From an uncultured cyanobacterium (lineage in GTDB: Bacteria > Cyanobacteriota > Cyanobacteriia > Phormidesmidales > Phormidesmidaceae): DNA of 64,000 nt. Positions 1 to 64,000 of the stretch are shown piece after piece. How positions within the stretch are numbered: the first letter of the stretch is position 1; every line of letters starts with the position of its first letter. Location: positions 1,120,001 to 1,184,000 of the forward strand of contig CAWBZI010000001.1 of NCBI GenBank assembly GCA_963793265.1. The letters are read 5' to 3'. The notes under the pieces were generated by a model. That model saw nothing but the letters and a program-made list of their open reading frames with translations. It did no database searches and was not told the origin of the DNA. The translations under genes were made by a program, and so were the position numbers.

Positions 1-303
1 CACGTAGTCAGTACGCGGATCTTCTGTTGCAGGCGAATAAGCCGCTGGTGACTGCGCCGCTCGCCCACCGTCTGGCAGGGTCACTTCTGCAGTCGCAGAA
101 GATCCGAGTACGTTAAGACCAAACTCGCTTTGATAAGTCTCAGGCGCTAGTTTGAGGTAGGCCAGCGCGAGCCCCCAAATTAGTGCGTTTGCGAGCAAGC
201 CGAGTCCTAAGTAGCCTAGTTTAGAGGCACCATGCTTAGAAGCGTTAGGACTGCGGCGAATCGCAGGGCTAGACGAAGTTTGGGGGAAAGAAGAGTCAGT
301 CAT
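1..303 (-). CDS. GumC/Wzc-like polysaccharide chain-length determinant, N-terminal part (runs off the window start)
   Basis: Manual translation from ATG 303: MTDSSFPQ...YLGLGLLANALIWGLALAYLKLAPETYQSEFGLNV...EDPRTDYV. It has a TM helix followed by a PxxYxS motif and lies directly downstream of the Wza-like gene. Confidence 0.6.
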   Translation of the reverse strand, partial: MTDSSFPQTSSSPAIRRSPNASKHGASKLGYLGLGLLANALIWGLALAYLKLAPETYQSEFGLNVLGSSATAEVTLPDGGRAAQSPAAYSPATEDPRTDYV

Positions 304-387
304 TGGTCAATATTTCAGTGAGAGTCGTTGACGAACAAAGGAGGCGATTAGTCGAACGGGCCAGGAACTAAAAAGGAGTGAATCGAA

Positions 388-1641
388 TCAGTCGTTATCG
401 AACAGGTTAATTAAAAGATTGAGCGGGTTGATAAAATCAACTACTGTTCCTAGTATGCCGCGAATGTTGGTATTGCGAGAGTCATAGCAGGCGATCGCAT
501 CATCCGGCATCAAGAACGGGTTGTCTTCAACCGAGGGCGTCGCATTGTCTATCACATCAGGAATGCTGTACTCCGAGGTAATCACCTCGCCTGTTTCGGT
601 GTCAGTTTGAATAAACAAAGCGCGCCGGTTTGCGTTAGTAGATGGCGTACCCCCCACACATCTAGCTGACACTAGCGCCTGAGCTAAAGTAGCACCGTAT
701 GCAAAAGAGGCCACGTTGACATCGCTGCTGCCTTGCAAAGAGCTGCCCCCGCCCGGCTGAGTCACATTAGAGACATACAAATCTACGCTGTCTGGCGTGA
801 TTTGAGAGGGCTTGATCAAGTCTGTTTGCAGCACCCCTGCGTTTGGCACCACAATCTGATCGCCTGCAATCAGCGGGAAATCTGTCACGGACGTGCCATT
901 AAAGATTCCAGAGAGATCGACATCGACCGCCTGTCCGCCTCTAACAACCTGCACCCTAGAGACATCAGCGTTAGGCCGCACGCCGCCAATTGCCTTCAGC
1001 GCAGAGGTTAGATAGCGCTCAACGGGGTAGTCGCCCGGCAGTGAAACCGATTCGCCTTCGTCATTGACGCCTTGAGCATCCACCGAAACTAAACTCTCTT
1101 GGGAGAGCAAAATTCGACCCGGCTTGAAAACCTGGCCAGCTACGGCGACCTGAACGGGCGCGTAGTTTAGAACTTGAACGCTGACTCTGAGCTGACCGGG
1201 TAGAAAAAGCTGCTCGGCTAGGAAGCGATCGCGCAATCGCGCCTGAACCTCAGCAGGCACCAAGCCTAAAACTGGCACAGGCGCTAAGAATGGAATTTCT
1301 AAATCGCCTGCGAAGTTAACCTCATACTCGCCGGTAAACTCTTCACCGCCAATACCTGGCACGGTCAGTCTGAGGCGATCGCCTGGCGATAGGGGAATGC
1401 GCTGTTGGCTAATAGCAGGCAGCGGATTAACCGCAGGCGTGGGGGTAGATACCGGGCGCACTAAAGCAGGGCCGTCTTCAGCCTGCTGCTCGTCAGTGAG
1501 ATCGGGAAGCCCTTGAGCAAAACCACTGGTTGCTGAGAGTAAAAAAGCTGGAATAGATGCCAGCAAGATAGCCGCTTTAGTCATGGTTTTGCCTGAAGTG
1601 ACTGCGCTTAAAAAATACATTGGGCTTCCTATTACCTCCAC
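388..1641 (-). CDS. Polysaccharide biosynthesis/export protein (Wza-like, Poly_export plus SLBB domains)
   Basis: LSPGDRLRLTV, GEYEVNFAGDLEIPF, VAVAGQVFKPG, ALKAIGG and LIAGDQIVVP motifs; signal peptide. The true start may be 1620 or 1584. Confidence 0.8.
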   Translation of the reverse strand: MEVIGSPMYFLSAVTSGKTMTKAAILLASIPAFLLSATSGFAQGLPDLTDEQQAEDGPALVRPVSTPTPAVNPLPAISQQRIPLSPGDRLRLTVPGIGGEEFTGEYEVNFAGDLEIPFLAPVPVLGLVPAEVQARLRDRFLAEQLFLPGQLRVSVQVLNYAPVQVAVAGQVFKPGRILLSQESLVSVDAQGVNDEGESVSLPGDYPVERYLTSALKAIGGVRPNADVSRVQVVRGGQAVDVDLSGIFNGTSVTDFPLIAGDQIVVPNAGVLQTDLIKPSQITPDSVDLYVSNVTQPGGGSSLQGSSDVNVASFAYGATLAQALVSARCVGGTPSTNANRRALFIQTDTETGEVITSEYSIPDVIDNATPSVEDNPFLMPDDAIACYDSRNTNIRGILGTVVDFINPLNLLINLFDND

Positions 1642-1698
1642 CCCTTAAACAAACTGAAGTTGCACCGGCTACAAAGGAAGAATACAAACGACTGCGAT

Positions 1699-1753
1699 CG
1701 CCTGGCACCCCGCCTGGCACTCCGCCTAGCACCCCGTCTAGCACCCCGTCTAG
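1699..1753. repeat. 12-bp tandem repeat, about 4.6 copies (CGYCTRGCACYC)
   Basis: cgcctggcaccc cgcctggcactc cgcctagcaccc cgtctagcaccc cgtctag, beginning inside a HIP1 site. Confidence 0.85.
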
Positions 1754-2284
1754 AACTGCATGTCTGGTTTTGTGCTCTGTATCTACTAAGTTCTTGCACT
1801 GATAGTAAGATCAGGACAGCTTGAGAAGGTGCATATACGGGCTAACATAACGAAGTTTTCATGAAATTCACGGGTTCCGTAAAAACTTCGACTTGCTCAC
1901 ACAAGGGTGTCTGATTAGTTGCTAGGCAGATGGATAGATGCACTTTTGAAACCGAGCCACCGATACACATACATCAAAAGCAGCAGTGCTTTGATCGTAT
2001 TTATATCCGTGACAAGGGCACGGCAAGCCTTGATACAGCAAGCTTTTGGCCTAGTTTACTAAGAGCCCAAACCAGTCATCTATGTTCCCGTGATAACGTG
2101 CCTATCTATACCATTTAATCAGACAGCAGCCCTATAGCCAGCGATAAGCATCGTTCCTATCCTCACAATTTTCTCAGTATCCCTCACACAACTTTTGTAA
2201 AGAATAGAACAGACTAGGCAGTTCTTGGTACTGAAAGAAGGACATCTTTGAACAGTTCTATACCTATATCTTCGTCTGCGCAAA

Positions 2285-3358
2285 TCAAACGTCTAAGCAC
2301 TCACAAATTAACTGAGCCATCTTGGCAGCGCTATCTGTTGTTGATAAGCCTTGAGCCGCCGTCTGCATTGCCCCAAGCCGAGCTGAGTCATTGAGCAAAT
2401 CTAAAACCAGATCCTGTAATCGTTCAGTCGATAGCATAGATTGTTGATGAAGCAAGGCCGCGCCCGCTTCGCTAAAAGCAGCTGCGTTGTATGTTTGATG
2501 ATCTTCAGCGGCAAAAGGATAGGGAATTAAAATCGCGGGCGTGCCCGTAATTGCCAGCTCAATTAGCGTGCCAGCGCCTGCTCGACTAATCGCCAGAGTC
2601 GCCCGCTGAAAAAGCGCCGCCATATTGTCGTAAAAAGGGCGATGAATATAGTGAGGATCGCTAAAGCTGTCGGCATGCGGGTCGTTAGTACCTGTGATAT
2701 GAACAATCCAAGCGCCTGATTCAATCCAGGCAGGCGCTGCGCTGCGAACTAAGTTATTGACGGCAACTGCGCCCTGAGAGCCCCCGACAACCACAATTAA
2801 AGGCACGTCTGCGGGAATATCAATATCGCTCAGGCCGGTTTGAGTGGCACTTAAGAACTGCGATCGCACAGGCGTACCCACGACCTTCGTCTCTGCCTTC
2901 GGCAAATACTGAGCCGCCTCGCCAAATCCCAGCGCCACCAGCGTGCACCACGGGCTCAGCCACCGCGTTACCTTACCGGGAAGCGCATTAGACTCATGCA
3001 TAATCGCAGGTAGGCCCAACGAGCGCGCTGCAATAATCGCAGGCGCTGAGATATAGCCGCCTGTCGTAAATACGCCTTGAAAACCGCCCTTTTTGAGTAA
3101 GCTACGCACCTGAGCAGTGGATTTTGCAAAGCGAGCCGCTAGTTTGAGCGTACCGAGGCCCAAACCACCCTGAACACCCCCCAGGCGCACTGTATGTAGA
3201 GGATATTTATCAGGTACGAGCTGAGTTTCGAGCCGGTCGGGAACGCCCAGCCATTCGATCGTACTATCAGCGAGCTGTTGAGCGGTCGCGATCGCCGGAA
3301 ACAAGTGGCCGCCCGTCCCACTAGCGGCGATTAGCAGCTTCTTACCTTTATCACTCAC
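2285..3358 (-). CDS. murG: Undecaprenyl-PP-MurNAc-pentapeptide GlcNAc transferase
   Basis: GTGGHLFP, GGYISAP, HESNALPG, GGSQGA, SRAGAGT and DHQTYNA motifs. Confidence 0.97.
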   Translation of the reverse strand: MSDKGKKLLIAASGTGGHLFPAIATAQQLADSTIEWLGVPDRLETQLVPDKYPLHTVRLGGVQGGLGLGTLKLAARFAKSTAQVRSLLKKGGFQGVFTTGGYISAPAIIAARSLGLPAIMHESNALPGKVTRWLSPWCTLVALGFGEAAQYLPKAETKVVGTPVRSQFLSATQTGLSDIDIPADVPLIVVVGGSQGAVAVNNLVRSAAPAWIESGAWIVHITGTNDPHADSFSDPHYIHRPFYDNMAALFQRATLAISRAGAGTLIELAITGTPAILIPYPFAAEDHQTYNAAAFSEAGAALLHQQSMLSTERLQDLVLDLLNDSARLGAMQTAAQGLSTTDSAAKMAQLICECLDV

Positions 3359-3513
3359 GACAGTATGCCACCCCTTTAAAATAACCGTAACAATACAAAT
3401 TTCAGGTTACCTTGATTTAAGGTAGTATCTTCCGACAAATATGGCTGCGCCTACGGCCTCACTCATTAGCGCACGCACCGCTTAACTGCTTACAAAAAGG
3501 AACTGTAAAGCCC

Positions 3514-4305
3514 ATGACTAATTGCTTCTACTGGCCTGCCCATCGGCTCAAAATTGCCTCTGCTTTTGTTTGTGCGCTGGCATTAGGCGTAGGCAGCAGC
3601 CAGCAGGCAAAAGCAGCCTCTCCTGAAACCGCACCCGCTGAGCTAGTCAGTGCCCTTGAGCAAATCGAAACTGCCGCCTCTGCTGGCAATGTTGATGGCG
3701 TGATGCAGCACTACAGCCCAGCGTTTACAAACAACGACGGCTTTACCTACGAAACCCTCCCCACGGCGCTAGAAACCCTTTGGAGTCGCTACGAAAATTT
3801 GACCTATCGCGTCGAGCTACAGTCTTGGGAATCGGTTAGCGGCGGCTACACCGCTGAGACAGTTACCTATATCAACGGCACCCAGCTCGCCAACGGTCAG
3901 CCTACCGAGCTAGCGTCAGTCATTCGCTCAGAGCAAACTTTTGCAGCCGGTAAAGTCGTCTCGCAAGAAACCCTCTCCGAGCGCAATGTGATGACCTCAG
4001 GCGAAATGCCGCCTACCGTTTCGGTGATTTTGCCCGAGCAGGTAGAGTCCGGTGAAAGCTATGACTTTGACGCGATTGTGATGGAGCCGTTAGGCAGTCG
4101 CTATTTGCTAGGCGCAGCGGTAGAGGAAGGGGCTTCCTCCGAAGATTTCTTTACGGGTCGGCCTGTAGAGCTAGAGCTGTTAGCCGCGGGGGGCCTGTTT
4201 AAAGTTGGCGAAGCGCCTAGCGAAGCGGATAGTCGGTGGGTGTCAGCTTTGCTAGTGCGTGAAGACGGGCTGACCGTGGTTACTCGTCGGTTGAGGGTTA
4301 ACTAG
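3514..4305 (+). CDS. Exported NTF2-like (nuclear transport factor 2 family) protein
   Basis: Signal peptide, NTF2-like N-domain (AASAGNVDGVMQHYSPAF) and a conserved cyanobacterial C-terminus (GGLFKVG). Confidence 0.65.
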   Translation: MTNCFYWPAHRLKIASAFVCALALGVGSSQQAKAASPETAPAELVSALEQIETAASAGNVDGVMQHYSPAFTNNDGFTYETLPTALETLWSRYENLTYRVELQSWESVSGGYTAETVTYINGTQLANGQPTELASVIRSEQTFAAGKVVSQETLSERNVMTSGEMPPTVSVILPEQVESGESYDFDAIVMEPLGSRYLLGAAVEEGASSEDFFTGRPVELELLAAGGLFKVGEAPSEADSRWVSALLVREDGLTVVTRRLRVN

Positions 4306-4310
4306 CTAGC

Positions 4311-5009
4311 TTAAGCAGCCACTAATGCCAACTTAAGCAACCCTTCAAACAGCGCTAGGCCATCAGTATTGCCTAGCGCTTTGTCGGCCGCGCGTTCGGG
4401 GTGAGGCATCATACCCAAAACGTTACCAGCTAGGTTGCAGATGCCCGCGATATTGTTCAGCGAGCCGTTAGGATTAGCAAGTTCATTGGCGTTGCCGCTG
4501 GCATCACAGTAGCGAAAAAGCACCTGATTATTGTCTTCTAGCGCCTTAAGCGTATCGGGCGCAGCGTAGTAGCAGCCTTCACCATGGGCAATCGGCAGCG
4601 TAATTACCTGATCTTTTTGATAATTTTGAGTCCAAGGGAGATCGGTGCGCTCTACTTTTACCGGCAGGCGATCGCACACAAAATGCAAGTCTCGATTGCG
4701 CACTAGCGCCCCCGGCAGCAGCCCCATCTCCGTAAGCACCTGAAACCCATTACAAATGCCCATCACGAACTTGCCCTGGTTTGCGTGCAGGGCGGTTGCT
4801 CGCATCGCTGGAGAAAATTGAGCGATCGCCCCACATCGCAAATAGTCACCATAGCTAAAGCCGCCCGGCACTACCACCACGTCTACATCAGCCAGATCGC
4901 CTTCTTCGTGCCAGATCATTCGCACCGGCTGATGCAGAATATCGCGCAGAATGTAGGCAATATCGCGATCGCAGTTCGCCCCCGGAAAAACAATCACCCC
5001 AAACTTCAT
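4311..5009 (-). CDS. purQ: Phosphoribosylformylglycinamidine synthase subunit I
   Basis: [27 protein letters not shown] and GMMPHPER motifs. Confidence 0.97.
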
Positions 5010-5072
5010 AACGTATGTCCTGATTTTGCTAACGTTTTCGATGGCCTAATTAGTTAAGTTGAGTCAAAAGCT

Positions 5073-5354
5073 TCAGGCAATGGCGGCGGCAAGCACCTCA
5101 ATCCGATAGTTCTCAATCACCGGATTTGCCAATAGCTGATCGCAAATCTTATCGAGTTGCTGCTGCGCTGACGCCTCACTCTCAGCCATCAGCTCCAGCT
5201 CAATATATTTACCAATTCGCACCTTAGACACATTGTCGTAGCCCATATGCTTAAGCCCAGAGCGCACCGCCGTCCCTGCCGGGTCAAGCACAGAAGGCCG
5301 CAAAGTCACATACACCTTTGCCTGATACAGATTGCCTTGAGAAAATTGGGCCAC
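5073..5354 (-). CDS. purS: Phosphoribosylformylglycinamidine synthase subunit PurS
   Basis: LRPSVLDPAG, VRIGKYIEL and LLANPVIENY motifs; lies upstream of purQ. GTG 5354 chosen as the likely start. Confidence 0.93.
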   Translation of the reverse strand: MAQFSQGNLYQAKVYVTLRPSVLDPAGTAVRSGLKHMGYDNVSKVRIGKYIELELMAESEASAQQQLDKICDQLLANPVIENYRIEVLAAAIA

Positions 5355-5527
5355 AGTAGTCGCTCTTAAGCCAAAGAGGAAAGTATGAACAAGTGAGATC
5401 CTACCGCAATTATTGCCGTAGCTCACTTAAGCTAGAAAAGGAACCCGCAAGTCACTATCCTGCTATCACTCGTAGGCAAGAAAGGCTTGGATATCAGCCA
5501 ATAGAAAAGGCTCTTTAAAACAGGCAT

Positions 5528-5938
5528 ATGAAAAGCCGTCGCACCCGCAGTCAAAACCAAATCTTAGACTCGCTAAAGCAGACAAAAGACGCTATCTCTG
5601 CGCAAGAACTCTACATGCAGCTCAAACAGCACGGCGTCAGCGTTGGGCTCGCAACAGTTTACCGCGCCCTAGAATCGCTCAAGCTAGAAGGCATCGTTCA
5701 AGTTCGGACGCTCTCCACCGGAGAATCTTTGTACAGCCTCGCCAAAGAAGACACGCACCATCTCACCTGCGTGCGCTGTGGCAACTCAGCGGTGATGGAC
5801 GAGTGCCCTGTGCACGGGCTAGAAACGCACCTTACGGAGTCTCATGACTTCAGGATTTTCTACCACACGCTTGAATTTTTTGGCCTGTGCCAGCAATGTC
5901 AGCTCACCGAAGAAGACTCTCTAACCGCAACCGGCTGA
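5528..5938 (+). CDS. Fur-family transcriptional regulator (Zur-like)
   Basis: GLATVYRAL helix, HHLTCVRCG and C-terminal CQQC zinc motifs. Confidence 0.9.
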   Translation: MKSRRTRSQNQILDSLKQTKDAISAQELYMQLKQHGVSVGLATVYRALESLKLEGIVQVRTLSTGESLYSLAKEDTHHLTCVRCGNSAVMDECPVHGLETHLTESHDFRIFYHTLEFFGLCQQCQLTEEDSLTATG

Positions 5939-6462
5939 CCCAAAAAGCCCATGGCCTCTTCGCACCAGGCCACCCAGGCAAGCTGCTGACGAATGCCCGC
6001 TCGCAGCGCTAGATACTGAAACTGATTTTCGCGCGTGAGTTCAGGCATTTGCGCGTACTGCTTCGAGATCGCCTGATAGCTTTTGAGCTTTTCTTTGTGC
6101 TGCTCGTGATAGGCCTGTAGGGTTTGCAGCAGCGGCTCGGTCGGGACGGTGTGACCGACGGATAGCTTGATGAGCAGATCGGACTTTAGAGGGGCGATCG
6201 CGTCCACTTCTGCAATCCACTGCTGCAAATGCTGCCTGCCGCTATCGGTTACCGTATACAGCTTCTTATTAGGCCGGTTTTCCTGCTCAATCTTCTCAGA
6301 CGACAAATACTCGCTCTCTTCTAGCTGAGCGAGCGCCTTATAAATTTGCTGGTGGCTAGCGCTCCAAAAGCACTCCACCGACTTATTAAAGCGTTTTACC
6401 AGGTCGTAACCGCTACAGGAACGATTGGTCAGTGCCGCCAAAATTGCATAGGAAAGAGCCAT
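5899..6462 (-). CDS. PadR-family transcriptional regulator
   Basis: SGYDLVKRF, FWSASHQQIYKAL and RPNKKLYTVTDSG motifs. Confidence 0.9.
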   Translation of the reverse strand: MALSYAILAALTNRSCSGYDLVKRFNKSVECFWSASHQQIYKALAQLEESEYLSSEKIEQENRPNKKLYTVTDSGRQHLQQWIAEVDAIAPLKSDLLIKLSVGHTVPTEPLLQTLQAYHEQHKEKLKSYQAISKQYAQMPELTRENQFQYLALRAGIRQQLAWVAWCEEAMGFLGQPVAVRESSSVS

Positions 6463-6652
6463 ACTCTAAACCAAGAATATTCACCTATATGCATATTAAA
6501 CTAAGAAGCTTTAAGAATAGAGCCTACTATTATAGACTTGGTTGCAAAAATCCCATCGAACTATCTTTAAAGTTACTCATGAGCCAGGCTGTAGTCTGTC
6601 TTCGGCCATTGAAAATGCTCTAAAATACGAACAAAAGCTGGAGCATTTGCTT

Positions 6653-7630
6653 ATGAGCCCGCAAAAGCAGTCATATGACGTATTTTTGTCTCACAATACC
6701 AAAGACAAAGATCAGGTTTTGATAGTTGCCAGCTATCTGGAATCGCAGGGGTTGAGTCTTTGGATAGATAGAAATAATCTTCGCGGAGGAAACTGCCTTC
6801 CAAAGGAGATTACGACTGCAATCTATAACTCCAGAGTTGCCGCTGTTTTTATCGGGAAGCATGGCTTAGGAACATGGCAGCAAGACGAGCTAGGAACCAT
6901 TGAAACGAGAAGGACAAAGGGGCATCTAGATCTCATCCCGATCCTGCTACCAGATGTCTACGAGCTACCAGACGAACCGGACTACTATTCTCTTGAGAAA
7001 TTACTATATATCTCTTTCTCTTCTGATGACTTTTCTTCTAGCGATGATCAGGCTCAGCTAACTAAGCTAGCCGAAGGCATTGCGCGATACGCAAATGACT
7101 GGACAATTAAAAAGCTGAGAAGTCTTATTAGAGAGAAAGAAGACGCCGTACAAAAACTACAGGAGATTTCTCAAGAAATTGAAAGAATAGAAGCCCAGTT
7201 GAAAACCACACTGGGCAAAGAAAGACAGAGAGGGGTCGAATGGATTGAGTCAAGAAGAGCCGAAATAGTCATGAACAGATACGCAATACGAGCGTTGAGA
7301 GATTTTCCTACACTAGGGAAAGTTCTCAGACAAAGAGGGGATGGAATTCAGCAATTTCGTTTGGACATAGATACTTTCTTAAAATTCACTGCTCTTGCCT
7401 TTCAAACTGAGCAAGTTTCATTGATAGAAGAGATGGAGATAGATCTCTTCTTTGCAGAACCAGAGTTTGAGAAGCCTGAGTTCTATGCAGACAAACTCAC
7501 GACCAAAGTATATAAAGAGGTTCTTAGCCTCATAGAGGCTGATCTTCCCGAAGATTTAGACAAAACCATCACAAAAGAGCTAGAGCAGTGCTTCATTCAC
7601 ATGAGAAATCGAATAACAGCTCTCATTTGA
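6653..7630 (+). CDS. TIR-domain protein with central coiled coil and uncharacterised helical C-terminus
   Basis: YDVFLSHN, LWIDRNNLRGG, GTWQQDEL (catalytic-position Glu) and IPILLP motifs. ATG 6653 has GGAG 9 nt upstream; the ORF track starts at 6542. Confidence 0.85.
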   Translation: MSPQKQSYDVFLSHNTKDKDQVLIVASYLESQGLSLWIDRNNLRGGNCLPKEITTAIYNSRVAAVFIGKHGLGTWQQDELGTIETRRTKGHLDLIPILLPDVYELPDEPDYYSLEKLLYISFSSDDFSSSDDQAQLTKLAEGIARYANDWTIKKLRSLIREKEDAVQKLQEISQEIERIEAQLKTTLGKERQRGVEWIESRRAEIVMNRYAIRALRDFPTLGKVLRQRGDGIQQFRLDIDTFLKFTALAFQTEQVSLIEEMEIDLFFAEPEFEKPEFYADKLTTKVYKEVLSLIEADLPEDLDKTITKELEQCFIHMRNRITALI

Positions 7631-7710
7631 TCAAGAGCTATCACGCTCATATACATTTTATTTTTTGTCTTCGGATCGCTTCTGAATGGTCTGCTTTTAA
7701 CCCATCTGCA

Positions 7711-7854
7711 TCATCTACCTTTCAGTCTTCTAATTTGTTCTTCTATGTTGGAAAGGTTATTAAGTAGCTTTTCCATCCTTCTTTTATCAGAAGTCAATCG
7801 GAGAATTTCCTTTCTAATAGCATGTTGTTGGTTGTAGAGATTTGCAAGGCTCAT
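7711..7854 (-). CDS. Small coiled-coil protein, 47 aa (below ORF-track cutoff)
   Basis: Manual translation MSLANLYNQQHAIRKEILRLTSDKRRMEKLLNNLSNIEEQIRRLKGR; clear heptad pattern. Confidence 0.45.
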   Translation of the reverse strand: MSLANLYNQQHAIRKEILRLTSDKRRMEKLLNNLSNIEEQIRRLKGR

Positions 7855-7987
7855 GTTAGGTCTTTACTTCAGCTAGGTTTTATGATTCCTTTTGCTGAAC
7901 TAACTAACGTCAAGCCGGAGTTTGTGGCAATCCTTAATCAAAAAAGTCGGTAGATGTCCTTTATGTGAAGTTGAGCGAGGCTTCTGA

Positions 7988-8122
7988 TTACATAGATCTT
8001 CTCTCCTTCTTCAGTTCTTTAATCTGATCGTCTAATTCTGTTATACGTTTCTTCGTTTGCTGCTCTTCTATTATTAGCTTTTTAAGTTTTTCGTAGTCCT
8101 TGTCTTTGGGCTTAGCTCTCAT
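7988..8122 (-). CDS. Small coiled-coil protein, 44 aa (below ORF-track cutoff)
   Basis: Manual translation MRAKPKDKDYEKLKKLIIEEQQTKKRITELDDQIKELKKERRSM; clear heptad pattern. Confidence 0.5.
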   Translation of the reverse strand: MRAKPKDKDYEKLKKLIIEEQQTKKRITELDDQIKELKKERRSM

Positions 8123-8250
8123 CTATTCATACACGCTTTATAGTACATCTATACCATATCATAATTAATTCAAATGTACTATAAAGCATACCGCTATCAG
8201 ACAGTACGACTGCTCAGTTCCCATAAGCCATAGCGTTTATAGACAATTGC

Positions 8251-9114
8251 TCACGAATAGCGAATCTGTAGCAAGAGTCGTTTTGATTTAATGGGAGGCA
8301 AAAGCTTATGAAAGCAGGAAGGGTCTTGCATAAAGCCGAAGCCTGCTTTGCCTTCGATGACAATTTCACTTTCTTTGCCATAGTGGGCGATCGCCTGCTG
8401 TGCAATTTGAGGGGCCATGCCAGGAACAAATAACGTACTAGGTGGCTTTCGGTTGTGTGATTTTGCAATCATCACATGCGCCCCTGTCGTCGCATCTATA
8501 TCGGTAATATAGAAATACGTTGTCATAAAGTTATAGCCCGCAACATCGTAGTGATAGTTTAGCGGCGGATAAATCTGTTGTTGTTCAGCGAGCGGAAGAT
8601 CTACGGGAAAGCTCCATGTGAGATGGTAGGTGAGCTTAGAAGGCCAGTATCTTAAATAGCTACGAACAATCTTCAACAGATTAGGATCCTGGGCTAGCTC
8701 AATCATCACAGGACAGTTCTGCGGATTTTTCACGAGCCCTCTAAATACAGGTCTTTCACCGCTTGAGACGTCTGATCGAACGTCATGTGCGTAGAACTCA
8801 TCTGAAGATCCAGGCTCATAGCAAGGCGTTTCACTTGCAAACTTATAAACACTCTCTATCTTTTCAGCAGGCAGACGCAGGCCAAAACTCACGCCGTCTT
8901 CACGTAGACTTTTCAAACAAACTTCTGACGAAATATCAGGAAACAAAGAGAATTCTCTGGGATTAAGCCGACGTTCGTAATAGTCAGCACGAAGCTGCTG
9001 ACAGCTATTTTGGTAGGTACTGTAGGCACTACGAACTGATTTAAACCGGCCTAGCGTACGGTGGAAATCTCCTTTCAATAGGCGATCGCTAAGGCGCTGG
9101 ATATTAGTATTCAT
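8251..9114 (-). CDS. Putative Fe(II)/2-oxoglutarate dioxygenase (PhyH-like fold)
   Basis: HxD motif (YHYDV), TGAHVMIAKSH, distal His (CFHK) and C-terminal RLLLQIRY. Confidence 0.6.
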   Translation of the reverse strand: MNTNIQRLSDRLLKGDFHRTLGRFKSVRSAYSTYQNSCQQLRADYYERRLNPREFSLFPDISSEVCLKSLREDGVSFGLRLPAEKIESVYKFASETPCYEPGSSDEFYAHDVRSDVSSGERPVFRGLVKNPQNCPVMIELAQDPNLLKIVRSYLRYWPSKLTYHLTWSFPVDLPLAEQQQIYPPLNYHYDVAGYNFMTTYFYITDIDATTGAHVMIAKSHNRKPPSTLFVPGMAPQIAQQAIAHYGKESEIVIEGKAGFGFMQDPSCFHKLLPPIKSKRLLLQIRYS

Positions 9115-9491
9115 AGCTGTGGGAAAGAGATAGAACGATCTGCTCTTACTTGCGGTACACCGAAGTTTTTGATGCTCTAAAGCCCTGACTGTATGAATAC
9201 AACAGCAGCGACTCGCTTTACAGACGCTTTTTTACAAAACAAATGACACACAAAAGCGTACGTATTTATACTTATTTAGCTTACCCTAACTGTATTATTT
9301 CAGACTTTTCGTCGTACGAATCACTCGCTCTTTGAAGATGTCGCGAAGATGTTGACGAATTTTGAAGCGTAGGCCAAAGCGCGTTCGGTAATATTAAGGA
9401 ACGCGGCTTATGGTGCATAAGCCGTGAGCATTCGCAGTATGGTTTTAAAAGTTTATTCGCCATATTTTCTATCGCGCATTAAGGCTTCATC

Positions 9492-11462
9492 ATGTCAGAC
9501 TCCACTATCGAATCAGTACTGCAAGAGCAGCGGGTATTTGAGCCCCCAGCCGCGTTTTCTCAAAGCGCGCGAATACCGAGTATGGCAGCTTACCAAAAGC
9601 TATACGACGAAGCGGCGGCTGACCCGGCTGCGTTTTGGGCGCGGCTGGCTGAAGAAGAGCTGGACTGGTTTGAAAAGTGGGACACCACCCTCGACTGGCA
9701 GCCGCCCGTTGCCAAGTGGTTCACGGGCGGCAAAATCAATATTTCGTACAACTGCCTAGATCGGCACTTAACCACCGAACGGCGCAATAAGGCCGCTCTG
9801 ATCTGGGAGGGCGAACCCGGTGACTCGCGTACGCTCACCTACGCCCAGCTTCATCGCGAAGTGTGTCAGATGGCAAACGTGCTCAAAGGCATGGGCGTGG
9901 TGAAAGGCGATCGCGTTGGCCTTTATATGCCCATGATTCCTGAAGCCGCTGTGGCTATGCTTGCCTGTGCCCGCATTGGCGCAGCGCATACGGTGGTCTT
10001 TGGCGGCTTTAGCGCAGAGGCTTTGCGCGATCGCCTCAACGACGCCGAAGCCAAAGTCGTAATCACCGCAGATGGCGGCTTCCGCAAAGATAAACCCATG
10101 GGCCTAAAGTCCGCCGTAGACGCAGCCCTTGCCGATAGCGCCGTCCCCTCAGTCACCAACGTCCTTGTCGTACAGCGCACCAAGCAAGACGTGGAATGGA
10201 CAGAGGGCCGCGACGTATGGTGGCACGACGCTCAGCCCACCGCCTCCGCCGACTGCCCTGCTGAACCGATGGACTCTGAAGACCTCCTATTCATCCTCTA
10301 CACCAGCGGAACCACCGGCAAACCCAAAGGCGTCGTCCACACCACCGCCGGATACAACCTCTACACCCACATGACCTTCAAGTGGACATTCGACATCAAA
10401 GAAACCGACGTGTACTGGTGCACCGCTGATGTCGGTTGGATTACTGGCCACAGCTATATCGTGTACGGCCCGCTTTCCAACGGTGCGACTAGCCTCATGT
10501 ACGAAGGCGCACCCAGAGCCTCTAATCCCGGCTGCTTCTGGGATGTGGTCGAAAAATACGGCGTCAATATCTTTTACACCGCCCCCACCGCCATTCGCGC
10601 CTTCATGAAAATGGGCGATGAGCTGCCAAAAGCTCGCGACCTGTCATCCCTGCGCATTTTAGGCACCGTAGGCGAACCTATTAACCCCGAAGCCTGGATG
10701 TGGTACCGCGAAGTCATTGGCGGCAACAACTGCCCCATCGTCGATACGTGGTGGCAAACCGAAACCGGCGGCTTCATGCTCACGCCTTTACCTGGGGCCA
10801 CCCCCACCAAGCCCGGCTCAGCCACCAAGCCATTTCCCGGCATTCTGGCAGATGTTGTCGATGCCGAAGGCAATCCTGTGGGGGCTAACGAAGGCGGCTA
10901 TTTGGTCGTAAAGCATCCCTGGCCTAGCATGATGCGTACCGTATACGGCGACGATGCCCGGTTCCGCCGCACCTATTGGGAGCACATTCCGCCTAAAGAC
11001 GGTCAGCACTTCTATTTTGCAGGCGATGGTGCGCGGCAGGATGAAGACGGCTATTTTTGGGTGATGGGTCGAACCGATGACGTGCTTAATGTGTCAGGGC
11101 ATCGGCTTGGCACGATGGAGATTGAGTCGGCTTTGGTGTCGCATCCTTCGGTGGCCGAGGCGGCTGTGGTAGGGCGCAAAGACGATCTTAAAGGTGAGGA
11201 TGTGTATGCGTTTGTGACGTTGGAAGGAACATATAGTGCCAGTGATGAGCTAAAAGCTGAGCTGAAGCAGCATGTGGTGAAAGAGATTGGTGCGATCGCC
11301 CGTCCTGGCGAAATCCAATTCACCGACGCCCTCCCTAAAACCCGCTCCGGCAAAATCATCCGCCGCTTTCTACGCAACTTAGCCAGCGGTGAAGAAGTCG
11401 TAGGTGATGCGACAACAATGGAGGATCAAAGCGTACTAGAGAAGCTGCGACAGGGCTCATAG
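9492..11462 (+). CDS. acs: Acetyl-CoA synthetase
   Basis: [31 protein letters not shown] and PKTRSGKI motifs. Confidence 0.97.
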
Positions 11463-11477
11463 CAGCATGTACCAGCT

Positions 11478-11744
11478 ATGGCTTTTCAGTATGATCAAAA
11501 TAAAGCGGCAGGTAACCTACAAAAACATGGCGTTTCTTTCTCTGAGGCCGAGGGCGTATTTAGCGATCCGCTAGCAATACACTTTGAAGATGTCTCAGCA
11601 TCAGGTGAAGCTCGTTTCGTTACAATCGGAATGAGTTTCGCTTTCGCCATTCTAGTTGTCGTCTACACTTTTCGTGATGATGATATTCGCTTAATTTCAG
11701 CTCGTCGAGCTAGTAAATCCGAAGGAAAAGCTTATGAAGGATGA
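11478..11744 (+). CDS. brnT: BrnT-family toxin
   Basis: KAAGNLQKHGVSF, EARFVTIG and IRLISARRA motifs. Confidence 0.85.
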   Translation: MAFQYDQNKAAGNLQKHGVSFSEAEGVFSDPLAIHFEDVSASGEARFVTIGMSFAFAILVVVYTFRDDDIRLISARRASKSEGKAYEG

Positions 11745-12033
11745 ATACGACTTTTCAAAGGGAAAGAGAGGCGCAGTTCTCTCAACAGAAGGCATGACTC
11801 ACATTCACTTTTATATCAAAGATGAAATATTAGAAGAACTACGAAGGCAATCTGAGCAGCTAGAAACGGGTTATCAAACACTTATTAATAGCATTCTGAG
11901 AAAGCATATTGAAAGTTCAGAAGATTTTCTTGATCTACCACTAGAGTCACAGCCTTTGAACAAAGCACTTCCTGTAAGTAGTGAGGGTCACCGTAACAGC
12001 AGGGTTTTAGCAGATGACATCCACCGTTCCTAG
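11734..12033 (+). CDS. brnA: BrnA/CopG-like antitoxin
   Basis: MKDEYDFSKGKRG N-terminus and GYQTLINSILR ribbon-helix-helix motif; overlaps the end of brnT. Confidence 0.8.
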   Translation: MKDEYDFSKGKRGAVLSTEGMTHIHFYIKDEILEELRRQSEQLETGYQTLINSILRKHIESSEDFLDLPLESQPLNKALPVSSEGHRNSRVLADDIHRS

Positions 12034-12523
12034 CACTTTAAATAGCACTGAGGGTCTTTACGAGGCTGACTTCTACGCTTGGACGCAGCAGCAGGCTTTG
12101 CTGCTACGCAATCGGCAGTGGCAAGAAGTAGATTTAGACAATGTGATTGAGGAGATTGAGTCTTTGGGTAGGCAGCAAAGACAAGAGCTTCGCAATCGCT
12201 TAGCAGTGCTTATCGGACATTTACTGAAGTGGGAGTATCAAAGTGAAAAGCGCAGCCGCAGTTGGCTAGCCACTATCAACATTCAAAGACTCGATATTGA
12301 AGCGCTGATAGCAGACAATCCAAGCCTGCAACCCTACCTTGATGAAGCAATGGAGGTTGCCTATCGCAAGGGCCGAATGCTAGCGGTTAAAGAGACTGAA
12401 CTACCTCAAAGTATCTTTCCTTCAGAAGCGGCTTACTCGCTAGCAAATATTCTAAAAGAAGGTTTTTATCCAGGAGGGGATAGCGACTTGACCGAGCCTA
12501 TATTTCGTAAAGGATGTGAATGA
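12014..12523 (+). CDS. DUF29-family protein
   Basis: LYEADFYAW, DLDNVIEEIESLG, LIGHLLKWEYQ and NPSLQPYL motifs. Confidence 0.9.
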   Translation: MTSTVPSTLNSTEGLYEADFYAWTQQQALLLRNRQWQEVDLDNVIEEIESLGRQQRQELRNRLAVLIGHLLKWEYQSEKRSRSWLATINIQRLDIEALIADNPSLQPYLDEAMEVAYRKGRMLAVKETELPQSIFPSEAAYSLANILKEGFYPGGDSDLTEPIFRKGCE

Positions 12524-12753
12524 ACTTTGAAACCGTGGGTAAGATTTCAGATATTGAAATCATTGCCGTCAATTTATCAATTAGAGAGTTAGATTCTCTA
12601 AAAGAAAAGCATGGTGGGCGTAGATGGCGAAAGCTAAAAGGTATAGGTCTTGTAAGCCTTCAGAGCGGCAGTATACGCAAAGCAGAACTGCATTGGTATG
12701 AGGCGCACGGAATTGGTAAACGTAAAATGAAGATTAAAAGGTTCTTGGATTAG
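12520..12753 (+). CDS. Conserved small basic protein with HWYEAHGIG motif (putative toxin)
   Basis: 77 aa, WRKLKG...AELHWYEAHGIGK; 4-nt overlap with DUF29. Confidence 0.65.
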   Translation: MNFETVGKISDIEIIAVNLSIRELDSLKEKHGGRRWRKLKGIGLVSLQSGSIRKAELHWYEAHGIGKRKMKIKRFLD

Positions 12754-12760
12754 TGCTGCG

Positions 12761-13003
12761 ATGAACAAGCTATTAGAACAACGACAGTTTGCGATCTGCA
12801 TCGCAAATGACAACTGCGATGACCTTCAGATTCTTAAAATCTATCAGCTTTTGCCCGACCAGAAAGCAGCCGAAGAAAATTACGTTCGCATTATTGACGA
12901 TTCTGGAGAGGACTATCTGTATCCAGCAAGCTGCTTTGTCACAACTGAGTTTTCTACAGCCGTCACGCAGCAGCTTATCGCTGCCATTCCCTCTGTCGCT
13001 TAA
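12761..13003 (+). CDS. Conserved small acidic protein with [10 protein letters not shown] motif (putative antitoxin/immunity)
   Basis: 80 aa, acidic, starts 7 nt after the HWYE gene. Confidence 0.65.
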
Positions 13004-14490
13004 GATGAGCGGCGAGGCTTTGACGCAGACGAACGGCCTTTATTGAGAACGGGTTTGGACGAGCGGCTGCTGCTGGCAGGGCGAGAAGATGACCGGCCTC
13101 GACTGCTGCCGCCGCCACCGCCTGAGCGCCCTCGACCGCCACCACCGCCGCGTGGATTGTTGCGACCGTTGGGAATAGGCTCAGGAGGAATGGACGGATC
13201 GGGCTCGTAGCCTGGAATGATTTCTTTGGGAATGTCTTTCTTTAGCAGCCGCTCAATGCCTCTGAGCAAATCTTTTTCGTCAATACACACTAAAGAAACG
13301 GCCTGACCCTCGTTACCTGCGCGGCCTGTTCGACCAATTCTGTGCACGTAATCTTCGGCCACGTTGGGCAGCTCGAAGTTAACAACATGCGGCAGCATGT
13401 CAATGTCTAATCCGCGAGCGGCAATGTCTGTGGCCACCAGAACGCGGACATCGCCTGACTTGAAGGAGGCGAGTGCGCGGGTGCGGGCACCCTGGCTTTT
13501 GTTACCGTGAATGGCAGCGGCGGTGAGGCCGTCTTTTTGGAGGTGCTTGGTGAGGCGGTTGGCACCGTGCTTAGTGCGGGTGAACACGAGTACCTGCTGC
13601 CAGTTACGCGAGCCGATGATGAAGGAGAGGAGTTCGCTTTTTTTGATGCGATCGCACGGATAAACCACCTGATCGACCGTCTCAGCAGCTGAGTTACTAC
13701 GGGCGACTTCGACCAGCTCAGGCGATCGCAAAAAGCTATCGGCCAGCTTCCGAATCGGCCTAGAAAACGTAGCCGAATACAAAAGCGTCTGCCGGTCTTC
13801 AGCGACCAGCGCCAAGATCTTACGAATGTCATGGATAAAACCCATGTCCAGCATTCGATCGGCCTCGTCTAGCACCAAAATCTCTACCTGCGAGAGATCA
13901 ACCGTGCGCTGATTGACGTGATCGAGCAGACGGCCTGGCGTTGCCACCAAAACATCAACGCCCTGCTTAAGCTTAGAAATCTGCGGGTTAATTTTGACCC
14001 CGCCAAAAATAACCGTAGAGCGGATGGGCAGGTACCGGCTGTAAGTATCCACGCTTTCGCCAACCTGAGCGGCCAGCTCACGGGTCGGCGTAACAATCAA
14101 CGCGCGAATAGAACGGCGACTGCCGCTACCGTTATTCCCCCCAGGAACTTCTCTAGGCGCACCTTTTTTACGCAAAATAGGCTTAGCGCTAGTCTGTGGC
14201 CTAAATTTCTTGGCTTCTACAGCCGCCGCCGTCCCTTCTGTGGGCATTGTTTGAGTCGGTAATCCCTCACAGAGACGCTGAAGCATCGGCAGCGTAAAAC
14301 CGGCTGTTTTACCCGTACCCGTTTGGGCACTCGCCATCACATCGCGGCCCTGCACCACAATCGGAATAGACTTGCGTTGAATCGGCGTCGGCTCCGTATA
14401 GCCTTGTTCAGCAACGGCGCGCAAAAGTTCTGACCGCAGACCAAGACTCTCGAAAGACACGCTCTCGGCAGACGGCATTTTAATAGACAT
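13000..14490 (-). CDS. rhlE: DEAD-box RNA helicase (RhlE-like)
   Basis: Q motif, [21 protein letters not shown] and [10 protein letters not shown] motifs; G/R/S-rich tail. Confidence 0.9.
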
Positions 14491-14812
14491 AAGCGAAAAA
14501 AAGGGCTTCTATAGCTTCTGTCACTTTGGTTACGTCATACTTATTAGCTGAAGCCACTAAAAACAACAGCCAAAGTGACCAAAAAACGACGAATGCAATC
14601 CGCCGTTTTCTATTGCCACCATCTATGGGATGCCCTATCCCCAACGCAGCGATCACCGCAGCATACGGAACTAGCCTAAGAGCAAAAAAACGTTAGTAAA
14701 GTGGAAAAAACAGATCAATTCTGGCACTTGCGCAGACTAGAGACGCGGCCAAGGCATTATAGTAGCAGACTTTTTAGTAAGCGCGTGCAAAGGGCCGTTT
14801 GATCTAGACGCT

Positions 14813-15754
14813 CTAGCTCAACGCTTTGTCCAACCACTTCACCAAATCAGCCACCACCACATCCGCATCTAAATCGTTATGCGGCTCGTGATAGCTACCT
14901 GGATAGATCCTTAGCGTTTTATCATCGCTCTGCATCTGCTGAAAGATTCGGCGGCTACCGTCAGGGGCCATTATCGGGTCAGCATCTCCATGCGTAATCA
15001 AGATCGGCAGGCGAATCTGAGCGACATTAGCCTTTACCCACGAGATTGTACGCAGCGTTTCACTGCCCCAACGCAACGTGACATACGGGTGAATTAACGG
15101 ATCTTCGGCAATTTCTTCGGCCATCTCTGGCCGACGAGAGAGCGCACATTTTGCCAAACCCATTTCCATTGAAAACCGAGGAAATAAACCAGAAAGCACC
15201 CGAGCCAGCACAGCCCGCAAAGGCTTAGCAGTGCCCTCAGCAGGATCAATCGGTGGCGCGCTCACAACTAAGCCGCGAATTTTGAAAGCCTCAAACGCAG
15301 GCGACTGAGCGCAGCGCAAAACGTACTCCAGCACAATCAAACCGCCCAGGCTATGCCCCATCAAAAACAAAGGTGCAACCGGCTCGCACTGCCGGACAAG
15401 CTGTAAAAAAGCCTGAAGGTTGTCGCGGTAGTCTTGCCAGGCATCAACATGGCCGCGCTGTCCTTCAGACTTACCGTGACCCTGATTGTCGAAGGCAAAG
15501 ACCGCGTAGCCTGCCGCTGTTAGCGCTTTGACCACCGCACGGTAGCGTCCAGAATGCTCGCCTAGCCCATGTACCAGCGCTAAAACGCCCTTAACTGCAG
15601 AAGGCAAACCATCTTCGGCAGCGGGCGCACTCGGATACCAGCTTCGATAAAATAGCTCGAGTGCGTTTGCGCCCTGAAAAGTTCCGTGACGAGTTTCGAT
15701 GGTGTAAGTCTGGGGGTGTTGAGTTAGCGGGTGTTGGGCTTGGATCGAGTTCAT
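14813..15754 (-). CDS. Alpha/beta hydrolase (lysophospholipase/monoglyceride lipase-like)
   Basis: VHGLGEHSGRY, GHSLGG nucleophile elbow, HGDAD and YHEPHND motifs. Confidence 0.9.
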   Translation of the reverse strand: MNSIQAQHPLTQHPQTYTIETRHGTFQGANALELFYRSWYPSAPAAEDGLPSAVKGVLALVHGLGEHSGRYRAVVKALTAAGYAVFAFDNQGHGKSEGQRGHVDAWQDYRDNLQAFLQLVRQCEPVAPLFLMGHSLGGLIVLEYVLRCAQSPAFEAFKIRGLVVSAPPIDPAEGTAKPLRAVLARVLSGLFPRFSMEMGLAKCALSRRPEMAEEIAEDPLIHPYVTLRWGSETLRTISWVKANVAQIRLPILITHGDADPIMAPDGSRRIFQQMQSDDKTLRIYPGSYHEPHNDLDADVVVADLVKWLDKALS

Positions 15755-15759
15755 GACGG

Positions 15760-18700
15760 CTATAGAATTTCAATTGTTCCGCGCTGCCCATCGATCCGAA
15801 CGCGCTGTCCGGTCGTGAGCCGGTGAGTGGCATCTGCAACGTCCATCACAGCCGGAATGCCATATTCGCGAGCGATAATAGCCCCGTGCGAGAGCTGACC
15901 ACCCACTTCAGCGATCAGGCCACCAATACGAGCGAGTAGCGGCGACCAGCCAGCATCGGTATAAGGGACAACCAAAATGGTTTGAGCATCGATATCTAGA
16001 GCAGATGTCGGCAGCGTTTAAAGCACTCGAATAGTGCCCTCTAGCTGTCCTTCACTGGCTCCGATACCCTGTAGGATACCCGAGGCCGCCATGGGAAGGG
16101 CGTTTGCGGTGGACACTATTGGCGGCGGGGCATTGCCATACACCAAGTTTGGAATACGCGCTGTCTGTTTGGCCTTTTGCCAGCCTGCTTTGGCTAGCGC
16201 TACCTTCGCACTTAACCGATCAGCCGCACTTAGCCGATTAGCCTCTTGCACCGCCACAGCATTGTCTGAAGACACTATCTAACGGTGGCGCAACTATCTC
16301 GACACGAACAGTAGGCCAGTCCAGAAAGAAAATATCGCCTTGAGCTTCTAACTGCTCTATTATTAGCCAGCGATTTTCGATTTCAACAAAGCAGCTTCGC
16401 AGGTTAGCTAGCAGTCGGTTGTAGACTTCTGCCACACGTCCTTTAAGGTCAAGCCTGGCCTGAACCTGCTTTTGTCGCCAGCCTGTTGTGGCTGTTCTTT
16501 GTCGATGGAGCGGGACGGCTGGTGTCTGGATTTAATAGGTACTGGGCGAGCAGTTCGCGTACGGGCTGAGGTGATTCCTGCCAGGTGGGAACGGCGATGT
16601 CGGTGGCGACTTCGCTCAGATAGCCGTATTTTTCTAAGAAGCGATCGAGCTGGTCGAATACCTGGTCGCCTTCGGGGTGCTCTGAGATGGCGGCGAATAA
16701 TGAGGCGCTGGTGTTAGGAGAGGTGCGCGTGTCGGCATCTATCGTGGAATACAGGCCGAGCTGAGGGAGGAGCGATCGCAACTGCGCGGCCATATCTCTA
16801 AGATCTTCGAGCGCCATGACTTCAGGGCTACTGCTATTGTCGAGCGTGGCTAGATCTACTTTAAGCAGGGATTGGCGCAGCGCCAGGCTCAAAGGCGACA
16901 GGATGTTGTAGTAAGTCGCCTGTTTTAAAAGGTCGAGAATTTCTTCAATTCGCTCGACAATAGCAGCCGGTGAAAGATCCTTGAGAGGTTGCCCCTGCCA
17001 GCGGGCGATCGCAGGTGCAAACACCTCCCGATCGTCTCTTGCAAACTCACGAGACACTCTCATCTCCTGACGCAGCAGCCGCCATAACCCAGGCGCATTT
17101 CGCAGCGTTACGCCCAAAGGCGGACGATTAAACTTAGCGCCGCGCGTCAAAAATTCCAGGCTATCGGGCGGCAGTCCCATCCGAATAAAAATATCGCCTA
17201 AAAGCGTTGCATTGAAGTAGGCATACGAATAGTGCAGCGTCGCCGTTTGAGAAAAGTCAATATCAGCCGCGCGGTCTTTAAGCACGGTGGTAAACAGATC
17301 GCCCCAAACGCCACAGGTCAGCGGTCGATTGATTGACCACGTGAGCGGGCGAATGGCCCCCGGAATCACCTCAGCCGCAATCTTTCTCGTCCAAATCGGC
17401 AGCAGCGTTGTAATCGGGCGGCTTTGCAGCACCCAAAGCTGCTCGCCGTCGAACGTCCATTCGATGTCTTGAGGAATGCCATGGAAGCGATTTTCGATAT
17501 GGCGAGCGAGGTAGGCGACCTGTTGAATTAGCGAGGTAGGCACTTTGCCTTCCATACTGCTTTTATTACTGACGGGGAGATCCAGCGTTTCAGGCAGTGA
17601 CCAATCGCCTTTATCTACGAGGCGATCGCCCACCTCCACACAGTAAGACTCCGGCGTAATCTGCCCGCCCACCACCTGGCTTGCCGCTCCCGGCAGTGCC
17701 TCTATCACCACCGCATCGCCCATGTGAGTAATCGGATCTCGGCTAAAGGCCACGCCCGAAAAGACGCCTGTAATATGGGGCTGCACCAGCACATTCATTT
17801 TGCCATCCGGCAGGTTTCGATCCTGACGGTAGCGAACGGCACTCGGCGCGTTGTATGCATTCAGGCAAACGGTAACGGCGCGCTGTAGTGCTTCTGGGCT
17901 CTCAATTTCGGTTACAGAAACATACTGACCCGCCGCAGAGGAAGTGCGGCCGTCTTCACCAATTGCCGAGGAGCGGGCGACTACTTTTTGATCGTGTGTG
18001 GTCTTATCAGCCGGGTTGGCAATGCCTGGAAAAACGGTCGCGATTAGAGCAGCCGGATCGTCTCCAGCAGGTAGAACATAGCCGGGCGGGACGGGATAGC
18101 CCCAGGCGTGGAGCTGTGAGAGGGTGGCGGCTTTGCTGCCGACTTTAGCCGGGTCGAGAATTGTGTTGAGTGAAGGGAGGGCGCGATCGCCTTGAAAAAA
18201 TCGAAACATGCGTCGGGATTCTCCTGCGGTAGCGGGCAAATCGAGATCGTCCGGTATCTTGTGATAAATCCAGGCGACTAAGCCAGAGAGACAGGCGACA
18301 ATAATCACCCGCATTCCGTCTGTTGGATGCACAAGCGCCGTCAGTACGGGCATGAGCACAAGGACAAACACGCGCCCCTGATCGCGCAGTCGCAGCAGGG
18401 TAAAGCCGATAAGGCTAATTAAAAAAGTGAGCCCGGCGACGATGGGATCGTAAACGAAAAATCCCCAGGCAACATTGGTTGTCCCTGCGCCTTGAGAACC
18501 CCAGTAGCGGCCCATCACCAAAGCCATTAAAGAGAGCACAGGCCAGATGGGATCGTCGCCAAAAAAGTAGCGAGCAGCCAAAATAGCGGCAATGCCCTTA
18601 AAGGCTTCTGCAGCTACCGAAAGCAGTCCGATAGGCGTGCCGCCGTGATAGAAAGCCGCCGAGACGCCGACGTTGCCTGTGCCCAGCTTCGAGAGCTGCT

Positions 18701-18797
18701 TGCCGGTAAAAAGGCGCACTATCCAACCGGAAAGCGGCAGCGCCCCTAGCAGTGGAACGAGCGTAAATATGATGAGTGCGCCAAGAACTTCGGCCAT
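15760..18797 (-). pseudogene. PlsY-like acyltransferase fused to PEP/pyruvate-binding and PEP-utiliser mobile domains, interrupted near the 3' end
   Basis: GTGNVGVS (PlsY-like), RSSAIGED, QDIEW, LQSRPIT and GGQLSHGAIIAREYGIPAV motifs spread over four ORF pieces. Frameshifts at about 16483 and 16280, plus an in-frame TAA at 16018-16020. Confidence 0.8.
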
Positions 18798-19000
18798 TAG
18801 AGGAGATTATGGTAGGGGCGTCACTGTGGGTTTGCGACGGGAAGCTCAACACTGCAGTGTTGTAATTCTACGACTAAGAACCCGATTCTTGACACAGCCT
18901 CTAGATCTATTTAAGGAATGTCATGGTCACTTTAGCCTTAGTTTGATTGCACGCTTTTACCTAACAAACGATTTTATATTTAACGAATAGGTTCCCAATC

Positions 19001-21016
19001 ATGACTTTTGGAGACTCGATGCGCGCGCTAAAGCGTACTTTGATCAAAAGCAGCACCGTCCTTTGCAGCAGTGCGCTGAGCTGTCTGCCCCTTACGGTAG
19101 CGGCTGAGGCAATCGCACCTCCTCACCCAGCCGAAATTTTGCCAGGCAGCACCCCGTCAGCCGTTGTCATCTCGTCTGATCCGGCAAGCTGGACAGCGCT
19201 AGAGCAGTTTGAACTCTTTGCTAAAATCACCCGCTTTGTTACAAGTTCTGGGCTAGGTGATAGCGATGGCTTAGGCAACCCTGCGGGCTTGTTTTTTGCA
19301 CCGCCTGGCACCAACTACACCACAGAAATTACGCCGTGGATTGGAGAGAAGATTGTCATAGCGATTTTGCCGGACACCACGCCGCGCAGCATTGCCGTCA
19401 ACGATCTTTCGACAGAATCGGTGGTGGTGGTGCCCGTAGCTGACGAGTCGAAGCTAGCGCCCTTTTTAGAGAAGCTCGAAACCTCTAGAGCTGAAGCGCC
19501 TGACAAGAGTATGTACGGGGATGCTGCCCTGTGGGTGTGGCCTACTCGTGAAGAGAGTTTGTATCCCGACGAGGGAAGCTGGGAGGAAGAATGGGAAGAG
19601 AACTGGCAAGGTCTGCCTGAAGTGCCTCATGAAGAGATCGAAGACTTTTCGGACGCGGATACAAAAATAAGGAACTCTGTTGGAACTAAGGCTGCTTCTG
19701 TTGAAGTTCTATCACCGCCGCCCGAAGTTTTTAACAAAGAAGATTACGACACCTACACCGTGCAGGGAAAAGCTGTTGCACAAATTGACGGCTACCTCAT
19801 CTTTGCACCTGAGCCAGAAACGCTTAAAAAGCTGTTGGACTATCGTCAGTTTGACTATCCTCGATTAAGCGATAATGAGTTGTTTTTGAGATCGCAGTAT
19901 GGAGAAGCCGAAGGGGCGATCGCGCGCATCTACGGCAACCTTTCAGAAGTCGCCAAATTCAACCTTGATGGCGGATTAGGATTATCCTCTTCTACCCCCA
20001 ACATTCCAAACATCCCAGGCATTCCGCGACTCCCAGGCATACCCAAATTTCCAACAGCTCCCTCACTGACCCTGCCGCAAGAGAACCAGGCGCTACTTGC
20101 TAAAGCCCTAGAAGGCATGACCTTTGATAGCTTGATTTATCCTCAATCAGAAGGGTTACGAATTCAGGGCCGCGTATACGGCAACAATCTTATTCGCAGC
20201 AACGCCACCCCTGAATTGCCCTATGCCGACTCAGCCCTAAGCTTTGTGCCTGCCCCCAGTTACGCGCTCAACAGCGGACGCAATATTGCTGGGTTATGGA
20301 AACAACTGGCCCGGCAGCTTTCGCGCAACGCCACCGCGCGCGACTACCTTGAGCAGGCCAGAAGCACAGTCACTCTATTCACCGGATTGGATCTTGATAC
20401 TGAACTTATCGGCTGGATGGATAGAGAATTTGTGCTGTTCTTTTTCCCTAGTCAGCAGGGCGCGATTAACAGCTTTTCGCCAGGGGCAGGGGTAGAAGTT
20501 GGCCTGGCGATTCAGACAAGCGATCGCCCCACCGCTCAAAAAGTACTCGACACTTTCGATAGCCTAACTGGCGGACTCGCCACCAACACCACCATTAACG
20601 ATGAACCCGCCGTAAGCTGGCAAGTTCCCTCCCCTACCGAGCCCACCAGCTACCTTAGCCATAGCTGGATTTCTGAAGACACCGTAGTCATCACCTCGGG
20701 CGCTGGGGCGATGGCTCAGCTCCTCAACAATTCTGCCTTTGAGCCCGTCAGCGAGCATCCTACCTTCATAAACGCCACAGATTCACTGGCAAAACCCAAC
20801 AACGGCTACAGCTATTACAACGCGGGCGCTACCTTTTCGCTGGCCTATGCACTGGTGAGCAAGTGGTTAGCGATCGCCCCTGACAATCCCACCTTTCAGC
20901 TTGTCAAAAGCTACCTCGGCACCATTCGCGGCGGCGGTGCTACCACCTCTAGCACTAACGAATACTGGCAGCTAGACTCACTCCTAAACCTAGCGCCTGC
21001 TGAACCATTGCCCTAA
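19001..21016 (+). CDS. DUF3352-like exported protein
   Basis: Signal-like N-terminus; ITPWIGEKI, GLDLDTELIGWMDREF and LAKPNNGYSY motifs. Confidence 0.7.
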   Translation: MTFGDSMRALKRTLIKSSTVLCSSALSCLPLTVAAEAIAPPHPAEILPGSTPSAVVISSDPASWTALEQFELFAKITRFVTSSGLGDSDGLGNPAGLFFAPPGTNYTTEITPWIGEKIVIAILPDTTPRSIAVNDLSTESVVVVPVADESKLAPFLEKLETSRAEAPDKSMYGDAALWVWPTREESLYPDEGSWEEEWEENWQGLPEVPHEEIEDFSDADTKIRNSVGTKAASVEVLSPPPEVFNKEDYDTYTVQGKAVAQIDGYLIFAPEPETLKKLLDYRQFDYPRLSDNELFLRSQYGEAEGAIARIYGNLSEVAKFNLDGGLGLSSSTPNIPNIPGIPRLPGIPKFPTAPSLTLPQENQALLAKALEGMTFDSLIYPQSEGLRIQGRVYGNNLIRSNATPELPYADSALSFVPAPSYALNSGRNIAGLWKQLARQLSRNATARDYLEQARSTVTLFTGLDLDTELIGWMDREFVLFFFPSQQGAINSFSPGAGVEVGLAIQTSDRPTAQKVLDTFDSLTGGLATNTTINDEPAVSWQVPSPTEPTSYLSHSWISEDTVVITSGAGAMAQLLNNSAFEPVSEHPTFINATDSLAKPNNGYSYYNAGATFSLAYALVSKWLAIAPDNPTFQLVKSYLGTIRGGGATTSSTNEYWQLDSLLNLAPAEPLP

Positions 21017-21070
21017 CGCGCTAAGCTGAAAGCGCGTCGTCAAAATTAGGGGCTTCAGCCTTTATAGACT

Positions 21071-21943
21071 ATGGGCTTCAAGGATTCTAAAAACGAGTAT
21101 GGGCTGTGGCAGCGGGTGCAGCGCAACCTGATATGGCTGGGGCTGCTAGCTTTTGTATGGCTGTTTTGCAGCGGTCAGGCCACCGCCGAAACCCTGCGGG
21201 AGCGTCAGCAGTCTTTTCCCAACTGGCAAAACAAGCCGCCTGTACAAATTTCTGATGGGGATTTGGTGTATCCCAAGTGGATGGCGGGCACCTGGCGAAT
21301 GAATTCTACCCTGGTGGATATGGTGGCTCCGCTAGCGCCTGAAGTCGTGACGCCAGGCTTTGAAGGCAACCGACAGTTTCTATATAAGCCCGTTGCGGCA
21401 GTGATTAAGTTTATTCCGGTGACGGTTTCGCAGGGGCGATTTTTGAACAGGCCGCTGCCGCCGACCCGGTTAGAAGATGCGAATGATGATGAGATTCAGA
21501 TTGTCTCGGATCGCGCGTTTAACGGGCTGAGTTTGGCGAAAGCGTATTTAGGCGATGAGTGGGTGAAGTCGGTGAAAGTTGACCCGAACGATCCGAACCG
21601 GCAGATTACCTTCTTAAAAGATGACCAGCAGCTTATTTCGACGGTGACCGGGCGAACGGTAGAAACGCCAAACCAGGCGATGTTTGCGACCACAGAAGTA
21701 TTTCAACAGTATTTTCGCAACGCTAAGAATGCGAATGATGAGCCGACGGTGTATCTCAACGAAGTGGAGAATACAACGGTTTATCGCAAGCGGGCCGATC
21801 CTAATTTTCCGATTGATGCCGATCAAATTACGGCGATTTATCTATCACCGCAAGATCCGAACTACTTTAAGGCCAAAGACAAGCCGGTCGCGCTGTATCG
21901 GTATCAGCTTTCCTTTAGTCCGTTGCAGCCGAAGTCTTGGTAG
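21071..21943 (+). CDS. Conserved cyanobacterial exported protein (DUF6816-like)
   Basis: GDLVYPKWMAGTW, DRAFNG and YLSPQDPNYF motifs. Confidence 0.6.
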   Translation: MGFKDSKNEYGLWQRVQRNLIWLGLLAFVWLFCSGQATAETLRERQQSFPNWQNKPPVQISDGDLVYPKWMAGTWRMNSTLVDMVAPLAPEVVTPGFEGNRQFLYKPVAAVIKFIPVTVSQGRFLNRPLPPTRLEDANDDEIQIVSDRAFNGLSLAKAYLGDEWVKSVKVDPNDPNRQITFLKDDQQLISTVTGRTVETPNQAMFATTEVFQQYFRNAKNANDEPTVYLNEVENTTVYRKRADPNFPIDADQITAIYLSPQDPNYFKAKDKPVALYRYQLSFSPLQPKSW

Positions 21944-21946
21944 GCA

Positions 21947-22630
21947 CTAGCGACGGCGAGGGCGAGGATTGTAGTCGCCGGGATAGTCGTTTCTGTCGTT
22001 GTAAGGACGGTCGTAGTTGGGGCGATCGCCTGGGCGATCGTAGTTGGGCCTGCGGTCATAGGCGCGATCGTCGTAGTAGGGTCTGTCGCCGTAGTTAGGG
22101 CCGTAGCCAGGATTCGGATTTCTTTGGGGCGGATAGTTGCCTTGGGGTGGGTACTGGGGCTGATAGAAGCGATCGCGCTGCCGGTTGTGGCCTAGTACGT
22201 TATTTTCGACGTGCATTTTGAGCTGCTGGGCCATGCGGCGGAGTCCCTGGCGTTCGTCTTGACGGATGAAGGGCAGGAAGACTTTGGAGAGTATGCCGGA
22301 GAAGTTTTCGCGGTGGAGGTAGCGGGTGCGGCCTGGGACGGTTTCGCGTAGCTCGAACATGTGCTCGCTGCGAAGACCGGGAATGGTGGATACCCAGCGC
22401 ATCACGTAGGGCGATCGCATCATGGTAATCAGCGGTTGAAACTCAGTTTCTTCATCACCTTCTAAGCGCTGCATTGATAGAAATATTTCGCCGCCGCGCT
22501 GCATTGGCAAGCTAGGATCGCAGTCGAATAAAAAGGTATTCCAAAAGCGCCACTGATCTTTGCGAATGAGCGCATCCCAAACGACGCTTTGGGGGGCGTT
22601 GATATCAATTTCAGCGTAGAGGGTGGGCAT
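21947..22630 (-). CDS. SRPBCC/START-like domain protein with low-complexity Y/D/R/P/N tail
   Basis: AEIDINAP..VWDAL..WRFWNTF N-domain; NYDRP-type repeats at the C-terminus. Confidence 0.75.
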   Translation of the reverse strand: MPTLYAEIDINAPQSVVWDALIRKDQWRFWNTFLFDCDPSLPMQRGGEIFLSMQRLEGDEETEFQPLITMMRSPYVMRWVSTIPGLRSEHMFELRETVPGRTRYLHRENFSGILSKVFLPFIRQDERQGLRRMAQQLKMHVENNVLGHNRQRDRFYQPQYPPQGNYPPQRNPNPGYGPNYGDRPYYDDRAYDRRPNYDRPGDRPNYDRPYNDRNDYPGDYNPRPRRR

Positions 22631-22788
22631 GGGAAATAAAGATACGGTTTAAGGTGCAAATACAGATAAATGATAGTAGCGGCGAGACGCAGTTGGACTT
22701 AATATTCCCTAGTGGCTGTGCCCTTTATTTTTTCACTAGGTCGCTTCCATAAGCCGCACACTCCTCTTATAAGTTAATCATTTTTCCT

Positions 22789-24180
22789 ATGGTCAGTTTG
22801 ACGCCTAATCCTAGCTACAGTGTAACGCTCCGCATTAAGCTGCCCAATCAGGTAAATCGGCTCTCGGCAGTGATAGAGGCGATCGCCCAGGCTGAGGGCA
22901 ACCTTGGCAACATTGAAGTGATTGAAAAAAGCCGCGAGTACATTATTCGCGAGATTGCGGTTGATGCGGCGAGTACTGAGGCGGCTGAGAATATTGAAAA
23001 GGCGGTGCGATCGCTTCCTACCGTCGAAGTATTAGAAGTATACGACCGTACCTTTGCCCTACACCGGGGCGGCAAGCTGCGGGTAGAAGCCAAGATCCCC
23101 CTACGTGAGCAAGACGATTTGGCGATGGCCTATACCCCAGGCGTCGGCAGGGTTTGCGTCGAAATTGCCAAGCATCCAGAGCGCGTATACGACCTGACGA
23201 TTAAAGGTAATACGGTGGCAATTGTCAGCGACGGCAGCGCGGTATTGGGCTTAGGCAACCTGGGTGCTGAAGGCTCTATGCCGGTAATGGAAGGCAAGGC
23301 CATGCTGTTTAAAGAATTCGCGGGGCTCGACGCCTTTCCGATTTGCCTGGACACGCAAGACACCGAAGAAATCATTGAAACCGTCAAGCGCATCGCCCCC
23401 GTATTTGGCGCTGTGAACTTAGAAGACATCAGCGCCCCCCGCTGCTTTGAAATCGAACGGCGGCTTCAGGAAGACCTGGACATTCCAATTTTTCATGATG
23501 ACCAGCACGGCACCGCGATTGTGAGCCTCGCTGCGCTGACCAATTCGCTAAAAGTTGTTAACAAGCAAATCGGTGATATTCAACTGGTGATCAACGGGGC
23601 CGGAGCCGCGGGGCTTTCGATGGGGCGGCTGTTTCAAAAAGCGGGCCTGAAAAACCTGATTATCTGCGATTCTAAAGGCATTATCAGCAGCGATAGAGAT
23701 AACCTCAATGAGGCCAAAAAGGCATTCGCCGTGTCCGAATCTGGCAGCTTAGCCGACGCGATGAAAGGTGCTGACGTATTTATGGGCGTGAGTGCCCCCG
23801 GCGTGGTGAGTGTGGAGATGGTGAAGTCTATGGCCGCTGGGCCCATCGTATTTGCGATGGCGAACCCCGTGCCCGAAATTCAGCCCGAGCTGGTGCAGGA
23901 TATCGCGGCGGTGATTGCGACCGGGCGCAGTGACTATCCGAACCAGATTAATAATGTGCTGGCCTTTCCGGGTGTGATTCGGGGGGCGGTGGACTGCCGG
24001 GCGCAGGCAATTACGATTGAGATGTTTTTGGCGGCGAGTGGTGCGATCGCTTCCCTCATCCCAGAAAACGAACTTGCACCAAACAACATCATGCCCTCAG
24101 TATTTGACGCGAGAGTGGCCCCGGCAGTATCAGCCGCCGTGCAGGAAGTGGCCAGATCGGCAGGCATTGCGAAGAAGTGA
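22789..24180 (+). CDS. Malic enzyme with N-terminal ACT domain
   Basis: AYTPGVG, PVMEGKA, NLEDISAP, FHDDQHGTA, GAGAAG and ATGRSDYPNQINN motifs. Confidence 0.93.
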   Translation: MVSLTPNPSYSVTLRIKLPNQVNRLSAVIEAIAQAEGNLGNIEVIEKSREYIIREIAVDAASTEAAENIEKAVRSLPTVEVLEVYDRTFALHRGGKLRVEAKIPLREQDDLAMAYTPGVGRVCVEIAKHPERVYDLTIKGNTVAIVSDGSAVLGLGNLGAEGSMPVMEGKAMLFKEFAGLDAFPICLDTQDTEEIIETVKRIAPVFGAVNLEDISAPRCFEIERRLQEDLDIPIFHDDQHGTAIVSLAALTNSLKVVNKQIGDIQLVINGAGAAGLSMGRLFQKAGLKNLIICDSKGIISSDRDNLNEAKKAFAVSESGSLADAMKGADVFMGVSAPGVVSVEMVKSMAAGPIVFAMANPVPEIQPELVQDIAAVIATGRSDYPNQINNVLAFPGVIRGAVDCRAQAITIEMFLAASGAIASLIPENELAPNNIMPSVFDARVAPAVSAAVQEVARSAGIAKK

Positions 24181-24268
24181 AGCCTAACCCAGGGATGATT
24201 TGTGCATCCCCCCATTGTCATAGACTACTCATCAAACGCCCAATAAGAAATAGACAAGGACGCTCACT

Positions 24269-24751
24269 ATGCTAAACGAAGCTGCTAAGAAAACCATGCT
24301 CCGCAAAATTCCTCACGGACTGTACGTATGCGGGGTAAAAGATGGCGATGATGTCAATGGCTTTACAGCAAGCTGGGTGATGCAGGCTTCTTTTGAGCCG
24401 CCTTTGGTCGTGACGTGTGTAAAAGCTGATTCTACGTCGCACGCGATGATCAAGTCGGGCGGTGTGTTTGCACTCAGCATTTTAGAAGACAATCAGAAAG
24501 AGGTGGCACAGAACTTCTTTAAGCCGTTGCGACGGACGGGCAACAAGTTTGAAGATATTGAGTTTTATCCTGGTGAAGAGACGGGTTGCCCGATTATCAA
24601 AGATTCTTTGGGCTATGTGGAATGTAATGTTGTTGGTTCTGTAGAGAAGGGTGACCACACGGTATTTGTTGGAGAAGTGGTGGGTGCAGGTGAGCACCGT
24701 GAGGGTAAGCCGTTGATCTTAGAAGATACTGGCTGGAACTACGGTGGGTAA
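24269..24751 (+). CDS. Flavin reductase-like protein
   Basis: SWVMQASFEPP and GDHTVFVGEV motifs. Confidence 0.85.
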   Translation: MLNEAAKKTMLRKIPHGLYVCGVKDGDDVNGFTASWVMQASFEPPLVVTCVKADSTSHAMIKSGGVFALSILEDNQKEVAQNFFKPLRRTGNKFEDIEFYPGEETGCPIIKDSLGYVECNVVGSVEKGDHTVFVGEVVGAGEHREGKPLILEDTGWNYGG

Positions 24752-24810
24752 GTTTTGTTTGATTTGAGGGGGTGAGCGATCGCATTTGTACTATGCTGAC
24801 GCCAGGCAAG

Positions 24811-25001
24811 TTTTGGCAAAGCTAAGCGGGGTCAAAATCCCTGGGAGGTTTGCCAAAACGCCAGAACCTTGACAATTCAATACTTTCAAAGACTTTCACG
24901 GCGATGTGATTTCCTTTCTCTTGGGCGATTTGACTTGAAAACGGCACCTTTGCCAAAACTGCTCGCAGAATGCCTGTAGAATAAAGGACACAGAGGCCGG
25001 A
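24811..25001 (+). promoter_or_regulatory. CRISPR leader of array 1
   Basis: Homologous to 39449-39639, with TTTTGGCAAAG, GTTTGCCAAAA and CTTTGCCAAAA motifs; ends AGGCCGGA before the first repeat. Confidence 0.85.
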
Positions 25002-26943
25002 CGCGCCATTCACTAATCCCGATCATCGGGACTGAAACGCTTTCATCGCATTAAGCACACGCCTAGGCTCATTGACGCGCCATTCACTAATCCCGATCAT
25101 CGGGACTGAAACATCTGTGCAGTCTTCTGGTCGAGGCTGGTCGTCACCGCGCCATTCACTAATCCCGATCATCGGGACTGAAACTTTCTCTCTTAAATTC
25201 GGCATGTGTTTGCTTGCGGCCGCGCCATTCACTAATCCCGATCATCGGGACTGAAACTTCAACGCAATCGTTTAGTGGAAGAGATCGAGCTGACTTACGC
25301 GCCATTCACTAATCCCGATCATCGGGACTGAAACCTGACTATCATTCCGGCCGAAGCGTACCAGCCTCGTCATAACGCGCCATTCACTAATCCCGATCAT
25401 CGGGACTGAAACGCGACGTCTTCGACACAGGCAATACCTGTCTTCCCGACGCGCCATTCACTAATCCCGATCATCGGGACTGAAACTAACTCTTCTCCAT
25501 TCGCGATCGCCCGTATCAAACGCGCCATTCACTAATCCCGATCATCGGGACTGAAACACTTATGCCGCGCATCGTCGCCCTGGGTGCCGGTCGCGCCATT
25601 CACTAATCCCGATCATCGGGACTGAAACTATTTAAGGCAATTAGAGCGGGCCGCAAACACTGTCCGCGCCATTCACTAATCCCGATCATCGGGACTGAAA
25701 CGATGGATGATCGAGCAGTCAATGCAGCAATCGGGCGCGCCATTCACTAATCCCGATCATCGGGACTGAAACAATCCTGAGCAGTACGGGCTACTCGCTG
25801 ATGCTATCGCGCCATTCACTAATCCCGATCATCGGGACTGAAACAACATTGGCGAGTTTCGATCTCGTCTGGTCGGAAAATACGCGCCATTCACTAATCC
25901 CGATCATCGGGACTGAAACATTTCGATTCCTCGGTGGATAGCCTATCATTGCTCCAACGCGCCATTCACTAATCCCGATCATCGGGACTGAAACACATCT
26001 GACGGCTATCTACCTGTGATAGCTGGTGACGCGCCATTCACTAATCCCGATCATCGGGACTGAAACCGCCAACTCTCTGCCATTGCGATCGGGCATTACA
26101 AACGCGCCATTCACTAATCCCGATCATCGGGACTGAAACAGTCACGCGTTATCCCATGTAAATACATTTCCTACACGCGCCATTCACTAATCCCGATCAT
26201 CGGGACTGAAACTGTCTCTATTGTTCCAGCTACTGATGACCTAGTACCGCGCCATTCACTAATCCCGATCATCGGGACTGAAACATCTAGAGGTTGGCTC
26301 AGAGTATTGGCGGCATTCTCTCTTCACGCGCCATTCACTAATCCCGATCATCGGGACTGAAACGTGTGACTGGGCTTTGGCTACGCCGTGACCTTCCACG
26401 CGCCATTCACTAATCCCGATCATCGGGACTGAAACGCCGCACTGCCGAACTGCTGAGTAAAGAGTCTAGTCGCGCCATTCACTAATCCCGATCATCGGGA
26501 CTGAAACAAAAATTTTCATAGCGTGAGTATTGCTCAAACACGGTCCGCGCCATTCACTAATCCCGATCATCGGGACTGAAACCTGCGGTTGTTCTTGAAT
26601 TTCTAAATGCTGAGGTCGCGCCATTCACTAATCCCGATCATCGGGACTGAAACTCCTTCTGATAGCAACTAGTGCCACAGGTCTTCAGCGCGCCATTCAC
26701 TAATCCCGATCATCGGGACTGAAACCTAAGGCTGTGCGCTATGGCTTGACGGATGCGATCGCGCGCCATTCACTAATCCCGATCATCGGGACTGAAACGT
26801 GCAGCTCGCCAGCATAGAACCCCAGCTAGAGATCGCGCCATTCACTAATCCCGATCATCAGGACTGAAACCTGCCTGACTGGCTGCTCCAGCGGCAAGAG
26901 CAAACACGCGCCGTTCGCTAATCCCAATCATCGAGGCTGAAAC
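25002..26943 (+). CRISPR. CRISPR array 1 (type I-D), 27 repeats and 26 spacers
   Basis: 37-nt repeat CGCGCCATTCACTAATCCCGATCATCGGGACTGAAAC. Repeat 26 has one mismatch and the terminal repeat 26907-26943 is degenerate. Confidence 0.98.
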
Positions 26944-26979
26944 ATGGTTGACAAGCAAACTAGCGAATACTGAACTGTT

Positions 26980-27588
26980 CTAAGTGAAGCGCCGTTCGTT
27001 CACTCTACGCTGACAATCCTCTAAAATATTTTTCAGCTCATCGACTTGGCTCGGCAACAACTCACGAGCCAGCACCTTAAACATCTTGTCGAAATTAACA
27101 CCACTACACTGCATCAGCAAACCGGAAATATCGTTTTCGTATGTCATCGCCCGACGCTGTTGCCCCTGTTGGTACAGACTAGGAAGTGCATATAGCTTCA
27201 GCAGAATAATGCCTTCAGGCGATGCTCTAACAATCTCTTTATCCCCTATAGCTACACTATCCAAACAGTGAGTCATCACGTATTCAAAAATAGGATTGTT
27301 CCTATACAAAGCGTCGATCCGAGTACCTTGATACAGGTAGCGCCCAAAGTTCGGATCACTACTTTCCTTCTCAAGCTCCTCTACCTGCTCAATATCATTT
27401 TTAGCGATGATAAAATCAAAGTCATCAGTCGGCCTAGCGCAATCGTCTATCGTCATTAAGGCCGCGCCACCTACAAGCGCATACGCTATATTTTTGGCCT
27501 CTAGCAGCTCAATAAAGGCAGTAAGCTGATGAGTATTTATCATTGCGGTAATGCCTGTATTACTAGCAGGATGAAGCGTATTGATCAT
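26980..27588 (-). CDS. Nucleotidyltransferase-superfamily protein (AbiEii/DUF6036-like)
   Basis: YALVGGAAL...RPTDDFDF (GG..DxD), RASPEGIILLKL and a C-terminal D-I-x-x-L helix. Start uncertain (27612, 27588 or 27543). Confidence 0.7.
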   Translation of the reverse strand: MINTLHPASNTGITAMINTHQLTAFIELLEAKNIAYALVGGAALMTIDDCARPTDDFDFIIAKNDIEQVEELEKESSDPNFGRYLYQGTRIDALYRNNPIFEYVMTHCLDSVAIGDKEIVRASPEGIILLKLYALPSLYQQGQQRRAMTYENDISGLLMQCSGVNFDKMFKVLARELLPSQVDELKNILEDCQRRVNERRFT

Positions 27589-27696
27589 AATTGGTAACAA
27601 GATTACAAGCACCGTAGGCTTATCTATATTAGTTCACGCTTGTTAGCGTATCGCTGTAACCATTTCACTTTTTGGCAGGGAAAGAGTGCTATGTCC

Positions 27697-28569
27697 CTAC
27701 AAATAGCGCTGAGCCATAGACTGAACGGTTGCTTGTATACGACTTCTAAGCGCAGGCGGGCTTATCACTTCACAGTCTGCGCCGTAGGGCAAAATATCGC
27801 GCTCGAACCAAAAGCTACTGCTAATAGAACGAACGATCCGGCGAGTACGCGGGGCATCAGGAAGCCACTCCACCACAACATCTTGGCCCCTTTTACTGCT
27901 GTAGCCAAAGGCCAATCCACCATATAAATGCATCTCTACCTCAAGCGTATCAAGACCCTTGCGCCACTGCTGCGAGCTGCGATCACCTGGTGTTATAGCC
28001 GTGACTGCCGCGTCTGTAATGCGATCTAGCCGCAGTGTGCGGTTGTGCTCAAGGTCGGGCAGGTCTTTGTTGCCGTCAGTCTCGGCGCACCAGCAGTCTA
28101 AATATTGGCGATCGCCCCTCGGCACGATTTTGGCGTAGTAGATATTAAAGTGAAATATTTGATCTCTTGGATCTTGATAGGAGAGCTGAAAAGGCCGCTC
28201 GCGCTTAATGTACCTTTCTATCTCTATACGCCAGGGATGGATATCGCGCTCTAAAAAAGTATCGAGTTCCTGACGCAGCGGAATGGTAAGTTCTGAGCGA
28301 GCACGCAGCAGCTCGGCAATGGCTACAGCGTCTTGAACCCTTCCCATATCAACCAATAGCCCCCGAATGCGATCAAGCAGCACAATGCGCTCAATGGGCC
28401 AGTCGTTGTTGTGAGCTATTTTGAGGGTTTGGCGGGCGATCGCTTCGATGAGCTTGGAAATGTTGGCGCGATCGCCCCACCTCATCCCATACTCAAGCGC
28501 CAGTTCCTCTAACCGAGCCTTATCCTCATCGGATAGCGAAATAGTGATTGAACGCCCTTTACGACCCAT
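27697..28569 (-). CDS. WYL-domain transcriptional regulator with N-terminal ribbon-helix-helix, type I-D associated
   Basis: SITISLS..KARLEELA..WGDRANISKL N-terminus; YLDCWCAET and NRTLRLDRI WYL motifs; divergent from the cas operon. Confidence 0.9.
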   Translation of the reverse strand: MGRKGRSITISLSDEDKARLEELALEYGMRWGDRANISKLIEAIARQTLKIAHNNDWPIERIVLLDRIRGLLVDMGRVQDAVAIAELLRARSELTIPLRQELDTFLERDIHPWRIEIERYIKRERPFQLSYQDPRDQIFHFNIYYAKIVPRGDRQYLDCWCAETDGNKDLPDLEHNRTLRLDRITDAAVTAITPGDRSSQQWRKGLDTLEVEMHLYGGLAFGYSSKRGQDVVVEWLPDAPRTRRIVRSISSSFWFERDILPYGADCEVISPPALRSRIQATVQSMAQRYL

Positions 28570-28800
28570 GCGTCTTCTTGCCTTATTTTGTACGTACACT
28601 TTATTTAAATTTGAACGAACACATCTGATTGATACTGTTAATATAGCCTTATAAACAAAGGAGAGTACATTTTATCCGCTTTGGCACTGAGTTTATGTTT
28701 AGAAAAAATACGTAATTCCAGCGTTAGAGCAAAACCCTAATTAAAGACGCTAGATTTACCCTGTTGCTGAGGCCATCATGCAGAACTCAGAGGTAGCTTA

Positions 28801-29037
28801 ATGAACGACAACAATATACTCTCTCGAATTTCTGTCAATCCTGAGATTTGTTTTGGCAAGCCTTGCATTAGAGGACATCGTATATGGGTGACCCTAATTT
28901 TGGACTGTTTATCAGCAGGTGAAACAATTGAAAGTATCTTAGAAGCTTACCCAAGTATTCAGAGAGAAGATGTACTCGCCTGCATTGCTTACGGTGCAGA
29001 AACTATTAGAAAAATGCTACACAGAGACGGCGAATAG
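28801..29037 (+). CDS. DUF433-family protein
   Basis: RISVNPEICFGKPCIRGHRI and EAYPSIQREDV motifs. Confidence 0.9.
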   Translation: MNDNNILSRISVNPEICFGKPCIRGHRIWVTLILDCLSAGETIESILEAYPSIQREDVLACIAYGAETIRKMLHRDGE

Positions 29038-29052
29038 GAGAATTCAAGTCTT

Positions 29053-31722
29053 ATGCGATTACTCAACAGACAGCCTCAAACAATCGAAGAAAAATATTTT
29101 AGCTCTATTCGTCCTCAGCTTTTTGCACAGCACAGCCAACACGCTCAGACAGGCATCAGGCAGGGTAAAACTCTAGCCGAGCACCTTGATTCAGTCTGTC
29201 AATTTGTTTTGACAATAAGCAAGTTAGCGGCGATGTCAGAGAAAGAAAGGGGTATCATTCTAGCTGCGGCGGCTGTGCACGATCTAAACAAGCTTGATAA
29301 ATCTGGGAAAAACAGAAATGTAAAGACGTTAGCCAGAGATAAAGATTTCCTTCGACAAGAATTAGATTCAATAGGAGTTGGTGAGTTTGTTTCTGAGGGA
29401 GATGAGAGTGAACTAGCGAGACAGCTAATTGAGAGACACTCTGGGCACAACATATCCGACGGAACGATCTTTCTTCCACAAGATGAACAAATAAGCCGTT
29501 GGGCCTCTATTCTTAGAGCTGCCGATCTGTTTGACTTAGAAATTTCAGATGAAGCGCTGACCCGAAAGCTGCGTACGGAGCTGACTCATGCGCTGAATCG
29601 TAATAGTAATCTATACAGAGTTCGGGTATCTGAACAGAGAGGTCATATTACAGCGCTTCTGTTAGCAGCTTGCGAGGAAGTGCTAATTGAGCATTCGCTT
29701 ACTCCTATTGCATTATTTCCAGATGGAGAATTATTTGAGGGTGAAAGGTTTCCTTCAAACGTAACGACGAAGATTGCGGAAAGGTGGCAGCGTAAGATAG
29801 GCAGTACTTTTGCGAACAATATTGAGAAGCTAGTAACGACAGGAAACAACGGTATTAGAATCGCAAGTGAAGCAGTTCAGTACGAACCAGAGGAAGTGAT
29901 TAAAACTGTGGTGGCGCGGCTTGAGCAGAAGAAATCTAGCTTCGATAGGGAGAAAGTTAAAAGTGAGGTTATCAAGCATATCCAGAATAAAGCAAACCCT
30001 GCACACATAGAAAAGGCTGCTCAAGTTGGATTGCAGCCGATCAACGACGAGACAGGTTTCTATCTGTCAGAGGGTCTAAAAGCCGCTTTCATTAGCTATG
30101 GATCGTTAAAGGCGTTCAGTAGCGCAGCTAAAAGATGGACGAGAATCTTTAGCCATGTAGGTATCTCAGAAGAGCAAGGTCAAGTCCTGATGATGGACAA
30201 AGCTAATTTTGAGGCTCAGTATGCAGTACCCATGATGGCAGCGACCGGAATGAAAAACGGGATAGAGGGAATCAAGTCAGCTTTGATGGAATCGATCTGC
30301 CTAAGGGCAAAAGATTCGAGTATTGTACCTTTAGATATTTTGACGGCTCTTGTGGAACAATCCCTTTTACTGCCTCAGAAAGAGCAGACAGTAAGCTTTC
30401 GCGAGTTGGACGATTACATCAATGCCAAACCTACTCAGAGGTGTTCATTCGGGGGTGCTAATCAAGTAACCGAAAAAATAAAGGCAGCTAACCTGCCCGT
30501 GGGAATGAAAGTTCAGGTATTTTCTAACCGGCTGGCTGGGGGGTCTTCAGCACCACCGGAACGGAAGGCTAATTCAATAGCCTACCTTGCGTACAAAGTT
30601 ATGAATGTCGGTTCTCAACTGCCTAAGAAATCGAAAGCGCCCCCTTACTACCTATCGTTTGTGATGCCAGAAGGTTCATGCCCAGAATACCGTAGAATTT
30701 GGCGCGAATGTATACGAAACTTAGCCGCGACAAATACAGAGGAAGGCCCTGTTTCTGTGGATATGGAAAAACTATACGCAGACAACATATTGGAGTTCAA
30801 AAGTGATAAGGGAACTGGATTCGCATTCCCGAAGCGATCGGATTTTGTGGGTGCTGTTGTCGTTATTCCTATTATGTTTGGAGATCTTAGCAGTTCTAAA
30901 AGCCTGTTAAAAGCAGCAAGACTTGCCATGGAATTGTCTCTTTCTTTAGAGATAGGTTTTCCGTTTGTACTGGGTCAAAGTTTACAAATAGAAACCGTTG
31001 ATGAAAATTACGGTCGAATAGAAGGCATTCCTAGTACGTTGTCTAACTTGCTCGGAAGTGGTCAATACAGCCAAAAAGAAACAGTTGAAGTGCTTGACCG
31101 TTTGAGATCGCTAGGGAAAATTGCACAGAGTATTACAGGAAAAAAACACGTAGAAGACTGCATATACGAGCTGGCAAGGGCATGTTCTGAGCCGTTTAGC
31201 ATATACCAGGTAGTTCTTCGTTGGGTGCTTAGGCAGCAAAACCCTAACCTAGCGGAAACATGGAAACACATCAGCACACCACTTCAAAGTTTAATGGATA
31301 GCCTTATGCCCGAAGACAACAAACAACTCACTGAGTACTTGAAGAAAGCCGCAAGCCTCGCTGCTAATAAGAACCTCAAGGGAAGGTCACTGAATCGAAC
31401 CTCTAAAACAAAACCTTTCTCAGATTTTCTCAAAGCGGTTCGTTCACAAAAATCTCACATGGACTTAGATTTTCTGTTTGCTTCACTATCACAAACCTTT
31501 TTCAATCACTTAGATACGATATGGAACGGGCATGTGGGAGAAACACAGAAAAAGAATATATCAGAATACTACGGAGTTCTCCGCCAGCTTTATGAGGAAG
31601 TTTATGATAGCCGACCAGAGAGAATCATGAGCGATCGCAAGCAGCTAGAAGCCGCCTATCTATTTTTCTGGGAGGATGCGTTCCAAAAGCGCACAAAGAA
31701 GCCAGAGAACGACGACGATTAG
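29053..31722 (+). CDS. cas10d: Type I-D large subunit Cas10d (Csc3) with N-terminal HD nuclease
   Basis: TLAEHL, AAAVHDLNK, ERHSGH, AADLFD and VQVFSNRL motifs; operon position. Confidence 0.92.
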   Translation: MRLLNRQPQTIEEKYFSSIRPQLFAQHSQHAQTGIRQGKTLAEHLDSVCQFVLTISKLAAMSEKERGIILAAAAVHDLNKLDKSGKNRNVKTLARDKDFLRQELDSIGVGEFVSEGDESELARQLIERHSGHNISDGTIFLPQDEQISRWASILRAADLFDLEISDEALTRKLRTELTHALNRNSNLYRVRVSEQRGHITALLLAACEEVLIEHSLTPIALFPDGELFEGERFPSNVTTKIAERWQRKIGSTFANNIEKLVTTGNNGIRIASEAVQYEPEEVIKTVVARLEQKKSSFDREKVKSEVIKHIQNKANPAHIEKAAQVGLQPINDETGFYLSEGLKAAFISYGSLKAFSSAAKRWTRIFSHVGISEEQGQVLMMDKANFEAQYAVPMMAATGMKNGIEGIKSALMESICLRAKDSSIVPLDILTALVEQSLLLPQKEQTVSFRELDDYINAKPTQRCSFGGANQVTEKIKAANLPVGMKVQVFSNRLAGGSSAPPERKANSIAYLAYKVMNVGSQLPKKSKAPPYYLSFVMPEGSCPEYRRIWRECIRNLAATNTEEGPVSVDMEKLYADNILEFKSDKGTGFAFPKRSDFVGAVVVIPIMFGDLSSSKSLLKAARLAMELSLSLEIGFPFVLGQSLQIETVDENYGRIEGIPSTLSNLLGSGQYSQKETVEVLDRLRSLGKIAQSITGKKHVEDCIYELARACSEPFSIYQVVLRWVLRQQNPNLAETWKHISTPLQSLMDSLMPEDNKQLTEYLKKAASLAANKNLKGRSLNRTSKTKPFSDFLKAVRSQKSHMDLDFLFASLSQTFFNHLDTIWNGHVGETQKKNISEYYGVLRQLYEEVYDSRPERIMSDRKQLEAAYLFFWEDAFQKRTKKPENDDD
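31306..31722 (+). CDS. cas11d: Probable internally translated small subunit Cas11d (138 aa)
   Basis: In-frame ATG (MPEDNKQLTEYLKKAA) preceded by atGGAtagcctt. Internal Cas11 translation from cas10d is established for type I-D. Confidence 0.6.
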   Translation: MPEDNKQLTEYLKKAASLAANKNLKGRSLNRTSKTKPFSDFLKAVRSQKSHMDLDFLFASLSQTFFNHLDTIWNGHVGETQKKNISEYYGVLRQLYEEVYDSRPERIMSDRKQLEAAYLFFWEDAFQKRTKKPENDDD

Positions 31723-31766
31723 ATATATTCAGCTTTGTTAAATAGAACACAGAGGAAACGCAAACC

Positions 31767-32783
31767 ATGTCTATTGAAAAACTTGCTCCGTTTTTAGCCG
31801 AGCAGTACGAGAACTTTCCGAAAGGAAGATTCGTGAGTGCAGTTGTTTTAAGAACAACTTTATCTGAAACAGTTTTCCGCACAGAAGGAACCGGAGAGCC
31901 GGTATGTAAAGAATTCGTTCATGCAGGTGTCAAAACTCAAGACGTTATTGAGCGGCTGGTCATGACGAAACGCAAACAAGTTGCACCAGAGCGCCGAAAG
32001 GGACGAGAATTTCTTAGAGCGCACGACCTGCTTAAGATAGTAGAAAAGAAGGGTAAGGGAAAAAATGCAAAAACAGAGAAGCTACCTTGCTCGTTGAATA
32101 CGAACGCACCGTGCGAAATGTGCATCGACTGCTTCACATACGGATTTGCAGCCGGTGGCGGCGGCGCTCAAAAAAGTCGCATTTGGACAGAGGATGCTTT
32201 TAGTCTATTGCCAGCCAATGAATTAATAGACGATCGCACTATCAATGGCGTTTATGAAAACGGAACTATGCGATTGCCTCAGCAGGAAGAGGCAAAAGAT
32301 AAAGCGTCACAGTCGCTCAATACCAGCGAGTACATAAAACCAGGCGTACATTTTCTAGACGTTGTTACATTCAAAGATTTGACGGCAGACGAGCTAAGGT
32401 ACTCGCTTGGAAATATTCTACTGACTACTCGCTACGGAGCAATTTCTAGCCGAACTGGCAGAATGGACAATCAAATTTTGGGAGTATTTGGAGGTTCTAC
32501 GGAACTGCCTAGCTCTCTTGAGCTAGTGCAGCAAATATATGACAAGATGTTCGAGAAAGAAGAGCGTTTTGAACATCCTCTAGCACCGAACGCTATTAAG
32601 GAAAACACCTTTGGGGTTATCTCTGAATGGGAGAACAGGCGGGGCGTTTCAGTTAGGCTTTCGGAAGTAGAAACAAAGTCGTTAGTTGCAGACGTAGATA
32701 GGCATTGGGCAGATGAAGAACGAGCTTCATTTTTAGAGAGACTGGATCAGTCTTACGAACCCTTTCGCAGAATTTCTACATAG
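31767..32783 (+). CDS. cas7d: Type I-D Cas7 (Csc2)
   Basis: KRKQVAPERR.GRE, C..CIDC..YG.A.G, QKSRI and TTRYGA motifs. Confidence 0.93.
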   Translation: MSIEKLAPFLAEQYENFPKGRFVSAVVLRTTLSETVFRTEGTGEPVCKEFVHAGVKTQDVIERLVMTKRKQVAPERRKGREFLRAHDLLKIVEKKGKGKNAKTEKLPCSLNTNAPCEMCIDCFTYGFAAGGGGAQKSRIWTEDAFSLLPANELIDDRTINGVYENGTMRLPQQEEAKDKASQSLNTSEYIKPGVHFLDVVTFKDLTADELRYSLGNILLTTRYGAISSRTGRMDNQILGVFGGSTELPSSLELVQQIYDKMFEKEERFEHPLAPNAIKENTFGVISEWENRRGVSVRLSEVETKSLVADVDRHWADEERASFLERLDQSYEPFRRIST

Positions 32784-32792
32784 GGAGACTTT

Positions 32793-33623
32793 GTGATGCC
32801 GACTATTGAACAAATGGGCTTGAATATAGCAAAAGAGCCTACCGCCCAATTCAAAAAAGCGCGACTCATCGAGATATGGTGCGCTGAGCCTGTCTTCTTC
32901 GCATCTAGAGAGATTTCTGATGGTTACTACACAGAAGGCGTACTTGGAAACTACGCCTTAGCTTATGCGCTAGGCTGGGTGTCTTCTCCTTATAGGCTAG
33001 AAGGCAAGGCCGTACACAGACCGTCTTATGTAGAAGACTTAGGGCCAATATCGCGAGATTCGTATATTTTGCCAGCTTGGCCCTCAACTGGGCAGGTAAA
33101 GTTTATATTTGAGCGATTCAACGCCTTATCAGATTCTTACTGGTACGCGATGAGTGCTAACAGAGTTGTAACCGATAGGAAAGCGCTACCAGAGTATAGG
33201 CAACTACAAAAGATAAAAGGAACGCCTACTCCGAAACACCGCTCGTACGCACCTATCAACTTTCCACAGACAGGTCAGATTCGGATGATTGACCGAGGCA
33301 ATCGGTTTCAAACATTAGTATTTGGGAACAGAGAACTTCCAGAGCACTTTCGCATTGGGAAGTTCAGAAGTAAAGTTCAACTTTCGGTACTGGCAGAGTT
33401 TAGCTTGGAATCGCTGCCAGAGGCAGAATACATTTGCATACCCTTACTAAATACCGCTGACCTGCCGTCCAACCTTAAACTCACAGCCTTCGATCTAGTT
33501 TCAGTGCCACCTGCATCACTTTTGAAAAACTTGCGTTTTAAAGGAGAAGCTTGGCGGATTGGAAACTTTGTTGTTCCTGCCCATCTTCAGTTCTGCGGAA
33601 ATCGAGTCTCTCATGAAAAATGA
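32793..33623 (+). CDS. cas5d: Type I-D Cas5 (Csc1)
   Basis: VFFASREI, NYALAYALG and RIGKFRSK motifs. Confidence 0.9.
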   Translation: MMPTIEQMGLNIAKEPTAQFKKARLIEIWCAEPVFFASREISDGYYTEGVLGNYALAYALGWVSSPYRLEGKAVHRPSYVEDLGPISRDSYILPAWPSTGQVKFIFERFNALSDSYWYAMSANRVVTDRKALPEYRQLQKIKGTPTPKHRSYAPINFPQTGQIRMIDRGNRFQTLVFGNRELPEHFRIGKFRSKVQLSVLAEFSLESLPEAEYICIPLLNTADLPSNLKLTAFDLVSVPPASLLKNLRFKGEAWRIGNFVVPAHLQFCGNRVSHEK

Positions 33624-35907
33624 AGCAATAAACATTACGCTTGAGCCAAAAGGCATTGCGGCCTGCACAGATTTGCCACCACAGCTAGCTTTTATGGGTC
33701 GAGCCTTGCAACATCAGGTAGACGTATTCGATAAAGCTGTTAACCACAACATCATCGTTAACTCATCATCTACAGGGACAGGGAAAACTAAAGCAGCATT
33801 CACAGTTCTACTGCATGAGAAAAATAGAAACCGACATGCTATCTATGTTGCGCCAACTAATGCGCTAATTGAACAACAAAAATCAGCCGCAGAGAAATTT
33901 ATAAAACAGGCAGATCTTTCGCATGTTGTCATAGAGGCATCTGCAAAAGATATCAGAAGCTGGCCAAGCGATAGAGTAGGAATACGTCCAGGCGAAAAAA
34001 TCTATAACCTGTTGAGGAATCCGGCCACTATTTTTCCTGAGTTGGGAAGCAATCGGCCCGTTTTGCTCATCACTAATCCAGATATCTTCTACTACGCTAC
34101 CTTCTTTGCCTATCGTCAATTGGATCGCGTAAATATTGCCAGTAAGTTTTATAGCCAGTTCTCGACAGTAATTTTTGATGAGTTTCATCTCTACGATGCC
34201 AAGCAGCTAATTGGACTACTTTTCTACATGGCCCTCTCTCATGAGTTCGGGTACTTCAATCATGGGCGGCGAATAATTTTGCTAACAGCGACACCTGAGC
34301 CTGCCTGCGAGTCAACATTGGAAAGTCTATCTAGGCAAGGCGTCAAAATTGCATATGTCGATGGAGAGTCTACCAGTGAGAACCTACTACCGTCTCAAAC
34401 AACAGTAAATTTGTGCATTCGCCCACAACCCGATAGGGATCAACTAATCTTAGAAATTAGCCGCAAAGTTCAGAGAAACCTGAAAGACAACCCAGATAAC
34501 TACGGTGCCGTTATTCTGGATTCGCTCGATCAAATCAATCAGCTTTCCGACGAGCTACAGAGTAAAGGATTAGGTCGTGAGGTTGGAAGAATAACAGGGC
34601 CATCCCCTTTAGCTGATCGTCAGCGTGCAGCACAGTGCAAAATAATCTTAGCTACTAGCACTGTTGATGTTGGCTTTAATTTTGAGCGAAATCCTACATC
34701 AGAAAGGCAACCTTTGGACTGGATAATCTTTTCTGCCCAAGATCGCGCTGCTTTCTGGCAGCGCATTGGTCGAGTTGGTCGGGTTTTAGGAAGATCGCAA
34801 ACTGATATTTCTTCTGTAGCTACAGCTTACTTACCAGAAAAAGCCTGGGAGCAGAATATAAGTTCGCTTAATGGGTTACAGGGGCGCGAGGCTCTTGAAC
34901 AAAAGCTATTAGAGGTAGATTGTCTCGATCGCCCTTTCCTCTCTGTTTATTGGCAGTCTGAGGCTTTTGTAGAAATCGCTCGGCCTTTTTTGATTCTTGA
35001 AAATATGATGGACGGGTTGGCAGAAAGTGAACTACTATCAAACCTTTATCAGACAATCAAAAACGTTTTGGGTGGAAAGCGTGACTGGAAATACTATAAA
35101 CAAAGAATGCAAGCATTGCAGGCAGCGGAGTCAATAGCACAACATCGCGGCAACGATGCGAAGAACCCACCGCTTAAGTTTATAAAAGGAAATGCTAGAT
35201 GGGCAATAGTGACAGCTTTTCTAAAGGCAGAATGTCCAGAAGACTGGGAAGAGCTGAAAGCGGGAAAGACAAACATAAGGGATTACGAAGAAGTTTTGAG
35301 CGAATCTTCTGAAGCTATTACCGCATTCCGCACCTTTTGCAAGAAATTCAGTGTTAGCTACTCACCCCTTTTTGGTTTTCGTTCTAGCTTGTTCAAAAGT
35401 CTAGATATCAAAGATCCAAGAGGATTTCTGCTAGATGTTTCAGACAAGACTGTGATTGATCCGATCCATCTTCTTCGCTACTACGAGTTCTCTAACGATC
35501 AAGATACGGTTGAATTGGTAAATCGTGCTGCGCAGCCCTATCAGGTAAGCTTTCGACTGAGATATTACGATAACAGCTTGAGCTGGAAGAGCGATCACAT
35601 GAATAAACTTCAGTCATTTGAGAATTGTCATATCGAACGTAGAAGAGACGGCGCTCTTTCACCTACACCGCTTCTATCGAAATTAGAGAGAGAGCTGATT
35701 CCGGGCGCAATTATCTGCCCGGTTGCAAATGCTTATGCCTACTACCAATCGAGAAAGGACAGGATAGTATCTTATCCAATCACTGTAGTTGGAAACAACT
35801 TTGAAAAAGAGTATGTATTTTTTCCTGGGCTTTCAGGAATTTTGACTCTAGCGCTTTATGGCACGCGGCTAAAGCTGCCGGATGAGGAGGAGTTTCTATA
35901 CTTTTAA
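33613..35907 (+). CDS. cas3: Type I-D helicase Cas3' (no HD domain)
   Basis: TGTGKT, APTNAL, ITNPDIF, DEFH, TAT, TSTVDVG and QRIGRVGR motifs. ATG 33613 overlaps the end of cas5d. Confidence 0.92.
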   Translation: MKNEAINITLEPKGIAACTDLPPQLAFMGRALQHQVDVFDKAVNHNIIVNSSSTGTGKTKAAFTVLLHEKNRNRHAIYVAPTNALIEQQKSAAEKFIKQADLSHVVIEASAKDIRSWPSDRVGIRPGEKIYNLLRNPATIFPELGSNRPVLLITNPDIFYYATFFAYRQLDRVNIASKFYSQFSTVIFDEFHLYDAKQLIGLLFYMALSHEFGYFNHGRRIILLTATPEPACESTLESLSRQGVKIAYVDGESTSENLLPSQTTVNLCIRPQPDRDQLILEISRKVQRNLKDNPDNYGAVILDSLDQINQLSDELQSKGLGREVGRITGPSPLADRQRAAQCKIILATSTVDVGFNFERNPTSERQPLDWIIFSAQDRAAFWQRIGRVGRVLGRSQTDISSVATAYLPEKAWEQNISSLNGLQGREALEQKLLEVDCLDRPFLSVYWQSEAFVEIARPFLILENMMDGLAESELLSNLYQTIKNVLGGKRDWKYYKQRMQALQAAESIAQHRGNDAKNPPLKFIKGNARWAIVTAFLKAECPEDWEELKAGKTNIRDYEEVLSESSEAITAFRTFCKKFSVSYSPLFGFRSSLFKSLDIKDPRGFLLDVSDKTVIDPIHLLRYYEFSNDQDTVELVNRAAQPYQVSFRLRYYDNSLSWKSDHMNKLQSFENCHIERRRDGALSPTPLLSKLERELIPGAIICPVANAYAYYQSRKDRIVSYPITVVGNNFEKEYVFFPGLSGILTLALYGTRLKLPDEEEFLYF

Positions 35908-35955
35908 TCTTGTTAAGAAGTCTGCTGACTATCCAAAACGCACTGAAGAATTGCT

Positions 35956-36828
35956 ATGCCCTACAGTCTTGTCCTCAATCTTGTACCGCTCTCTCCAATT
36001 CCCAAAACGCATCTAAGCGGGCGACATTTACACGCGCTGTTTTTGGATTTGGTCAGGTCGCATAACCCGGAGCTAGCAACCATCCTCCACGGCCAAACCA
36101 CCCAGAAAGCCTTTACCCTCAGCCCGCTACAAACCAATATCACCACGCAACAGTCACCCGAAACGCTGCAATGGAGCTATCGAAACGCCATCCCTGCGGG
36201 CTCCTTGTGCTGGTGGCGCATTACATTGCTAGATGACACGCTGTTTGCGCAGCTTGCTCACCTGTGGCTGGGCTTGGATAAACAGCAGCAGTGGCAGCTT
36301 GGGGGCAGTCCGATTCAGGTGACGCGCGTGATTGGGACGCAGCAGTTAGGTCAGCCCTGGGCGGGCTATGTGGGTTATCAGCAGCTTTATGAGCAGGCGA
36401 GCGATCGCACTCGAAAACTCCCTTTTAAGCTATGCACCCCCACTAACTTTCGCATCAGCGACTACGACTCTTCTATGCCAACGCGCGATCGCGTATTCAA
36501 AAGCCTGCTAAAGCGCTGGAACCACTACAGCAACATCCCGTTTGAGCCTGACATTATCAGCCATATCTACCCCGGCGAATACAGCATCCATTCAGAAATC
36601 GCCATCGACAGCCGCAGCAAATTTATCGGCTGTGTTGGCAATCTCTCTTTTAATATTCTGGGTGATCTGATGCCGAGCACGGTTAAACAAATTAACGCGC
36701 TGGCAGCGTTTTCTTTGTATGCAGGCGTCGGACGAAAAACGCCAATGGGTATGGGGCAAACGTTTTATGGTGAGATGAAGGCGAATGCTGTGCCTAAGCC
36801 TAAGCCGAGGCGCAAGGTAGCGGTATGA
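35956..36828 (+). CDS. cas6: CRISPR pre-crRNA endoribonuclease Cas6
   Basis: MPYSLVLNL, GRHLHALF, KAFTLSPL and glycine loop GVGRKTPMGMG. Confidence 0.95.
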   Translation: MPYSLVLNLVPLSPIPKTHLSGRHLHALFLDLVRSHNPELATILHGQTTQKAFTLSPLQTNITTQQSPETLQWSYRNAIPAGSLCWWRITLLDDTLFAQLAHLWLGLDKQQQWQLGGSPIQVTRVIGTQQLGQPWAGYVGYQQLYEQASDRTRKLPFKLCTPTNFRISDYDSSMPTRDRVFKSLLKRWNHYSNIPFEPDIISHIYPGEYSIHSEIAIDSRSKFIGCVGNLSFNILGDLMPSTVKQINALAAFSLYAGVGRKTPMGMGQTFYGEMKANAVPKPKPRRKVAV

Positions 36829-37403
36829 GTATTCAGTATTTGCCGCTCTCCTATCTCAATGCTTGGGAGTATTGCCATCGCCGCTTTTACTTGGAGTATG
36901 AGCTGGGAGAGATGAAGATAAATGAGCATATTGTGATGGGGACTCATCTGCATCGGAACGTGGATGAGGAAACGGTGCGGCGAGAAGGAGAGACGACGAT
37001 TTATCAGCAGCAGTGGGTGTGGAGCGATCGCCTAAAAATATCCGGTATCATCGACGCCGTAGAAGAAACTCACGGACACCTTGTACCGCTCGAATACAAA
37101 AAAGGGCGCATGGGCAAACACCTGAGCGATCACTTTCAGCTTTGCGGGGCGGCGCTGTGTTTGGAGGAGCGCATGGGGAGAGAGATTGAGTATGGAGAGA
37201 TTTTTTATCATGCCAATCGGCGGCGGGAGCGGGTGATGTTTACTGAGGAATTGCGGGGTAAAACGGAGGCTGCTGTGATGGCAGCGATCACAGCCACCCA
37301 GTCCACCATTCCCGCACCCATCACCCACAAAACCAAATGTAGCGCCTGTAGCCTCACAGAAATTTGCCTACCCAAAGAAGTTCTCGCTTTACAACAATTA
37401 TGA
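36825..37403 (+). CDS. cas4: CRISPR-associated exonuclease Cas4
   Basis: YCHRR, GIIDAVE, EYKKG, QLC and C..CSL...C Fe-S cysteines. Confidence 0.95.
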   Translation: MSIQYLPLSYLNAWEYCHRRFYLEYELGEMKINEHIVMGTHLHRNVDEETVRREGETTIYQQQWVWSDRLKISGIIDAVEETHGHLVPLEYKKGRMGKHLSDHFQLCGAALCLEERMGREIEYGEIFYHANRRRERVMFTEELRGKTEAAVMAAITATQSTIPAPITHKTKCSACSLTEICLPKEVLALQQL

Positions 37404-38377
37404 CCTCTCTTTACATCACTCAGCCCGACGCCCGGCTCAGCAAAAAATACGAAGCCTTTAAAGTCTCGCTTAAGCAAGAAGATGGCACCTGGAAAAATCA
37501 ATCTGTGCCTGCGCAAACTGTTGAAGAAGTGGTGCTGATGGGCAATCCTTCGGTGACTGGCGATGCGCTGATGTATGCGCTGGAGCTAGGGATGCCGGTG
37601 CACTATCTCTCTCCTTTTGGTAAATACTTAGGGGCGGCGCTGCCAGGACATTCTCGCAACGGACAGCTCAGGCTGGCGCAGTATGGCGCTTACAAGGATG
37701 CTGATGCCAAGCTGACGATTGTGAAGGCGATGGTAACCGCTAAAATTCATAACCAGTATGCGGTGCTGTACCGGCACGGGCAAAAGGAGAATCCCTTAAA
37801 GCTGCGGAAGGCGTTGGTAGCGCAGCAGCATAGCGTGGATCAGGTGCGGGGGATTGAGGGGCTGGCGGCGAGAGAGTATTTTGCGGGGCTTTCGGGGATG
37901 CTGGCGGAGGAGTGGAAGTTTGGGGGGCGCAATCGACGGCCGCCGACTGATCCGGTGAACGCGCTGTTGAGCTTTGGCTATGCGCTGTTGCGAAGCCAGG
38001 TGACTTCGGCGGCGCATATTGCCGGGCTCGATCCTTATGTGGGCTATTTGCATGAGGTGCATCACGGGCAACCGGCGATGGTGCTGGATTTGATGGAGGA
38101 GTTTCGGCCTTTGGTGGCGGATAATGTGGTGCTCGCGACGATCAACAATCGGTCGATTCAGCCGCAGGATTTTACAGAGAGTTTGGGGGCGTACCGGCTG
38201 AGTGACGGGGGGCGGCGGACGTTTTTGCAGGCGTTTGATCGCAAGCTGAACGATACGTTTAAGCATCCAACGTTTGGGTACAAGTGTAGCTACCGAAGAG
38301 CGATCGCACTTCAGGCCCGGCTCTTAGCTAAGCATCTGCAAGAGGGCGTTGTTTACAAGGGTTTGGCGCTGCGATGA
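37400..38377 (+). CDS. cas1: CRISPR integrase Cas1
   Basis: RGIEGLAA, RNRRPPTDPVNALLSFGY and LDLMEEFRP motifs; ATGA overlap with cas4. Confidence 0.96.
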   Translation: MTSLYITQPDARLSKKYEAFKVSLKQEDGTWKNQSVPAQTVEEVVLMGNPSVTGDALMYALELGMPVHYLSPFGKYLGAALPGHSRNGQLRLAQYGAYKDADAKLTIVKAMVTAKIHNQYAVLYRHGQKENPLKLRKALVAQQHSVDQVRGIEGLAAREYFAGLSGMLAEEWKFGGRNRRPPTDPVNALLSFGYALLRSQVTSAAHIAGLDPYVGYLHEVHHGQPAMVLDLMEEFRPLVADNVVLATINNRSIQPQDFTESLGAYRLSDGGRRTFLQAFDRKLNDTFKHPTFGYKCSYRRAIALQARLLAKHLQEGVVYKGLALR

Positions 38378-38667
38378 CGACGCTCTTTTATCTCATTATT
38401 TACGATTTGCCAGATAGTAAGGCGGCAAATAAGCGGCGCAACCGGCTGCATAAGCTGCTGTCGGGCTATGGCCAATGGACGCAGTACAGTGTGTTTGAGT
38501 GCTTTTTGAATGGGGTGCAGTTTGCGAAGTTGCAAGTGCAGATAGAGCGGCTGATTAAGGTGAATGAGGATTCGGTGCGGGTGTATGTGTTGGATGCGGG
38601 GGCGGTGAAGAAGTCGCTGACGTATGGGTCTGAGCAGCCGAGGCAAGCGTCAGCGATTATTTTGTAG
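38374..38667 (+). CDS. cas2: CRISPR-associated Cas2
   Basis: YLIIYDL, QYSVFEC and DSVRVY motifs; ATGA overlap with cas1. Confidence 0.96.
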   Translation: MTTLFYLIIYDLPDSKAANKRRNRLHKLLSGYGQWTQYSVFECFLNGVQFAKLQVQIERLIKVNEDSVRVYVLDAGAVKKSLTYGSEQPRQASAIIL

Positions 38668-38731
38668 GAGGGGCACGGGCTATAGATGCTACCTTAAGGG
38701 CGTGAGCATTTGTTCAGCGGAGCCCTAACGT

Positions 38732-39448
38732 ATGGTTTCTCAACTTTCTAAACTTGCTGAGTCTGAAGTAGCTGACGTTTTCTATCCAGATTCTGATGGT
38801 CAGCCGATGGCAAGCAACACGGAGCAATACCGCTGGATTGTGATGATTCAGCAGAACTTAGACTGGCTTTTGTCGGATGCTTTTGTCGCGGGCGATTTGT
38901 TTTGGTATCCCATTGAAGGCCGTTCGGATGTGTCTGTTGCGCCGGATGTGATGGTGGCTGTTGGAAGGCCGAAAGGAAAAAGGCTTTCTTATAAGCAGTG
39001 GGAAGAAGAGGGTGTTGCGCCACAGGTTATTTTTGAGATCATTTCGCCTAGCAACACTAAACGAGAGATGGATAAAAAGCTGCTTTTCTTTGAGCGTTAT
39101 GGGGTTGAAGAGTATTATCTTTACGACACTGAACGTAACAGTTTGGACGGCTTTTTACGGGGTGAGTTTGGCTTAGAGCATATTGCAGATATGGCTGGCT
39201 GGGTAAGTCCTTTGCTTGATATTCGTTTTGATATGTCGGGCGATGAGCTGACGCTATTTCGTCCGGATGGAACGCCTTTTTTGAGCTATCAAGAGGTTAT
39301 TGAGCAAGCTGAAGTGGCTAAGCAGGAGACTGAAGCGGCTAAGCAGAAGGCTGAAGTGGCTAAGCAAGAAGCTGAAGTGGCTAAGCAGGAGACTATGAAG
39401 CTGGCTGAGAAGCTCAGAGCGCTTGGCGTTGACCCCAATGCTGTATGA
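38732..39448 (+). CDS. Uma2-family (PD-(D/E)xK-like) protein with coiled-coil tail
   Basis: YPDSDGQPMA, APDVMV, FEIISPSN, YGVEEYY and LRALGVDP motifs. Confidence 0.9.
   Translation: MVSQLSKLAESEVADVFYPDSDGQPMASNTEQYRWIVMIQQNLDWLLSDAFVAGDLFWYPIEGRSDVSVAPDVMVAVGRPKGKRLSYKQWEEEGVAPQVIFEIISPSNTKREMDKKLLFFERYGVEEYYLYDTERNSLDGFLRGEFGLEHIADMAGWVSPLLDIRFDMSGDELTLFRPDGTPFLSYQEVIEQAEVAKQETEAAKQKAEVAKQEAEVAKQETMKLAEKLRALGVDPNAV
39308..39391 (+). repeat. 21-bp tandem repeat x4 encoding AEVAKQE heptads
   Basis: gctgaagtggctaagcaggag and three near copies. Confidence 0.85.
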
Positions 39449-39639
39449 TTTTGGCAAAGCCAAGCGGGGGCGATTTCCCTGGGAGGTTTGCCAAAACGCT
39501 AGAACCTTGATAATTCAATAGCTTTGAGAATTTTAGGGAGGGGCGATCGCGATGAATGTCAGCTATTTTTGCTGGTTTTTATGACCTTTGCCAAAACCCT
39601 CTCTGAGATCGATGTATAGTAAGGGTTCCAAAGGCCGGA
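39449..39639 (+). promoter_or_regulatory. CRISPR leader of array 2
   Basis: Same three motifs and identical spacing as leader 1. Confidence 0.85.
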
Positions 39640-42600
39640 CGCGCCAAACCCAAATCCCGATTACCGGGACTGAAACCTAACGGCTGCCGAGTAGAGCACG
39701 TAAACAACTCATTGCGCGCCAAACCCAAATCCCGATTACCGGGACTGAAACGAATGACGAAGTTTGATTTAGACGACTTTTACAGGCGCGCCAAACCCAA
39801 ATCCCGATTACCGGGACTGAAACTGGACATGTTAGGCATGAGCGCGCTTGACATGGAAGCGCGCCAAACCCAAATCCCGATTACCGGGACTGAAACTTTG
39901 GTGCAAAACGGGCAACACGACGCGCCGGTACATCGCGCCAAACCCAAATCCCGATTACCGGGACTGAAACTTGCTGCTTGAGCCATTAGCAAGTAATCCA
40001 AGTGTCCGCGCCAAACCCAAATCCCGATTACCGGGACTGAAACTACAGCAGTGACTTGACCGACCTTAAGAATCCTGCTTCGCGCCAAACCCAAATCCCG
40101 ATTACCGGGACTGAAACATTTGGCATTCATTACTGCTAATGTATCGCGAACTAAACGCGCCAAACCCAAATCCCGATTACCGGGACTGAAACAGATGCTG
40201 CAGGCTGCACTGCGCAATCGCATCGACTTATCGCGCCAAACCCAAATCCCGATTACCGGGACTGAAACTCAAGACCTTTGCTGTACTCAGCACGGGTTGA
40301 AGCTAAGCGCGCCAAACCCAAATCCCGATTACCGGGACTGAAACTAGCGCTAGGCTCGGTCTATGACAGCGAACGGCTACGGCCGCGCCAAACCCAAATC
40401 CCGATTACCGGGACTGAAACATTACGCGCAACTGCCATCAGATGCACCCAATCAGTCGCGCCAAACCCAAATCCCGATTACCGGGACTGAAACATCTAGC
40501 CGAAGACTTGCCAGCCGCAAGTTCTACTAAGCCGCGCCAAACCCAAATCCCGATTACCGGGACTGAAACATCGTGATGCTGCAGAGACGTTCGCGAGCAA
40601 TCTGAGCGCGCCAAACCCAAATCCCGATTACCGGGACTGAAACACAGCGGCAGTGCTGCAGACGATTGACAGCAGTCGGACCGCGCCAAACCCAAATCCC
40701 GATTACCGGGACTGAAACCGTCGATCGCAAGCTTCGACAGCGTTAAGCCGTATCAACGCGCCAAACCCAAATCCCGATTACCGGGACTGAAACGTTGACT
40801 ACTAGTCTGCAAGCAGCATTCGCTCCGCGTCGCGCCAAACCCAAATCCCGATTACCGGGACTGAAACTTAGCTACTGCTGAACTGCGCACAGGCGAACTG
40901 ACTGGCGCGCCAAACCCAAATCCCGATTACCGGGACTGAAACTCAACGACTGCTAGTCCGCTCAAGTGCCGACTGCACGCGCGCCAAACCCAAATCCCGA
41001 TTACCGGGACTGAAACGCTAGTTGGCTCAGGCTGGTTCGAATACTAGTCGACGCGCCAAACCCAAATCCCGATTACCGGGACTGAAACGATCAGCTGATG
41101 TACGCCGATAGTCGTTGAATCAGCGCGCGCCAAACCCAAATCCCGATTACCGGGACTGAAACGATAGTCGTGACTGTAGCCAGCGATTCAAGCGCGTCGC
41201 GCGCCAAACCCAAATCCCGATTACCGGGACTGAAACTTGCAGCTTGCCAGACTTGAAGGTCAGCTAAATTTTTCGCGCCAAACCCAAATCCCGATTACCG
41301 GGACTGAAACGATCTGCGATCGCACTAGCGCCTCGCCGCGTATCTGTCCGCGCCAAACCCAAATCCCGATTACCGGGACTGAAACAAGCAATCTTCTAGA
41401 CTTCACATCGGAGTTCAATGCTCTCGCGCCAAACCCAAATCCCGATTACCGGGACTGAAACGATGATTGCGAATGTCTGTTAGCTTGATTTGCGACAGCG
41501 CGCCAAACCCAAATCCCGATTACCGGGACTGAAACAACAATCTGCTAGACTTCCAATGCGGGTTCAATGCTGCCGCGCCAAACCCAAATCCCGATTACCG
41601 GGACTGAAACATTAGATGCGCTGTCCGAACTCGCGGAGAGAATCGCAGCGCGCCAAACCCAAATCCCGATTACCGGGACTGAAACGCAGCGGCGTTGCAG
41701 ACTCGACTACGCAAGCGTACAGCGCGCCAAACCCAAATCCCGATTACCGGGACTGAAACGCGTAGGGATAGACGTGGTGCCGACTGCTAATCACCGCGCG
41801 CCAAACCCAAATCCCGATTACCGGGACTGAAACATTCCAGACACTATCAGAGCCGTAGCAAGCGCTGATACGCGCCAAACCCAAATCCCGATTACCGGGA
41901 CTGAAACTCTAGAATAGCGTTATGGATTAGCGCACGTATGCTAACCCGCGCCAAACCCAAATCCCGATTACCGGGACTGAAACCATTGGACACTATCAGA
42001 CTGCGACTGTCAGGTGTCTGTCCGCGCCAAACCCAAATCCCGATTACCGGGACTGAAACACAGTGCTATCAACGTCCGGACTAACGCTGGACAGCAGGCG
42101 CGCCAAACCCAAATCCCGATTACCGGGACTGAAACTTAGCATCGTCAGTGAGCAGTTCCGGCCAAGCCTGTTGCCGCGCCAAACCCAAATCCCGATTACC
42201 GGGACTGAAACATCTGAATCTATTAGACTGTATGTGCTAGGACTGTTAGCGCGCCAAACCCAAATCCCGATTACCGGGACTGAAACTAGACAGACTCGGA
42301 CTGGCTCAGCATCAGCAGCTATCGCGCCAAACCCAAATCCCGATTACCGGGACTGAAACAATCCGAATCACTTTATGCCCTGGGCGCATCTCTTGCCGCG
42401 CCAAACCCAAATCCCGATTACCGGGACTGAAACGGATCTCAGCAGATGGCATTACCGCTGGCCTAGCTACGCGCCAAACCCAAATCCCGATTACCGGGAC
42501 TGAAACACAAACGCAGACAAGCAGCTTAAAATCGCCTGCAAGCGCGCCAAACCCAAATCCCGATTACCGGGACTGAAACATTTGATTCGCTATAGTATCA

Positions 42601-43773
42601 GTCGGCAGGCTTTGATCCGCGCCAAACCCAAATCCCGATTACCGGGACTGAAACATTCGGACAATGCAGCTGATCATAACGAGCTCTAGATTCCGCGCCA
42701 AACCCAAATCCCGATTACCGGGACTGAAACGTGGGTGAGCGTTAGTCATCGCGAGAACGTTTCGATGCCGCGCCAAACCCAAATCCCGATTACCGGGACT
42801 GAAACTGTTCGGCGCTCCAATAACGACTGCCACGCTGACCGCACCCGCGCCAAACCCAAATCCCGATTACCGGGACTGAAACTCCTCTACGACCTCTTCT
42901 AGGGAGATGAGTCGGCTTCGCGCCAAACCCAAATCCCGATTACCGGGACTGAAACATCGACAGCAGCGGCACGATCGGACACATTTTCGATCGCGCCAAA
43001 CCCAAATCCCGATTACCGGGACTGAAACGTCTCAGCAGCATCGGCATTAGCCTCTAGTCTAGCTAGCGCGCCAAACCCAAATCCCGATTACCGGGACTGA
43101 AACGAGCTCTCCAAGATAGACGAGGCACACGACTCGACCCCCGCGCCAAACCCAAATCCCGATTACCGGGACTGAAACATCGCCTCTGCCACCGATAGAG
43201 TATTGCGAACATCCGCGCCAAACCCAAATCCCGATTACCGGGACTGAAACTCATGCGTTTACCTACAGCCGGTACGTATTAGACCTGTCGCGCCAAACCC
43301 AAATCCCGATTACCGGGACTGAAACACGTGCTGAGCTGACCGAGACAGGACGTAGCACTAGAGCGCGCCAAACCCAAATCCCGATTACCGGGACTGAAAC
43401 ACCTCATCCCAATCAGCAATGCAACTGACAGCCAAGGCCGCGCCAAACCCAAATCCCGATTACCGGGACTGAAACCTGCTGAAGGTGTTAGAGCTGAATG
43501 CGCGGGGCGGGCCTTCTGACGCGCCAAACCCAAATCCCGATTACCGGGACTGAAACGAATTAGACCGCTATGAAACAGTCATCCTGTCTAATCGCGCCAA
43601 ACCCAAATCCCGATTACCGGGACTGAAACCACATCGAAGGGCAGCGGCCCCGGTTCGTGAGCCCACGCGCCAAACCCAAATCCCGATTACCGGGACTGAA
43701 AATTTCAACTGCGCTATTGTATGGGGGTAGCAAACACACGCCAAACCCAAATCCTGATTACCGGGAGTAAGTC
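39640..43773 (+). CRISPR. CRISPR array 2 (type I-D), about 56 repeats and 55 spacers
   Basis: 37-nt repeat CGCGCCAAACCCAAATCCCGATTACCGGGACTGAAAC. The penultimate repeat ends GAAAA and the terminal repeat 43737-43773 is degenerate. Counted by hand. Confidence 0.98.
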
Positions 43774-43774
43774 G

Positions 43775-44035
43775 ATGAGCCCAGCTTTATCTAAAATGAT
43801 AAACGAGCTAAGTCAGCTCTCGCCTCAAGAACAGTGGACATTGTTAGGATACCTAACAAATCGGTTGCAAGACACTGTTCGCTTAGACGAAGCATCATCT
43901 AAGTTGAAACCTACAACGGAGATGGGGAATGCCCTTTCTATCTTCGAAGAGACTAGAGGAATGTGGGGCAGTAGCAGCCTGACATCAATAGATGACGAAC
44001 TCAGTAGACAAAGGCAAAACGACTGGGGAGAATGA
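43775..44035 (+). CDS. Putative VapB-like antitoxin
   Basis: MSPALSKMINELSQLSPQEQ...RGMWG...RQRQNDW; directly upstream of a PIN gene; GGAG 7 nt upstream of the ATG. Confidence 0.7.
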   Translation: MSPALSKMINELSQLSPQEQWTLLGYLTNRLQDTVRLDEASSKLKPTTEMGNALSIFEETRGMWGSSSLTSIDDELSRQRQNDWGE

Positions 44036-44438
44036 GCCCGACATCGCAAAACTAATTTTTGATACTAATATCTTCATCTACCATTTCAACAATCAGCTAG
44101 GCGAGCTAGGAACCGATCTTCTTAAGCAAGGACTGCTGAACTCAGGCGCTTATTCAGTCATTTCAAAAATTGAGGTACTAGGCTTCAAGCAGTCCAAAGC
44201 TGATGATACGAAAGCTCGACAGTTTTTGTCTCAGCTCGTCGAACTACCGCTGACCGCCAAAGTTACAGAACGAACAATTTCAATTCGCCAGAATTTAAAG
44301 ATAAAAACGCCTGATGCCATCATTGCAGCTACAGCAATAGAGCACTCACACCGCCTAGTGACTCGCAACTCAAGTGACTCCAGCAAAATCGAGGATTTAG
44401 ACTGGCTGAATCCTTTCATAGAACAAGACCACTCGTAA
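43992..44438 (+). CDS. vapC: PIN-domain (VapC) toxin, start possibly frameshifted
   Basis: IFDTNIFIY, ISKIEVLG, KTPDAIIAATA and LVTRN motifs. Confidence 0.8.
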   Translation: MTNSVDKGKTTGENEPDIAKLIFDTNIFIYHFNNQLGELGTDLLKQGLLNSGAYSVISKIEVLGFKQSKADDTKARQFLSQLVELPLTAKVTERTISIRQNLKIKTPDAIIAATAIEHSHRLVTRNSSDSSKIEDLDWLNPFIEQDHS

Positions 44439-44462
44439 TTGTGATGAATTCGTGTGAAACAT

Positions 44463-44492
44463 TTGACACATCAAAAATACTGCTGATACGCT
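44463..44492 (+). promoter_or_regulatory. Sigma70-type promoter
   Basis: TTGACA (44463-44468), 18-nt spacer containing an extended TG, TACGCT (44487-44492). Confidence 0.6.
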
Positions 44493-44498
44493 GTATCT

Positions 44499-44672
44499 TA
44501 CGGTTGTTCTCGCAACAACCTAACGACCGTCTTGAAAAAACTAGCCATTGTCGGCGTTGGCTGGAACCCAACACCGACAACTAACCTCTGAACTGATTAG
44601 ACCAGTAAAGAGGCTGTGGGTATCATCCCACAGCCACCCTGGCGCTTGGCAAGTCGGAGTGGCTATTTTTTT
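44499..44672 (+). ncRNA. Structured leader RNA / candidate attenuator
   Basis: Hairpins at 44502-44520, 44548-44580, 44585-44613 and 44612-44635, and a terminator-like stem at 44632-44664 followed by T7. Confidence 0.5.
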
Positions 44673-44707
44673 CTGGGTTTTCTTCAACCACTCACCCGAA
44701 GAACCCA

Positions 44708-45033
44708 TGAAAATCATGACTTTCACAGCCAATCAACCGCTACAAGCCCGTCCAACAGCTCACCCAGAAACTCGCCAAATTATTACCCAGGCCATCACTC
44801 AATCTGAGCCAACCACCGCCCTACAGCTTTCGTCAAACGGCACCGATCCCGGCGAATCTCTCCGGCATATTTTACTGGGTAGCCCCAGCGCTATCCAACA
44901 GACCATTCACCTACTCCACAAGCTTCACTACGCCGAAACCCTCTTGTGGACACCCATCCTCACCATCGAAGAACCGTTGAACATTACACCTGCGCAAGGC
45001 GAAGCAATCAGCCTGCTCAAAAAGCAAATATAG
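44708..45033 (+). CDS. Conserved cyanobacterial hypothetical protein
   Basis: LRHILLGSPSAIQQTIHLLHKLHYAE...W...GEAISLL pattern; start ATG near 44708 is approximate. Confidence 0.6.
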
Positions 45034-45091
45034 CCAAAGGTGCATTCGCAGGCTGGCTATAAAACAAACCAGCCTGCGAATACAAACAAAT

Positions 45092-45274
45092 CTAAAACAG
45101 CACTTGACCTGAATACTCGCCCGACTGCCGAGCCCCGTCCGACTCCATATCAGAATACTCACGCGCTGACATCACCTGGCTAGCCACCAGTAGCATCAAC
45201 AGCAGCACAAACGGGATCGATACAAAATTAAACAACAACTTACACCAAGCTTCACTAAAAGAAGACTGATACAC
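45092..45274 (-). CDS. Possible small single-pass membrane protein
   Basis: 60-aa ORF with one hydrophobic helix; no other support. Confidence 0.3.
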   Translation of the reverse strand: MYQSSFSEAWCKLLFNFVSIPFVLLLMLLVASQVMSAREYSDMESDGARQSGEYSGQVLF

Positions 45275-45618
45275 AGCGAAACCTCACGAGCAACGAAAAT
45301 TAGGAGCGAAGAGAAGACAAAGCGAAAAGACGAAGCGGCTCCCTTGTGTATTCATTCTCCATGTCATAGATGCCCATAGCCGGACGGTTAGTGACACAAC
45401 CAAAAGTGGTTTGTCACAAATCTTTCAAAAGGTATACGCACGAGGTCGTACAAACCGTACTCAAAGCTTGTTTTTGTATCAGCGGCCACTCTGACTAACA
45501 GCAACAACTTTTACGTATTAGCAGCTAAACGTAAAGGTATCAAGAACTGCATTCGATACCCTTGTATTCGCCCGATCGCGCTGTAAAATCCTTAATAGCT
45601 TGGAAAAAGGACTTGAAA

Positions 45619-46290
45619 ATGCCACTTGACAAGGTTTCTACACTGCTCAGCAGCATCAGCTTAGGATGCTTACTCCTGACGGGCGCGCCTGCTAAGGCCC
45701 AATCAGCCACCATCCATCAGCTCGGCGTCCTCGACAGCGCCGATCCTCAGATGAGTGACGGCAGCTACTTCGACAGCTACGAAATTGCCGGAACCGCCGG
45801 AGAGCGCGTCACCATCTCGCTCAACAGCTCAGAATTCGACACCTTTCTAGGAATCTTAGACAGCGAAGACAATCTGTTAGCCAGCAACGACGACGCCAGC
45901 GACACCAACCGCAACTCATTTATTTCCCTAACCCTACCGGCCAACGGCATTTACACAGTCGTGACCACCACCTTTACCCCCTCAGCCAGCGGCGGCTACC
46001 GGCTCTCCATGCGCAACTTCAACGCGCCGCCCACTACTACTAGCACTACCCAAACCGCCTCATCCGGCCTATCCCCCGTCTTCAATCCCCTCGCCCTGCT
46101 CGCCATTGGGTTCGCACTCGACAGCTTCTTTGGCGGCGGCGGCGGCAGTGCTGATCCCTATCCCGACCCTAGCCAAGACCCGCTCTTACGAGACATGAAC
46201 CGACCCCAACGAAGCGCACCGCTGCCGCCACCCCGGCCCATCCCACCCGTAGGTGGCCCCTGCGGCCTGTATGGCAGCGGGCCTTGCTGA
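45619..46290 (+). CDS. Exported protein with PPC (pre-peptidase C-terminal) domain and Pro-rich tail
   Basis: Signal peptide; DGSYFDSY, FDTFLGILD, LASNDD and LPANGIYTV motifs. Confidence 0.75.
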   Translation: MPLDKVSTLLSSISLGCLLLTGAPAKAQSATIHQLGVLDSADPQMSDGSYFDSYEIAGTAGERVTISLNSSEFDTFLGILDSEDNLLASNDDASDTNRNSFISLTLPANGIYTVVTTTFTPSASGGYRLSMRNFNAPPTTTSTTQTASSGLSPVFNPLALLAIGFALDSFFGGGGGSADPYPDPSQDPLLRDMNRPQRSAPLPPPRPIPPVGGPCGLYGSGPC

Positions 46291-46335
46291 AGTAGTCCCA
46301 AAGCTATCGACGTTGCGAGCAGTATTCAGAGGCAA

Positions 46336-49300
46336 TCATGATGCAGAATGCTGCTTGAGCACGTCTTTTAGATATTTGCCTGTGTAAGAAGCTTCCACCT
46401 CAGCGACTTCCTCGGGTGTGCCCTCAGCAATAATTTCGCCACCGCGATCGCCCCCCTCAGGCCCTAAGTCAATCACCCAGTCACAGCACCGAATCATATC
46501 CAAGTTGTGCTCAATCATAATCACCGAATTACCCTTATCCACTAGGCGCTGCACCACATCTAGCAGCTTGTGCACATCATAAAAAGAGAGTCCAGTCGTC
46601 GGCTCATCAATTAAATACAGCGTTTTACCCGTAGACCTGCGCGCCAGCTCGCTTGCCAGCTTCATCCGCTGCGCCTCACCACCTGAAAGCGTCGGCGCAG
46701 TTTGGCCCAGGCGCACATAGCCTAAGCCCACATCCACCATCGTCTGCAACCGGCTCGCCGCCTTCGGAATGTTCTCAAAAAAGGTCAGCGCCTCTTCAGC
46801 CGTGGTATGCAGCACATCCGAGATATTCTTCGCCTTGTACTTTACCTGAAGCGTCTCACGGTTGTAGCGCGCGCCCTTGCACACCTCACACTCCACATAC
46901 ACATCTGGTAAAAAGTTCATTTCAATGACATTCACACCCTGCCCGCCGCAGGCTTCACAGCGCCCGCCCTTCACATTGAACGAAAACTGCCCGCGCTTAT
47001 AGCCCCGCGCCTTCGCCTCAATTGTCTCGGTGTACAAATCGCGCACCACGTCAAAAATGCCGGTATACGTCGCCGGGTTAGAGCGTGGCGTCCGCCCAAT
47101 CGGAGACTGGTCGATCACAATTGCCTTGTCTAGCGCCTTGAGTCCTTTAATCGGCTCCATCTCTTTAGGCTCAGGAATTTTGCTGCCAAAGAAGTGACGA
47201 ATCGCCGGATACAACAGATCGTTAATTAACGTCGATTTGCCCGATCCCGACACGCCCGTAATGCAAACAAACTTGCCCAGCGGAATATCCACATCAACAT
47301 TCTGCAAGTTGTTGCGGTGCGCGTTGCGAATTTGAATACTGCGCCCGTTCCCTGCTCTGCGCTCAGTCGGCGTGGCAATCTTTTTACGCCCCGATAGATA
47401 TGCCCCGGTCAGCGATTCCTCCGAGTTCAAAATGTCTTCTAGCTGGCCTTGGGCGACAATATTGCCGCCGTGAATTCCCGCCCCAGGGCCAATATCCACA
47501 ATGTAGTCCGCCGCTCGCATGGTGTCTTCATCGTGCTCCACCACCACCAGCGTATTGCCCAGCTCCTTCAGCCGATCCAGCGTCTTCAGCAGGCGATCGT
47601 TGTCTCGTTGGTGCAAGCCAATGCTCGGCTCGTCAAGCACATACAGCACGCCGCTCAGGCCCGCGCCAATCTGCGTCGCCAGTCGAATCCGCTGCGCTTC
47701 GCCACCCGAAAGCGTTCGCGCCGTTCTGTCTAGCGTGAGGTAGTCCAGCCCGACATCAAGTAAAAAGGTCAGCCGCGCCTTAATCTCTTTGAGCACCAGT
47801 TCACCAATGGCAATTTGGCGGTTTGTTAGCTTAGGCGCTTCGCCATTTTCACCCACCAGCTCGAAGACGCGATCGCGACATTCCCGAATCGAAACGCTGG
47901 TAAAATCCTTAATGTTATAAGGCCCAATCTTCACCGCCAAAGACTCCGGCTTCAGCTTCGCCCCATGGCAGGTTTCGCAGGGCTGATCGATCAAATACTT
48001 CTCTAGCTTTTGCTTATAGGTATCTGACGAAGACTCCTGATACTGCCTTTGCAACATCGGCAATACGCCCTCATAGCGGCGATGATAGCCCTTCTGCGTG
48101 CCGTAGCGAGAATCCGTTTCGATGTAGATTTTCTCTTTAGAGCCGTGCAAAATCGTGTGCATCTGCTCCTTTTCGAGCGTTTGCCACTGCGACTGTAGCT
48201 CGAAGCCAAACGCCTGACCCACGCTGTAGAGCAAAGAGAAATAGTAGGTATTGTCCTTTTCTGACCAGGGGGCGATCGCGGCATACACAGGCGCAGTCAA
48301 ATCAGGCACCACCAGCTCCGCCGAAAACCGCCGCAGGCTCCCCAAACCATGACAGTCCGGGCAGGCCCCATAGGGTGAGTTAAACGAAAACAAACGCGGC
48401 GATAGCTCATCCATCACCGCCCCGTGCTCAGGGCAGGCAAAATTCTCAGAGAAAATCAGCTCATCCGGCAGCGCGTTCTCAGGCTGCTCTTTCTTAGCGT
48501 CTCCCGAATCGTCCTTTCTTGCAGGCAAAATATCAATAATCGCGATTCCATCCGACCGACTCAGCGCTGTGGTCAGCGAATCCACCAGCCGCTCCTGCAA
48601 ATCGTCCTTTTTCACCAGACGATCAACCACCACCTCAATATCGTGCGTCTTATTCTTATCCAGCTCGATATTATCGCCCAGCTCACGCGCCTCTTTGTTA
48701 ATGCGCACCCGCACAAAGCCCTCAGCCGCCAACGCCGACAGCAGCTTTTGATGCGTTCCCTTTTTCCCACGCACCACAGGCGCTAAAATCTGAAACCGCG
48801 TTTTATCCGGCAGCTCCATCACCTGATCGACCATTTGATCGATGCTCTGTGGCGCAATCGATCTGTCGCACACTGGGCAATGCGGCTGACCAGCTCGGCC
48901 ATACAGCAAACGAAAATAGTCATAGATCTCCGTTACCGTACCCACCGTCGAACGCGGGTTATGCGAGGTTGACTTTTGATCGATCGAAATCGCCGGGCTC
49001 AGGCCCTCAATTGCATCTACATCCGGCTTGTCCACCTGGCCCAAAAACTGCCGGGCGTAGGCACTCAGCGACTCCACATAGCGCCTTTGCCCTTCGGCAA
49101 AAATCGTATCGAACGCCAGCGACGACTTACCCGAGCCCGAAACCCCGGTAAACACAATCATCTTGTCACGCGGCAAATCAAGGCTAATATCCTTGAGGTT
49201 GTGCTGCCGCGCGCCGCTAATACGGATCAGGTTCTTAGTATCAGAAAGATCCAGGTCACCACCCGCCAAACCTATCGGCGCATCAACGTGAGCAGCGGGC

Positions 49301-49428
49301 CTATCTTTGGCCGTTTTTGTAGACTTTCGAGTCGTTTTTTTCTGAGTTTTAGCCGCTTTAGCCTTAGCTCCGTTAGAGGCTGTAGTAGGGTTTTTATCCG
49401 AATCAGGCTTTTTTTTGGATGAAGGCAT
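46336..49428 (-). CDS. uvrA: Excinuclease ABC subunit A
   Basis: Two GVSGSGKS Walker A motifs, two LSGGEAQR signatures and zinc fingers. Confidence 0.98.
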
Positions 49429-49620
49429 GGGCGAAATTAGAGGCCGAGAGTGGCGATTTTACGGACGCTTGAAAGCATTTCTTCATAATAAACCACCGCG
49501 ATCGCTCTGAGCAGGTTCGGTTAATATGCAGCAGATTACACTTCGGATGTATCCGTTTATCGTTACCTCCCAATAGCCCACCCCGTCCCTGCGCGCCGCC
49601 TCTCAAAAGCCCACAAGACT

Positions 49621-51003
49621 ATGAATTTTTCCCAGTCAATACAGGCACAGATTGCCGATCAGCGATCACTCTTCGCCACCCTAAAAACGCGCTCCCTAGC
49701 CTTCCGCCGCGCCCAGCTCAAAACCCTAAAAGCCAGCATCACCGCCGCTGCGGCCGACATTTCAGCCGCCCTCAGAGCCGACTTAGGCAAATCCGAAGCC
49801 GAAGCCTATCTCAGCGAAACTGTGCTGTGCCTCAACGACATCGACTTCGCCCTCAAGCACCTGTCACGATGGAGCAAACCCAAACGCGCCCGCGTCCCCA
49901 TTGCCTTCCAGCCCAGCCGCGCCAAAATCATCCCCGAACCGCTTGGCGTCGTGCTCATCATCAGCCCGTGGAACTATCCCTTTCAGCTCGCCATCGGCCC
50001 GCTTGTCAGTGCGATCGCCGCCGGTAACTGCGCCATCATCAAGCCCTCCGAAATCACACCCCACACCTCAGCGTTACTCTCAAAGCTCATCACCAGCACC
50101 TTTCCTCCCGACTACGTAAGCGTCATCGAAGGCAACGCCGACACCGCCCAAGCCCTCCTCGCAGAACCCTTCGACCACATTTTCTTCACCGGCTCCCCCG
50201 CCATCGGCAAAATCGTCATGCGCGCCGCTGCCGAACACCTCACCCCCGTCACCCTGGAGCTAGGCGGCAAAAGTCCGACGATTGTCACCGCCCAGGCCAA
50301 TATTACAGTCGCTGCCCGTCGCATTGTGTGGGGCAAATGCTTTAACGCTGGACAGACCTGCATTGCGCCTGACTATGTGCTGGTTGAAGAGAGCGTTAAG
50401 GGTGAGTTAGTGGAGGCGATCGCCCAAGCCAAAACCGACCTCTACGGCCAAGACATGCTCACCAGCTCCGACTATGGCCGCATCGTCAGCGACCACCACT
50501 TCCAACGCCTCCAAACCCTCCTTTCCACCACCACCGGCACCACCGCCCTCGGCGGACACAGCGACTCCGCCAAGCGCTACTTTGATCTCACCGTCATCGA
50601 CAGCCCCTCCCCCGAAGACGATCTCATGCGCTCCGAAATCTTCGGCCCCATCCTCCCCATCCTCACTATCGAAAACCTCAACGACGCCATCCAATTTATC
50701 AACCAGCGCCCAAAACCGCTTGCCCTCTATCTATTCTCAAACGACCGCGATCAGCAACAAGCCGTCCAAAATCAAACCTCATCCGGCTCATTTTGCATTA
50801 ACGAAACCGTCAGCCAATACGCCATTTCCACCCTTCCCTTCGGTGGCGTCGGCCAAAGCGGCATCGGCGCAGCCCACGGCAAAGCAGGTTTTGACACCTT
50901 CTCTCACTACAAAAGTGTTCTCAAAAATCCATCCTGGCTAGATATCCCGCTCCGCTATCCGCCCTATGCAGGCAAACTGCCGCTGCTCAAAAAGTTGTTG
51001 TAG
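49621..51003 (+). CDS. Aldehyde dehydrogenase (ALDH3-like)
   Basis: PWNYP, FTGS, LELGGKSP, NAGQTCIAPDY, EIFGP and PFGGVG motifs. Confidence 0.95.
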   Translation: MNFSQSIQAQIADQRSLFATLKTRSLAFRRAQLKTLKASITAAAADISAALRADLGKSEAEAYLSETVLCLNDIDFALKHLSRWSKPKRARVPIAFQPSRAKIIPEPLGVVLIISPWNYPFQLAIGPLVSAIAAGNCAIIKPSEITPHTSALLSKLITSTFPPDYVSVIEGNADTAQALLAEPFDHIFFTGSPAIGKIVMRAAAEHLTPVTLELGGKSPTIVTAQANITVAARRIVWGKCFNAGQTCIAPDYVLVEESVKGELVEAIAQAKTDLYGQDMLTSSDYGRIVSDHHFQRLQTLLSTTTGTTALGGHSDSAKRYFDLTVIDSPSPEDDLMRSEIFGPILPILTIENLNDAIQFINQRPKPLALYLFSNDRDQQQAVQNQTSSGSFCINETVSQYAISTLPFGGVGQSGIGAAHGKAGFDTFSHYKSVLKNPSWLDIPLRYPPYAGKLPLLKKLL

Positions 51004-51017
51004 CAAAACGATTATCT

Positions 51018-51437
51018 CTATGCTGACCAGTCCTCAATACTCAAATCTGTTATACGCTCAAAATCTTGGCGGTTGCGTGTAACGAGTGTTGCTTTTTGAG
51101 CCAAAGAAATTGCTGCAATCTTGAGATCTTGTGTACCCGTCCGAAGCTTTCGGGCTAAAAGGACTTGAAAATAAGCCTCTGCTTGAGTGTCGTATTCTAT
51201 AATCCTAAAGCCATCGAGAAACTCTAACGTTCTTGCGAACCAACGATAGACATAAATTCTCTCTTGAGGCTTACTAGCCTTGCGAATCTGCGCTAAACGA
51301 CCTCGAATGAGTTCTTCAGCACTAATCACAGTGATAGCGATCTGAGTAGGTGGAATTGTCAGCAGCTTTTGGCCGATAGGTTCATGGCCACGCTGATACA
51401 GGCTGAGATGATCGCTATCTAATATGTAAAAAGGCAT
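51018..51437 (-). CDS. vapC: PIN-domain (VapC) toxin
   Basis: YILDSDHLS, ISAEE, GTQDLKIAAI and LVTRNRQDF motifs. Confidence 0.88.
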   Translation of the reverse strand: MPFYILDSDHLSLYQRGHEPIGQKLLTIPPTQIAITVISAEELIRGRLAQIRKASKPQERIYVYRWFARTLEFLDGFRIIEYDTQAEAYFQVLLARKLRTGTQDLKIAAISLAQKATLVTRNRQDFERITDLSIEDWSA

Positions 51438-51449
51438 TAAAATACAGCA

Positions 51450-51761
51450 TCACTCCGCAAGAGGATCTGCTTCGCGATCAATTTCTTGACGATATGCTGC
51501 AATTTCAGCTTGCAAATCCTCAAATGTTGGGTCGTCCTTGAACCAACCAAACTTATCAATCCATGGATTTCCCGTCTGTGTTGGCAGCGGAATCTCTACC
51601 TGAATAACTTCCACCTTGTTCGTTAAATAATCAAGGAGGCGAGATTTTAGTTGGGCAATAGCAGCGTCTCGACTGCTTTCAGTCACGATTACTTCGGGCC
51701 ACTCTTTAGCGCGAGCAATATATCTATCGTCTTCTCTACTAAGAATAACATCGTAAATCAT
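51450..51761 (-). CDS. Antitoxin with HicB-like N-terminal fold
   Basis: YDVIL..EDDRYIAR..EWP.....SRDAAI N-domain and NPW..FGWFKDDPTF C-terminus; upstream of a PIN toxin. Confidence 0.7.
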   Translation of the reverse strand: MIYDVILSREDDRYIARAKEWPEVIVTESSRDAAIAQLKSRLLDYLTNKVEVIQVEIPLPTQTGNPWIDKFGWFKDDPTFEDLQAEIAAYRQEIDREADPLAE

Positions 51762-52062
51762 GGCTTATCTCTACTTTATTTTTGGTTATGACCATCGACC
51801 TTTCTATCGATGCTAGAAAGACCTATTTTCTTTAGCTCGCTGCTGAAGACGCTGCGCTAGTTGAGGCTCGATAGATTTTAGGAGGATGTTCGTCATGATG
51901 CAGGAAAGCTCAGAGCAGCTTGTAGTTAGAAGGATATTAGGCTTATAAATTTGAAAAGAACGCTAAGCCTATTGTTGACTTTACTTGAGCCACACGTATG
52001 AAGGTATTGTACAGCTTTCGGTGAGCGGAAGGTGGCGCTTTTAAATAGACCGAAGTCCTCAG

Positions 52063-52251
52063 GCGCTTCGCGCAGGAAAGAAGAGTAGAGGGAAAGAGGG
52101 TAAAAGAGAAAAGTGTAACTTAAGTCTTGGGCGCAATAAAACAGACTACTCGAAAACCGAAGCTGCTGTTGCGGAAGTCGCGCGAATTCCTGTCGCGATC
52201 GGCCGCGCGGCAGTCCGTCGGGAGGCTGAACCACGAACCGCCCCGCAGCAC
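52063..52251 (-). other. Candidate DGR variable region plus downstream pyrimidine tract and GCGC-GAA-GCGC hairpin
   Basis: VLRGGSW-FSL-P-TD-CRAA-D-R-D-RN-S-RD-F-RN-SS-F-GFRVVC with NNC/NNT codons at the variable sites; hairpin at 52063-52073. Confidence 0.7.
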
Positions 52252-52968
52252 TTTATTCGCGTCAGCAGATTCCCAAACACTTCCATCAGCAGGTGCGCCT
52301 TTATAAGACTCATGCCACCCGTCGAGGCACCATTCCCATACATTGCCGTGCATGTCATGTAAGCCAAAGCCATTAGACGGAAAGCTGCCTACGTCTATCG
52401 TTGTCTCGCGAAATTCGCCCTTTGGCCCTTTGCTGTAGTTGCATGAATAAGTTTCGTTTTGATATTCCCAGTCTGTCCCTCGGTAGTTTTCTAAATTGGT
52501 TGTGATAGTCGGCCCAAAGTGAAAAGGCGTTGTTGTCCTCGCGCGGCAGGCATATTCCCACTGCGCTTCGCTGGGTAAAGTATACGACGCTCGTTTTGAG
52601 CGGTGCGATAGCCGTTTACAAAACTCTACCGCCTCCTCCCAGTTAACTCCTTCAACCGGACGTTGTGCACCTTTAAAGTATGCCGGATCTTTCTCCAAGT
52701 CGCGCTCTATCTTATTCATCGCTGCCACCGCCGCCCACTGCGCTTGAGTCACCGCAAGCTTGCCCATCCAAAACTCAGGCATCCTCACCTCATGCTGCGG
52801 ATACTCATCCTGACTAGCGCCTTCTTCTCCTGATGCTGCCCCCATTAAAAACTTTCCACCCGGAATCCGCACCATTTCTAAGCCGATATCATTGCCGAGC
52901 GCTTCAGTAAAATGCTCCGCCGTACCTGGAATCTTCTCAACCTCTTCGCCTTGCTCATTCACTCGCAC
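52120..52968 (-). CDS. FGE-sulfatase (C-type lectin fold) domain, probably the 3' part of the caspase gene
   Basis: EMVRIPGGKFLMG, LPSEAQWEYACRA, GLHDMHGNVWEWC, RGGSW and GFRVVC motifs. The frame stays open upstream to about 53042 with no ATG. Confidence 0.9.
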   Translation of the reverse strand: MRVNEQGEEVEKIPGTAEHFTEALGNDIGLEMVRIPGGKFLMGAASGEEGASQDEYPQHEVRMPEFWMGKLAVTQAQWAAVAAMNKIERDLEKDPAYFKGAQRPVEGVNWEEAVEFCKRLSHRSKRASYTLPSEAQWEYACRARTTTPFHFGPTITTNLENYRGTDWEYQNETYSCNYSKGPKGEFRETTIDVGSFPSNGFGLHDMHGNVWEWCLDGWHESYKGAPADGSVWESADANKVLRGGSWFSLPTDCRAADRDRNSRDFRNSSFGFRVVCFIAPKT

Positions 52969-53029
52969 GCTCTCAAAGCTGAAGGTAGGGTATTGAACAA
53001 CTTTCTCTAAAGTCTTGTATGCCTCCGGC

Positions 53030-54160
53030 TCAGTCGTCCCGATTCAGGAACATTACTCTCATCCGTTCTCCCAAAACCTTCTTTTCTTCAGCTTGCACAT
53101 CTTTATCGGTAAGGCCAAACGTTCGCTGCAAGCTTTTGAACGACTCAATTACATCATCGTCAAAAGGATAGGCCACCGCTTTTTCTTCTTTCAAAGCTTC
53201 AGCATAAAACGCTAGATGTTTCAGTTTTTCTCTATGCGGCCTCAACACCTCATCGATAATCTCTTTTACTAGCTCAGGCGTAATGCCAAGCTGCGGTTGC
53301 CAGTGTTGCACCAACTCCATGCGAGCCGCCGCATTAATTCGCCCATTGCGAGTCATTTTCTGCACTCGCTTGCGATAGCGCTGCACATTATCCACCTGAG
53401 CTTTTGCCACCCAAATATTTTCGCCTGCCTGCCCGTTAAAGATGGTAGGCTCCATCGTCGGTGCCGCCCCAATCACTCGCTTTTCCACATAGTCGTGCCA
53501 GTGCCGCACCGACACAAACTCACGCCCATCTAGCGCCGCGCCTCCGGTTTGCAATCCTTCTACCAGATAGCGAGTATATACAGACAGCTCCTCACCGATC
53601 TGCTCTAGGGCATAGCGCCGAGAAGTAGCCGCCGTCATCACGCACCAGCCCTTACCGCCTAGCTGCGCTTCCACGTCCATGCTGCCGTCATCCATTGTCA
53701 AAAAGCCATCGGCAAAGGCTGCGCCGAAACAACAGTCTAAAACAACAACTTTACGCTCAGCACCGCAGATTCTCAGTACGCCCTTGATAAAATCTGCTTC
53801 AACGGCTGTACCCGTGCTAAGCTGGCCGGTTTTGTGCAGCTTTGATTGCGCGGTTGTGAGATAAAACTTGTCTGTAAGATCCTTAATGCCATGGCCTGTG
53901 AAGTACAGGAGGGCCAGGTCATCTTTGCGAAGTGACTCAAATGTGTCGCTGATGCGCGATCGCATCTCCCCCACATCCGGGTTAATCAGCGACACCACCT
54001 CAAACCCACCAATAGCAGCATCACCCAACACCGCCGCCATCGCCGCCACCCCCTTAGCAGGACATTGCAACGAAGGCAGTCCCTCGCCATAGCTTCCTAC
54101 ACCAATAAGCAGCGCAACTTTCCTACCCGCTTTCTCTGACATACCTACTTCAGCCAACAT
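53030..54160 (-). CDS. Caspase-like peptidase C14 with helical linker
   Basis: KVALLIGV, YFTGHG (catalytic His), VLDCCF (catalytic Cys) and SVYTRYLVEGL motifs. Confidence 0.9.
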   Translation of the reverse strand: MLAEVGMSEKAGRKVALLIGVGSYGEGLPSLQCPAKGVAAMAAVLGDAAIGGFEVVSLINPDVGEMRSRISDTFESLRKDDLALLYFTGHGIKDLTDKFYLTTAQSKLHKTGQLSTGTAVEADFIKGVLRICGAERKVVVLDCCFGAAFADGFLTMDDGSMDVEAQLGGKGWCVMTAATSRRYALEQIGEELSVYTRYLVEGLQTGGAALDGREFVSVRHWHDYVEKRVIGAAPTMEPTIFNGQAGENIWVAKAQVDNVQRYRKRVQKMTRNGRINAAARMELVQHWQPQLGITPELVKEIIDEVLRPHREKLKHLAFYAEALKEEKAVAYPFDDDVIESFKSLQRTFGLTDKDVQAEEKKVLGERMRVMFLNRDD

Positions 54161-54177
54161 CCCCCAGCCATCAAAAT

Positions 54178-54564
54178 CTAGTCCTTAAGCGCCTGATTCA
54201 GGCTTCGTACCTTTTCCTCTACCGCATCAATATCCTGTATCCGTACGCCCTTTATCTCAATTTTGCGCCCATCCCGCTCTATCAAAATATCTATCGGCTT
54301 CCCCGGCAGTCGCTCAAACACTTCCTGCAATGCCACCTTAATGCCCTCACCCGGAATCTCAGCCGTAATCACACCCCACAGCCAGGCTCCTACCCCCATA
54401 CCACCCTCTGGCACATCAGCATCCGACACCCGCTCTACTGTTTCTACCGCATCTACCCGCCGCAGCTCCTTCAGCAGCGTTTGCGTTAGTGCTTCCTGCT
54501 GAGCCTCAGGCATATCGCGATCAGCCTCGCGCCAGTCAACGGTGAGCTGTACAGAATTAGACAT
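54178..54564 (-). CDS. EACC1-like effector-associated protein
   Basis: 128 aa; acidic N-terminus, LT..L..EL, PEGGMG followed by a hydrophobic WLWGVI segment, and a C-terminal beta region GRKIEI; ends 17 nt upstream of the caspase. Confidence 0.65.
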   Translation of the reverse strand: MSNSVQLTVDWREADRDMPEAQQEALTQTLLKELRRVDAVETVERVSDADVPEGGMGVGAWLWGVITAEIPGEGIKVALQEVFERLPGKPIDILIERDGRKIEIKGVRIQDIDAVEEKVRSLNQALKD

Positions 54565-54675
54565 ATGAAATCTTACAAATAAATAGATATGATACGTTAT
54601 TTCATAGTTGTGTGCGAATTAGCGCGATCTACGTCTGTAGCTATAGGTTCCGGTAACAAATCGCACTTAACCACG

Positions 54676-55101
54676 ATGATGCTCGCTAATTCATTAAAAC
54701 CACTTACCCGCTACCGCATTTTCTGTTCTGTTGTAATAGCAATCCTTGTCGCCCTCGGGCTCGGTAGCAAAGTCTATAGCGGCTGGGCGCAGGGCTGGGT
54801 CAACCACTCTAGCGGTGATGTGCTCTACGAAATGCTTTGGATTTGGCTGGTGGGCAGTTGGAGGGTGCGATGGTCGGTTAAAAGAATTGTGATCGCGACC
54901 TTCCTCATCACCGCTATCATTGAATTCACCCAGCTCATCCCCTTCCCCGCCGTCTGGCAGGCTCAGCTCTGGTGGCGCTTACTACTCGGCTCCACCTTTA
55001 CGCTAGGCGACTTTTTTCACTACGCCATAGGCTGCATACTAGGCGCATTTACTCTAATCTGGACACAGCGCCGATTAATCCCGTCTTACAAAACTCGATA
55101 G
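54676..55101 (+). CDS. DUF2809-like membrane protein
   Basis: GDVLYE, IEFTQL and RLLLGSTF..GD...Y.IG motifs. Confidence 0.75.
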   Translation: MMLANSLKPLTRYRIFCSVVIAILVALGLGSKVYSGWAQGWVNHSSGDVLYEMLWIWLVGSWRVRWSVKRIVIATFLITAIIEFTQLIPFPAVWQAQLWWRLLLGSTFTLGDFFHYAIGCILGAFTLIWTQRRLIPSYKTR

Positions 55102-55112
55102 GAGATAAACAT

Positions 55113-55694
55113 ATGGCGATCGCAACCTCGACAACAACTCTCACAACCGCCCTCAAAGAATGGTCAGTCGCCGTCGATGCCCTAGCAAACGGCGAAACTA
55201 TCCTACTCCTGCGCAAAGGCGGCATCAAAGAAAGTCAGGGTAAATTCTCAGCCCAGGCCGAGCGCGCTATTCTCTTTCCCACCTTTGAGCACCAAAAACC
55301 CGAACTGCTCAAGCCTCAATACCAAGCCGCCGCCACACCCGTTACCAAAGGCTGGCACCCCGACCATATCACCCTCAAGGCTTGGGCTCACATCACTCAT
55401 ATCTTTCTCACAGACGAAGCCGACAAAGTTGCTGCCCTTACCCCCTTTCATGTTTGGCAGAACAACCTAGCTCAGGAGCGTTTGAAGTGGAAGCCCAAAC
55501 AGCCGCTATATGTACTCGCGCTACGCGCCTACCGCTTTGCCAAGGCAATTGAGCTGCCTTGGGATGATAGTTATGGTGGCTGTAAGTCTTGGGTAGAGAT
55601 TAATGAAGAGATTGAGGTAGATGAGGCAAAAGCGGCGATCGCACAGGCAGATTATCTAAAGAAGGTAGAGGCGATCGCCCAAATCCTCCGCTAA
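55113..55694 (+). CDS. DUF1802-family protein
   Basis: ALKEWSV, LLRKGGIKE, FPTFEHQ and YGGCKSW motifs; GGAG SD upstream of ATG 55113. Confidence 0.85.
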   Translation: MAIATSTTTLTTALKEWSVAVDALANGETILLLRKGGIKESQGKFSAQAERAILFPTFEHQKPELLKPQYQAAATPVTKGWHPDHITLKAWAHITHIFLTDEADKVAALTPFHVWQNNLAQERLKWKPKQPLYVLALRAYRFAKAIELPWDDSYGGCKSWVEINEEIEVDEAKAAIAQADYLKKVEAIAQILR

Positions 55695-55700
55695 AACAAC

Positions 55701-57746
55701 CTAAGCTCTCGTAGCCGTCACTGGCAAAGGCACATTCTCACTGTGATCCGACTTCTCTCCTAGATCGCCCTCTGCCGTCTCGTTATTCGCCACCACCAGC
55801 CGAGGCACCACAATTGTCACCACCGACCCCTTACCTGCCCCGTCACTACTGATCGTAATATCGCCCTGCATCAGCCGCATAAAGTTCTGAGAAATCGCCA
55901 GCCCTAAGCCCGTGCCCTCATAGGCTCGCGTACGTGAACCATCCACCATCACAAATGGCTTAAACAGCTTCGGCAAACTCTCAGGCGCAATCCCAATCCC
56001 CGAATCTCTCACGATAATTTTCACCCATGGCCCAGACGGCATCATCAAATCGCCAGCAGCCTCATCGCCGTTCTCACCTGCAGTTGTTCTACCACACATC
56101 TCATCGGTTACAACGCTAACCAAAACACCGCCCTCATCTGTGAACTTCATTGCGTTCGAGAGCACATTCAACAACACCTGCTTAAAGCGAGAGAGATCGA
56201 CCGGCACCGTAATCGGCCCAGTCATCTCTGGCCGCACAAGCTGCAACCCCTTCTGTTGAAACAAAAACACCTGCATATCTAAAACGTCTTGTAAAACCGA
56301 TCGCAAATCGACCGAAACCACATTCATATCCAGCGTGCCAGCCTCGATTTTGGCAATATTCAAGATATCTTCAATCACTGATAGCAAGTGCAGCGCCGCC
56401 TTGTCAGCCTGCTGCAAAAACTCCATCTCCTCTTCTCGCGAATCGCAAAGATCGTCCTTAATCACGCGAATAGAGCCAATAATCCCATTCAGCGGCGTCC
56501 GCAGCTCGTGCGACGTGTTTGCTAAAAACTCATTCTTAAGCTGATTAGCCGTTTGCGCATCGTGCCAGGCCCTACGCAGCTCAGCCGAATTCTCCTCTAG
56601 CCGTCGCAGCGTTCGCTCTAGCACCCGCCCCAAATAGTCCAGCTCCCAAATATTAGACGCCTGCGGAGCCGCCTTCAGCTCCGACAAATCGCCTACACCC
56701 TGCGCGTAGCGAATCAACCTTTCTATTGGCAGCGAAAAACTGCGCGCCACATACACTGCCAATAGCGTACTCGTCACAATTAGCCCAACCGTAATCCAGG
56801 CCAGCACCGTGCGAATTTCATCCAAACCAGAAAGCGCACGGTCAATCGGCGTTACCGTCAGCACCGTCCACAGATTGTTCTGCTTTGGGCTTACTGGCAC
56901 CGTAAACCCGCTATAGCCCGCCAGCCACTCCTCACCATCTGGCGGTCGAAAGCGAAAGAGATGCGCAAAATGATCTTCGCCCGCCCTCACGTTACCAATC
57001 ACACTTGTTAGCTTTTCAGACTCTTGCAGCTCAGAAACTGCCTTCCCCACCTGCTCAGGATCAGGATGAGTCACCACCACATCGTTAGGATCAATAATGA
57101 CCGTTTCACCCACCAGCGACTGGTCGTTAATATCTTGAAGCTGCGATATGCACACCTCCATGGCCAGGGTGTAGCGCAGCTTGCCATCGTCCGCGCCATA
57201 AATCGGACTAGCCACTACAAACTTGATGATGGCGCGATCAGGATCAGGCGATGCCATCGGAGCCTTAGAGCCTGGCGAAAAGACAAAAAAGTCAGAGTTG
57301 TCTATGCTGTCGTCTTGTAGCCATGGCACCTGCTTTGGGCTCGGGATAATAGAGCGATCGCACGTATTCACCGTCGCCGCCTCAGCCAAAGGAGCCATCA
57401 GCTCCACACAGCTAATTTGATAGGGCGAATCTTCCTCAAACCGATACAGCAGCTTTCTAATACCGTCTACGTCGCCGCTCTGAAACGCCGTCGTCTGCGC
57501 CACCAAATCCATATTGGCTTCAATCGAGCCAATGCCCGTATCTAGCTCTTCGGCCTTACGAATAGCGCTGCTGGTCAAATTTTGCCGCGCCGTTGTCAGC
57601 AGGCTGGTTCGGGCCTTGCGCAAAGCCACCCACTGCCCAGCCACCAGAATGGGCAGTGTAAACGCTAGAATTTTGAGCAGCAGATTGCGCCGAAAGGAGC
57701 GCGGACGGTTAGCCATAGCGACTTTAAAAACAGTGGGCTCAAACAA
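55701..57746 (-). CDS. Membrane sensor histidine kinase (Cache-like, HAMP, HisKA, HATPase)
   Basis: Two TM helices; SHELRTPL, NVLSNAMKF, DSGIGI and GTGLGL motifs; likely start ATG 57716. Confidence 0.92.
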   Translation of the reverse strand: MFEPTVFKVAMANRPRSFRRNLLLKILAFTLPILVAGQWVALRKARTSLLTTARQNLTSSAIRKAEELDTGIGSIEANMDLVAQTTAFQSGDVDGIRKLLYRFEEDSPYQISCVELMAPLAEAATVNTCDRSIIPSPKQVPWLQDDSIDNSDFFVFSPGSKAPMASPDPDRAIIKFVVASPIYGADDGKLRYTLAMEVCISQLQDINDQSLVGETVIIDPNDVVVTHPDPEQVGKAVSELQESEKLTSVIGNVRAGEDHFAHLFRFRPPDGEEWLAGYSGFTVPVSPKQNNLWTVLTVTPIDRALSGLDEIRTVLAWITVGLIVTSTLLAVYVARSFSLPIERLIRYAQGVGDLSELKAAPQASNIWELDYLGRVLERTLRRLEENSAELRRAWHDAQTANQLKNEFLANTSHELRTPLNGIIGSIRVIKDDLCDSREEEMEFLQQADKAALHLLSVIEDILNIAKIEAGTLDMNVVSVDLRSVLQDVLDMQVFLFQQKGLQLVRPEMTGPITVPVDLSRFKQVLLNVLSNAMKFTDEGGVLVSVVTDEMCGRTTAGENGDEAAGDLMMPSGPWVKIIVRDSGIGIAPESLPKLFKPFVMVDGSRTRAYEGTGLGLAISQNFMRLMQGDITISSDGAGKGSVVTIVVPRLVVANNETAEGDLGEKSDHSENVPLPVTATRA

Positions 57747-58017
57747 CCAGGGAAAGAAAAACGCTCAGCCGCTCTTAGTGATCGCAGCGGATTTACCGAG
57801 ATAGCATCAGCTCAAACAAGCAATATTACGAAAGACACGCTGTAAAAACCTCCAAACCCTCTATCTGTTTTGACCTGCCTATTTTATCGATCAAATTCGT
57901 ACCCTTACGTAATTTGGCCGAAAAGTTAGCCGGTACTCTTATAAAGATAAATAATCTGGTATAAATTACAACCCTACTTGATACACCCACGCTTAGGTAA
58001 ATATAGGCTGTTAGTCC

Positions 58018-58749
58018 ATGCAGAAGCAACCCCGCCCGCACATTACAGCCATCCTAGCCATGAGCGCCGACGGCAAAATCGCCGACGCCACCCGCTCAGC
58101 CGCCCGCTTTCCCTCAGCCGCCGACCAGGCTCACCTAGAAGCGCAGGTTGCCAAAGCCGACGCCACCCTATTTGGAGCCGGAACCCTCAGAGCCTACGGC
58201 ACCACGCTCTCAGTCACCAATCCAGACTTACTTGAGCAGCGGCGCGATCGCCATCAGCCCGCACAACCCGCCCAAATCGTCTGTACCGCCACCGGCAACC
58301 TCGACCCCCACTGTCGCTTTTTCCAGCAGCCCATCCCCCGCTGGCTCCTCACCACCCCCGAAGGTCTACAAGATTGGAAATCTCGCGATCCCGCGCCCAA
58401 TGCCTTTGAGCACATTCAAATTAACGAGCGCCCCTTCAACTGGGAAAAGGTGATGCAGGACTTGTATGCAGGGAAAGTTGCGCTATCTGGGAGAGGCGAT
58501 CGCCCCCCGATCAAAAATCTCCTTATCATGGGCGGCGGCGAGCTAGTCGCCTCACTCCTGGCAGACAATCTGCTCGACGAGCTGCATCTGACCATTTGCC
58601 CTTTACTCATTGGTGGAAAAACTGCACCGACACCCGTAGGCGGATTAGGGTTTGTGCTGCCGAATACGCCTCAGCTTAAGCTACAGTCCACGCGAGTAGA
58701 AGGTGATGAAGTTTTTTTGCACTACGCATGTCAAGCTACAATTAAGTGA
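58018..58749 (+). CDS. RibD C-terminal reductase-family protein
   Basis: AMSADGKI, GAGTLR, GGGELV and DELHLTICP motifs. Confidence 0.88.
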   Translation: MQKQPRPHITAILAMSADGKIADATRSAARFPSAADQAHLEAQVAKADATLFGAGTLRAYGTTLSVTNPDLLEQRRDRHQPAQPAQIVCTATGNLDPHCRFFQQPIPRWLLTTPEGLQDWKSRDPAPNAFEHIQINERPFNWEKVMQDLYAGKVALSGRGDRPPIKNLLIMGGGELVASLLADNLLDELHLTICPLLIGGKTAPTPVGGLGFVLPNTPQLKLQSTRVEGDEVFLHYACQATIK

Positions 58750-58785
58750 AGACAGTTAGCAAATCAATCGGGGAGAAAACTTGTC

Positions 58786-59034
58786 ATGACTCATATTGAA
58801 GAGCAAGTCGTAGACGGCCTCAGAGTTTTGCCTCTTGAAAAACAGCAGAAGGTTTTGGACTTCGTTGAAGCACTTAGGTCAAATTCGGCTGTTCAAAAGA
58901 GTGAATCTATACCCGACAGCAAGACTTTTATCTCTTTCGCAGAAGCAGCTCATAAATACATTGGGTCTGTAGATAGCGGTCATACCGATCTCTCTACGAA
59001 CAAGAAGCATATGGAAGATTTCGGAAAAGTATGA
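58786..59034 (+). CDS. Putative antitoxin (DUF2281-like)
   Basis: LP.EKQQKVLDFVEAL and DLSTNKKHMEDFG motifs; ATGA overlap with a PIN gene. Confidence 0.75.
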   Translation: MTHIEEQVVDGLRVLPLEKQQKVLDFVEALRSNSAVQKSESIPDSKTFISFAEAAHKYIGSVDSGHTDLSTNKKHMEDFGKV

Positions 59035-59462
59035 ACAATCAGGTTGTGATAGACGCAGGGCCTTTGGTTGCTTCTATAGATCGTCGAGATGATTTTCATC
59101 AATGGGCTAAGGCAGCTTTAGGCACTGTTCGATATCCTATCTTTACCTGTGAGCCTGTCATCACAGAGTCCTGCTTTCTTTTACGAAAAACTGACGGTGC
59201 AGTACTCAATCTCCTTTCTTTAATCAGCGAAGGACTCATCCGTATTAATTTCTCCGTAGATGAGAATGCTAATGCGTTAAGTGCTTTAATGGCTCGCTAC
59301 AAGTCCGTTCCAATGTCTTTGGCTGATGCCTGTCTCGTCAGAATGGCGGAGCTGAATTCGAGCAGTGTGGTCATGACAATCGATAGCGATTTCACAATTT
59401 ACCGGATGCATCGCAATCAGCCTATTTCGATAATTATGCCGGAAGATCGACAAAGCTATTGA
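59031..59462 (+). CDS. vapC: PIN-domain (VapC) toxin
   Basis: VIDAGPLVA, PVITE, MSLADACLV and TIDSDF motifs. Confidence 0.88.
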   Translation: MNNQVVIDAGPLVASIDRRDDFHQWAKAALGTVRYPIFTCEPVITESCFLLRKTDGAVLNLLSLISEGLIRINFSVDENANALSALMARYKSVPMSLADACLVRMAELNSSSVVMTIDSDFTIYRMHRNQPISIIMPEDRQSY

Positions 59463-62332
59463 TGCTCCAAGACCCACTGATGGAAAAGAGGTACGATGAT
59501 TTTCCATTTACCATCAGCTTCGCTGACAACATCGTGACGCTTCAGCGTCTTAAGCGCTTTATCAATCTCATTTTCTTCGAGTCTGCTCTTTCTGCGAATA
59601 TCTGAGAGGTTTCTACCCTCAATTTTCTCTGCCAGCACTTGCAAAATTTCCTGCTGACCTGGAGCATCTTGAGCAGCTTGTTTCCAAACGCCTGTGAAAT
59701 AGTAGCGGCCTTTGGCGAAAAAGTCACTATGGTAGATAACGGTGTTGAGGTCGTCGAGGGTGAAGATGGGTGAGCGATCGCGGCCCTCATCAAATACCTG
59801 ATGGTTGTAATGACGCACGAGCTGAGAGCCGATGAGCTGAGTAAGGTAGGGCTGGCCTGCCGTGAGCCGATAGATCTCGTTGAGTGTCTCGGGTTTGTAG
59901 TCAAGCGTGAAATCTTCATCAGGGTTGGCGAGCAGTTCGCGAGTTTCGCCTATGCTAAAAAAGCGGATGGGAATGGTTATAACACTGGCGAATAGTGGAT
60001 TGAAGTAGTCTTCAGTCATTTCTTCAAGGGTATGCAGACCTGCAAAGGCAAAGGCAACGTTGAAATATTCCTGTAGCAGACCCCGCAAGAAGCCCAAGAA
60101 GTCGGGACTGAGAGCGTTAGTTGAGATAAGTTCTTCTATTTTCTCGAATTCGTCTAAGGCAATGATTAGACCTTGACCCGGATTGAACTGCTGGCTGATA
60201 GAGCGAATAAAGCGTTGAAAGGTAACAGACGGTAGTCGTAGAAAGTCTTCGTCGGATGGTGGTGAAATTGAGACAGTCTGGCTGATAGCGTCGCTAAGCG
60301 CAATTAAAACTTCGCTTTCTCCTTGGTCTGTAGAGACAGCACCTAAGTTAAGCAAATTTATATAGGCAACTTTAATACTGCTGCCTAAATAGCTCGACAA
60401 ATTTTTAAGAATAGAAGTTTTACCCATACGGCGATGGCCGTAGAGCACAACAGACTGAAGCTGATTGCTCATCAGCCAAAGTTCTTCGAGCTGTTTGATA
60501 ACCTGTCCACGACCTACGAATAGATTTCCTTCTACGGGGTCGCCTGCTACGTATGGATTATGAATAGGCTGTGTATGAGTAATCTCTCCTATGTCGGTTG
60601 CAATAGCTAGTAGTTTTTCTTGCCAAGATTCGGTAATAGAAGCGACTAGCTTTCTTTCAGCTTGAGGAACGCGATCTATTTTTTGAGCGATTTCTGTCAG
60701 CTTGCCGAGGGCTCGATTGAGTGCCAGGGAGCGGTTAGAACGCGAATAGCTTTGATAGACAAGCTGGGCATCATCAACAGTGCTACGGAGGCGAGATATA
60801 GTTGACCATGTATCAGAACGCAGTAGTCGAGAGCTAGGAATAGTCAATATCTCAATTAGTTTGCTGTCATTTAGTTGATCTGCATGTAGAGCAGCCGATA
60901 GGCAATTTGCAAGATGATACATCTCTTCTCCATGAGGCAGATGACGCACTTTTGAGAATGCTTCAGATGACTTAGCAGGCTTATTTTGATACAGATATAA
61001 GAATCCCGCTGCTGTTGCTCGGGCTGGTGTATTGATACGAATAGATGTATCGATATAGGATTGCAATCGTCGCTTTACAGAAGATGGTAGATAGACCAAG
61101 CTCTGAATTGAGCGAGCCTTCAATTCATTAGATAACGACACGGAAACATATCTGATGATATCCCAATCAAAAGGATCGTCTGCTAGCTGCGAAATTCTAA
61201 GCAATAGAACATCACCTGATAGCGTCCTGAGACTACGGTTAATTGCTTTAACGATAGGAATAAACTGTTGAGTGTAAGTTAGTAACTCATTAATATTGTG
61301 GAGAGCAGTCACCCAGTCATGATGCAGCCACTTGAATATCTGAGAAGACAGACCTATTAAAGGGATAGGTGTTACATGTCCGAATTGCTTTGAACGGTGC
61401 GAAGGTATAATCCTTAATAAAGACACTAATATCCATTGATCCGGCCTTAGAATTAATACATTCAAAGCTGCTGCTGGCAAAACATATAATCCTGAAAAGA
61501 ACAAAACAACTAATACAATACCTACAACTACTGTAAATACTGATCCGAGAGGCGGCACCAACATTACAGTAAGTCCAAAGTACGTTCCCGTGATAATTAG
61601 TAAAAGTATTAAAGATAGAATAGATGCGATACTATACGTTAAGTTGATCAAGAAGTATGATGCAATGCTTGTGATTGCACTTGATGAAGCTATAAAAGCA
61701 ATAAGTGCTGGAACAAGGAAGGAGAGTAAAAGAAGCCGTGGCCTTTCTGCTACGAAAGTTGCAAACCCGGATGAGAAAATTTCTGTTAAGCTACTCGATA
61801 TAAATACTTGTGAAACAGCAGCGACAATTAAAAACATAACAATTATTCGTAAGTCATCGCCAGATAATGGCCTAGAGTCCTCAGACCTTTCCAAAGGCGA
61901 GGATTTCCTATTAGGCCTAAGTCTGATCGGGTTTGCGCTAATAAGACCGACTGAAACACCAACCGCAACCGCAAGCGTACATCCGAGTGTGCCAATCACC
62001 GAAGAGTCGATTCTATGAAAGAAGATAAGTCCTATAAGCAAACTAGCTATTGTCAGATATCTCTTGTGCAATCCAAAGTAGCTTTGAAAAGCCCATTGCC
62101 AGTAAGACCAACGTATGTACCAATCTTCACGTTGACTGAGATCTATCTTGTTGAGTTCACTTAAGCGATTAGGCGAGCTGAGGCGACTAAACGATATGAC
62201 GCTCCACCTCAACGCTTGAGGGAAAAAAGCTACCCAGTATAGAAGGTGTACATAATCAAACGGATTCCATAGAGACAAGGGATTGCGACGCTTGGGCGCT
62301 AAATTTAGTCGAGGAACGATGTGCGTGCTCAT
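59456..62332 (-). CDS. Multi-pass membrane protein with C-terminal STAND-like ATPase and winged helix
   Basis: Hydrophobic N-terminal third; NPYVAG..FVGR, GHRRMGKTS, ALDEFE and TAGQPYL motifs. Confidence 0.85.
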   Translation of the reverse strand: MSTHIVPRLNLAPKRRNPLSLWNPFDYVHLLYWVAFFPQALRWSVISFSRLSSPNRLSELNKIDLSQREDWYIRWSYWQWAFQSYFGLHKRYLTIASLLIGLIFFHRIDSSVIGTLGCTLAVAVGVSVGLISANPIRLRPNRKSSPLERSEDSRPLSGDDLRIIVMFLIVAAVSQVFISSSLTEIFSSGFATFVAERPRLLLLSFLVPALIAFIASSSAITSIASYFLINLTYSIASILSLILLLIITGTYFGLTVMLVPPLGSVFTVVVGIVLVVLFFSGLYVLPAAALNVLILRPDQWILVSLLRIIPSHRSKQFGHVTPIPLIGLSSQIFKWLHHDWVTALHNINELLTYTQQFIPIVKAINRSLRTLSGDVLLLRISQLADDPFDWDIIRYVSVSLSNELKARSIQSLVYLPSSVKRRLQSYIDTSIRINTPARATAAGFLYLYQNKPAKSSEAFSKVRHLPHGEEMYHLANCLSAALHADQLNDSKLIEILTIPSSRLLRSDTWSTISRLRSTVDDAQLVYQSYSRSNRSLALNRALGKLTEIAQKIDRVPQAERKLVASITESWQEKLLAIATDIGEITHTQPIHNPYVAGDPVEGNLFVGRGQVIKQLEELWLMSNQLQSVVLYGHRRMGKTSILKNLSSYLGSSIKVAYINLLNLGAVSTDQGESEVLIALSDAISQTVSISPPSDEDFLRLPSVTFQRFIRSISQQFNPGQGLIIALDEFEKIEELISTNALSPDFLGFLRGLLQEYFNVAFAFAGLHTLEEMTEDYFNPLFASVITIPIRFFSIGETRELLANPDEDFTLDYKPETLNEIYRLTAGQPYLTQLIGSQLVRHYNHQVFDEGRDRSPIFTLDDLNTVIYHSDFFAKGRYYFTGVWKQAAQDAPGQQEILQVLAEKIEGRNLSDIRRKSRLEENEIDKALKTLKRHDVVSEADGKWKIIVPLFHQWVLEHQ

Positions 62333-63942
62333 AGCTGCTGCTCTTGCAAACTTGCATAATGCTGATAACAGAGAGTGACTACTTCTCTAGGATTTCCTCG
62401 ACTAACTTGAATAATTCTCGTAATTTCCGATTCAGCAAACTGAACAGACGAAGCTTGCAACCTGTCAGCAATAAAGCTTCGAGTGATACCGTCATCCCAA
62501 GGTTTTATGATTTCTTCCAAGCAGATACCTGATAAAGGAGACACCATATTGCCATCGGCACTGTCAGGAAATAGCCTATCCAATGATTTTGAAGCAGCTA
62601 CGACTAATCGAAGAGGAGCGTCCTTACCTTCTGCTAACCCCCGCAACTGCCCTCTCACCTGATTCGTAAAGCCATCCCAGGTCATTTTCTCTATCTCGTC
62701 TAGAATCAGCAGTAGCCGTTTCGATTTCAGCTCGCGTGCCAAACGAAACCCTTTGCATTCAGGAATACCAGCTTTATCGCATAGGGCATAGTAAAAGTCT
62801 TCCTCGTCTGCAACGTGCCGCAAATCAAGATAGATAGGCTCGCGGTATATTTCTAAAAACTCTTTTGCGTTCGCTTCAACAGCTTTGAGCAGAGAAGACT
62901 TTCCCATCTCTCTACTGCCTATCAGAGCTACACTACTGCCACTATTGAGCGTTTCAAAAATCCACTTCAGCGTCTGCTCACGCCCAAAAAACTGATCCGG
63001 CGAATCAATCCGCCCACCCAAAGGCCCAAACGGGTTAGCATCGCTGACAACAAACGAAACAGCATCCGTCTGCTCTACGCTTCCTTTCTGCGTACCCGAT
63101 AGCAGCGCCTTCAAATCTCGAATCAGCCCTAAAATGATATCAGGCCGATCGTCTGCTGCCGAAATACCCGACTCTATCAACGCCAGCTTATCCATCACCT
63201 GGCCAAACTTTTGCGGCACTTCCTCAGAAACTTCTTTAGCCACCTTTTGCAGATTACTATCGACCGCTTGCAGCGTGACTTGCTGTGCCACTAGCCTGCT
63301 ATCAATTTGAACCAGCATTTGAGTTTCAAAAAAGGCATGTAGCTCAGGATTATCGCTGAGCTGCTTAGCAAAAAAGCCATAGGCGCGGTCAATTAGACCA
63401 TCTTCGGGCTGTGCTAACTTCGCGGCGTAGAGTGGAATGGCGTCTTCTGCTGTAGCGAAATTTGTCAGCGATCGCACCACCTCCAAAGCCGCATCCCGCT
63501 CCCCAAAACCAACAAACCCTTCCAAATCTTGCACAGAAATCTCAGGCAGACACGCCTCCGCCCCTTCCAACGCCTTAATCTCCTGTTTCAGCCAAGCCAG
63601 CTTACTGTCCAGCCAGCGAATATCCGCCTTAACTTCTTTAGAATAAACAGGCTGTCCTCTCCAATGCTTCGGAAAATCTCCAATCAGCTCAACCTTGCAC
63701 TCGGAGCAGATACTGACCAATGCCCGCAAATACGAGAGCCAAAGTGCCTTCCGCAGATCTTCGCTAATAGGCGTCGAAGCTTGCCCCTTGAGCGCATTGA
63801 TCAAACACTCACAAACCCGTACAAACCCAACATCAACCCTATTTCCGACGATTCCGCCTACAGAGGCAGCGACCAGCGCCGTAGGCTGCACTGCATTCAC
63901 CGACGCCCCAACCATTAATGCTAGTAGCCCCGCTAAAGCCAA
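62329..63942 (-). CDS. STAND-like ATPase with hydrophobic N-terminus and coiled coil
   Basis: NPFG..GRI...FFGRE, GSREMGKSS, LILDEIE and SRGNPREV motifs; TTG start with GAGGTG SD; ATGA overlap with the next ATPase. Confidence 0.85.
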   Translation of the reverse strand: MALAGLLALMVGASVNAVQPTALVAASVGGIVGNRVDVGFVRVCECLINALKGQASTPISEDLRKALWLSYLRALVSICSECKVELIGDFPKHWRGQPVYSKEVKADIRWLDSKLAWLKQEIKALEGAEACLPEISVQDLEGFVGFGERDAALEVVRSLTNFATAEDAIPLYAAKLAQPEDGLIDRAYGFFAKQLSDNPELHAFFETQMLVQIDSRLVAQQVTLQAVDSNLQKVAKEVSEEVPQKFGQVMDKLALIESGISAADDRPDIILGLIRDLKALLSGTQKGSVEQTDAVSFVVSDANPFGPLGGRIDSPDQFFGREQTLKWIFETLNSGSSVALIGSREMGKSSLLKAVEANAKEFLEIYREPIYLDLRHVADEEDFYYALCDKAGIPECKGFRLARELKSKRLLLILDEIEKMTWDGFTNQVRGQLRGLAEGKDAPLRLVVAASKSLDRLFPDSADGNMVSPLSGICLEEIIKPWDDGITRSFIADRLQASSVQFAESEITRIIQVSRGNPREVVTLCYQHYASLQEQQL

Positions 63943-64000
63943 ACTCAGTACACCTCATAACAAGCGTCGTTGTTTATAACATAGCTCACTTATCAAACCA

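Follow-up and report, generated by a model that had tools for sequence, protein, structure and literature searches.

The window analysed here is a stretch of 64,000 nucleotides on contig CAWBZI010000001.1 of an uncultured cyanobacterium of the Phormidesmidaceae. Within it, a promoter, a structured RNA of about 155 nt and a gene for a protein of about 100 amino acids follow one another as a cassette, with the following features (window positions):

44453..44468, no strand: inverted repeat TGTGA-N6-TGACA, overlapping the -35 box
44463..44492, plus strand: promoter; TTGACA at 44463-44468, 18-nt spacer, TACGCT at 44487-44492
44502..44520, plus strand: first hairpin GGTTGTT/AACAACC, a 7-bp stem that varies in sequence and length among paralogues
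44525..44547, plus strand: 5' strand of the closing helix P0 (5' box), from MFE folds and duplex tests; A-run at 44534-44540, TAGCCA at 44542-44547
44548..44580, plus strand: hairpin P1, 13 positions per arm, 12 of 13 paired, identified by covariation
44585..44613, plus strand: hairpin P2, outer stem CCTCT/AGAGG and inner stem ACTG/CAGT with a 2x2 internal loop between them
44612..44635, plus strand: hairpin P3, GGCTGTGGG/CCCACAGCC, 9 bp
44632..44664, plus strand: hairpin P4, AGCCAC..GTGGCT, followed by A and T7
44660..44673, plus strand: 3' strand of P0, TGGCTA and then T7 at 44666-44672
44673..44709, plus strand: predicted SD-sequestering hairpin; anti-SD at 44673-44685, SD-like GAAGAA..CCC at 44698-44706, ATG at 44707-44709
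44707..45033, plus strand: open reading frame of the 108-aa protein; N-terminal ~45 aa variable, C-terminal ~60 aa alpha/beta and conserved
45041..45085, no strand: perfect 17-bp inverted repeat just past the stop codon, probably the 3' end hairpin of the cassette

The promoter had been described in the initial annotation as near-consensus. The -35 box is indeed perfect, but the -10 box matches the consensus at only three of six positions and a consensus promoter scan did not list the site, so that its assignment rests on conservation and not on consensus. A 10-nt motif enclosing the -10 box (44483-44492) is kept in all 34 main-type leaders examined, and the -35 sequence TTGAC[AG] in 29 of these 34; we infer a transcription start of the leader near 44499. 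The inverted repeat that overlaps the -35 box follows the strict pattern TGT[CG]A-N6-TGAC[AG] in 9/34 main-type leaders, with looser GTCAA..TTGAC variants in others, and is a possible operator site of a dimeric DNA-binding protein. The sole promoter-like site on the minus strand, 44897-44869 (9/12 matches), was considered as a source of antisense control and rejected, since in our reading of the alignment it sits on codons whose bases differ among paralogues.

The downstream gene, to which no function had been assigned, encodes a protein that matches nothing in Pfam, NCBIfam, PADLOC or PHROGs. Its family comprises 584 clusters at 50% identity and is marked by two nearly invariant histidines. 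A model of the whole protein from a shallow alignment reached a pLDDT of 51.4, with low confidence in the N-terminal part, and was not used for the fold search; a model of the C-terminal domain from 140 diverse rows reached 87.4 and is predicted to form an intertwined homodimer. With this domain model, Foldseek returned no match in the PDB at E <= 0.001, and the best Z of VIA-align wide was 4.4, a level common for chance, with no clear fold match. A sequence profile search of the PDB gave weak matches only (E >= 0.038). A repetitive MBG/Ig protein of 2068 aa among the profile matches was taken as spurious. RNA binding by the 108-aa protein is a property that we purely infer.

Copies and neighbourhood of the cassette

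Is the cassette confined to this locus? Its own genome carries 20 copies. Of 151 genomes from one cyanobacterial order, 112 contain the RNA, with more than 800 matches and 10-24 diverged copies per genome; copies inside one genome share 69-80% identity. The link to the gene holds from both sides. Starting from the RNA, a protein homologue lies downstream on the same strand at 47 of 49 loci, the other two ending at contig ends, and starting from the protein, the RNA lies upstream at 69 of 80 loci. The start codon lies only 34-72 nt beyond P4, and by our reading of the alignment no promoter motif is conserved between RNA and gene. In a third clade of the protein, the RNA is missing and a different promoter is conserved; several members of this clade adjoin a gene for a DUF7662-HTH regulator, which stands upstream in place of the RNA and which scores weakly against the MqsA antitoxin family (23 bits, below the cut-off of 30).

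The cassettes sit in variable regions beside PIN, HigB, Fic and Uma2 genes. Uma2 genes lie within about 2.5 kb of 6 of the 20 cassettes, where about 0.9 would be expected by chance (an estimate from 49 copies in 5.68 Mb). None of the 86 ORFs flanking the 20 copies is a conserved neighbour. Tandem Repeats Finder reported no tandem repeats in 44400-45150. As a side observation, the direct repeats in 40000-45500 belong to a CRISPR array only.

Fold of the leader RNA

The structured RNA is a five-helix domain, in which the closing helix P0 surrounds the hairpins P1-P4. The segment 44495-44680 folds at -72.1 kcal/mol, compared with -48.1 +/- 4.2 kcal/mol in 200 dinucleotide shuffles, none of which was as good (z -5.66), and the fold of 44497-44730 gives a z of -6.01. 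All stems named in the initial annotation are present where it placed them, as is the overlap it had pointed out between the 9-bp stem (P3) and the terminator stem (P4), both of which use AGCC at 44632-44635; at its other end, the first two G of P3 are common to P2. The inner stem of P2 (44592-44606) was absent from that list.

The absence of covariation among homologues had been named as grounds for giving up the proposal. Across 49 homologous leaders, we found compensatory changes throughout P1-P4: 89.3% of cells are paired, and both-sided changes occur in 32 of 38 pairs. None of 500 shuffles was as good, and sliding the partners by 1-3 columns reduced the paired cells to 33-43%. P1 has both-sided changes at all 13 pairs and one conserved mismatch site, C.A or A.C. 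In P2, paired cells make up 99.5% of the inner stem and 79.6% of the outer one, and the 11 modelled pairs of P4 are paired in 94.9% of cells across the 49 leaders, with both-sided changes in six pairs. The proposal of a conserved, structured leader with mutually exclusive pairings ahead of a conserved small gene is supported. RNAalifold suggested a long-range pairing between the P4 3' arm and a C-rich portion of the 5' box. It was rejected as the main register: the 3' arm has a single variable position, which covaries with the P4 5' arm (AU 28, CG 10, GC 4) and, in our reading of the alignments, not with the 5' box.

The covariance score is 150-160 bits on the sense strand and about 23 bits on the reverse strand, and G-U pairs are frequent in P1-P4; the structure is therefore that of an RNA transcribed in the same direction as the gene. 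Kept across both branches of the family are ACCG in the P1 3' arm, the P1-P2 linker and the inner P2 stem, and in our reading of the alignment the five-helix domain has few unpaired junction bases. The initial annotation recognised no known riboswitch consensus, and the Rfam check that it proposed agrees: Rfam 15 gave no match in the whole window at the gathering threshold, and at E <= 10 only six matches in 44300-45200, each on the minus strand and scoring 12.8-19.3 bits where the thresholds are 49-297.

Closing helix and ribosome-site hairpin

TAGCCA (44542-44547) and TGGCTA (44660-44665) are complementary sequences. A segment near 44542 had been put forward as a third partner for the terminator 3' arm; the complementarity is there, and the region is part of the 5' box of P0, a helix of 17-25 bp. 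We found a P0 duplex in 40/40 leaders, at -17 to -29 kcal/mol (-17.2 kcal/mol in the present copy). The mean is -22.6 kcal/mol for cognate strands, -17.3 for non-cognate strands and -9.9 +/- 3.5 for shuffled ones, and 0 of 10000 permutations reach the observed cognate mean, a significance from alignment-free duplex tests that is inflated by near-identical kin. The whole helix is swapped between branches, being formed by an A-run and a U-run in one and by CAGAAC../..GUUCUG in the other; the divergent branch retains P0 with wholly different sequences. A column-wise count on the model-fitted alignment gave 77.2% of cells paired, but its double changes, in pairs and pair types, did not exceed the controls (four both-sided pairs, with 413 of 500 shuffles as high); the tails are left unaligned by the model, and this test was therefore replaced by the alignment-free ones.

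In the present copy, P4 is a G+C-rich hairpin followed by a 1-nt spacer (A) and U7, and hence looks like a terminator, although a simple terminator scan did not list the site. Runs of at least five U occur in 29 of 31 main-type leaders, mostly beginning 4 nt after the stem, and in one of nine leaders of the divergent branch. Since this branch keeps P0 but has the U-run in only one of nine cases, termination is unlikely to be the conserved function. Of the terminator/antiterminator logic that had been proposed, the exclusive pairings and the U-tract of the present copy stand, while the U-run and the stem base form the 3' strand of P0. In this copy, many transcripts probably also stop at P4 with its A and U7, short of the gene.

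What, then, is the conserved output of the leader? We propose that it is a predicted hairpin, unnoticed in the initial annotation, that buries the SD and the start codon. This hairpin forms in 38/38 leaders and involves the start codon in 32 of them, with a mean of -16.1 kcal/mol for cognate and -11.9 kcal/mol for non-cognate strands (0/10000 permutations). One paralogue, which starts with TTG, carries a compensating upstream change. The best P0 duplex extends 13-23 nt beyond P4, and the anti-SD begins 7-11 nt beyond P4 in most leaders, an overlap between best duplexes that were computed separately. The strand between the domain and the SD hairpin has two possible partners, the 5' box, which would lengthen P0, and the ribosome-binding region. 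When the present copy is folded jointly, its MFE structure contains both P0 and the SD hairpin, side by side.

Proposed control of the small gene

We tentatively favour the reading that the sequence between about 44499 and the ATG (44707) may well act as a cis-acting 5' leader that keeps the gene nearly silent, with P0 competing with the SD hairpin. The fold of the five-helix domain would set how much of the ribosome-binding region stays free, and by default the gene would be almost silent. A factor bound to the domain would shift this balance; our preferred candidate is a protein, above all the gene's own dimeric product, in a feedback that would explain why each paralogue has its own diverged copy of the RNA. 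In the present copy, attenuation at P4, A and U7 would be added on top of translational control. The third clade, with its own promoter and DUF7662-HTH neighbours where the RNA is missing, argues for a need for tight control. A switch between P0 and the SD hairpin is possible on the basis of the overlapping pairings; P0 might just as well serve as a static stalk or as an RNase III site, and an opening and closing role would be unusual for it because the helix is so long. The arrangement resembles the autoregulatory leaders of ribosomal proteins and other RNA-binding proteins in its strict coupling of a structured leader with a single small-protein gene and in translation initiation as the likely control point; unlike these, the cassette family is multicopy and lineage-restricted, its protein is no established RNA binder, and no mimicry of another cellular RNA is known.

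Might the RNA instead act on the protein and not on its synthesis? Such a pair, similar to type III toxin-antitoxin loci (ToxIN, CptIN, TenpIN), would have excess RNA, released when transcription terminates at the U-run or when P0 is cut, neutralise the protein or serve as its substrate, a reading that we consider unlikely. It shares with these loci the order of promoter, non-coding RNA, terminator-like hairpin with U-run (in nearly all main-type leaders) and small gene, as well as the many diverged copies in variable regions among other toxin-antitoxin genes, with Uma2 in excess over the chance estimate. The two histidines, a predicted block of translation as tight as for toxic products, and the DUF7662-HTH gene that replaces the RNA in the third clade, with its sub-cut-off MqsA match, point the same way. 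However, the RNA is a single five-helix domain and not a set of tandem repeats, and the protein is unrelated by sequence, with no match to ToxN/AbiQ, CptN, TenpN or any other toxin family in the libraries searched (Pfam, NCBIfam, PADLOC and PHROGs presumably hold models of the three). The U-run begins 4 nt past the stem in most main-type copies, and the divergent branch, with a U-run in one of nine leaders, lacks such a terminator as a rule, which speaks against excess free RNA as a trait conserved in the family. We regard it as quite unlikely that the cassette is a new RNA-protein addiction or defence module, in which the non-repetitive RNA would be the partner of a dimeric two-histidine effector, matched copy by copy, and the DUF7662-HTH gene would substitute for it in the sister clade. 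The suggestion of a phage C4/ash-type antisense cassette found no support. In phages P1 and P7, the c4 RNA is transcribed ahead of a gene and is complementary to the ribosome-binding region of that gene, and a leader segment has the same property here; in our case, however, this complementarity is a local hairpin in the same leader, a second target site was not found, and the only phage-related match near the 20 copies is a holin-family domain.

A riboswitch, with a small molecule or ion bound at the junction and P0 formation linking the bound state to an exposed ribosome site (in the present copy also to termination), appears decidedly improbable. The lysine riboswitch is a five-helix example of leaders that combine a multi-helix junction with an SD-sequestering platform, and our leader is like them in its closing helix around several covarying hairpins directly upstream of a coding region and in a closing-helix 3' strand that may be shared with the helix that hides the ribosome-binding site. 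The stretches conserved across both branches also favour this reading. Yet the Rfam Lysine model does not match the leader, nor does any other Rfam class; P0 is very long, the junction offers few unpaired bases for a pocket, and copies within one genome diverge strongly. The sole controlled gene family is uncharacterised and has about 20 copies, and there is therefore no metabolic logic. Highly improbable, in our view, is a trans-acting small RNA that stands on its own and stops at the U-run, with the small gene as a separate unit travelling along: the closed, very stable fold, the 3' U-tail paired to the 5' A-run and the terminator-like end in the present copy would suit it, but the P0 3' strand overlaps the hairpin that hides the next gene's ribosome site, the spacing to the start codon is short and constant, no promoter motif is conserved in between, and the divergent branch lacks the U-run. 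That the element is a repeat at the DNA level, for instance a MITE or another palindromic mobile element, is scarcely conceivable; it is multicopy and rich in inverted repeats, but its two strands score unequally, its many G-U pairs would be A.C on the other strand, its orientation and distance to one gene family are fixed, and a conserved promoter lies upstream.

We found no description of the RNA in the full-text literature covered, although the supplements of PMC12873609 could still list it. That cyanobacterial RNA-structure screen is, in the part of the article available, confined to the surroundings of 931 KEGG-annotated gene groups, and therefore the unannotated gene probably lies outside its coverage.

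In summary, the predicted RNA is a previously unlisted, strongly conserved multicopy leader family. It would add to the catalogue a large, well-supported class of structured RNA, with more than 800 matches in a set of 151 genomes and none in Rfam 15, that is tied to an equally uncharacterised protein family. The locus also calls for caution in annotation, as most of what resembles a textbook terminator belongs to one strand of a long-range helix that is conserved in the family. As natural variants, the matched copies of RNA and protein make binding partners and the evolution of specificity directly testable, and the closing helix of about 20 bp, running into a ribosome-site hairpin, could be a new translation gate or RNA-protein module.

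The cassette and its copies

The cassette joins a promoter, a structured RNA of about 155 nt and a small gene. Every element that the initial annotation had listed is present in the sequence, with the four hairpins of the RNA named here P1 to P4.

Elements of the cassette in the window, as read from the sequence
44463-44468, + strand: promoter -35 box, TTGACA
44487-44492, + strand: promoter -10 box, TACGCT, with an 18-nt spacer from the -35 box
44502-44520, + strand: small first hairpin
44542-44547, + strand: TAGCCA, within the A-rich strand that precedes P1 (the 5' box)
44548-44580, + strand: stem with 12 of 13 bp (P1)
44585-44613, + strand: CCTCT/AGAGG stem (P2)
44612-44635, + strand: perfect 9-bp stem (P3)
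44632-44664, + strand: AGCCAC..GTGGCT stem (P4), then A and seven T at 44666-44672

The promoter had been called near-consensus; its elements are there, but the -10 box agrees with the consensus at 3 of 6 positions and a consensus scan does not list the promoter. Folding of 44495-44680 gave a minimum free energy (MFE) of -72.1 kcal/mol, compared with -48.1 +/- 4.2 kcal/mol for 200 dinucleotide shuffles, none of which was as good (z -5.66), and z was -6.01 with the ribosome-binding region added (44497-44730). A search of the whole window against Rfam 15 returned zero families at threshold, in agreement with the earlier remark that no known riboswitch is recognised here; six sub-threshold matches in 44300-45200 (12.8-19.3 bits) all lie on the opposite strand.

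Does the cassette occur elsewhere? In its own genome (5.68 Mb, 7 contigs), a DNA search found 8 RNA-like places at 69-100% identity, and the 108-aa product, used as a protein query, has 12 strong paralogues (E < 1e-15) there, along with 14 matches of lower significance. All 12 strong units have the same layout: a TTGACA-type -35 box, a conserved -10 motif, a variable first hairpin, a conserved A-rich box, three hairpins, a G+C-rich hairpin with a T-run, a pyrimidine stretch, an SD-like GGAGAAA and ATG. A covariance model built from these leaders (R1; 156 positions, 38 pairs) scores them at 115-160 bits and detects another 8 copies, more distant, at 31-52 bits. As each distant copy sits just upstream of a weak protein match, we count 20 cassettes in this genome.

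Among relatives, R1 matched 36 of 61; within the genus 30/36 genomes have it, with a maximum of 24 matches in one genome, and outside the family 5 of 24 single genomes of other families in the class. A sample of the order gave about 800 matches in total, distributed over 112 of 151 genomes (90/116 of good quality) and 15 of 18 genera. Scores above ~95 bits are found only in the window's genus, and other genera have a divergent type, the second branch of the leader beside the main type. Close homologues of the protein occur in named records labelled Phormidesmis, Phormidesmidales, Leptolyngbya sp. BC1307 and L. foveolarum.

Searching by RNA, we found that in 47 of 49 loci the same strand encodes a protein homologue no more than 420 nt downstream; in the other two the contig ends 64-66 nt downstream. 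Searching by protein motifs alone, we found the RNA upstream, in the same orientation (E <= 1e-5), in 69 of 80 loci, and the remaining 11 gave no RNA match even with filters off. One of these is cut by a contig end, one is pseudogene-like and one, in the named record of Leptolyngbya sp. BC1307 (L099), has lost the five-helix part but retains its SD hairpin and U-run; as a naturally occurring deletion, it may prove informative. The other eight (L148-L151, L154, L155, L160, L163) form a third clade without the RNA leader and with another conserved promoter region, TTGACAT..GTCCGC..GCGTGC. By our reading of the sequences, 5 of these 8 loci have an HTH-type gene in the same orientation whose end lies just upstream; the only one examined (at L154) encodes DUF7662 and an XRE-type HTH (HTH_3), with a weak match to the MqsA antitoxin below the cut-off.

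Structure of the leader

The RNA consists of a five-helix domain and a hairpin over the ribosome site. Hairpins P1-P4 are strongly supported by 49 leaders aligned to the model, a fitting that in itself favours the model: standard pairs fill 89.3% of cells compared with 75.3% in shuffles, and 32 of 38 pairs change on both sides, compared with 19.0 +/- 2.0. None of 500 shuffles matched the observed values on any of five measures, and pairing fell to 33-43% in a control with partners slid by 1-3 columns. Compensatory changes are also plain in a MAFFT alignment of the paralogues. The covariance model of homologous leaders that the initial annotation had suggested thus shows covariation in its stems. 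Both branches have a non-canonical A.C or C.A site within P1 adjoining an invariant ACCG, a short P1-P2 linker and an inner ACUG/CAGU stem of P2. Neighbouring helices have bases in common, GG between P2 and P3 and (A)GCC between P3 and P4, so that the proposed mutual exclusivity of stems holds.

The domain is closed by a long helix, P0. The MFE fold joins the 5' box, through its A-run and its TAGCCA, to the T-run and TGGCTA; TAGCCA thereby faces the 3' arm of the terminator-like stem, as had been proposed. For each leader we computed the best duplex that the last 32 nt ahead of P1 can form with a 27-nt segment spanning the P4 end; it extends outward from the junction at -17 to -29 kcal/mol in 40/40 leaders. 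Its sequences change and pairing is kept (G-A5/U5-C, C-A5/U5-G, UUA5/U5AA, CCCA5/U5GGG; in the divergent branch UCAGAACUCAA.. with ..UUGGGUUCUGG). Cognate duplexes average -22.6 kcal/mol, non-cognate ones -17.3 and shuffled tails -9.9 +/- 3.5; the cognate mean was reached by 0 of 10000 permutations overall, 0 of 10000 for the main type and 6 of 10000 for the divergent type, figures that near-identical kin inflate. A column-wise count in the model alignment gave 77.2% pairing and no excess of double changes, which we attribute to the tails being unaligned.

P4 and its T-run had been read as a terminator. A U-run of at least 5 is present in 29 of 31 main-type leaders, mostly from 4 nt after the stem, and in 1 of 9 divergent leaders. 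This offset and near-absence, together with the preserved pairing, point to the formation of P0 as the conserved role of the U-run. The window copy, with a 1-nt spacer and then U7, is among the most terminator-like, and may well add attenuation as an extra layer.

Directly 3' of P0, a pyrimidine-rich strand pairs with the SD and in most cases also with the start codon. This output hairpin forms in 38/38 leaders, reaching the start codon in 32, with a cognate mean of -16.1 kcal/mol (non-cognate -11.9, shuffled -7.8 +/- 2.9) that 0 of 10000 permutations reached. In a single paralogue the start codon is TTG, and the strand opposite has changed to match. Past P4, the best P0 duplex runs 13-23 nt, and the anti-SD strand starts after 7-11 nt in most leaders; the two helices would thus compete for several bases. 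Moreover, by our reading the 5' box resembles the ribosome-binding region (main type, CC.CGAAAAA and CCCAUGAAAA; divergent type, CAGAAC and CCAGAA just before AUG), as would be expected of a mimic that releases the ribosome site. In the joint MFE fold of the window copy, P0 and the output hairpin stand side by side, which leaves a switch between them as an inference rather than an observation.

Two palindromes accompany the promoters. In main-type cassettes, an inverted repeat of the form TGTCA-N6-TGACA runs into the -35 box (window 44453-44468; L031, L033, L034, L056, L064 and others). It is present in its strict form in 9 of 34 and resembles an operator of the kind a dimeric, CRP/FNR-like regulator would bind. 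In the divergent branch, the first transcribed hairpin, ~20-40 nt after the -10 box, is a nearly invariant TGTGA-N6-TCACA in 12 of 15 cassettes (L041-L047, L077, L079, L080, L082, L083), which is the classical CRP-type site. Its half-sites are fixed, its spacer is variable and, in contrast to the other helices, its stem does not covary; the palindrome may serve as a DNA site and not as an RNA hairpin.

The protein and the genomic surroundings

The gene (44707-45033), described earlier as of unknown function, encodes a 108-aa protein that matches no family in Pfam, NCBIfam, PADLOC or PHROGs. Of the 111 and 63 homologues of the two branches, most are nameless and all those with a source name are called "hypothetical protein". 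A profile search gave 584 clusters at 50% identity, nearly all with lengths of 56-185 aa; the single long hit, a repetitive surface protein, was taken as spurious. The N-terminal part (~45 residues) is variable (residues 1-47, pLDDT < 50). The C-terminal part (~60 residues) is conserved, with an invariant Trp and nearly invariant Gly, Tyr and two His among 140 diverse members. Modelled alone with this alignment (pLDDT 87.4, pTM 0.71), it is predicted to run strand, helix, short strands, final strand. Foldseek found no solved structure at E <= 0.001, and VIA-align reached Z 4.4 at best, for small alpha/beta proteins that form oligomers, with no clear match. Two copies are predicted as an intertwined dimer via the first and last strands, scoring 0.80 compared with 0.01 for the best of 3 controls; the score mark is reached by 20/30 proteins solved as same-chain pairs and 1/23 solved as single chains. 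Contacts agree by at least 92% between runs (partner pLDDT >= 84), and these predictions support homodimer pairing.

Upstream lies a type I-D-like CRISPR-Cas locus (29053-43750; Csc2, DEAD/ResIII helicase, Cas6, Cas4 and Cas1 by Pfam), whose first ORF (889 aa) has no Pfam match. In its array, a 37-nt repeat that ends in ..GAAAC occurs at least 51 times, at intervals of 72-76 nt (+ strand, 40007 to ~43750); a Uma2-like ORF (38732-39448) lies between cas1 and the array, and a WYL + WCX ORF just upstream of the cas genes (27697-28599, minus strand) may regulate the locus. Directly before the cassette promoter (43721-44438), a 104-aa ORF of no family overlaps a 148-aa PIN-domain ORF, a VapBC-like pair. 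A perfect 17-bp inverted repeat, with no T-run on the + strand, directly follows the small gene's stop codon (45041-45085), then a 60-aa minus-strand ORF (45092-45274); a PPC-domain protein and uvrA lie downstream.

The neighbours of the other 19 cassettes are unrelated (86 ORFs scanned), and the CRISPR array thus does not belong to the cassette. Toxin-antitoxin-type genes recur (PIN or PIN_3 near 4 cassettes, HigB + HTH near 2, Fic near 1, DUF5615 near 1), and nuclease-like Uma2 genes (PF05685) lie within ~2.5 kb of 6 of the 20 cassettes (L164-L183) in varying orientation, with ~0.9 expected by chance (a rough estimate from 49 Uma2 matches in 5.68 Mb). The cassettes thus show a preference for variable stretches that resemble islands.

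Possible function and novelty

We tentatively read the RNA as a cis-acting leader of a new family, a reading to which we give nearly even weight. P0 and the output hairpin would compete, the gene would be off by default, and the effector would be, as we favour, the gene's own dimeric product, since RNA and gene are strictly co-inherited, the RNA diverges copy by copy with its architecture kept, and in the RNA-less clade a promoter and regulator of its own take the RNA's place.

The strongest competing reading has the RNA targeting the protein itself and leaving its synthesis alone, in the manner of type III toxin-antitoxin pairs. Searches of the cassette turned up neither the tandem repeats nor the toxin families by which those pairs are defined, although it might still work on the same principle; we consider this reading unlikely. 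A leader sensing a metabolite seems more doubtful still, and a free small RNA highly improbable. The reading as a DNA palindrome is contradicted by a reverse-strand R1 score of ~23 bits and frequent G-U pairs, which argue for an RNA read in the gene direction; we give a DNA repeat almost no credence.

Full-text literature searches turned up no description of this RNA family; a 2026 screen of 202 cyanobacterial genomes looked only beside KEGG-annotated gene groups (PMC12873609). With neither an Rfam 15 family nor a description found, we rate the RNA as a new class within a known kind, the structured 5' leaders. It is an unusual class in its 17-25-bp closing helix, its five-way junction, its many diverged copies per genome and its sole cargo, an uncharacterised protein predicted to be a dimer.

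Follow-up and report, generated by a model that had tools for sequence, protein, structure and literature searches.

A probable cyanobacterial EACC1-caspase locus with a lectin variable region that has apparently lost its DGR and a second gene broken in frame

Organization of the locus

The window, by which we mean the whole stretch of 64,000 nucleotides of cyanobacterial DNA that was analyzed, contains on its minus strand an EACC1-like gene, an orthocaspase gene ending in a helical linker, and a domain of the FGE-sulfatase/C-type-lectin (FGE/CLec) fold that terminates in a DGR-type variable region (Table 1). All of these elements had been proposed in an earlier note on this DNA, and all were found where that note had placed them. 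The stop codon of the EACC1-like gene (54178) and the ATG of the caspase gene (54160) are 17 nt apart. The same note spoke of a 'repaired fusion', implying that the caspase and the FGE domain do not form one open reading frame, and their frames do indeed differ: the caspase frame stops at 53030, and the FGE frame is the +1 frame, open only from 53043. A scan of the region for promoters and terminators gave counts not above those of shuffled sequences, with 3 promoter-like sites against a shuffle mean of 3.1. The window also encodes a type I-D CRISPR-Cas system, a VapBC-like pair and a STAND-like ATPase, and its neighboring long genes are unbroken.

Table 1. Features of the EACC1-caspase locus, in coordinates of the window
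Feature	Coordinates	Strand	Remarks
Promoter-like hexamer pair, weak	54589..54618	-	upstream of EACC1-like gene; consensus scan, 9/12 matches
EACC1-like gene	54178..54564	-	128 aa; predicted protease-activated pore-forming effector
Orthocaspase (peptidase C14) and helical linker	53030..54160	-	376 aa; PF00656
Frame-change zone	53030..53043	-	14 nt; includes GGG run 53038-53040
FGE-sulfatase / C-type-lectin-fold domain	52120..53043	-	stop-to-stop frame, 307 aa; PF03781
DGR-type variable region (LRGGSW...GFRVVC...)	52123..52248	-	no template repeat now

The EACC1-like protein

The product of the first gene has PF19953 as its sole Pfam match (E 1.7e-4), covering profile positions 6-106 of 107. The match takes in nearly the full profile, but its score of 21.9 bits lies below the cut-off of 23.6. 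Among its relatives, 10 of 23 close homologues match PF19953 at E≤0.01, as do 18 of 148 family representatives at E≤0.001, with the other 130 having no match at that threshold and no rival family appearing. In the ESM Atlas the cluster ranked third for this protein bears the name EACC1 (score 0.92), and 23 of 30 matches fall within the EACC1-named set. The size of the gene, its 5′ position beside a caspase and its repertoire of partners are those published for EACC1. Judged by sequence, it is likely that the small protein belongs to EACC1, though under the Pfam cut-off; the cyanobacterial branch that it represents has 203 representatives (50% identity) at E≤0.001 and is mostly missed by the Pfam model.

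The Gly-rich hydrophobic segment GGMGVGAWLWGVITAEIPG, at residues 54-72, is conserved; in an alignment of 23 sequences M56 and G57 never vary, and W61, L62, W63, A68, E69 and I70 hardly do. R45 is likewise conserved or invariant, and residue 48 is acidic (D48). In the AF2 model (pLDDT 77.7) a beta-alpha-beta unit at the N-terminus and an alpha/beta unit at the C-terminus are joined by a disordered loop, residues 53-60, that adjoins R45 and D48, an arrangement compatible with the autoinhibited monomer described in a recent preprint (10.1101/2025.11.14.688446). A Foldseek search of the model against the PDB returned nothing at E≤0.001 and only weak, generic ferredoxin-like alpha/beta folds.

The caspase

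The second open reading frame contains a peptidase C14 domain that matches PF00656 (E 3.7e-14, 53.4 bits against a cut-off of 21.4) with both catalytic residues present, in agreement with the earlier reading of an intact His-Cys dyad. The histidine is H90 in 'FTGHG' and the cysteine pair is C143/C144 in 'LDCCF'; across an alignment of 24 rows both C143 and C144 are invariant (24/24) and H90 is kept in 23. Linker residues 258-363 are helical in the model, with block pLDDT values of 70-91, and the frame ends at a TGA that the frame break created. Solved structures yielded only weak matches to MALT1 paracaspase (E 1.4e-4), uninformative on specificity. Cyanobacterial orthocaspases are generally reported to be Arg/Lys-specific, whereas the EACC1 that has been tested is said to be cut at an Asp.

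A predicted complex between a dimer of the caspase domain and the EACC1-like protein scores 0.51, against 0.00 for the best of three controls, and the runs share at least 80% of contacts with a partner pLDDT of at least 75. The mark adopted for such scores lets through 116 of 157 solved complexes and 2 of 215 mismatched pairs, and the range between the mark and 0.60 holds only 18 of the 157 solved complexes together with both of the passing mismatches. The model lends weak support to binding of the EACC1-like protein by the caspase dimer.

Related loci and a paralogue in the same genome

In a survey of synteny, as suggested in the earlier note, 25 of the 31 loci examined in relatives have a caspase homologue after the EACC1-like gene. 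In 18 of those 25 an FGE domain comes next, and 16 of these 18 encode caspase and FGE as a single uninterrupted frame of 650-820 aa. The caspase is absent after the EACC1-like gene in the other six loci, one of which (L029) ends about 160 nt past the gene. Other relatives carry different C-termini, in caspase-GUN4 (L020 and L032) and caspase-Hsp70 substrate-binding domain (L006) proteins, which fits the published syntax of 'constant EACC1 plus caspase, variable C-terminus' as well as the DnaK-like fusions already in print. Two loci, L014 and L023, have the gene order EACC1-like, caspase-FGE, bAvd, RT and template repeat (TR), and in each the variable region (VR) and TR form a pair of 123 nt in which 15 of 16 mismatches are at TR adenines. 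In L048, which is of the same genus, the cassette is likewise complete (caspase-FGE, bAvd, RT and TR), and A is the site of 11 of its 12 mismatches.

The genome from which the window comes (7 contigs, 98.97% complete) encodes 12 C14 caspases and holds an intact paralogue of 663 aa that has no EACC1-like partner. The caspase frame of the locus shares 57% identity with the caspase half of this protein, and the lectin domain 47% with its FGE half; this C6 paralogue carries a conserved 'type B' C-terminus. In the survey of relatives the cyanobacterial EACC1 branch is paired both with DGR-diversified and with conserved lectin sensors.

The lectin domain and its variable region

The lectin domain matches PF03781 with an E value of 2.1e-52, and by sequence it matches PvdO, formylglycine-generating enzymes and TvpA, a variable protein of a DGR (2y3c, E 5.8e-18). 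The earliest possible start of its own frame is a GTG at 52968, which lies inside a conserved motif. Alignments with 6muj and 2q17 place a Ser of the window protein opposite the first Cys of the catalytic 'C-x4-C' pair of FGEs, and the second Cys is kept; because of this substitution the domain is probably a binding domain rather than an enzyme. No export signal was visible in the window protein on inspection by eye.

At its C-terminus the domain can be aligned with genuine DGR variable regions and template repeats found in relatives. The VR shares 80% identity with the TR of L023 over 101 nt (E 3.7e-21), and TR adenines account for 13 of their 19 core mismatches (Fisher p 2e-5). The VR falls into the hypervariable 'type A' of C-termini, shared with nine relatives' loci (L005, L010-L014, L023, L025 and L033). 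The alignments point to a lectin tip that was formerly diversified by a DGR of bAvd, RT and TR, as it still is in relatives.

Of that cassette nothing was recovered. A template repeat was found neither in the window, by a repeat search, nor in the 7 contigs, by blastn at word size 7, and blastn of the FGE gene and two relatives' TRs against the contigs returned only the VR itself and the paralogue. Neither bAvd nor a DGR-type RT was found in the 98.97% complete assembly: the bAvd and RT of L014 and L023, used as tblastn queries, hit one gene only, at 25-27% identity, and a PF00078 search identified that same gene as the sole RT. Since this gene combines RVT_1, intron maturase and HNH domains, it is classed by its sequence as a group II intron RT. 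A DGR on a replicon missing from the assembly is conceivable, the genome being 98.97% complete. As the cassette is gone from the genome, and as the VR is almost identical among near-identical environmental strains (one difference listed, at 52223), the receptor appears frozen, and the somatic diversification described in the earlier note does not apply to this genome. Among relatives, orphan variable regions of 'type A' seem to be common: in four of five of their genomes, which are not known to be complete, a search with one query found no DGR-type RT.

The break between caspase and lectin

All four metagenome contigs that span 53030-53043, from three runs, are one base shorter than the window, at 53036 or 53038, and removal of either base produces a single caspase-FGE frame of 679 aa. 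This comparison rests on assembled Logan contigs, and the 1-base indel is the sole length difference among those listed over 2,445 nt. The window therefore carries either a recent frameshift or an assembly error. A search of same-genus DNA (31 genomes, including G000) found only diverged copies of 65-82% identity, too distant to date a frameshift. A programmed +1 frameshift was considered and can be ruled out, as 16 of 18 relatives and all of the bridging metagenome contigs use one frame, and phase variation at the GGG run, a run of just three, is unlikely. Among the 21 complete loci of relatives, three (L011, L026 and L032) likewise have a broken second gene, and decay of such genes thus does occur.

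Proposed mechanism and alternatives

We propose a mechanism for the intact form of the system that draws on what is known of the family. The C-terminal C-type-lectin (FGE-fold) domain, in the cytoplasm, would bind a ligand derived from an invader, and binding would render the N-terminal orthocaspase active. The caspase would then cut the EACC1-like protein in its disordered loop, likely near R45 or near acidic residue 48, the positional counterpart of Asp49 in the tested EACC1, and the freed C-terminal fragment with its Gly-rich segment would oligomerize into a membrane pore and kill the cell. In the window genome the extra base in the linker would separate the caspase from its sensor. The path from lectin through caspase to EACC1-mediated death put forward in the earlier note agrees with published work on KrAvs12, in which the caspase cleaves EACC1, said to be cut at Asp (Asp49), and the C-terminal fragment permeabilizes liposomes (Evans et al. 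2025, 10.1101/2025.11.14.688446), and with the synteny of relatives; what does not carry over to this copy is the coupling of the sensor, which the 1-nt break has undone.

The alternative of most weight is that the module is intact, the extra base being an error of the consensus, such that a 679-aa fusion with a germline-fixed receptor still triggers the EACC1-like pore. The frame break may be an assembly error, and we treat this reading as a serious one that falls somewhat short of being probable. The four bridging contigs without the base include X3 pieces at least 99% alike elsewhere, no other length difference is listed across the region, the extra base lies within or beside the GGG run, and the two halves are otherwise undamaged, with the dyad intact and the FGE domain full length. 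Against these points, the unbroken neighboring long genes and the completeness of 98.97% indicate that indels are not rife in the assembly, errors are only weakly favored by a run of three bases, and broken second genes are seen in relatives as well. It is also imaginable, at long odds, that loss of the DGR is no decay and hard-wires a variant useful against a prevalent phage, with the caspase-linker protein and a separate lectin started at GTG 52968 associating in trans to govern the EACC1-like pore; the frozen VR is identical in several environmental strains.

The remaining alternatives concern the nature of the system. The small protein might be unrelated to EACC1, a lineage-specific caspase partner whose Pfam match reflects the composition of its Gly-rich patch, and its score under the gathering cut-off, the 130 of 148 representatives without a PF19953 match at E≤0.001, the fact that 10 of 14 control genomes also gave sub-threshold PF19953 matches (E≤1) and the lack of a solved relative by Foldseek could all be read in this way. 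The match extends beyond the patch, however, no other family competes for the protein, the Atlas places most of its matches in the EACC1-named set, and its size, place and partners are those of published EACC1, such that we think this improbable. We give equally little credence to a locus with no part in immunity, in which a signaling or regulatory protease would tune a cellular pathway with the small protein as its non-lethal substrate, inhibitor or chaperone. Regulatory roles have been argued for orthocaspase-bearing variable proteins (Vallota-Eastman et al. 2020, PMC7517822), and the genome's 12 C14 caspases, the fusions of this caspase in relatives, with GUN4 or with the substrate-binding domain of an Hsp70, and a paralogue without an EACC1-like partner could accommodate such a role, but the tested EACC1, once activated by its caspase, forms lethal pores (10.1101/2025.11.14.688446), EACC1 is the sole family signal of the small protein, and the window also holds the CRISPR-Cas, VapBC-like and STAND-like genes. 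We consider it probable that the locus is a cyanobacterial EACC1-caspase abortive-infection module that has lost its DGR and whose fusion is broken in frame, and that, barring an assembly error at the extra base, this copy is most likely a remnant in decay, or one that has at least lost its regulation.

Comparison with known systems

The earlier note regarded the system as little characterized, but the gene pair, its link to DGRs and the orthocaspase-CLec targets of cyanobacterial DGRs have all been published (PMC7159879, PMC7517822, PMC10907252 and 10.1101/2025.11.14.688446), and its statement that EACC1 genes pair with caspase-like proteases is in print (PMC7159879). The locus raises no new question, since both the mechanism and the tie to DGRs are already described, and the same architecture or organism may already appear in Fig. 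6A or the neighborhood lists of these papers. Its value is that it adds a cyanobacterial branch to the EACC1-caspase family and gives a natural example of what remains after retroelement loss, with the receptor frozen and the sensor-protease fusion possibly broken, and it is useful for comparing active with fossil diversifying immune receptors.

The lectin domain shares its fold and Pfam family with formylglycine-generating enzymes (6muj and 2q17), from which it differs by the Ser in place of the first Cys of 'C-x4-C'. The match to TvpA of Treponema denticola (2y3c) takes in the variable region at the C-terminus ('LRGGSW...GFR..C'). Unlike TvpA, which is a surface lipoprotein, the window protein has a caspase. 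The systems of PMC10907252 (2024) also combine a hypervariable CLec sensor with peptidase effectors and programmed death, but for the most part they are ternary systems, of the STAND or MoxR-vWA type, whose peptidases are trypsin-like or CHAT, and they are not EACC1 pairs. Also similar are the cyanobacterial DGR targets of PMC7517822, with an N-terminal orthocaspase, a C-terminal CLec/FGE domain whose tip is the DGR variable region, and non-diversified paralogues in the same genome, represented here by the C6 paralogue; the caspase passages of that paper do not mention an EACC1 partner, and the RT and TR are absent here.

The two-gene EACC1-caspase conflict system was named 'System 4' by Kaur et al. 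2020 (PMC7159879). The window differs from it in belonging to a cyanobacterial branch below the Pfam cut-off, in its split second gene and in the absence of a DGR, and from the tested pair in having a lectin where that pair has an Avs12 STAND sensor (10.1101/2025.11.14.688446). In both, nonetheless, a small 5′ gene with a Gly-rich hydrophobic segment is followed by a caspase with a variable C-terminus, and DGRs and DnaK-like domains, both named among the fusion partners of EACC1-caspase systems (10.1101/2025.11.14.688446), are kinds of partner that also occur among the relatives of the window gene.

EACC1-like Protein

The first gene of the module (see the table of features) is the only EACC1-like gene in the genome, and its product likely represents a divergent cyanobacterial branch of EACC1 whose membership falls short of the Pfam threshold. 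The earlier note had proposed profile confirmation of both EACC1 and peptidase C14; the caspase half of that proposal holds, but the match of the small protein to PF19953 (E 1.7e-4, profile positions 6–106 of 107) scores 21.9 bits where the gathering cut-off is 23.6. A word-index search (41 candidates) yields 26 relatives at E≤0.001, those with names being Leptolyngbya- or Phormidesmis-type cyanobacteria throughout. Among 23 aligned sequences, R45, P52, M56, G57 and E69 never vary, position 48 always holds an acidic residue (Asp or Glu), the Gly-rich hydrophobic stretch is conserved, and ten match PF19953 at E≤0.01. Profile searching of 1.84 billion representatives gives 203 proteins at E≤0.001; when the window's protein and the 147 best-ranked representatives outside the first alignment are compared with Pfam, PF19953 is matched at E≤0.001 by 18 of the 148, and no competing family appears. 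A few of the matches carry TRADD-N, TIR, COR, CHAT or caspase domains in fusion, partners that belong to conflict systems. The third-ranked ESM Atlas cluster is named EACC1 (score 0.92, 203 of 256 features shared), and 23 of 30 Atlas matches belong to the EACC1-named set.

The AlphaFold2 model (pLDDT 77.7) has an N-terminal part comprising a strand (4–10), a helix (20–36) and a second strand (42–45), a disordered loop at 53–60, and a C-terminal part with a strand (65–71), a helix (72–85), two strands (91–97 and 100–107) and a final helix (109–127). A Foldseek search finds no solved structural relative of this model. The predicted fold fits the tested EACC1, described in the available text of 10.1101/2025.11.14.688446 as an autoinhibited alpha/beta monomer cut near Asp49.

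Features of the module, its surroundings and related genes elsewhere in the genome
Feature	Location	Strand	Description
Leader-like sequence	24811–24882		72 nt
CRISPR array	24975–26945		Related 37-nt repeats ending ...GGGACTGAAAC; >80 repeat copies in both arrays together
Type I-D-like cas genes	27697–39448		Flanked by both CRISPR arrays
Uma2-family endonuclease-like ORF	38732–39448		Just before second CRISPR leader
21-nt tandem repeat	39291–39394		Four overlapping 41-nt copies, 73–100% alike
Leader-like sequence	39449–39520		72 nt
CRISPR array	39598–43701		Repeats as in first array
VapBC-like toxin-antitoxin pair	51018–51761	minus	103-aa ORF without Pfam match; 139-aa PIN-domain protein (E 7.8e-6)
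FGE-sulfatase/C-type-lectin domain, full	52120–53043	minus	307 aa stop to stop; PF03781, E 2.1e-52
C14 caspase	54160–53030	minus	376 aa; PF00656, E 3.7e-14
EACC1-like gene	54564–54178	minus	128 aa; sole Pfam match PF19953
DUF2809 and DUF1802 genes	54589–55694	plus	170-aa membrane protein and 240-aa protein (E 3.8e-62); divergent from module
STAND-like ATPase gene pair	59456–63942	minus	958 aa; ATPase_2/AAA_16 at residues 605–829
Caspase-linker-FGE paralogue	Contig C6:598596–600587 (L003 4596–6587)	minus	663 aa; intact, single protein
Sole reverse transcriptase	Contig C3:33431–35113 (L001 1345–3027)		560 aa; RVT_1, intron maturase, HNH

Caspase and Lectin Frames

On the minus strand the EACC1-like frame is followed by the caspase frame, which starts 17 nt past its stop, and then by the FGE frame; the genome encodes 12 C14 caspases. 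The catalytic dyad is present: across the 24 rows of an alignment with relatives, C143 and C144 ('LDCCF') never change and H90 ('FTGHG') is kept in 23. AlphaFold2 models the N-terminal core confidently and the p10-like part (residues 145–257) with low confidence, and residues 258–363 form the confidently helical region that the earlier note had called a helical linker. One of the two active-site cysteines of FGEs is aligned with Ser in the window's domain, which to judge from sequence probably serves in binding and not in catalysis.

Compared with the caspase, FGE is read in the +1 frame. This frame is closed upstream by a TGA at 53046–53044 and the caspase frame ends with a TGA at 53032–53030, and any frame change is therefore confined to about 14 nt. 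Two naturally separate genes would be one explanation, but the first start codon of the FGE frame (GTG, 52968) lies past a conserved 'F.FE.V.V' motif shared with the intact paralogue, which argues against it. This paralogue is 57% identical to the caspase half over 354 residues and 47% identical to the FGE half over 288; no EACC1-like gene is present upstream of it, in an intergenic stretch of about 500 nt. Three public metagenome runs, drawn from two studies, also have contigs with a near-identical stretch; in run X1 a single contig spans all 2,445 nt and differs from the window in 31 letters. All four contigs that bridge the break zone (one from X1, two from X2, one from X3) are one base shorter, at 53036 or 53038, the only length difference listed, and removal of either base turns the 376-aa frame into a single frame of 679 aa. 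The window thus has one extra base in or adjoining a GGG run. This base is due either to mutation in this strain in very recent times or to an error in the consensus. Given a genuine frameshift, the caspase is without its sensor, and the module is silent, deregulated or being lost.

Gene Order among Relatives

The gene order is conserved. In the synteny survey that the earlier note had called for, 25 of the 31 relatives' loci have a caspase homologue after the EACC1-like gene (contig ends truncate three, and L009 has a remnant), and in 18 the caspase is followed by an FGE domain. The two share one continuous frame of 650–820 aa in 16 of these 18, the exceptions being L011 (in-frame stop) and L026 (frame change). 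Elsewhere the caspase is fused to an Hsp70 substrate-binding region (L006) or to GUN4 (L020 and L032). The pattern of constant EACC1 and caspase with a varying C-terminus agrees with the published one, which includes DnaK-like fusions noted for EACC1-associated proteins in the available text of 10.1101/2025.11.14.688446. No caspase follows the EACC1-like gene in six loci (L029, L007, L027, L028, L035 and L008), of which L029 stops about 160 nt past the gene, and L027, L028, L035 and L008 have unrelated neighbors.

The second gene of the module is interrupted in three of the 21 complete relatives' loci (the L011 stop, and frame changes in L026 and L032); either a dangerous gene has decayed repeatedly or the MAG assemblies contain indel errors.

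Variable Region and Absence of the DGR

The FGE C-termini are of two kinds. 'Type B' is conserved (...FYLPTNCRSAYSLTYPFHNRTDD...) and is present in nine EACC1-linked loci, in L007–L009 and in the paralogue, while 'type A', found in the window and nine loci, is hypervariable between 'LRGGSW' and 'GFRVV'. In L007, L008 and L009 a 'type B' caspase-FGE gene immediately precedes the EACC1-like gene, after which the caspase is either absent or present in reduced form; L009 retains 22 aa of the caspase and half of the FGE domain, and an IS240-type transposase fragment is close by in L007.

Several relatives have a complete DGR serving a caspase-FGE target. In L014 and L023 this gene is followed directly by bAvd, a reverse transcriptase (RVT_1) and a 123-nt repeat of its own end, and in each 15 of 16 differences are at adenines of this second copy, a pattern that marks DGR mutagenic retrohoming. 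In L048, a genome of the same genus, caspase-FGE, bAvd, reverse transcriptase and template repeat are likewise present, 11 of 12 differences are at adenines, and there is no EACC1-like match within about 900 nt upstream. With the L023 template repeat the window's variable region shares 80% identity over 101 nt (E 3.7e-21), and within a 93-nt core 13 of 19 mismatches fall at the 25 template adenines (Fisher p 2e-5). It is thus DGR-type by descent, as the earlier note had recognized.

The somatic diversification proposed with it does not hold for this genome. No bAvd, DGR-type reverse transcriptase or template repeat is found in its seven contigs (98.97% complete), and the sole reverse transcriptase is that of a group II intron, because it has intron-maturase and HNH domains. 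Among near-identical environmental strains a single difference is listed in the variable region (52223, in X1) and more than 30 in the rest of the stretch. The receptor is frozen. A DGR-like reverse transcriptase is found in one of five relatives' genomes, with a stop (one query, in genomes of unestablished completeness), and orphan 'type A' regions may be common.

Genomic Surroundings

The VapBC-like pair immediately follows the FGE gene, in the place taken in relatives by bAvd, reverse transcriptase and template repeat. A type I-D CRISPR-Cas locus (Csc2, Cas6, Cas1 and a DEAD-box helicase gene) lies between two arrays and includes an 889-aa ORF with no Pfam match; the leader-like sequences are 90% identical, and the 21-nt tandem repeat is within the 3′ part of the Uma2-family ORF. 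The STAND-like ATPase is preceded by a 537-aa ORF lacking a Pfam match, and the two may be another defence gene pair. Together with CRISPR-Cas and the VapBC-like pair, it makes up what might loosely be called a defence neighborhood around the module.

Proposed Working and Relation to Known Systems

By analogy with the tested family member and the literature on DGR-diversified CLec sensors, a ligand bound by the lectin tip would activate the caspase, which would cleave the loop of the EACC1-like protein past R45 or D48, and the C-terminal fragment would then form a lethal membrane pore. Complex prediction for a caspase-domain dimer with the EACC1-like protein scores 0.51 (best of three controls, 0.00), with runs agreeing in at least 80% of contacts and partner pLDDT of at least 75; of 157 solved complexes 116 attain the mark, as do 2 of 215 mismatched pairs, and at 0.60 or under it is attained by only 18 of the 157 and by both passing mismatches. 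The prediction is weakly suggestive of contact.

A 2020 article defined the EACC1-caspase pair (PMC7159879, in the available text), and proteolytic activation and pore formation were demonstrated in 2025 in a preprint whose available text also lists DGRs among partners of EACC1-associated proteases (10.1101/2025.11.14.688446). Available portions of two further articles describe cyanobacterial orthocaspase-CLec DGR targets with non-diversified paralogues (2020; PMC7517822) and set out the concept that hypermutated antigen sensors are coupled to effectors of death (2024; PMC10907252). The pair, its DGR link and the sensor idea being already published, the window's locus therefore adds a member to known systems, and that member is degenerate.

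Follow-up and report, generated by a model that had tools for sequence, protein, structure and literature searches.

At the 3' end of a minus-strand gene for a C-type-lectin-like domain, the 64-kb stretch of DNA from an uncultured cyanobacterium that we analysed (hereafter the window) carries a run of codons that looks like the product of a diversity-generating retroelement (DGR). The question raised by this locus is whether the region is being diversified at present by a retroelement situated elsewhere, as the initial annotation proposed when it labelled the region a remote target, or whether it has inherited the traces of a retroelement that is gone. We consider, with a probability of roughly four in five, that the locus is an orphaned, or fossil, variable region (VR) of a cyanobacterial DGR, whose adjacent cassette would have been deleted, and which would, by virtue of that deletion, be frozen in one state.

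Open reading frame and Pfam searches of the window place the region in a set of three co-oriented minus-strand frames: an EACC1-like ORF, a Peptidase_C14 ORF and an FGE-sulfatase ORF. The last of these (52120 to 53043), which has a C-type-lectin-type fold, matches PF03781 at 178.8 bits, exceeding the cut-off of 23.3 and covering profile positions 4-254 of 255. Its 307 codons stand open over 52123-53043, with a stop codon at 52120-52122, and the first canonical start in the frame, a GTG at 52968, lies within a conserved segment. The minus-strand sequence quoted in the initial annotation is exact, and falls inside this frame. Among sequences in the PDB, the frame matches PvdO (9e-29) and Treponema denticola TvpA (PDB 2Y3C), with which it shares the FGE-type lectin fold (E = 5.8e-18 over residues 151-301). 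TvpA is itself a DGR variable protein, and is a lipoprotein without a caspase domain. Unlike that of the window, its DGR is present in its genome, according to passages of Wu et al. (2018, PMC5758913).

Upstream of the lectin-like domain lies the orthocaspase ORF (53030 to 54160, minus strand; PF00656, 53.4 bits), which shares 55-71% identity with the N-terminal halves of fused orthologues and corresponds to the N-terminal part of the ancestral fusion protein. In the window, this fusion gene is split by a frameshift at 53033 to 53043: the stop codon of the caspase frame is at 53030-53032, while the FGE frame, in a different phase, is open from 53043, the window having one base more than all related contigs in a GGG run at 53038-53040. 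The orthologues in relatives are single ORFs throughout, those compared at this site having 669-685 aa, and all five environmental contigs that cross the site, drawn from four metagenome runs, are one base shorter at 53036 or 53038, which joins both frames. The extra base, missing as it is from all five, is therefore private to the window assembly, and is either an assembly error at the GGG run or a real strain-private break.

A small EACC1-like gene (54178 to 54564, minus strand) stands 5' of the caspase gene, its match to PF19953 reaching 21.9 bits for a cut-off of 23.6. Orthologues of it lie upstream of the target in three genomes of the same genus (G012, G003 and G034); the EACC1 profile gives 20.3 bits, again for a cut-off of 23.6, with the upstream ORF of G012, and zero matches in the other four upstream ORFs of relatives examined. 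The arrangement is reminiscent of the EACC1-caspase two-gene conflict system, prevalent in actinobacteria and sporadic in proteobacteria in the account of Kaur et al. (2020, PMC7159879), where a small 5' gene likewise precedes one whose protein begins with a caspase and ends in a variable domain, an order that is kept in the congeners. The caspase and the variable C-terminus are represented here by the Peptidase_C14 match and by the FGE fusion, which is present in the orthologues and frameshift-broken in the window. The window departs from that system in that its EACC1 match lies under the Pfam cut-off, and in that an FGS C-terminus is absent from the list in the relevant passages of the published description; the same paper links FGS domains and DGRs in cyanobacterial conflict systems. 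Such a layout would be a predicted sensor-protease conflict or signalling module, and the caspase-lectin protein probably has a sensor function; in passages of Dore et al. (2024, PMC10907252), such targets are interpreted as antigen sensors.

Whether the codons at the end of the FGE frame are the work of a DGR can be judged against congeners that have one. From a DNA search of 60 relatives, we fetched the same-genus loci with paired matches about 1.8 kb apart on one contig, the second copy of each pair covering only the part equivalent to 52142-52250 of the window. In G003, G011, G002 and G029, the caspase-FGE gene is a single ORF (488-685 aa) followed by bAvd (PF22296), a reverse transcriptase (RT; RVT_1, ~355 aa) and a template repeat (TR), and the TR/VR pairs of these four genomes have 11-17 mismatches at TR adenines and 1-2 elsewhere; by these sequence features, the four cassettes are bona fide DGRs. 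The RT of G003 (L037, G003:C103 6382-7472) is in two overlapping frames of 287 and 112 aa, with a TR/VR pair that is still clean, and its split reflects either decay or an assembly error. Two other FGE genes of that genome, on G003:C136, were considered as remote targets of its template and set aside, with 12-14 non-adenine mismatches in 105.

The known lineage that comes closest to these cassettes has been described under several names, as that of Vallota-Eastman et al. (2020, PMC7517822), as the 'Lineage 4' of Wu et al. (PMC5758913) and as the clade 5E of Dore et al. (PMC10907252), going by extracts of the three sources. Passages of PMC7517822 report that cyanobacteria have remote targets, variable proteins of the orthocaspase-CLec type and a paralogue in which remnants of TR-VR homology survive. 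With the orthocaspase-CLec DGRs of those passages, the window shares a VR at the 3' end of an FGE-type lectin behind an orthocaspase, and its congeners share the bAvd/RT/TR cassette and the adenine-specific TR/VR mismatches; unlike them, the window genome is without RT, Avd and TR, and its gene is split by the frameshift.

In an alignment with the four TR/VR pairs, the stretch homologous to the TRs of congeners, at 52127 to 52248 on the minus strand, forms the 3' end of the FGE/C-type-lectin frame, with an adenine-mutable span from about 52161 to 52230. The window differs from the TRs at 12 of the 24 columns that have an A in all four, as against 2 of the 58 invariant non-A columns (Fisher p = 2.1e-6); on the same columns, the four true VRs of the congeners differ at 9-16 of the 24 and at 0 of the 58. 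Eleven codons are AAC or AAT in all four TRs, and in the window all eleven are NNC or NNT (TTC, AGC, CTC, GAC, GAT, GAC, AAT, TTC, AAC, AGC and AGC). Nine of these have been altered at the first or second base and none at the third, and the third base of each is that of the G003 template. The initial annotation had read all template Asn positions as NNC or NNT, which holds for these eleven codons and fails for a TCG at 52185, which it had counted as variable and where the templates of relatives do not have AAY. The closest orthologue, in G012, is 80-82% identical to the window in the VR stretch and differs from it at 8 of the 11 AAY-derived codons, with 5 of 30 differing among the other codons, four of them by one base only.

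Measured against any one TR, the window has 14-23 non-A mismatches (for G003, 14 at adenines and 14 elsewhere), and as these are about as many as the adenine mismatches, the window's own template is not among the four; the TRs differ among themselves at 7-29 non-A positions. The adenine footprint is accordingly one of columns invariant among the four TRs, and not of a comparison with the window's own template. Could it have arisen in a gene with no DGR history, the NNY codons being due to ordinary divergence of a conserved FGE C-terminus? The RGGSW...GFR motif is indeed common to the whole FGE family, and the non-DGR paralogues of this genome have it too. However, those paralogues have neither the codon pattern nor the flank, whereas the region in the window has the flanking elements specific to DGRs. 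Moreover, ordinary divergence would strike third positions first, and the changes here are in the first and second bases of template-AAY codons, with the contrast between adenine and other columns given above. We give this explanation next to no credence. With substitutions at template-adenine positions relative to homologous templates, a place at the 3' end of a C-type-lectin/FGE gene, a GC-rich boundary and a downstream inverted repeat, the window VR is, by all that its sequence indicates, a genuine DGR variable region by descent. To that extent the initial annotation, which had recognised a DGR-type VR with cyanobacterial target-site elements, is borne out, since TRs lying beside RTs in congeners differ from it preferentially at adenines.

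The elements that flank the VR can be defined in some detail. In relatives, TR/VR homology ends at a GC-rich boundary resembling an initiation-of-mutagenic-homing-type (IMH-like) end (52127 to 52137, minus strand), where, at 52127, a G that every related TR and VR has is replaced by A, one of the two changes at invariant non-A columns. Between the stop codon and the hairpin runs a polypyrimidine (CT) tract of ~40 nt (52074 to 52113, minus strand), alignable in relatives, and after it comes a GCGC-GAA-GCGC mini-hairpin (52063 to 52073, minus strand) with a 4-bp stem and a GAA loop, the target-site inverted repeat of this DGR lineage. Tract and hairpin are both present as the initial annotation had placed them. 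In stability alone the hairpin does not stand out from chance (16 of 200 shuffles are at least as stable; z = -1.5 for the DNA fold), and since its own fold is not significant, its weight lies in its conservation, which is beyond chance. A GCGCG(A/T)AGCGC element follows the CT tract at six congener loci (G003, G011, G002, G029, G034 and G067), four of them with a full DGR; G012 has no hairpin, and G031 has an AT-rich one at the corresponding place.

The same can be seen in a survey of 73 homologue loci, 66 of them under cyanobacterial names, in which a hairpin was defined as a GC-rich stem of 4-6 bp without mismatches that closes a G..A loop of 3-4 nt. Such a hairpin lies within 160 nt past the stop at 23 of 71 loci, and at 9 of the 13 that have a DGR RT within 6 kb; the controls gave 1 of 69 at +400..560 and 2 of 73 within the gene, and in 200 shuffles the mean was 0.6 and the maximum 4. 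Its loops are GAA or GTA in this lineage and GTTA or GTCA in other genera, and its distance past the stop is 46 nt in the window and 51-68 nt in most surveyed loci. GNA-triloop mini-hairpins of DNA are unusually stable. As for the tract, a pyrimidine content of at least 75% at +5..+50 past the stop was found at 35 of 73 loci and at 10 of the 13 RT-adjacent ones, with 2/71 and 0/73 in controls, and the window has 89% C+T over this interval.

The best-known counterpart is that of Bordetella phage BPP-1, for which passages of Guo et al. (2011, PMC3240598) describe an IMH and a GC-rich hairpin/cruciform, with a GRNA tetraloop and a stem of 7-10 bp, 4-34 bp downstream of the VR. In both cases, the VR has a GC-rich end and is followed by a GC-rich inverted repeat whose loop is of the G..A type, and stems vary while the structure is kept; in contrast to BPP-1, as those passages present it, the lineage considered here has a stem of 4-6 bp, either a GNA triloop or a GYYA tetraloop, and a spacer that is longer and filled with pyrimidines. 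Full-text literature searches, whose results were judged in part by titles and abstract openings, returned no description of a pyrimidine tract at DGR targets. Together, the CT tract and the mini-hairpin define the target site of this DGR lineage in concrete terms that can be put to the test.

If the VR is genuine, where is the retroelement that wrote it? The genome searched amounts to 5.68 Mb in 7 contigs, 98.97% complete and not closed, and what the initial annotation had stated of the 64-kb window, namely that it holds no RT, avd or template repeat, is true of the rest of the assembly as well. The check that it had suggested, a BLASTn search of the genome with the VR for a non-coding copy near an RT, returned only the VR itself, at word sizes of both 11 and 7. 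An adenine-tolerant ungapped scan of both strands of the 7 contigs, which forgives mismatches where the genome has an A and for which the random mean is ~61, found nothing closer outside the VR than a placement with 28 non-A mismatches in 114.

The protein-level searches agree. A PF00078 search found a single RT in the genome, of 560 aa and with RVT_1, Intron_maturas2 and HNH domains, at G000:C3:33431-35113 (L009 1345-3027); as a DGR RT it was rejected, being of group II intron type (maturase, HNH) and having no TR. This gene adjoins a large P-loop-like gene. Four congener RTs (one a partial frame) used as tblastn queries matched only this same RT, at 24-26% identity, while three Avd queries gave nothing on the genome below E = 1.5 and the bAvd profile PF22296 reached E = 0.55 at best (13 bits). 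An Avd-like four-helix-bundle gene (PF05635) at G000:C2:374047-374463 (L016 1429-1845) was also discarded, since its neighbours on either side are an hsdS-like and an hsdR-like gene of a type I restriction operon. In the stretch 3' of the hairpin, which holds PIN and antitoxin genes, tblastn detected no remnant of avd or RT. The VR and its flank had no match in a phage collection, and the VR had three weak plasmid matches (72-74%), in Gloeothece and Acaryochloris. An unannotated stretch of the plasmid NC_014534.1 of Gloeothece verrucosa PCC 7822 (472654-472771), with a 72% match to the VR, may be a template repeat.

A remote target implies a working DGR elsewhere in the genome, and as none was found, that part of the initial annotation is unsupported. 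One might still suppose that such a DGR sits on missing DNA, on a plasmid or on a phage, and diversifies the VR in trans. The assembly is in 7 contigs, the IMH-like end, CT tract and hairpin have all been kept, and remote targets are common in cyanobacteria, making up 76 of the 121 diversified genes in the figures given in passages of PMC7517822. However, five kinds of search of a nearly complete genome yielded no TR, RT or bAvd, there is no phage match, and the weak plasmid matches are in other genera.

Environmental contigs also bear on this possibility. Near-identical contigs from four metagenome runs in two studies, one run being perhaps the window's own source, were aligned to 51700-53400. 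One contig of run X1, over 51700-53029 (1330 nt), has 4 differences from the window and none in the VR; a contig of run X3, over 52149-52299, has no differences; and a contig of run X2, over the full 1701 nt, has 28, a single one of which is in the VR. That sole difference, at 52223, is in the middle base of an AAY-template codon, a TR-adenine position, and would be in keeping with continued activity. Against this, the VR is identical in contigs of the two studies, whereas the flanking caspase part is far more variable, one X1 contig having as many as 19 differences over 292 nt. At the level of contigs, which in Logan drop rare variants, the four runs show no sign of VR hypervariability. Diversification in trans is, in our view, very unlikely, and we conclude that the initial annotation was right on the ancestry of the region and wrong on its present activity. 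It had proposed to abandon its reading should template and RT be missing from the genome or close relatives; the genome has neither, but the close relatives have both.

The distribution of these parts within the genus suggests how such a state could come about. VR-like DNA (E <= 1e-8) is present in 20 of 45 other genomes of the genus, and a DGR-clade RT (E < 1e-140) in 8 of the 45, absences being less sure in the many assemblies that are fragmented. Laid side by side, the genomes make up a series: the cassette is full in G011, G002 and G029, the RT is in two frames in G003, avd is truncated in G067, and the cassette is cleanly absent from the window genome, G034 and G012. In the four genomes with a cassette, it begins directly after the same hairpin, and the similarity of the window to the DGR-bearing loci stops just past this hairpin. 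In G067 (L119, G067:C28 ~4424-4880), VR, tract and hairpin are followed by only about the first 60 avd codons. The 8-kb locus has neither RT nor TR, and the genome lacks an RT of the DGR clade; this is a truncated DGR at an intermediate stage of decay, and points to deletion of the cassette. G012 and G034 are also without a cassette, and similarity ends within the CT tract in G012 and just past the hairpin in G034, as in the window, differing breakpoints that suggest repeated, independent losses.

Under the orphaned-VR reading that we favour, the ancestral gene would have coded for a fusion of an orthocaspase with a C-type-lectin domain of the FGE type, behind an EACC1-like gene, with a bAvd/RT/TR cassette directly past the hairpin as congeners still have. 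This cassette would have copied its template RNA with errors at adenines, and the resulting cDNA would have replaced the last ~120 nt of the gene, rewriting 11 Asn (AAY) codons of the ligand-binding face. The cassette would then have been deleted, with a breakpoint just 3' of the hairpin, where an unrelated PIN toxin-antitoxin pair now lies. This pair (51018 to 51761, minus strand), an antitoxin-like ORF at 51450-51761 and a PIN-domain ORF at 51018-51437 (PF01850, 26.9 bits), sits where the congeners have avd, RT and TR. A PIN gene, unrelated to that of the window, also follows the hairpin in G034 (L043 5081-5919); the two PIN modules may be a coincidence, or may be fillers of the deletion site.

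That the cassette was lost, rather than never present, is the probable course of events, and the lost cassette was probably adjacent rather than remote, a point for which the orthologues compared are only 55-74% identical. It could alternatively be argued that the gene was, in an ancestor, the remote target of a DGR elsewhere, and that this distant cassette was lost with no local deletion. The surroundings of the module do differ between the window, G012 and G034, which suggests that it moves, and the patchiness of DGR RTs in the genus (8 of 45 genomes) would suit such a history. Nevertheless, the position of the cassette right after the same hairpin in four congeners, and of the truncated avd of G067 at exactly that place, speak for a local deletion, and we regard loss of a distant cassette as quite improbable.

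The cis elements and the lectin frame remain intact, which fits both a recent loss and a target that could still be used. Perhaps the orphan VR is a maintained landing pad, and not debris; we consider this unlikely, if less so than the alternatives above. In such a scenario, genomes without a DGR would retain the IMH-like end, the tract and the GNA-loop mini-hairpin because the genus gains and loses cassettes, and an incoming cassette with a compatible template could restart diversification, given that a cassette is present in 8 of 45 other genomes and that there are at least four deletion breakpoints. Were this true, the CT tract and mini-hairpin would constitute a lineage-specific target-recognition module, of which our searches found no description.

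A parallel to the orphaned VR is found in Nostoc sp. PCC 7120, whose all3226 is described in passages of PMC7517822 as a paralogue that retains traces of TR-VR homology and has no RT nearby. Like the window gene, it is a VR-bearing lectin gene without its own cassette, an after-state of diversification; unlike the window's assembly, in which no DGR was found, PCC 7120 is credited in these passages with two DGRs elsewhere in its genome. The same source raises the idea that components of diversification are perhaps removed once a variant has been selected. The locus in the window is a DGR target after loss of the retroelement, alongside congeners at earlier stages, and this within-genus series should help to address the question of whether cyanobacteria, as those passages suggest, shed the mutator after a variant has become fixed. 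Beyond the decay series, the CT tract and the mini-hairpin, the locus is a typical case of a system already known, and it carries a warning for annotators: a VR-like codon pattern is not the same as ongoing hypermutation.

Finally, the same genome contains a second caspase-FGE paralogue (G000:C6:598595-600607), for which no CT tract and hairpin are present downstream. The gene is intact and encodes 670 aa, ends in a degenerate VR-like C-terminus and is possibly a fossil target of greater age.
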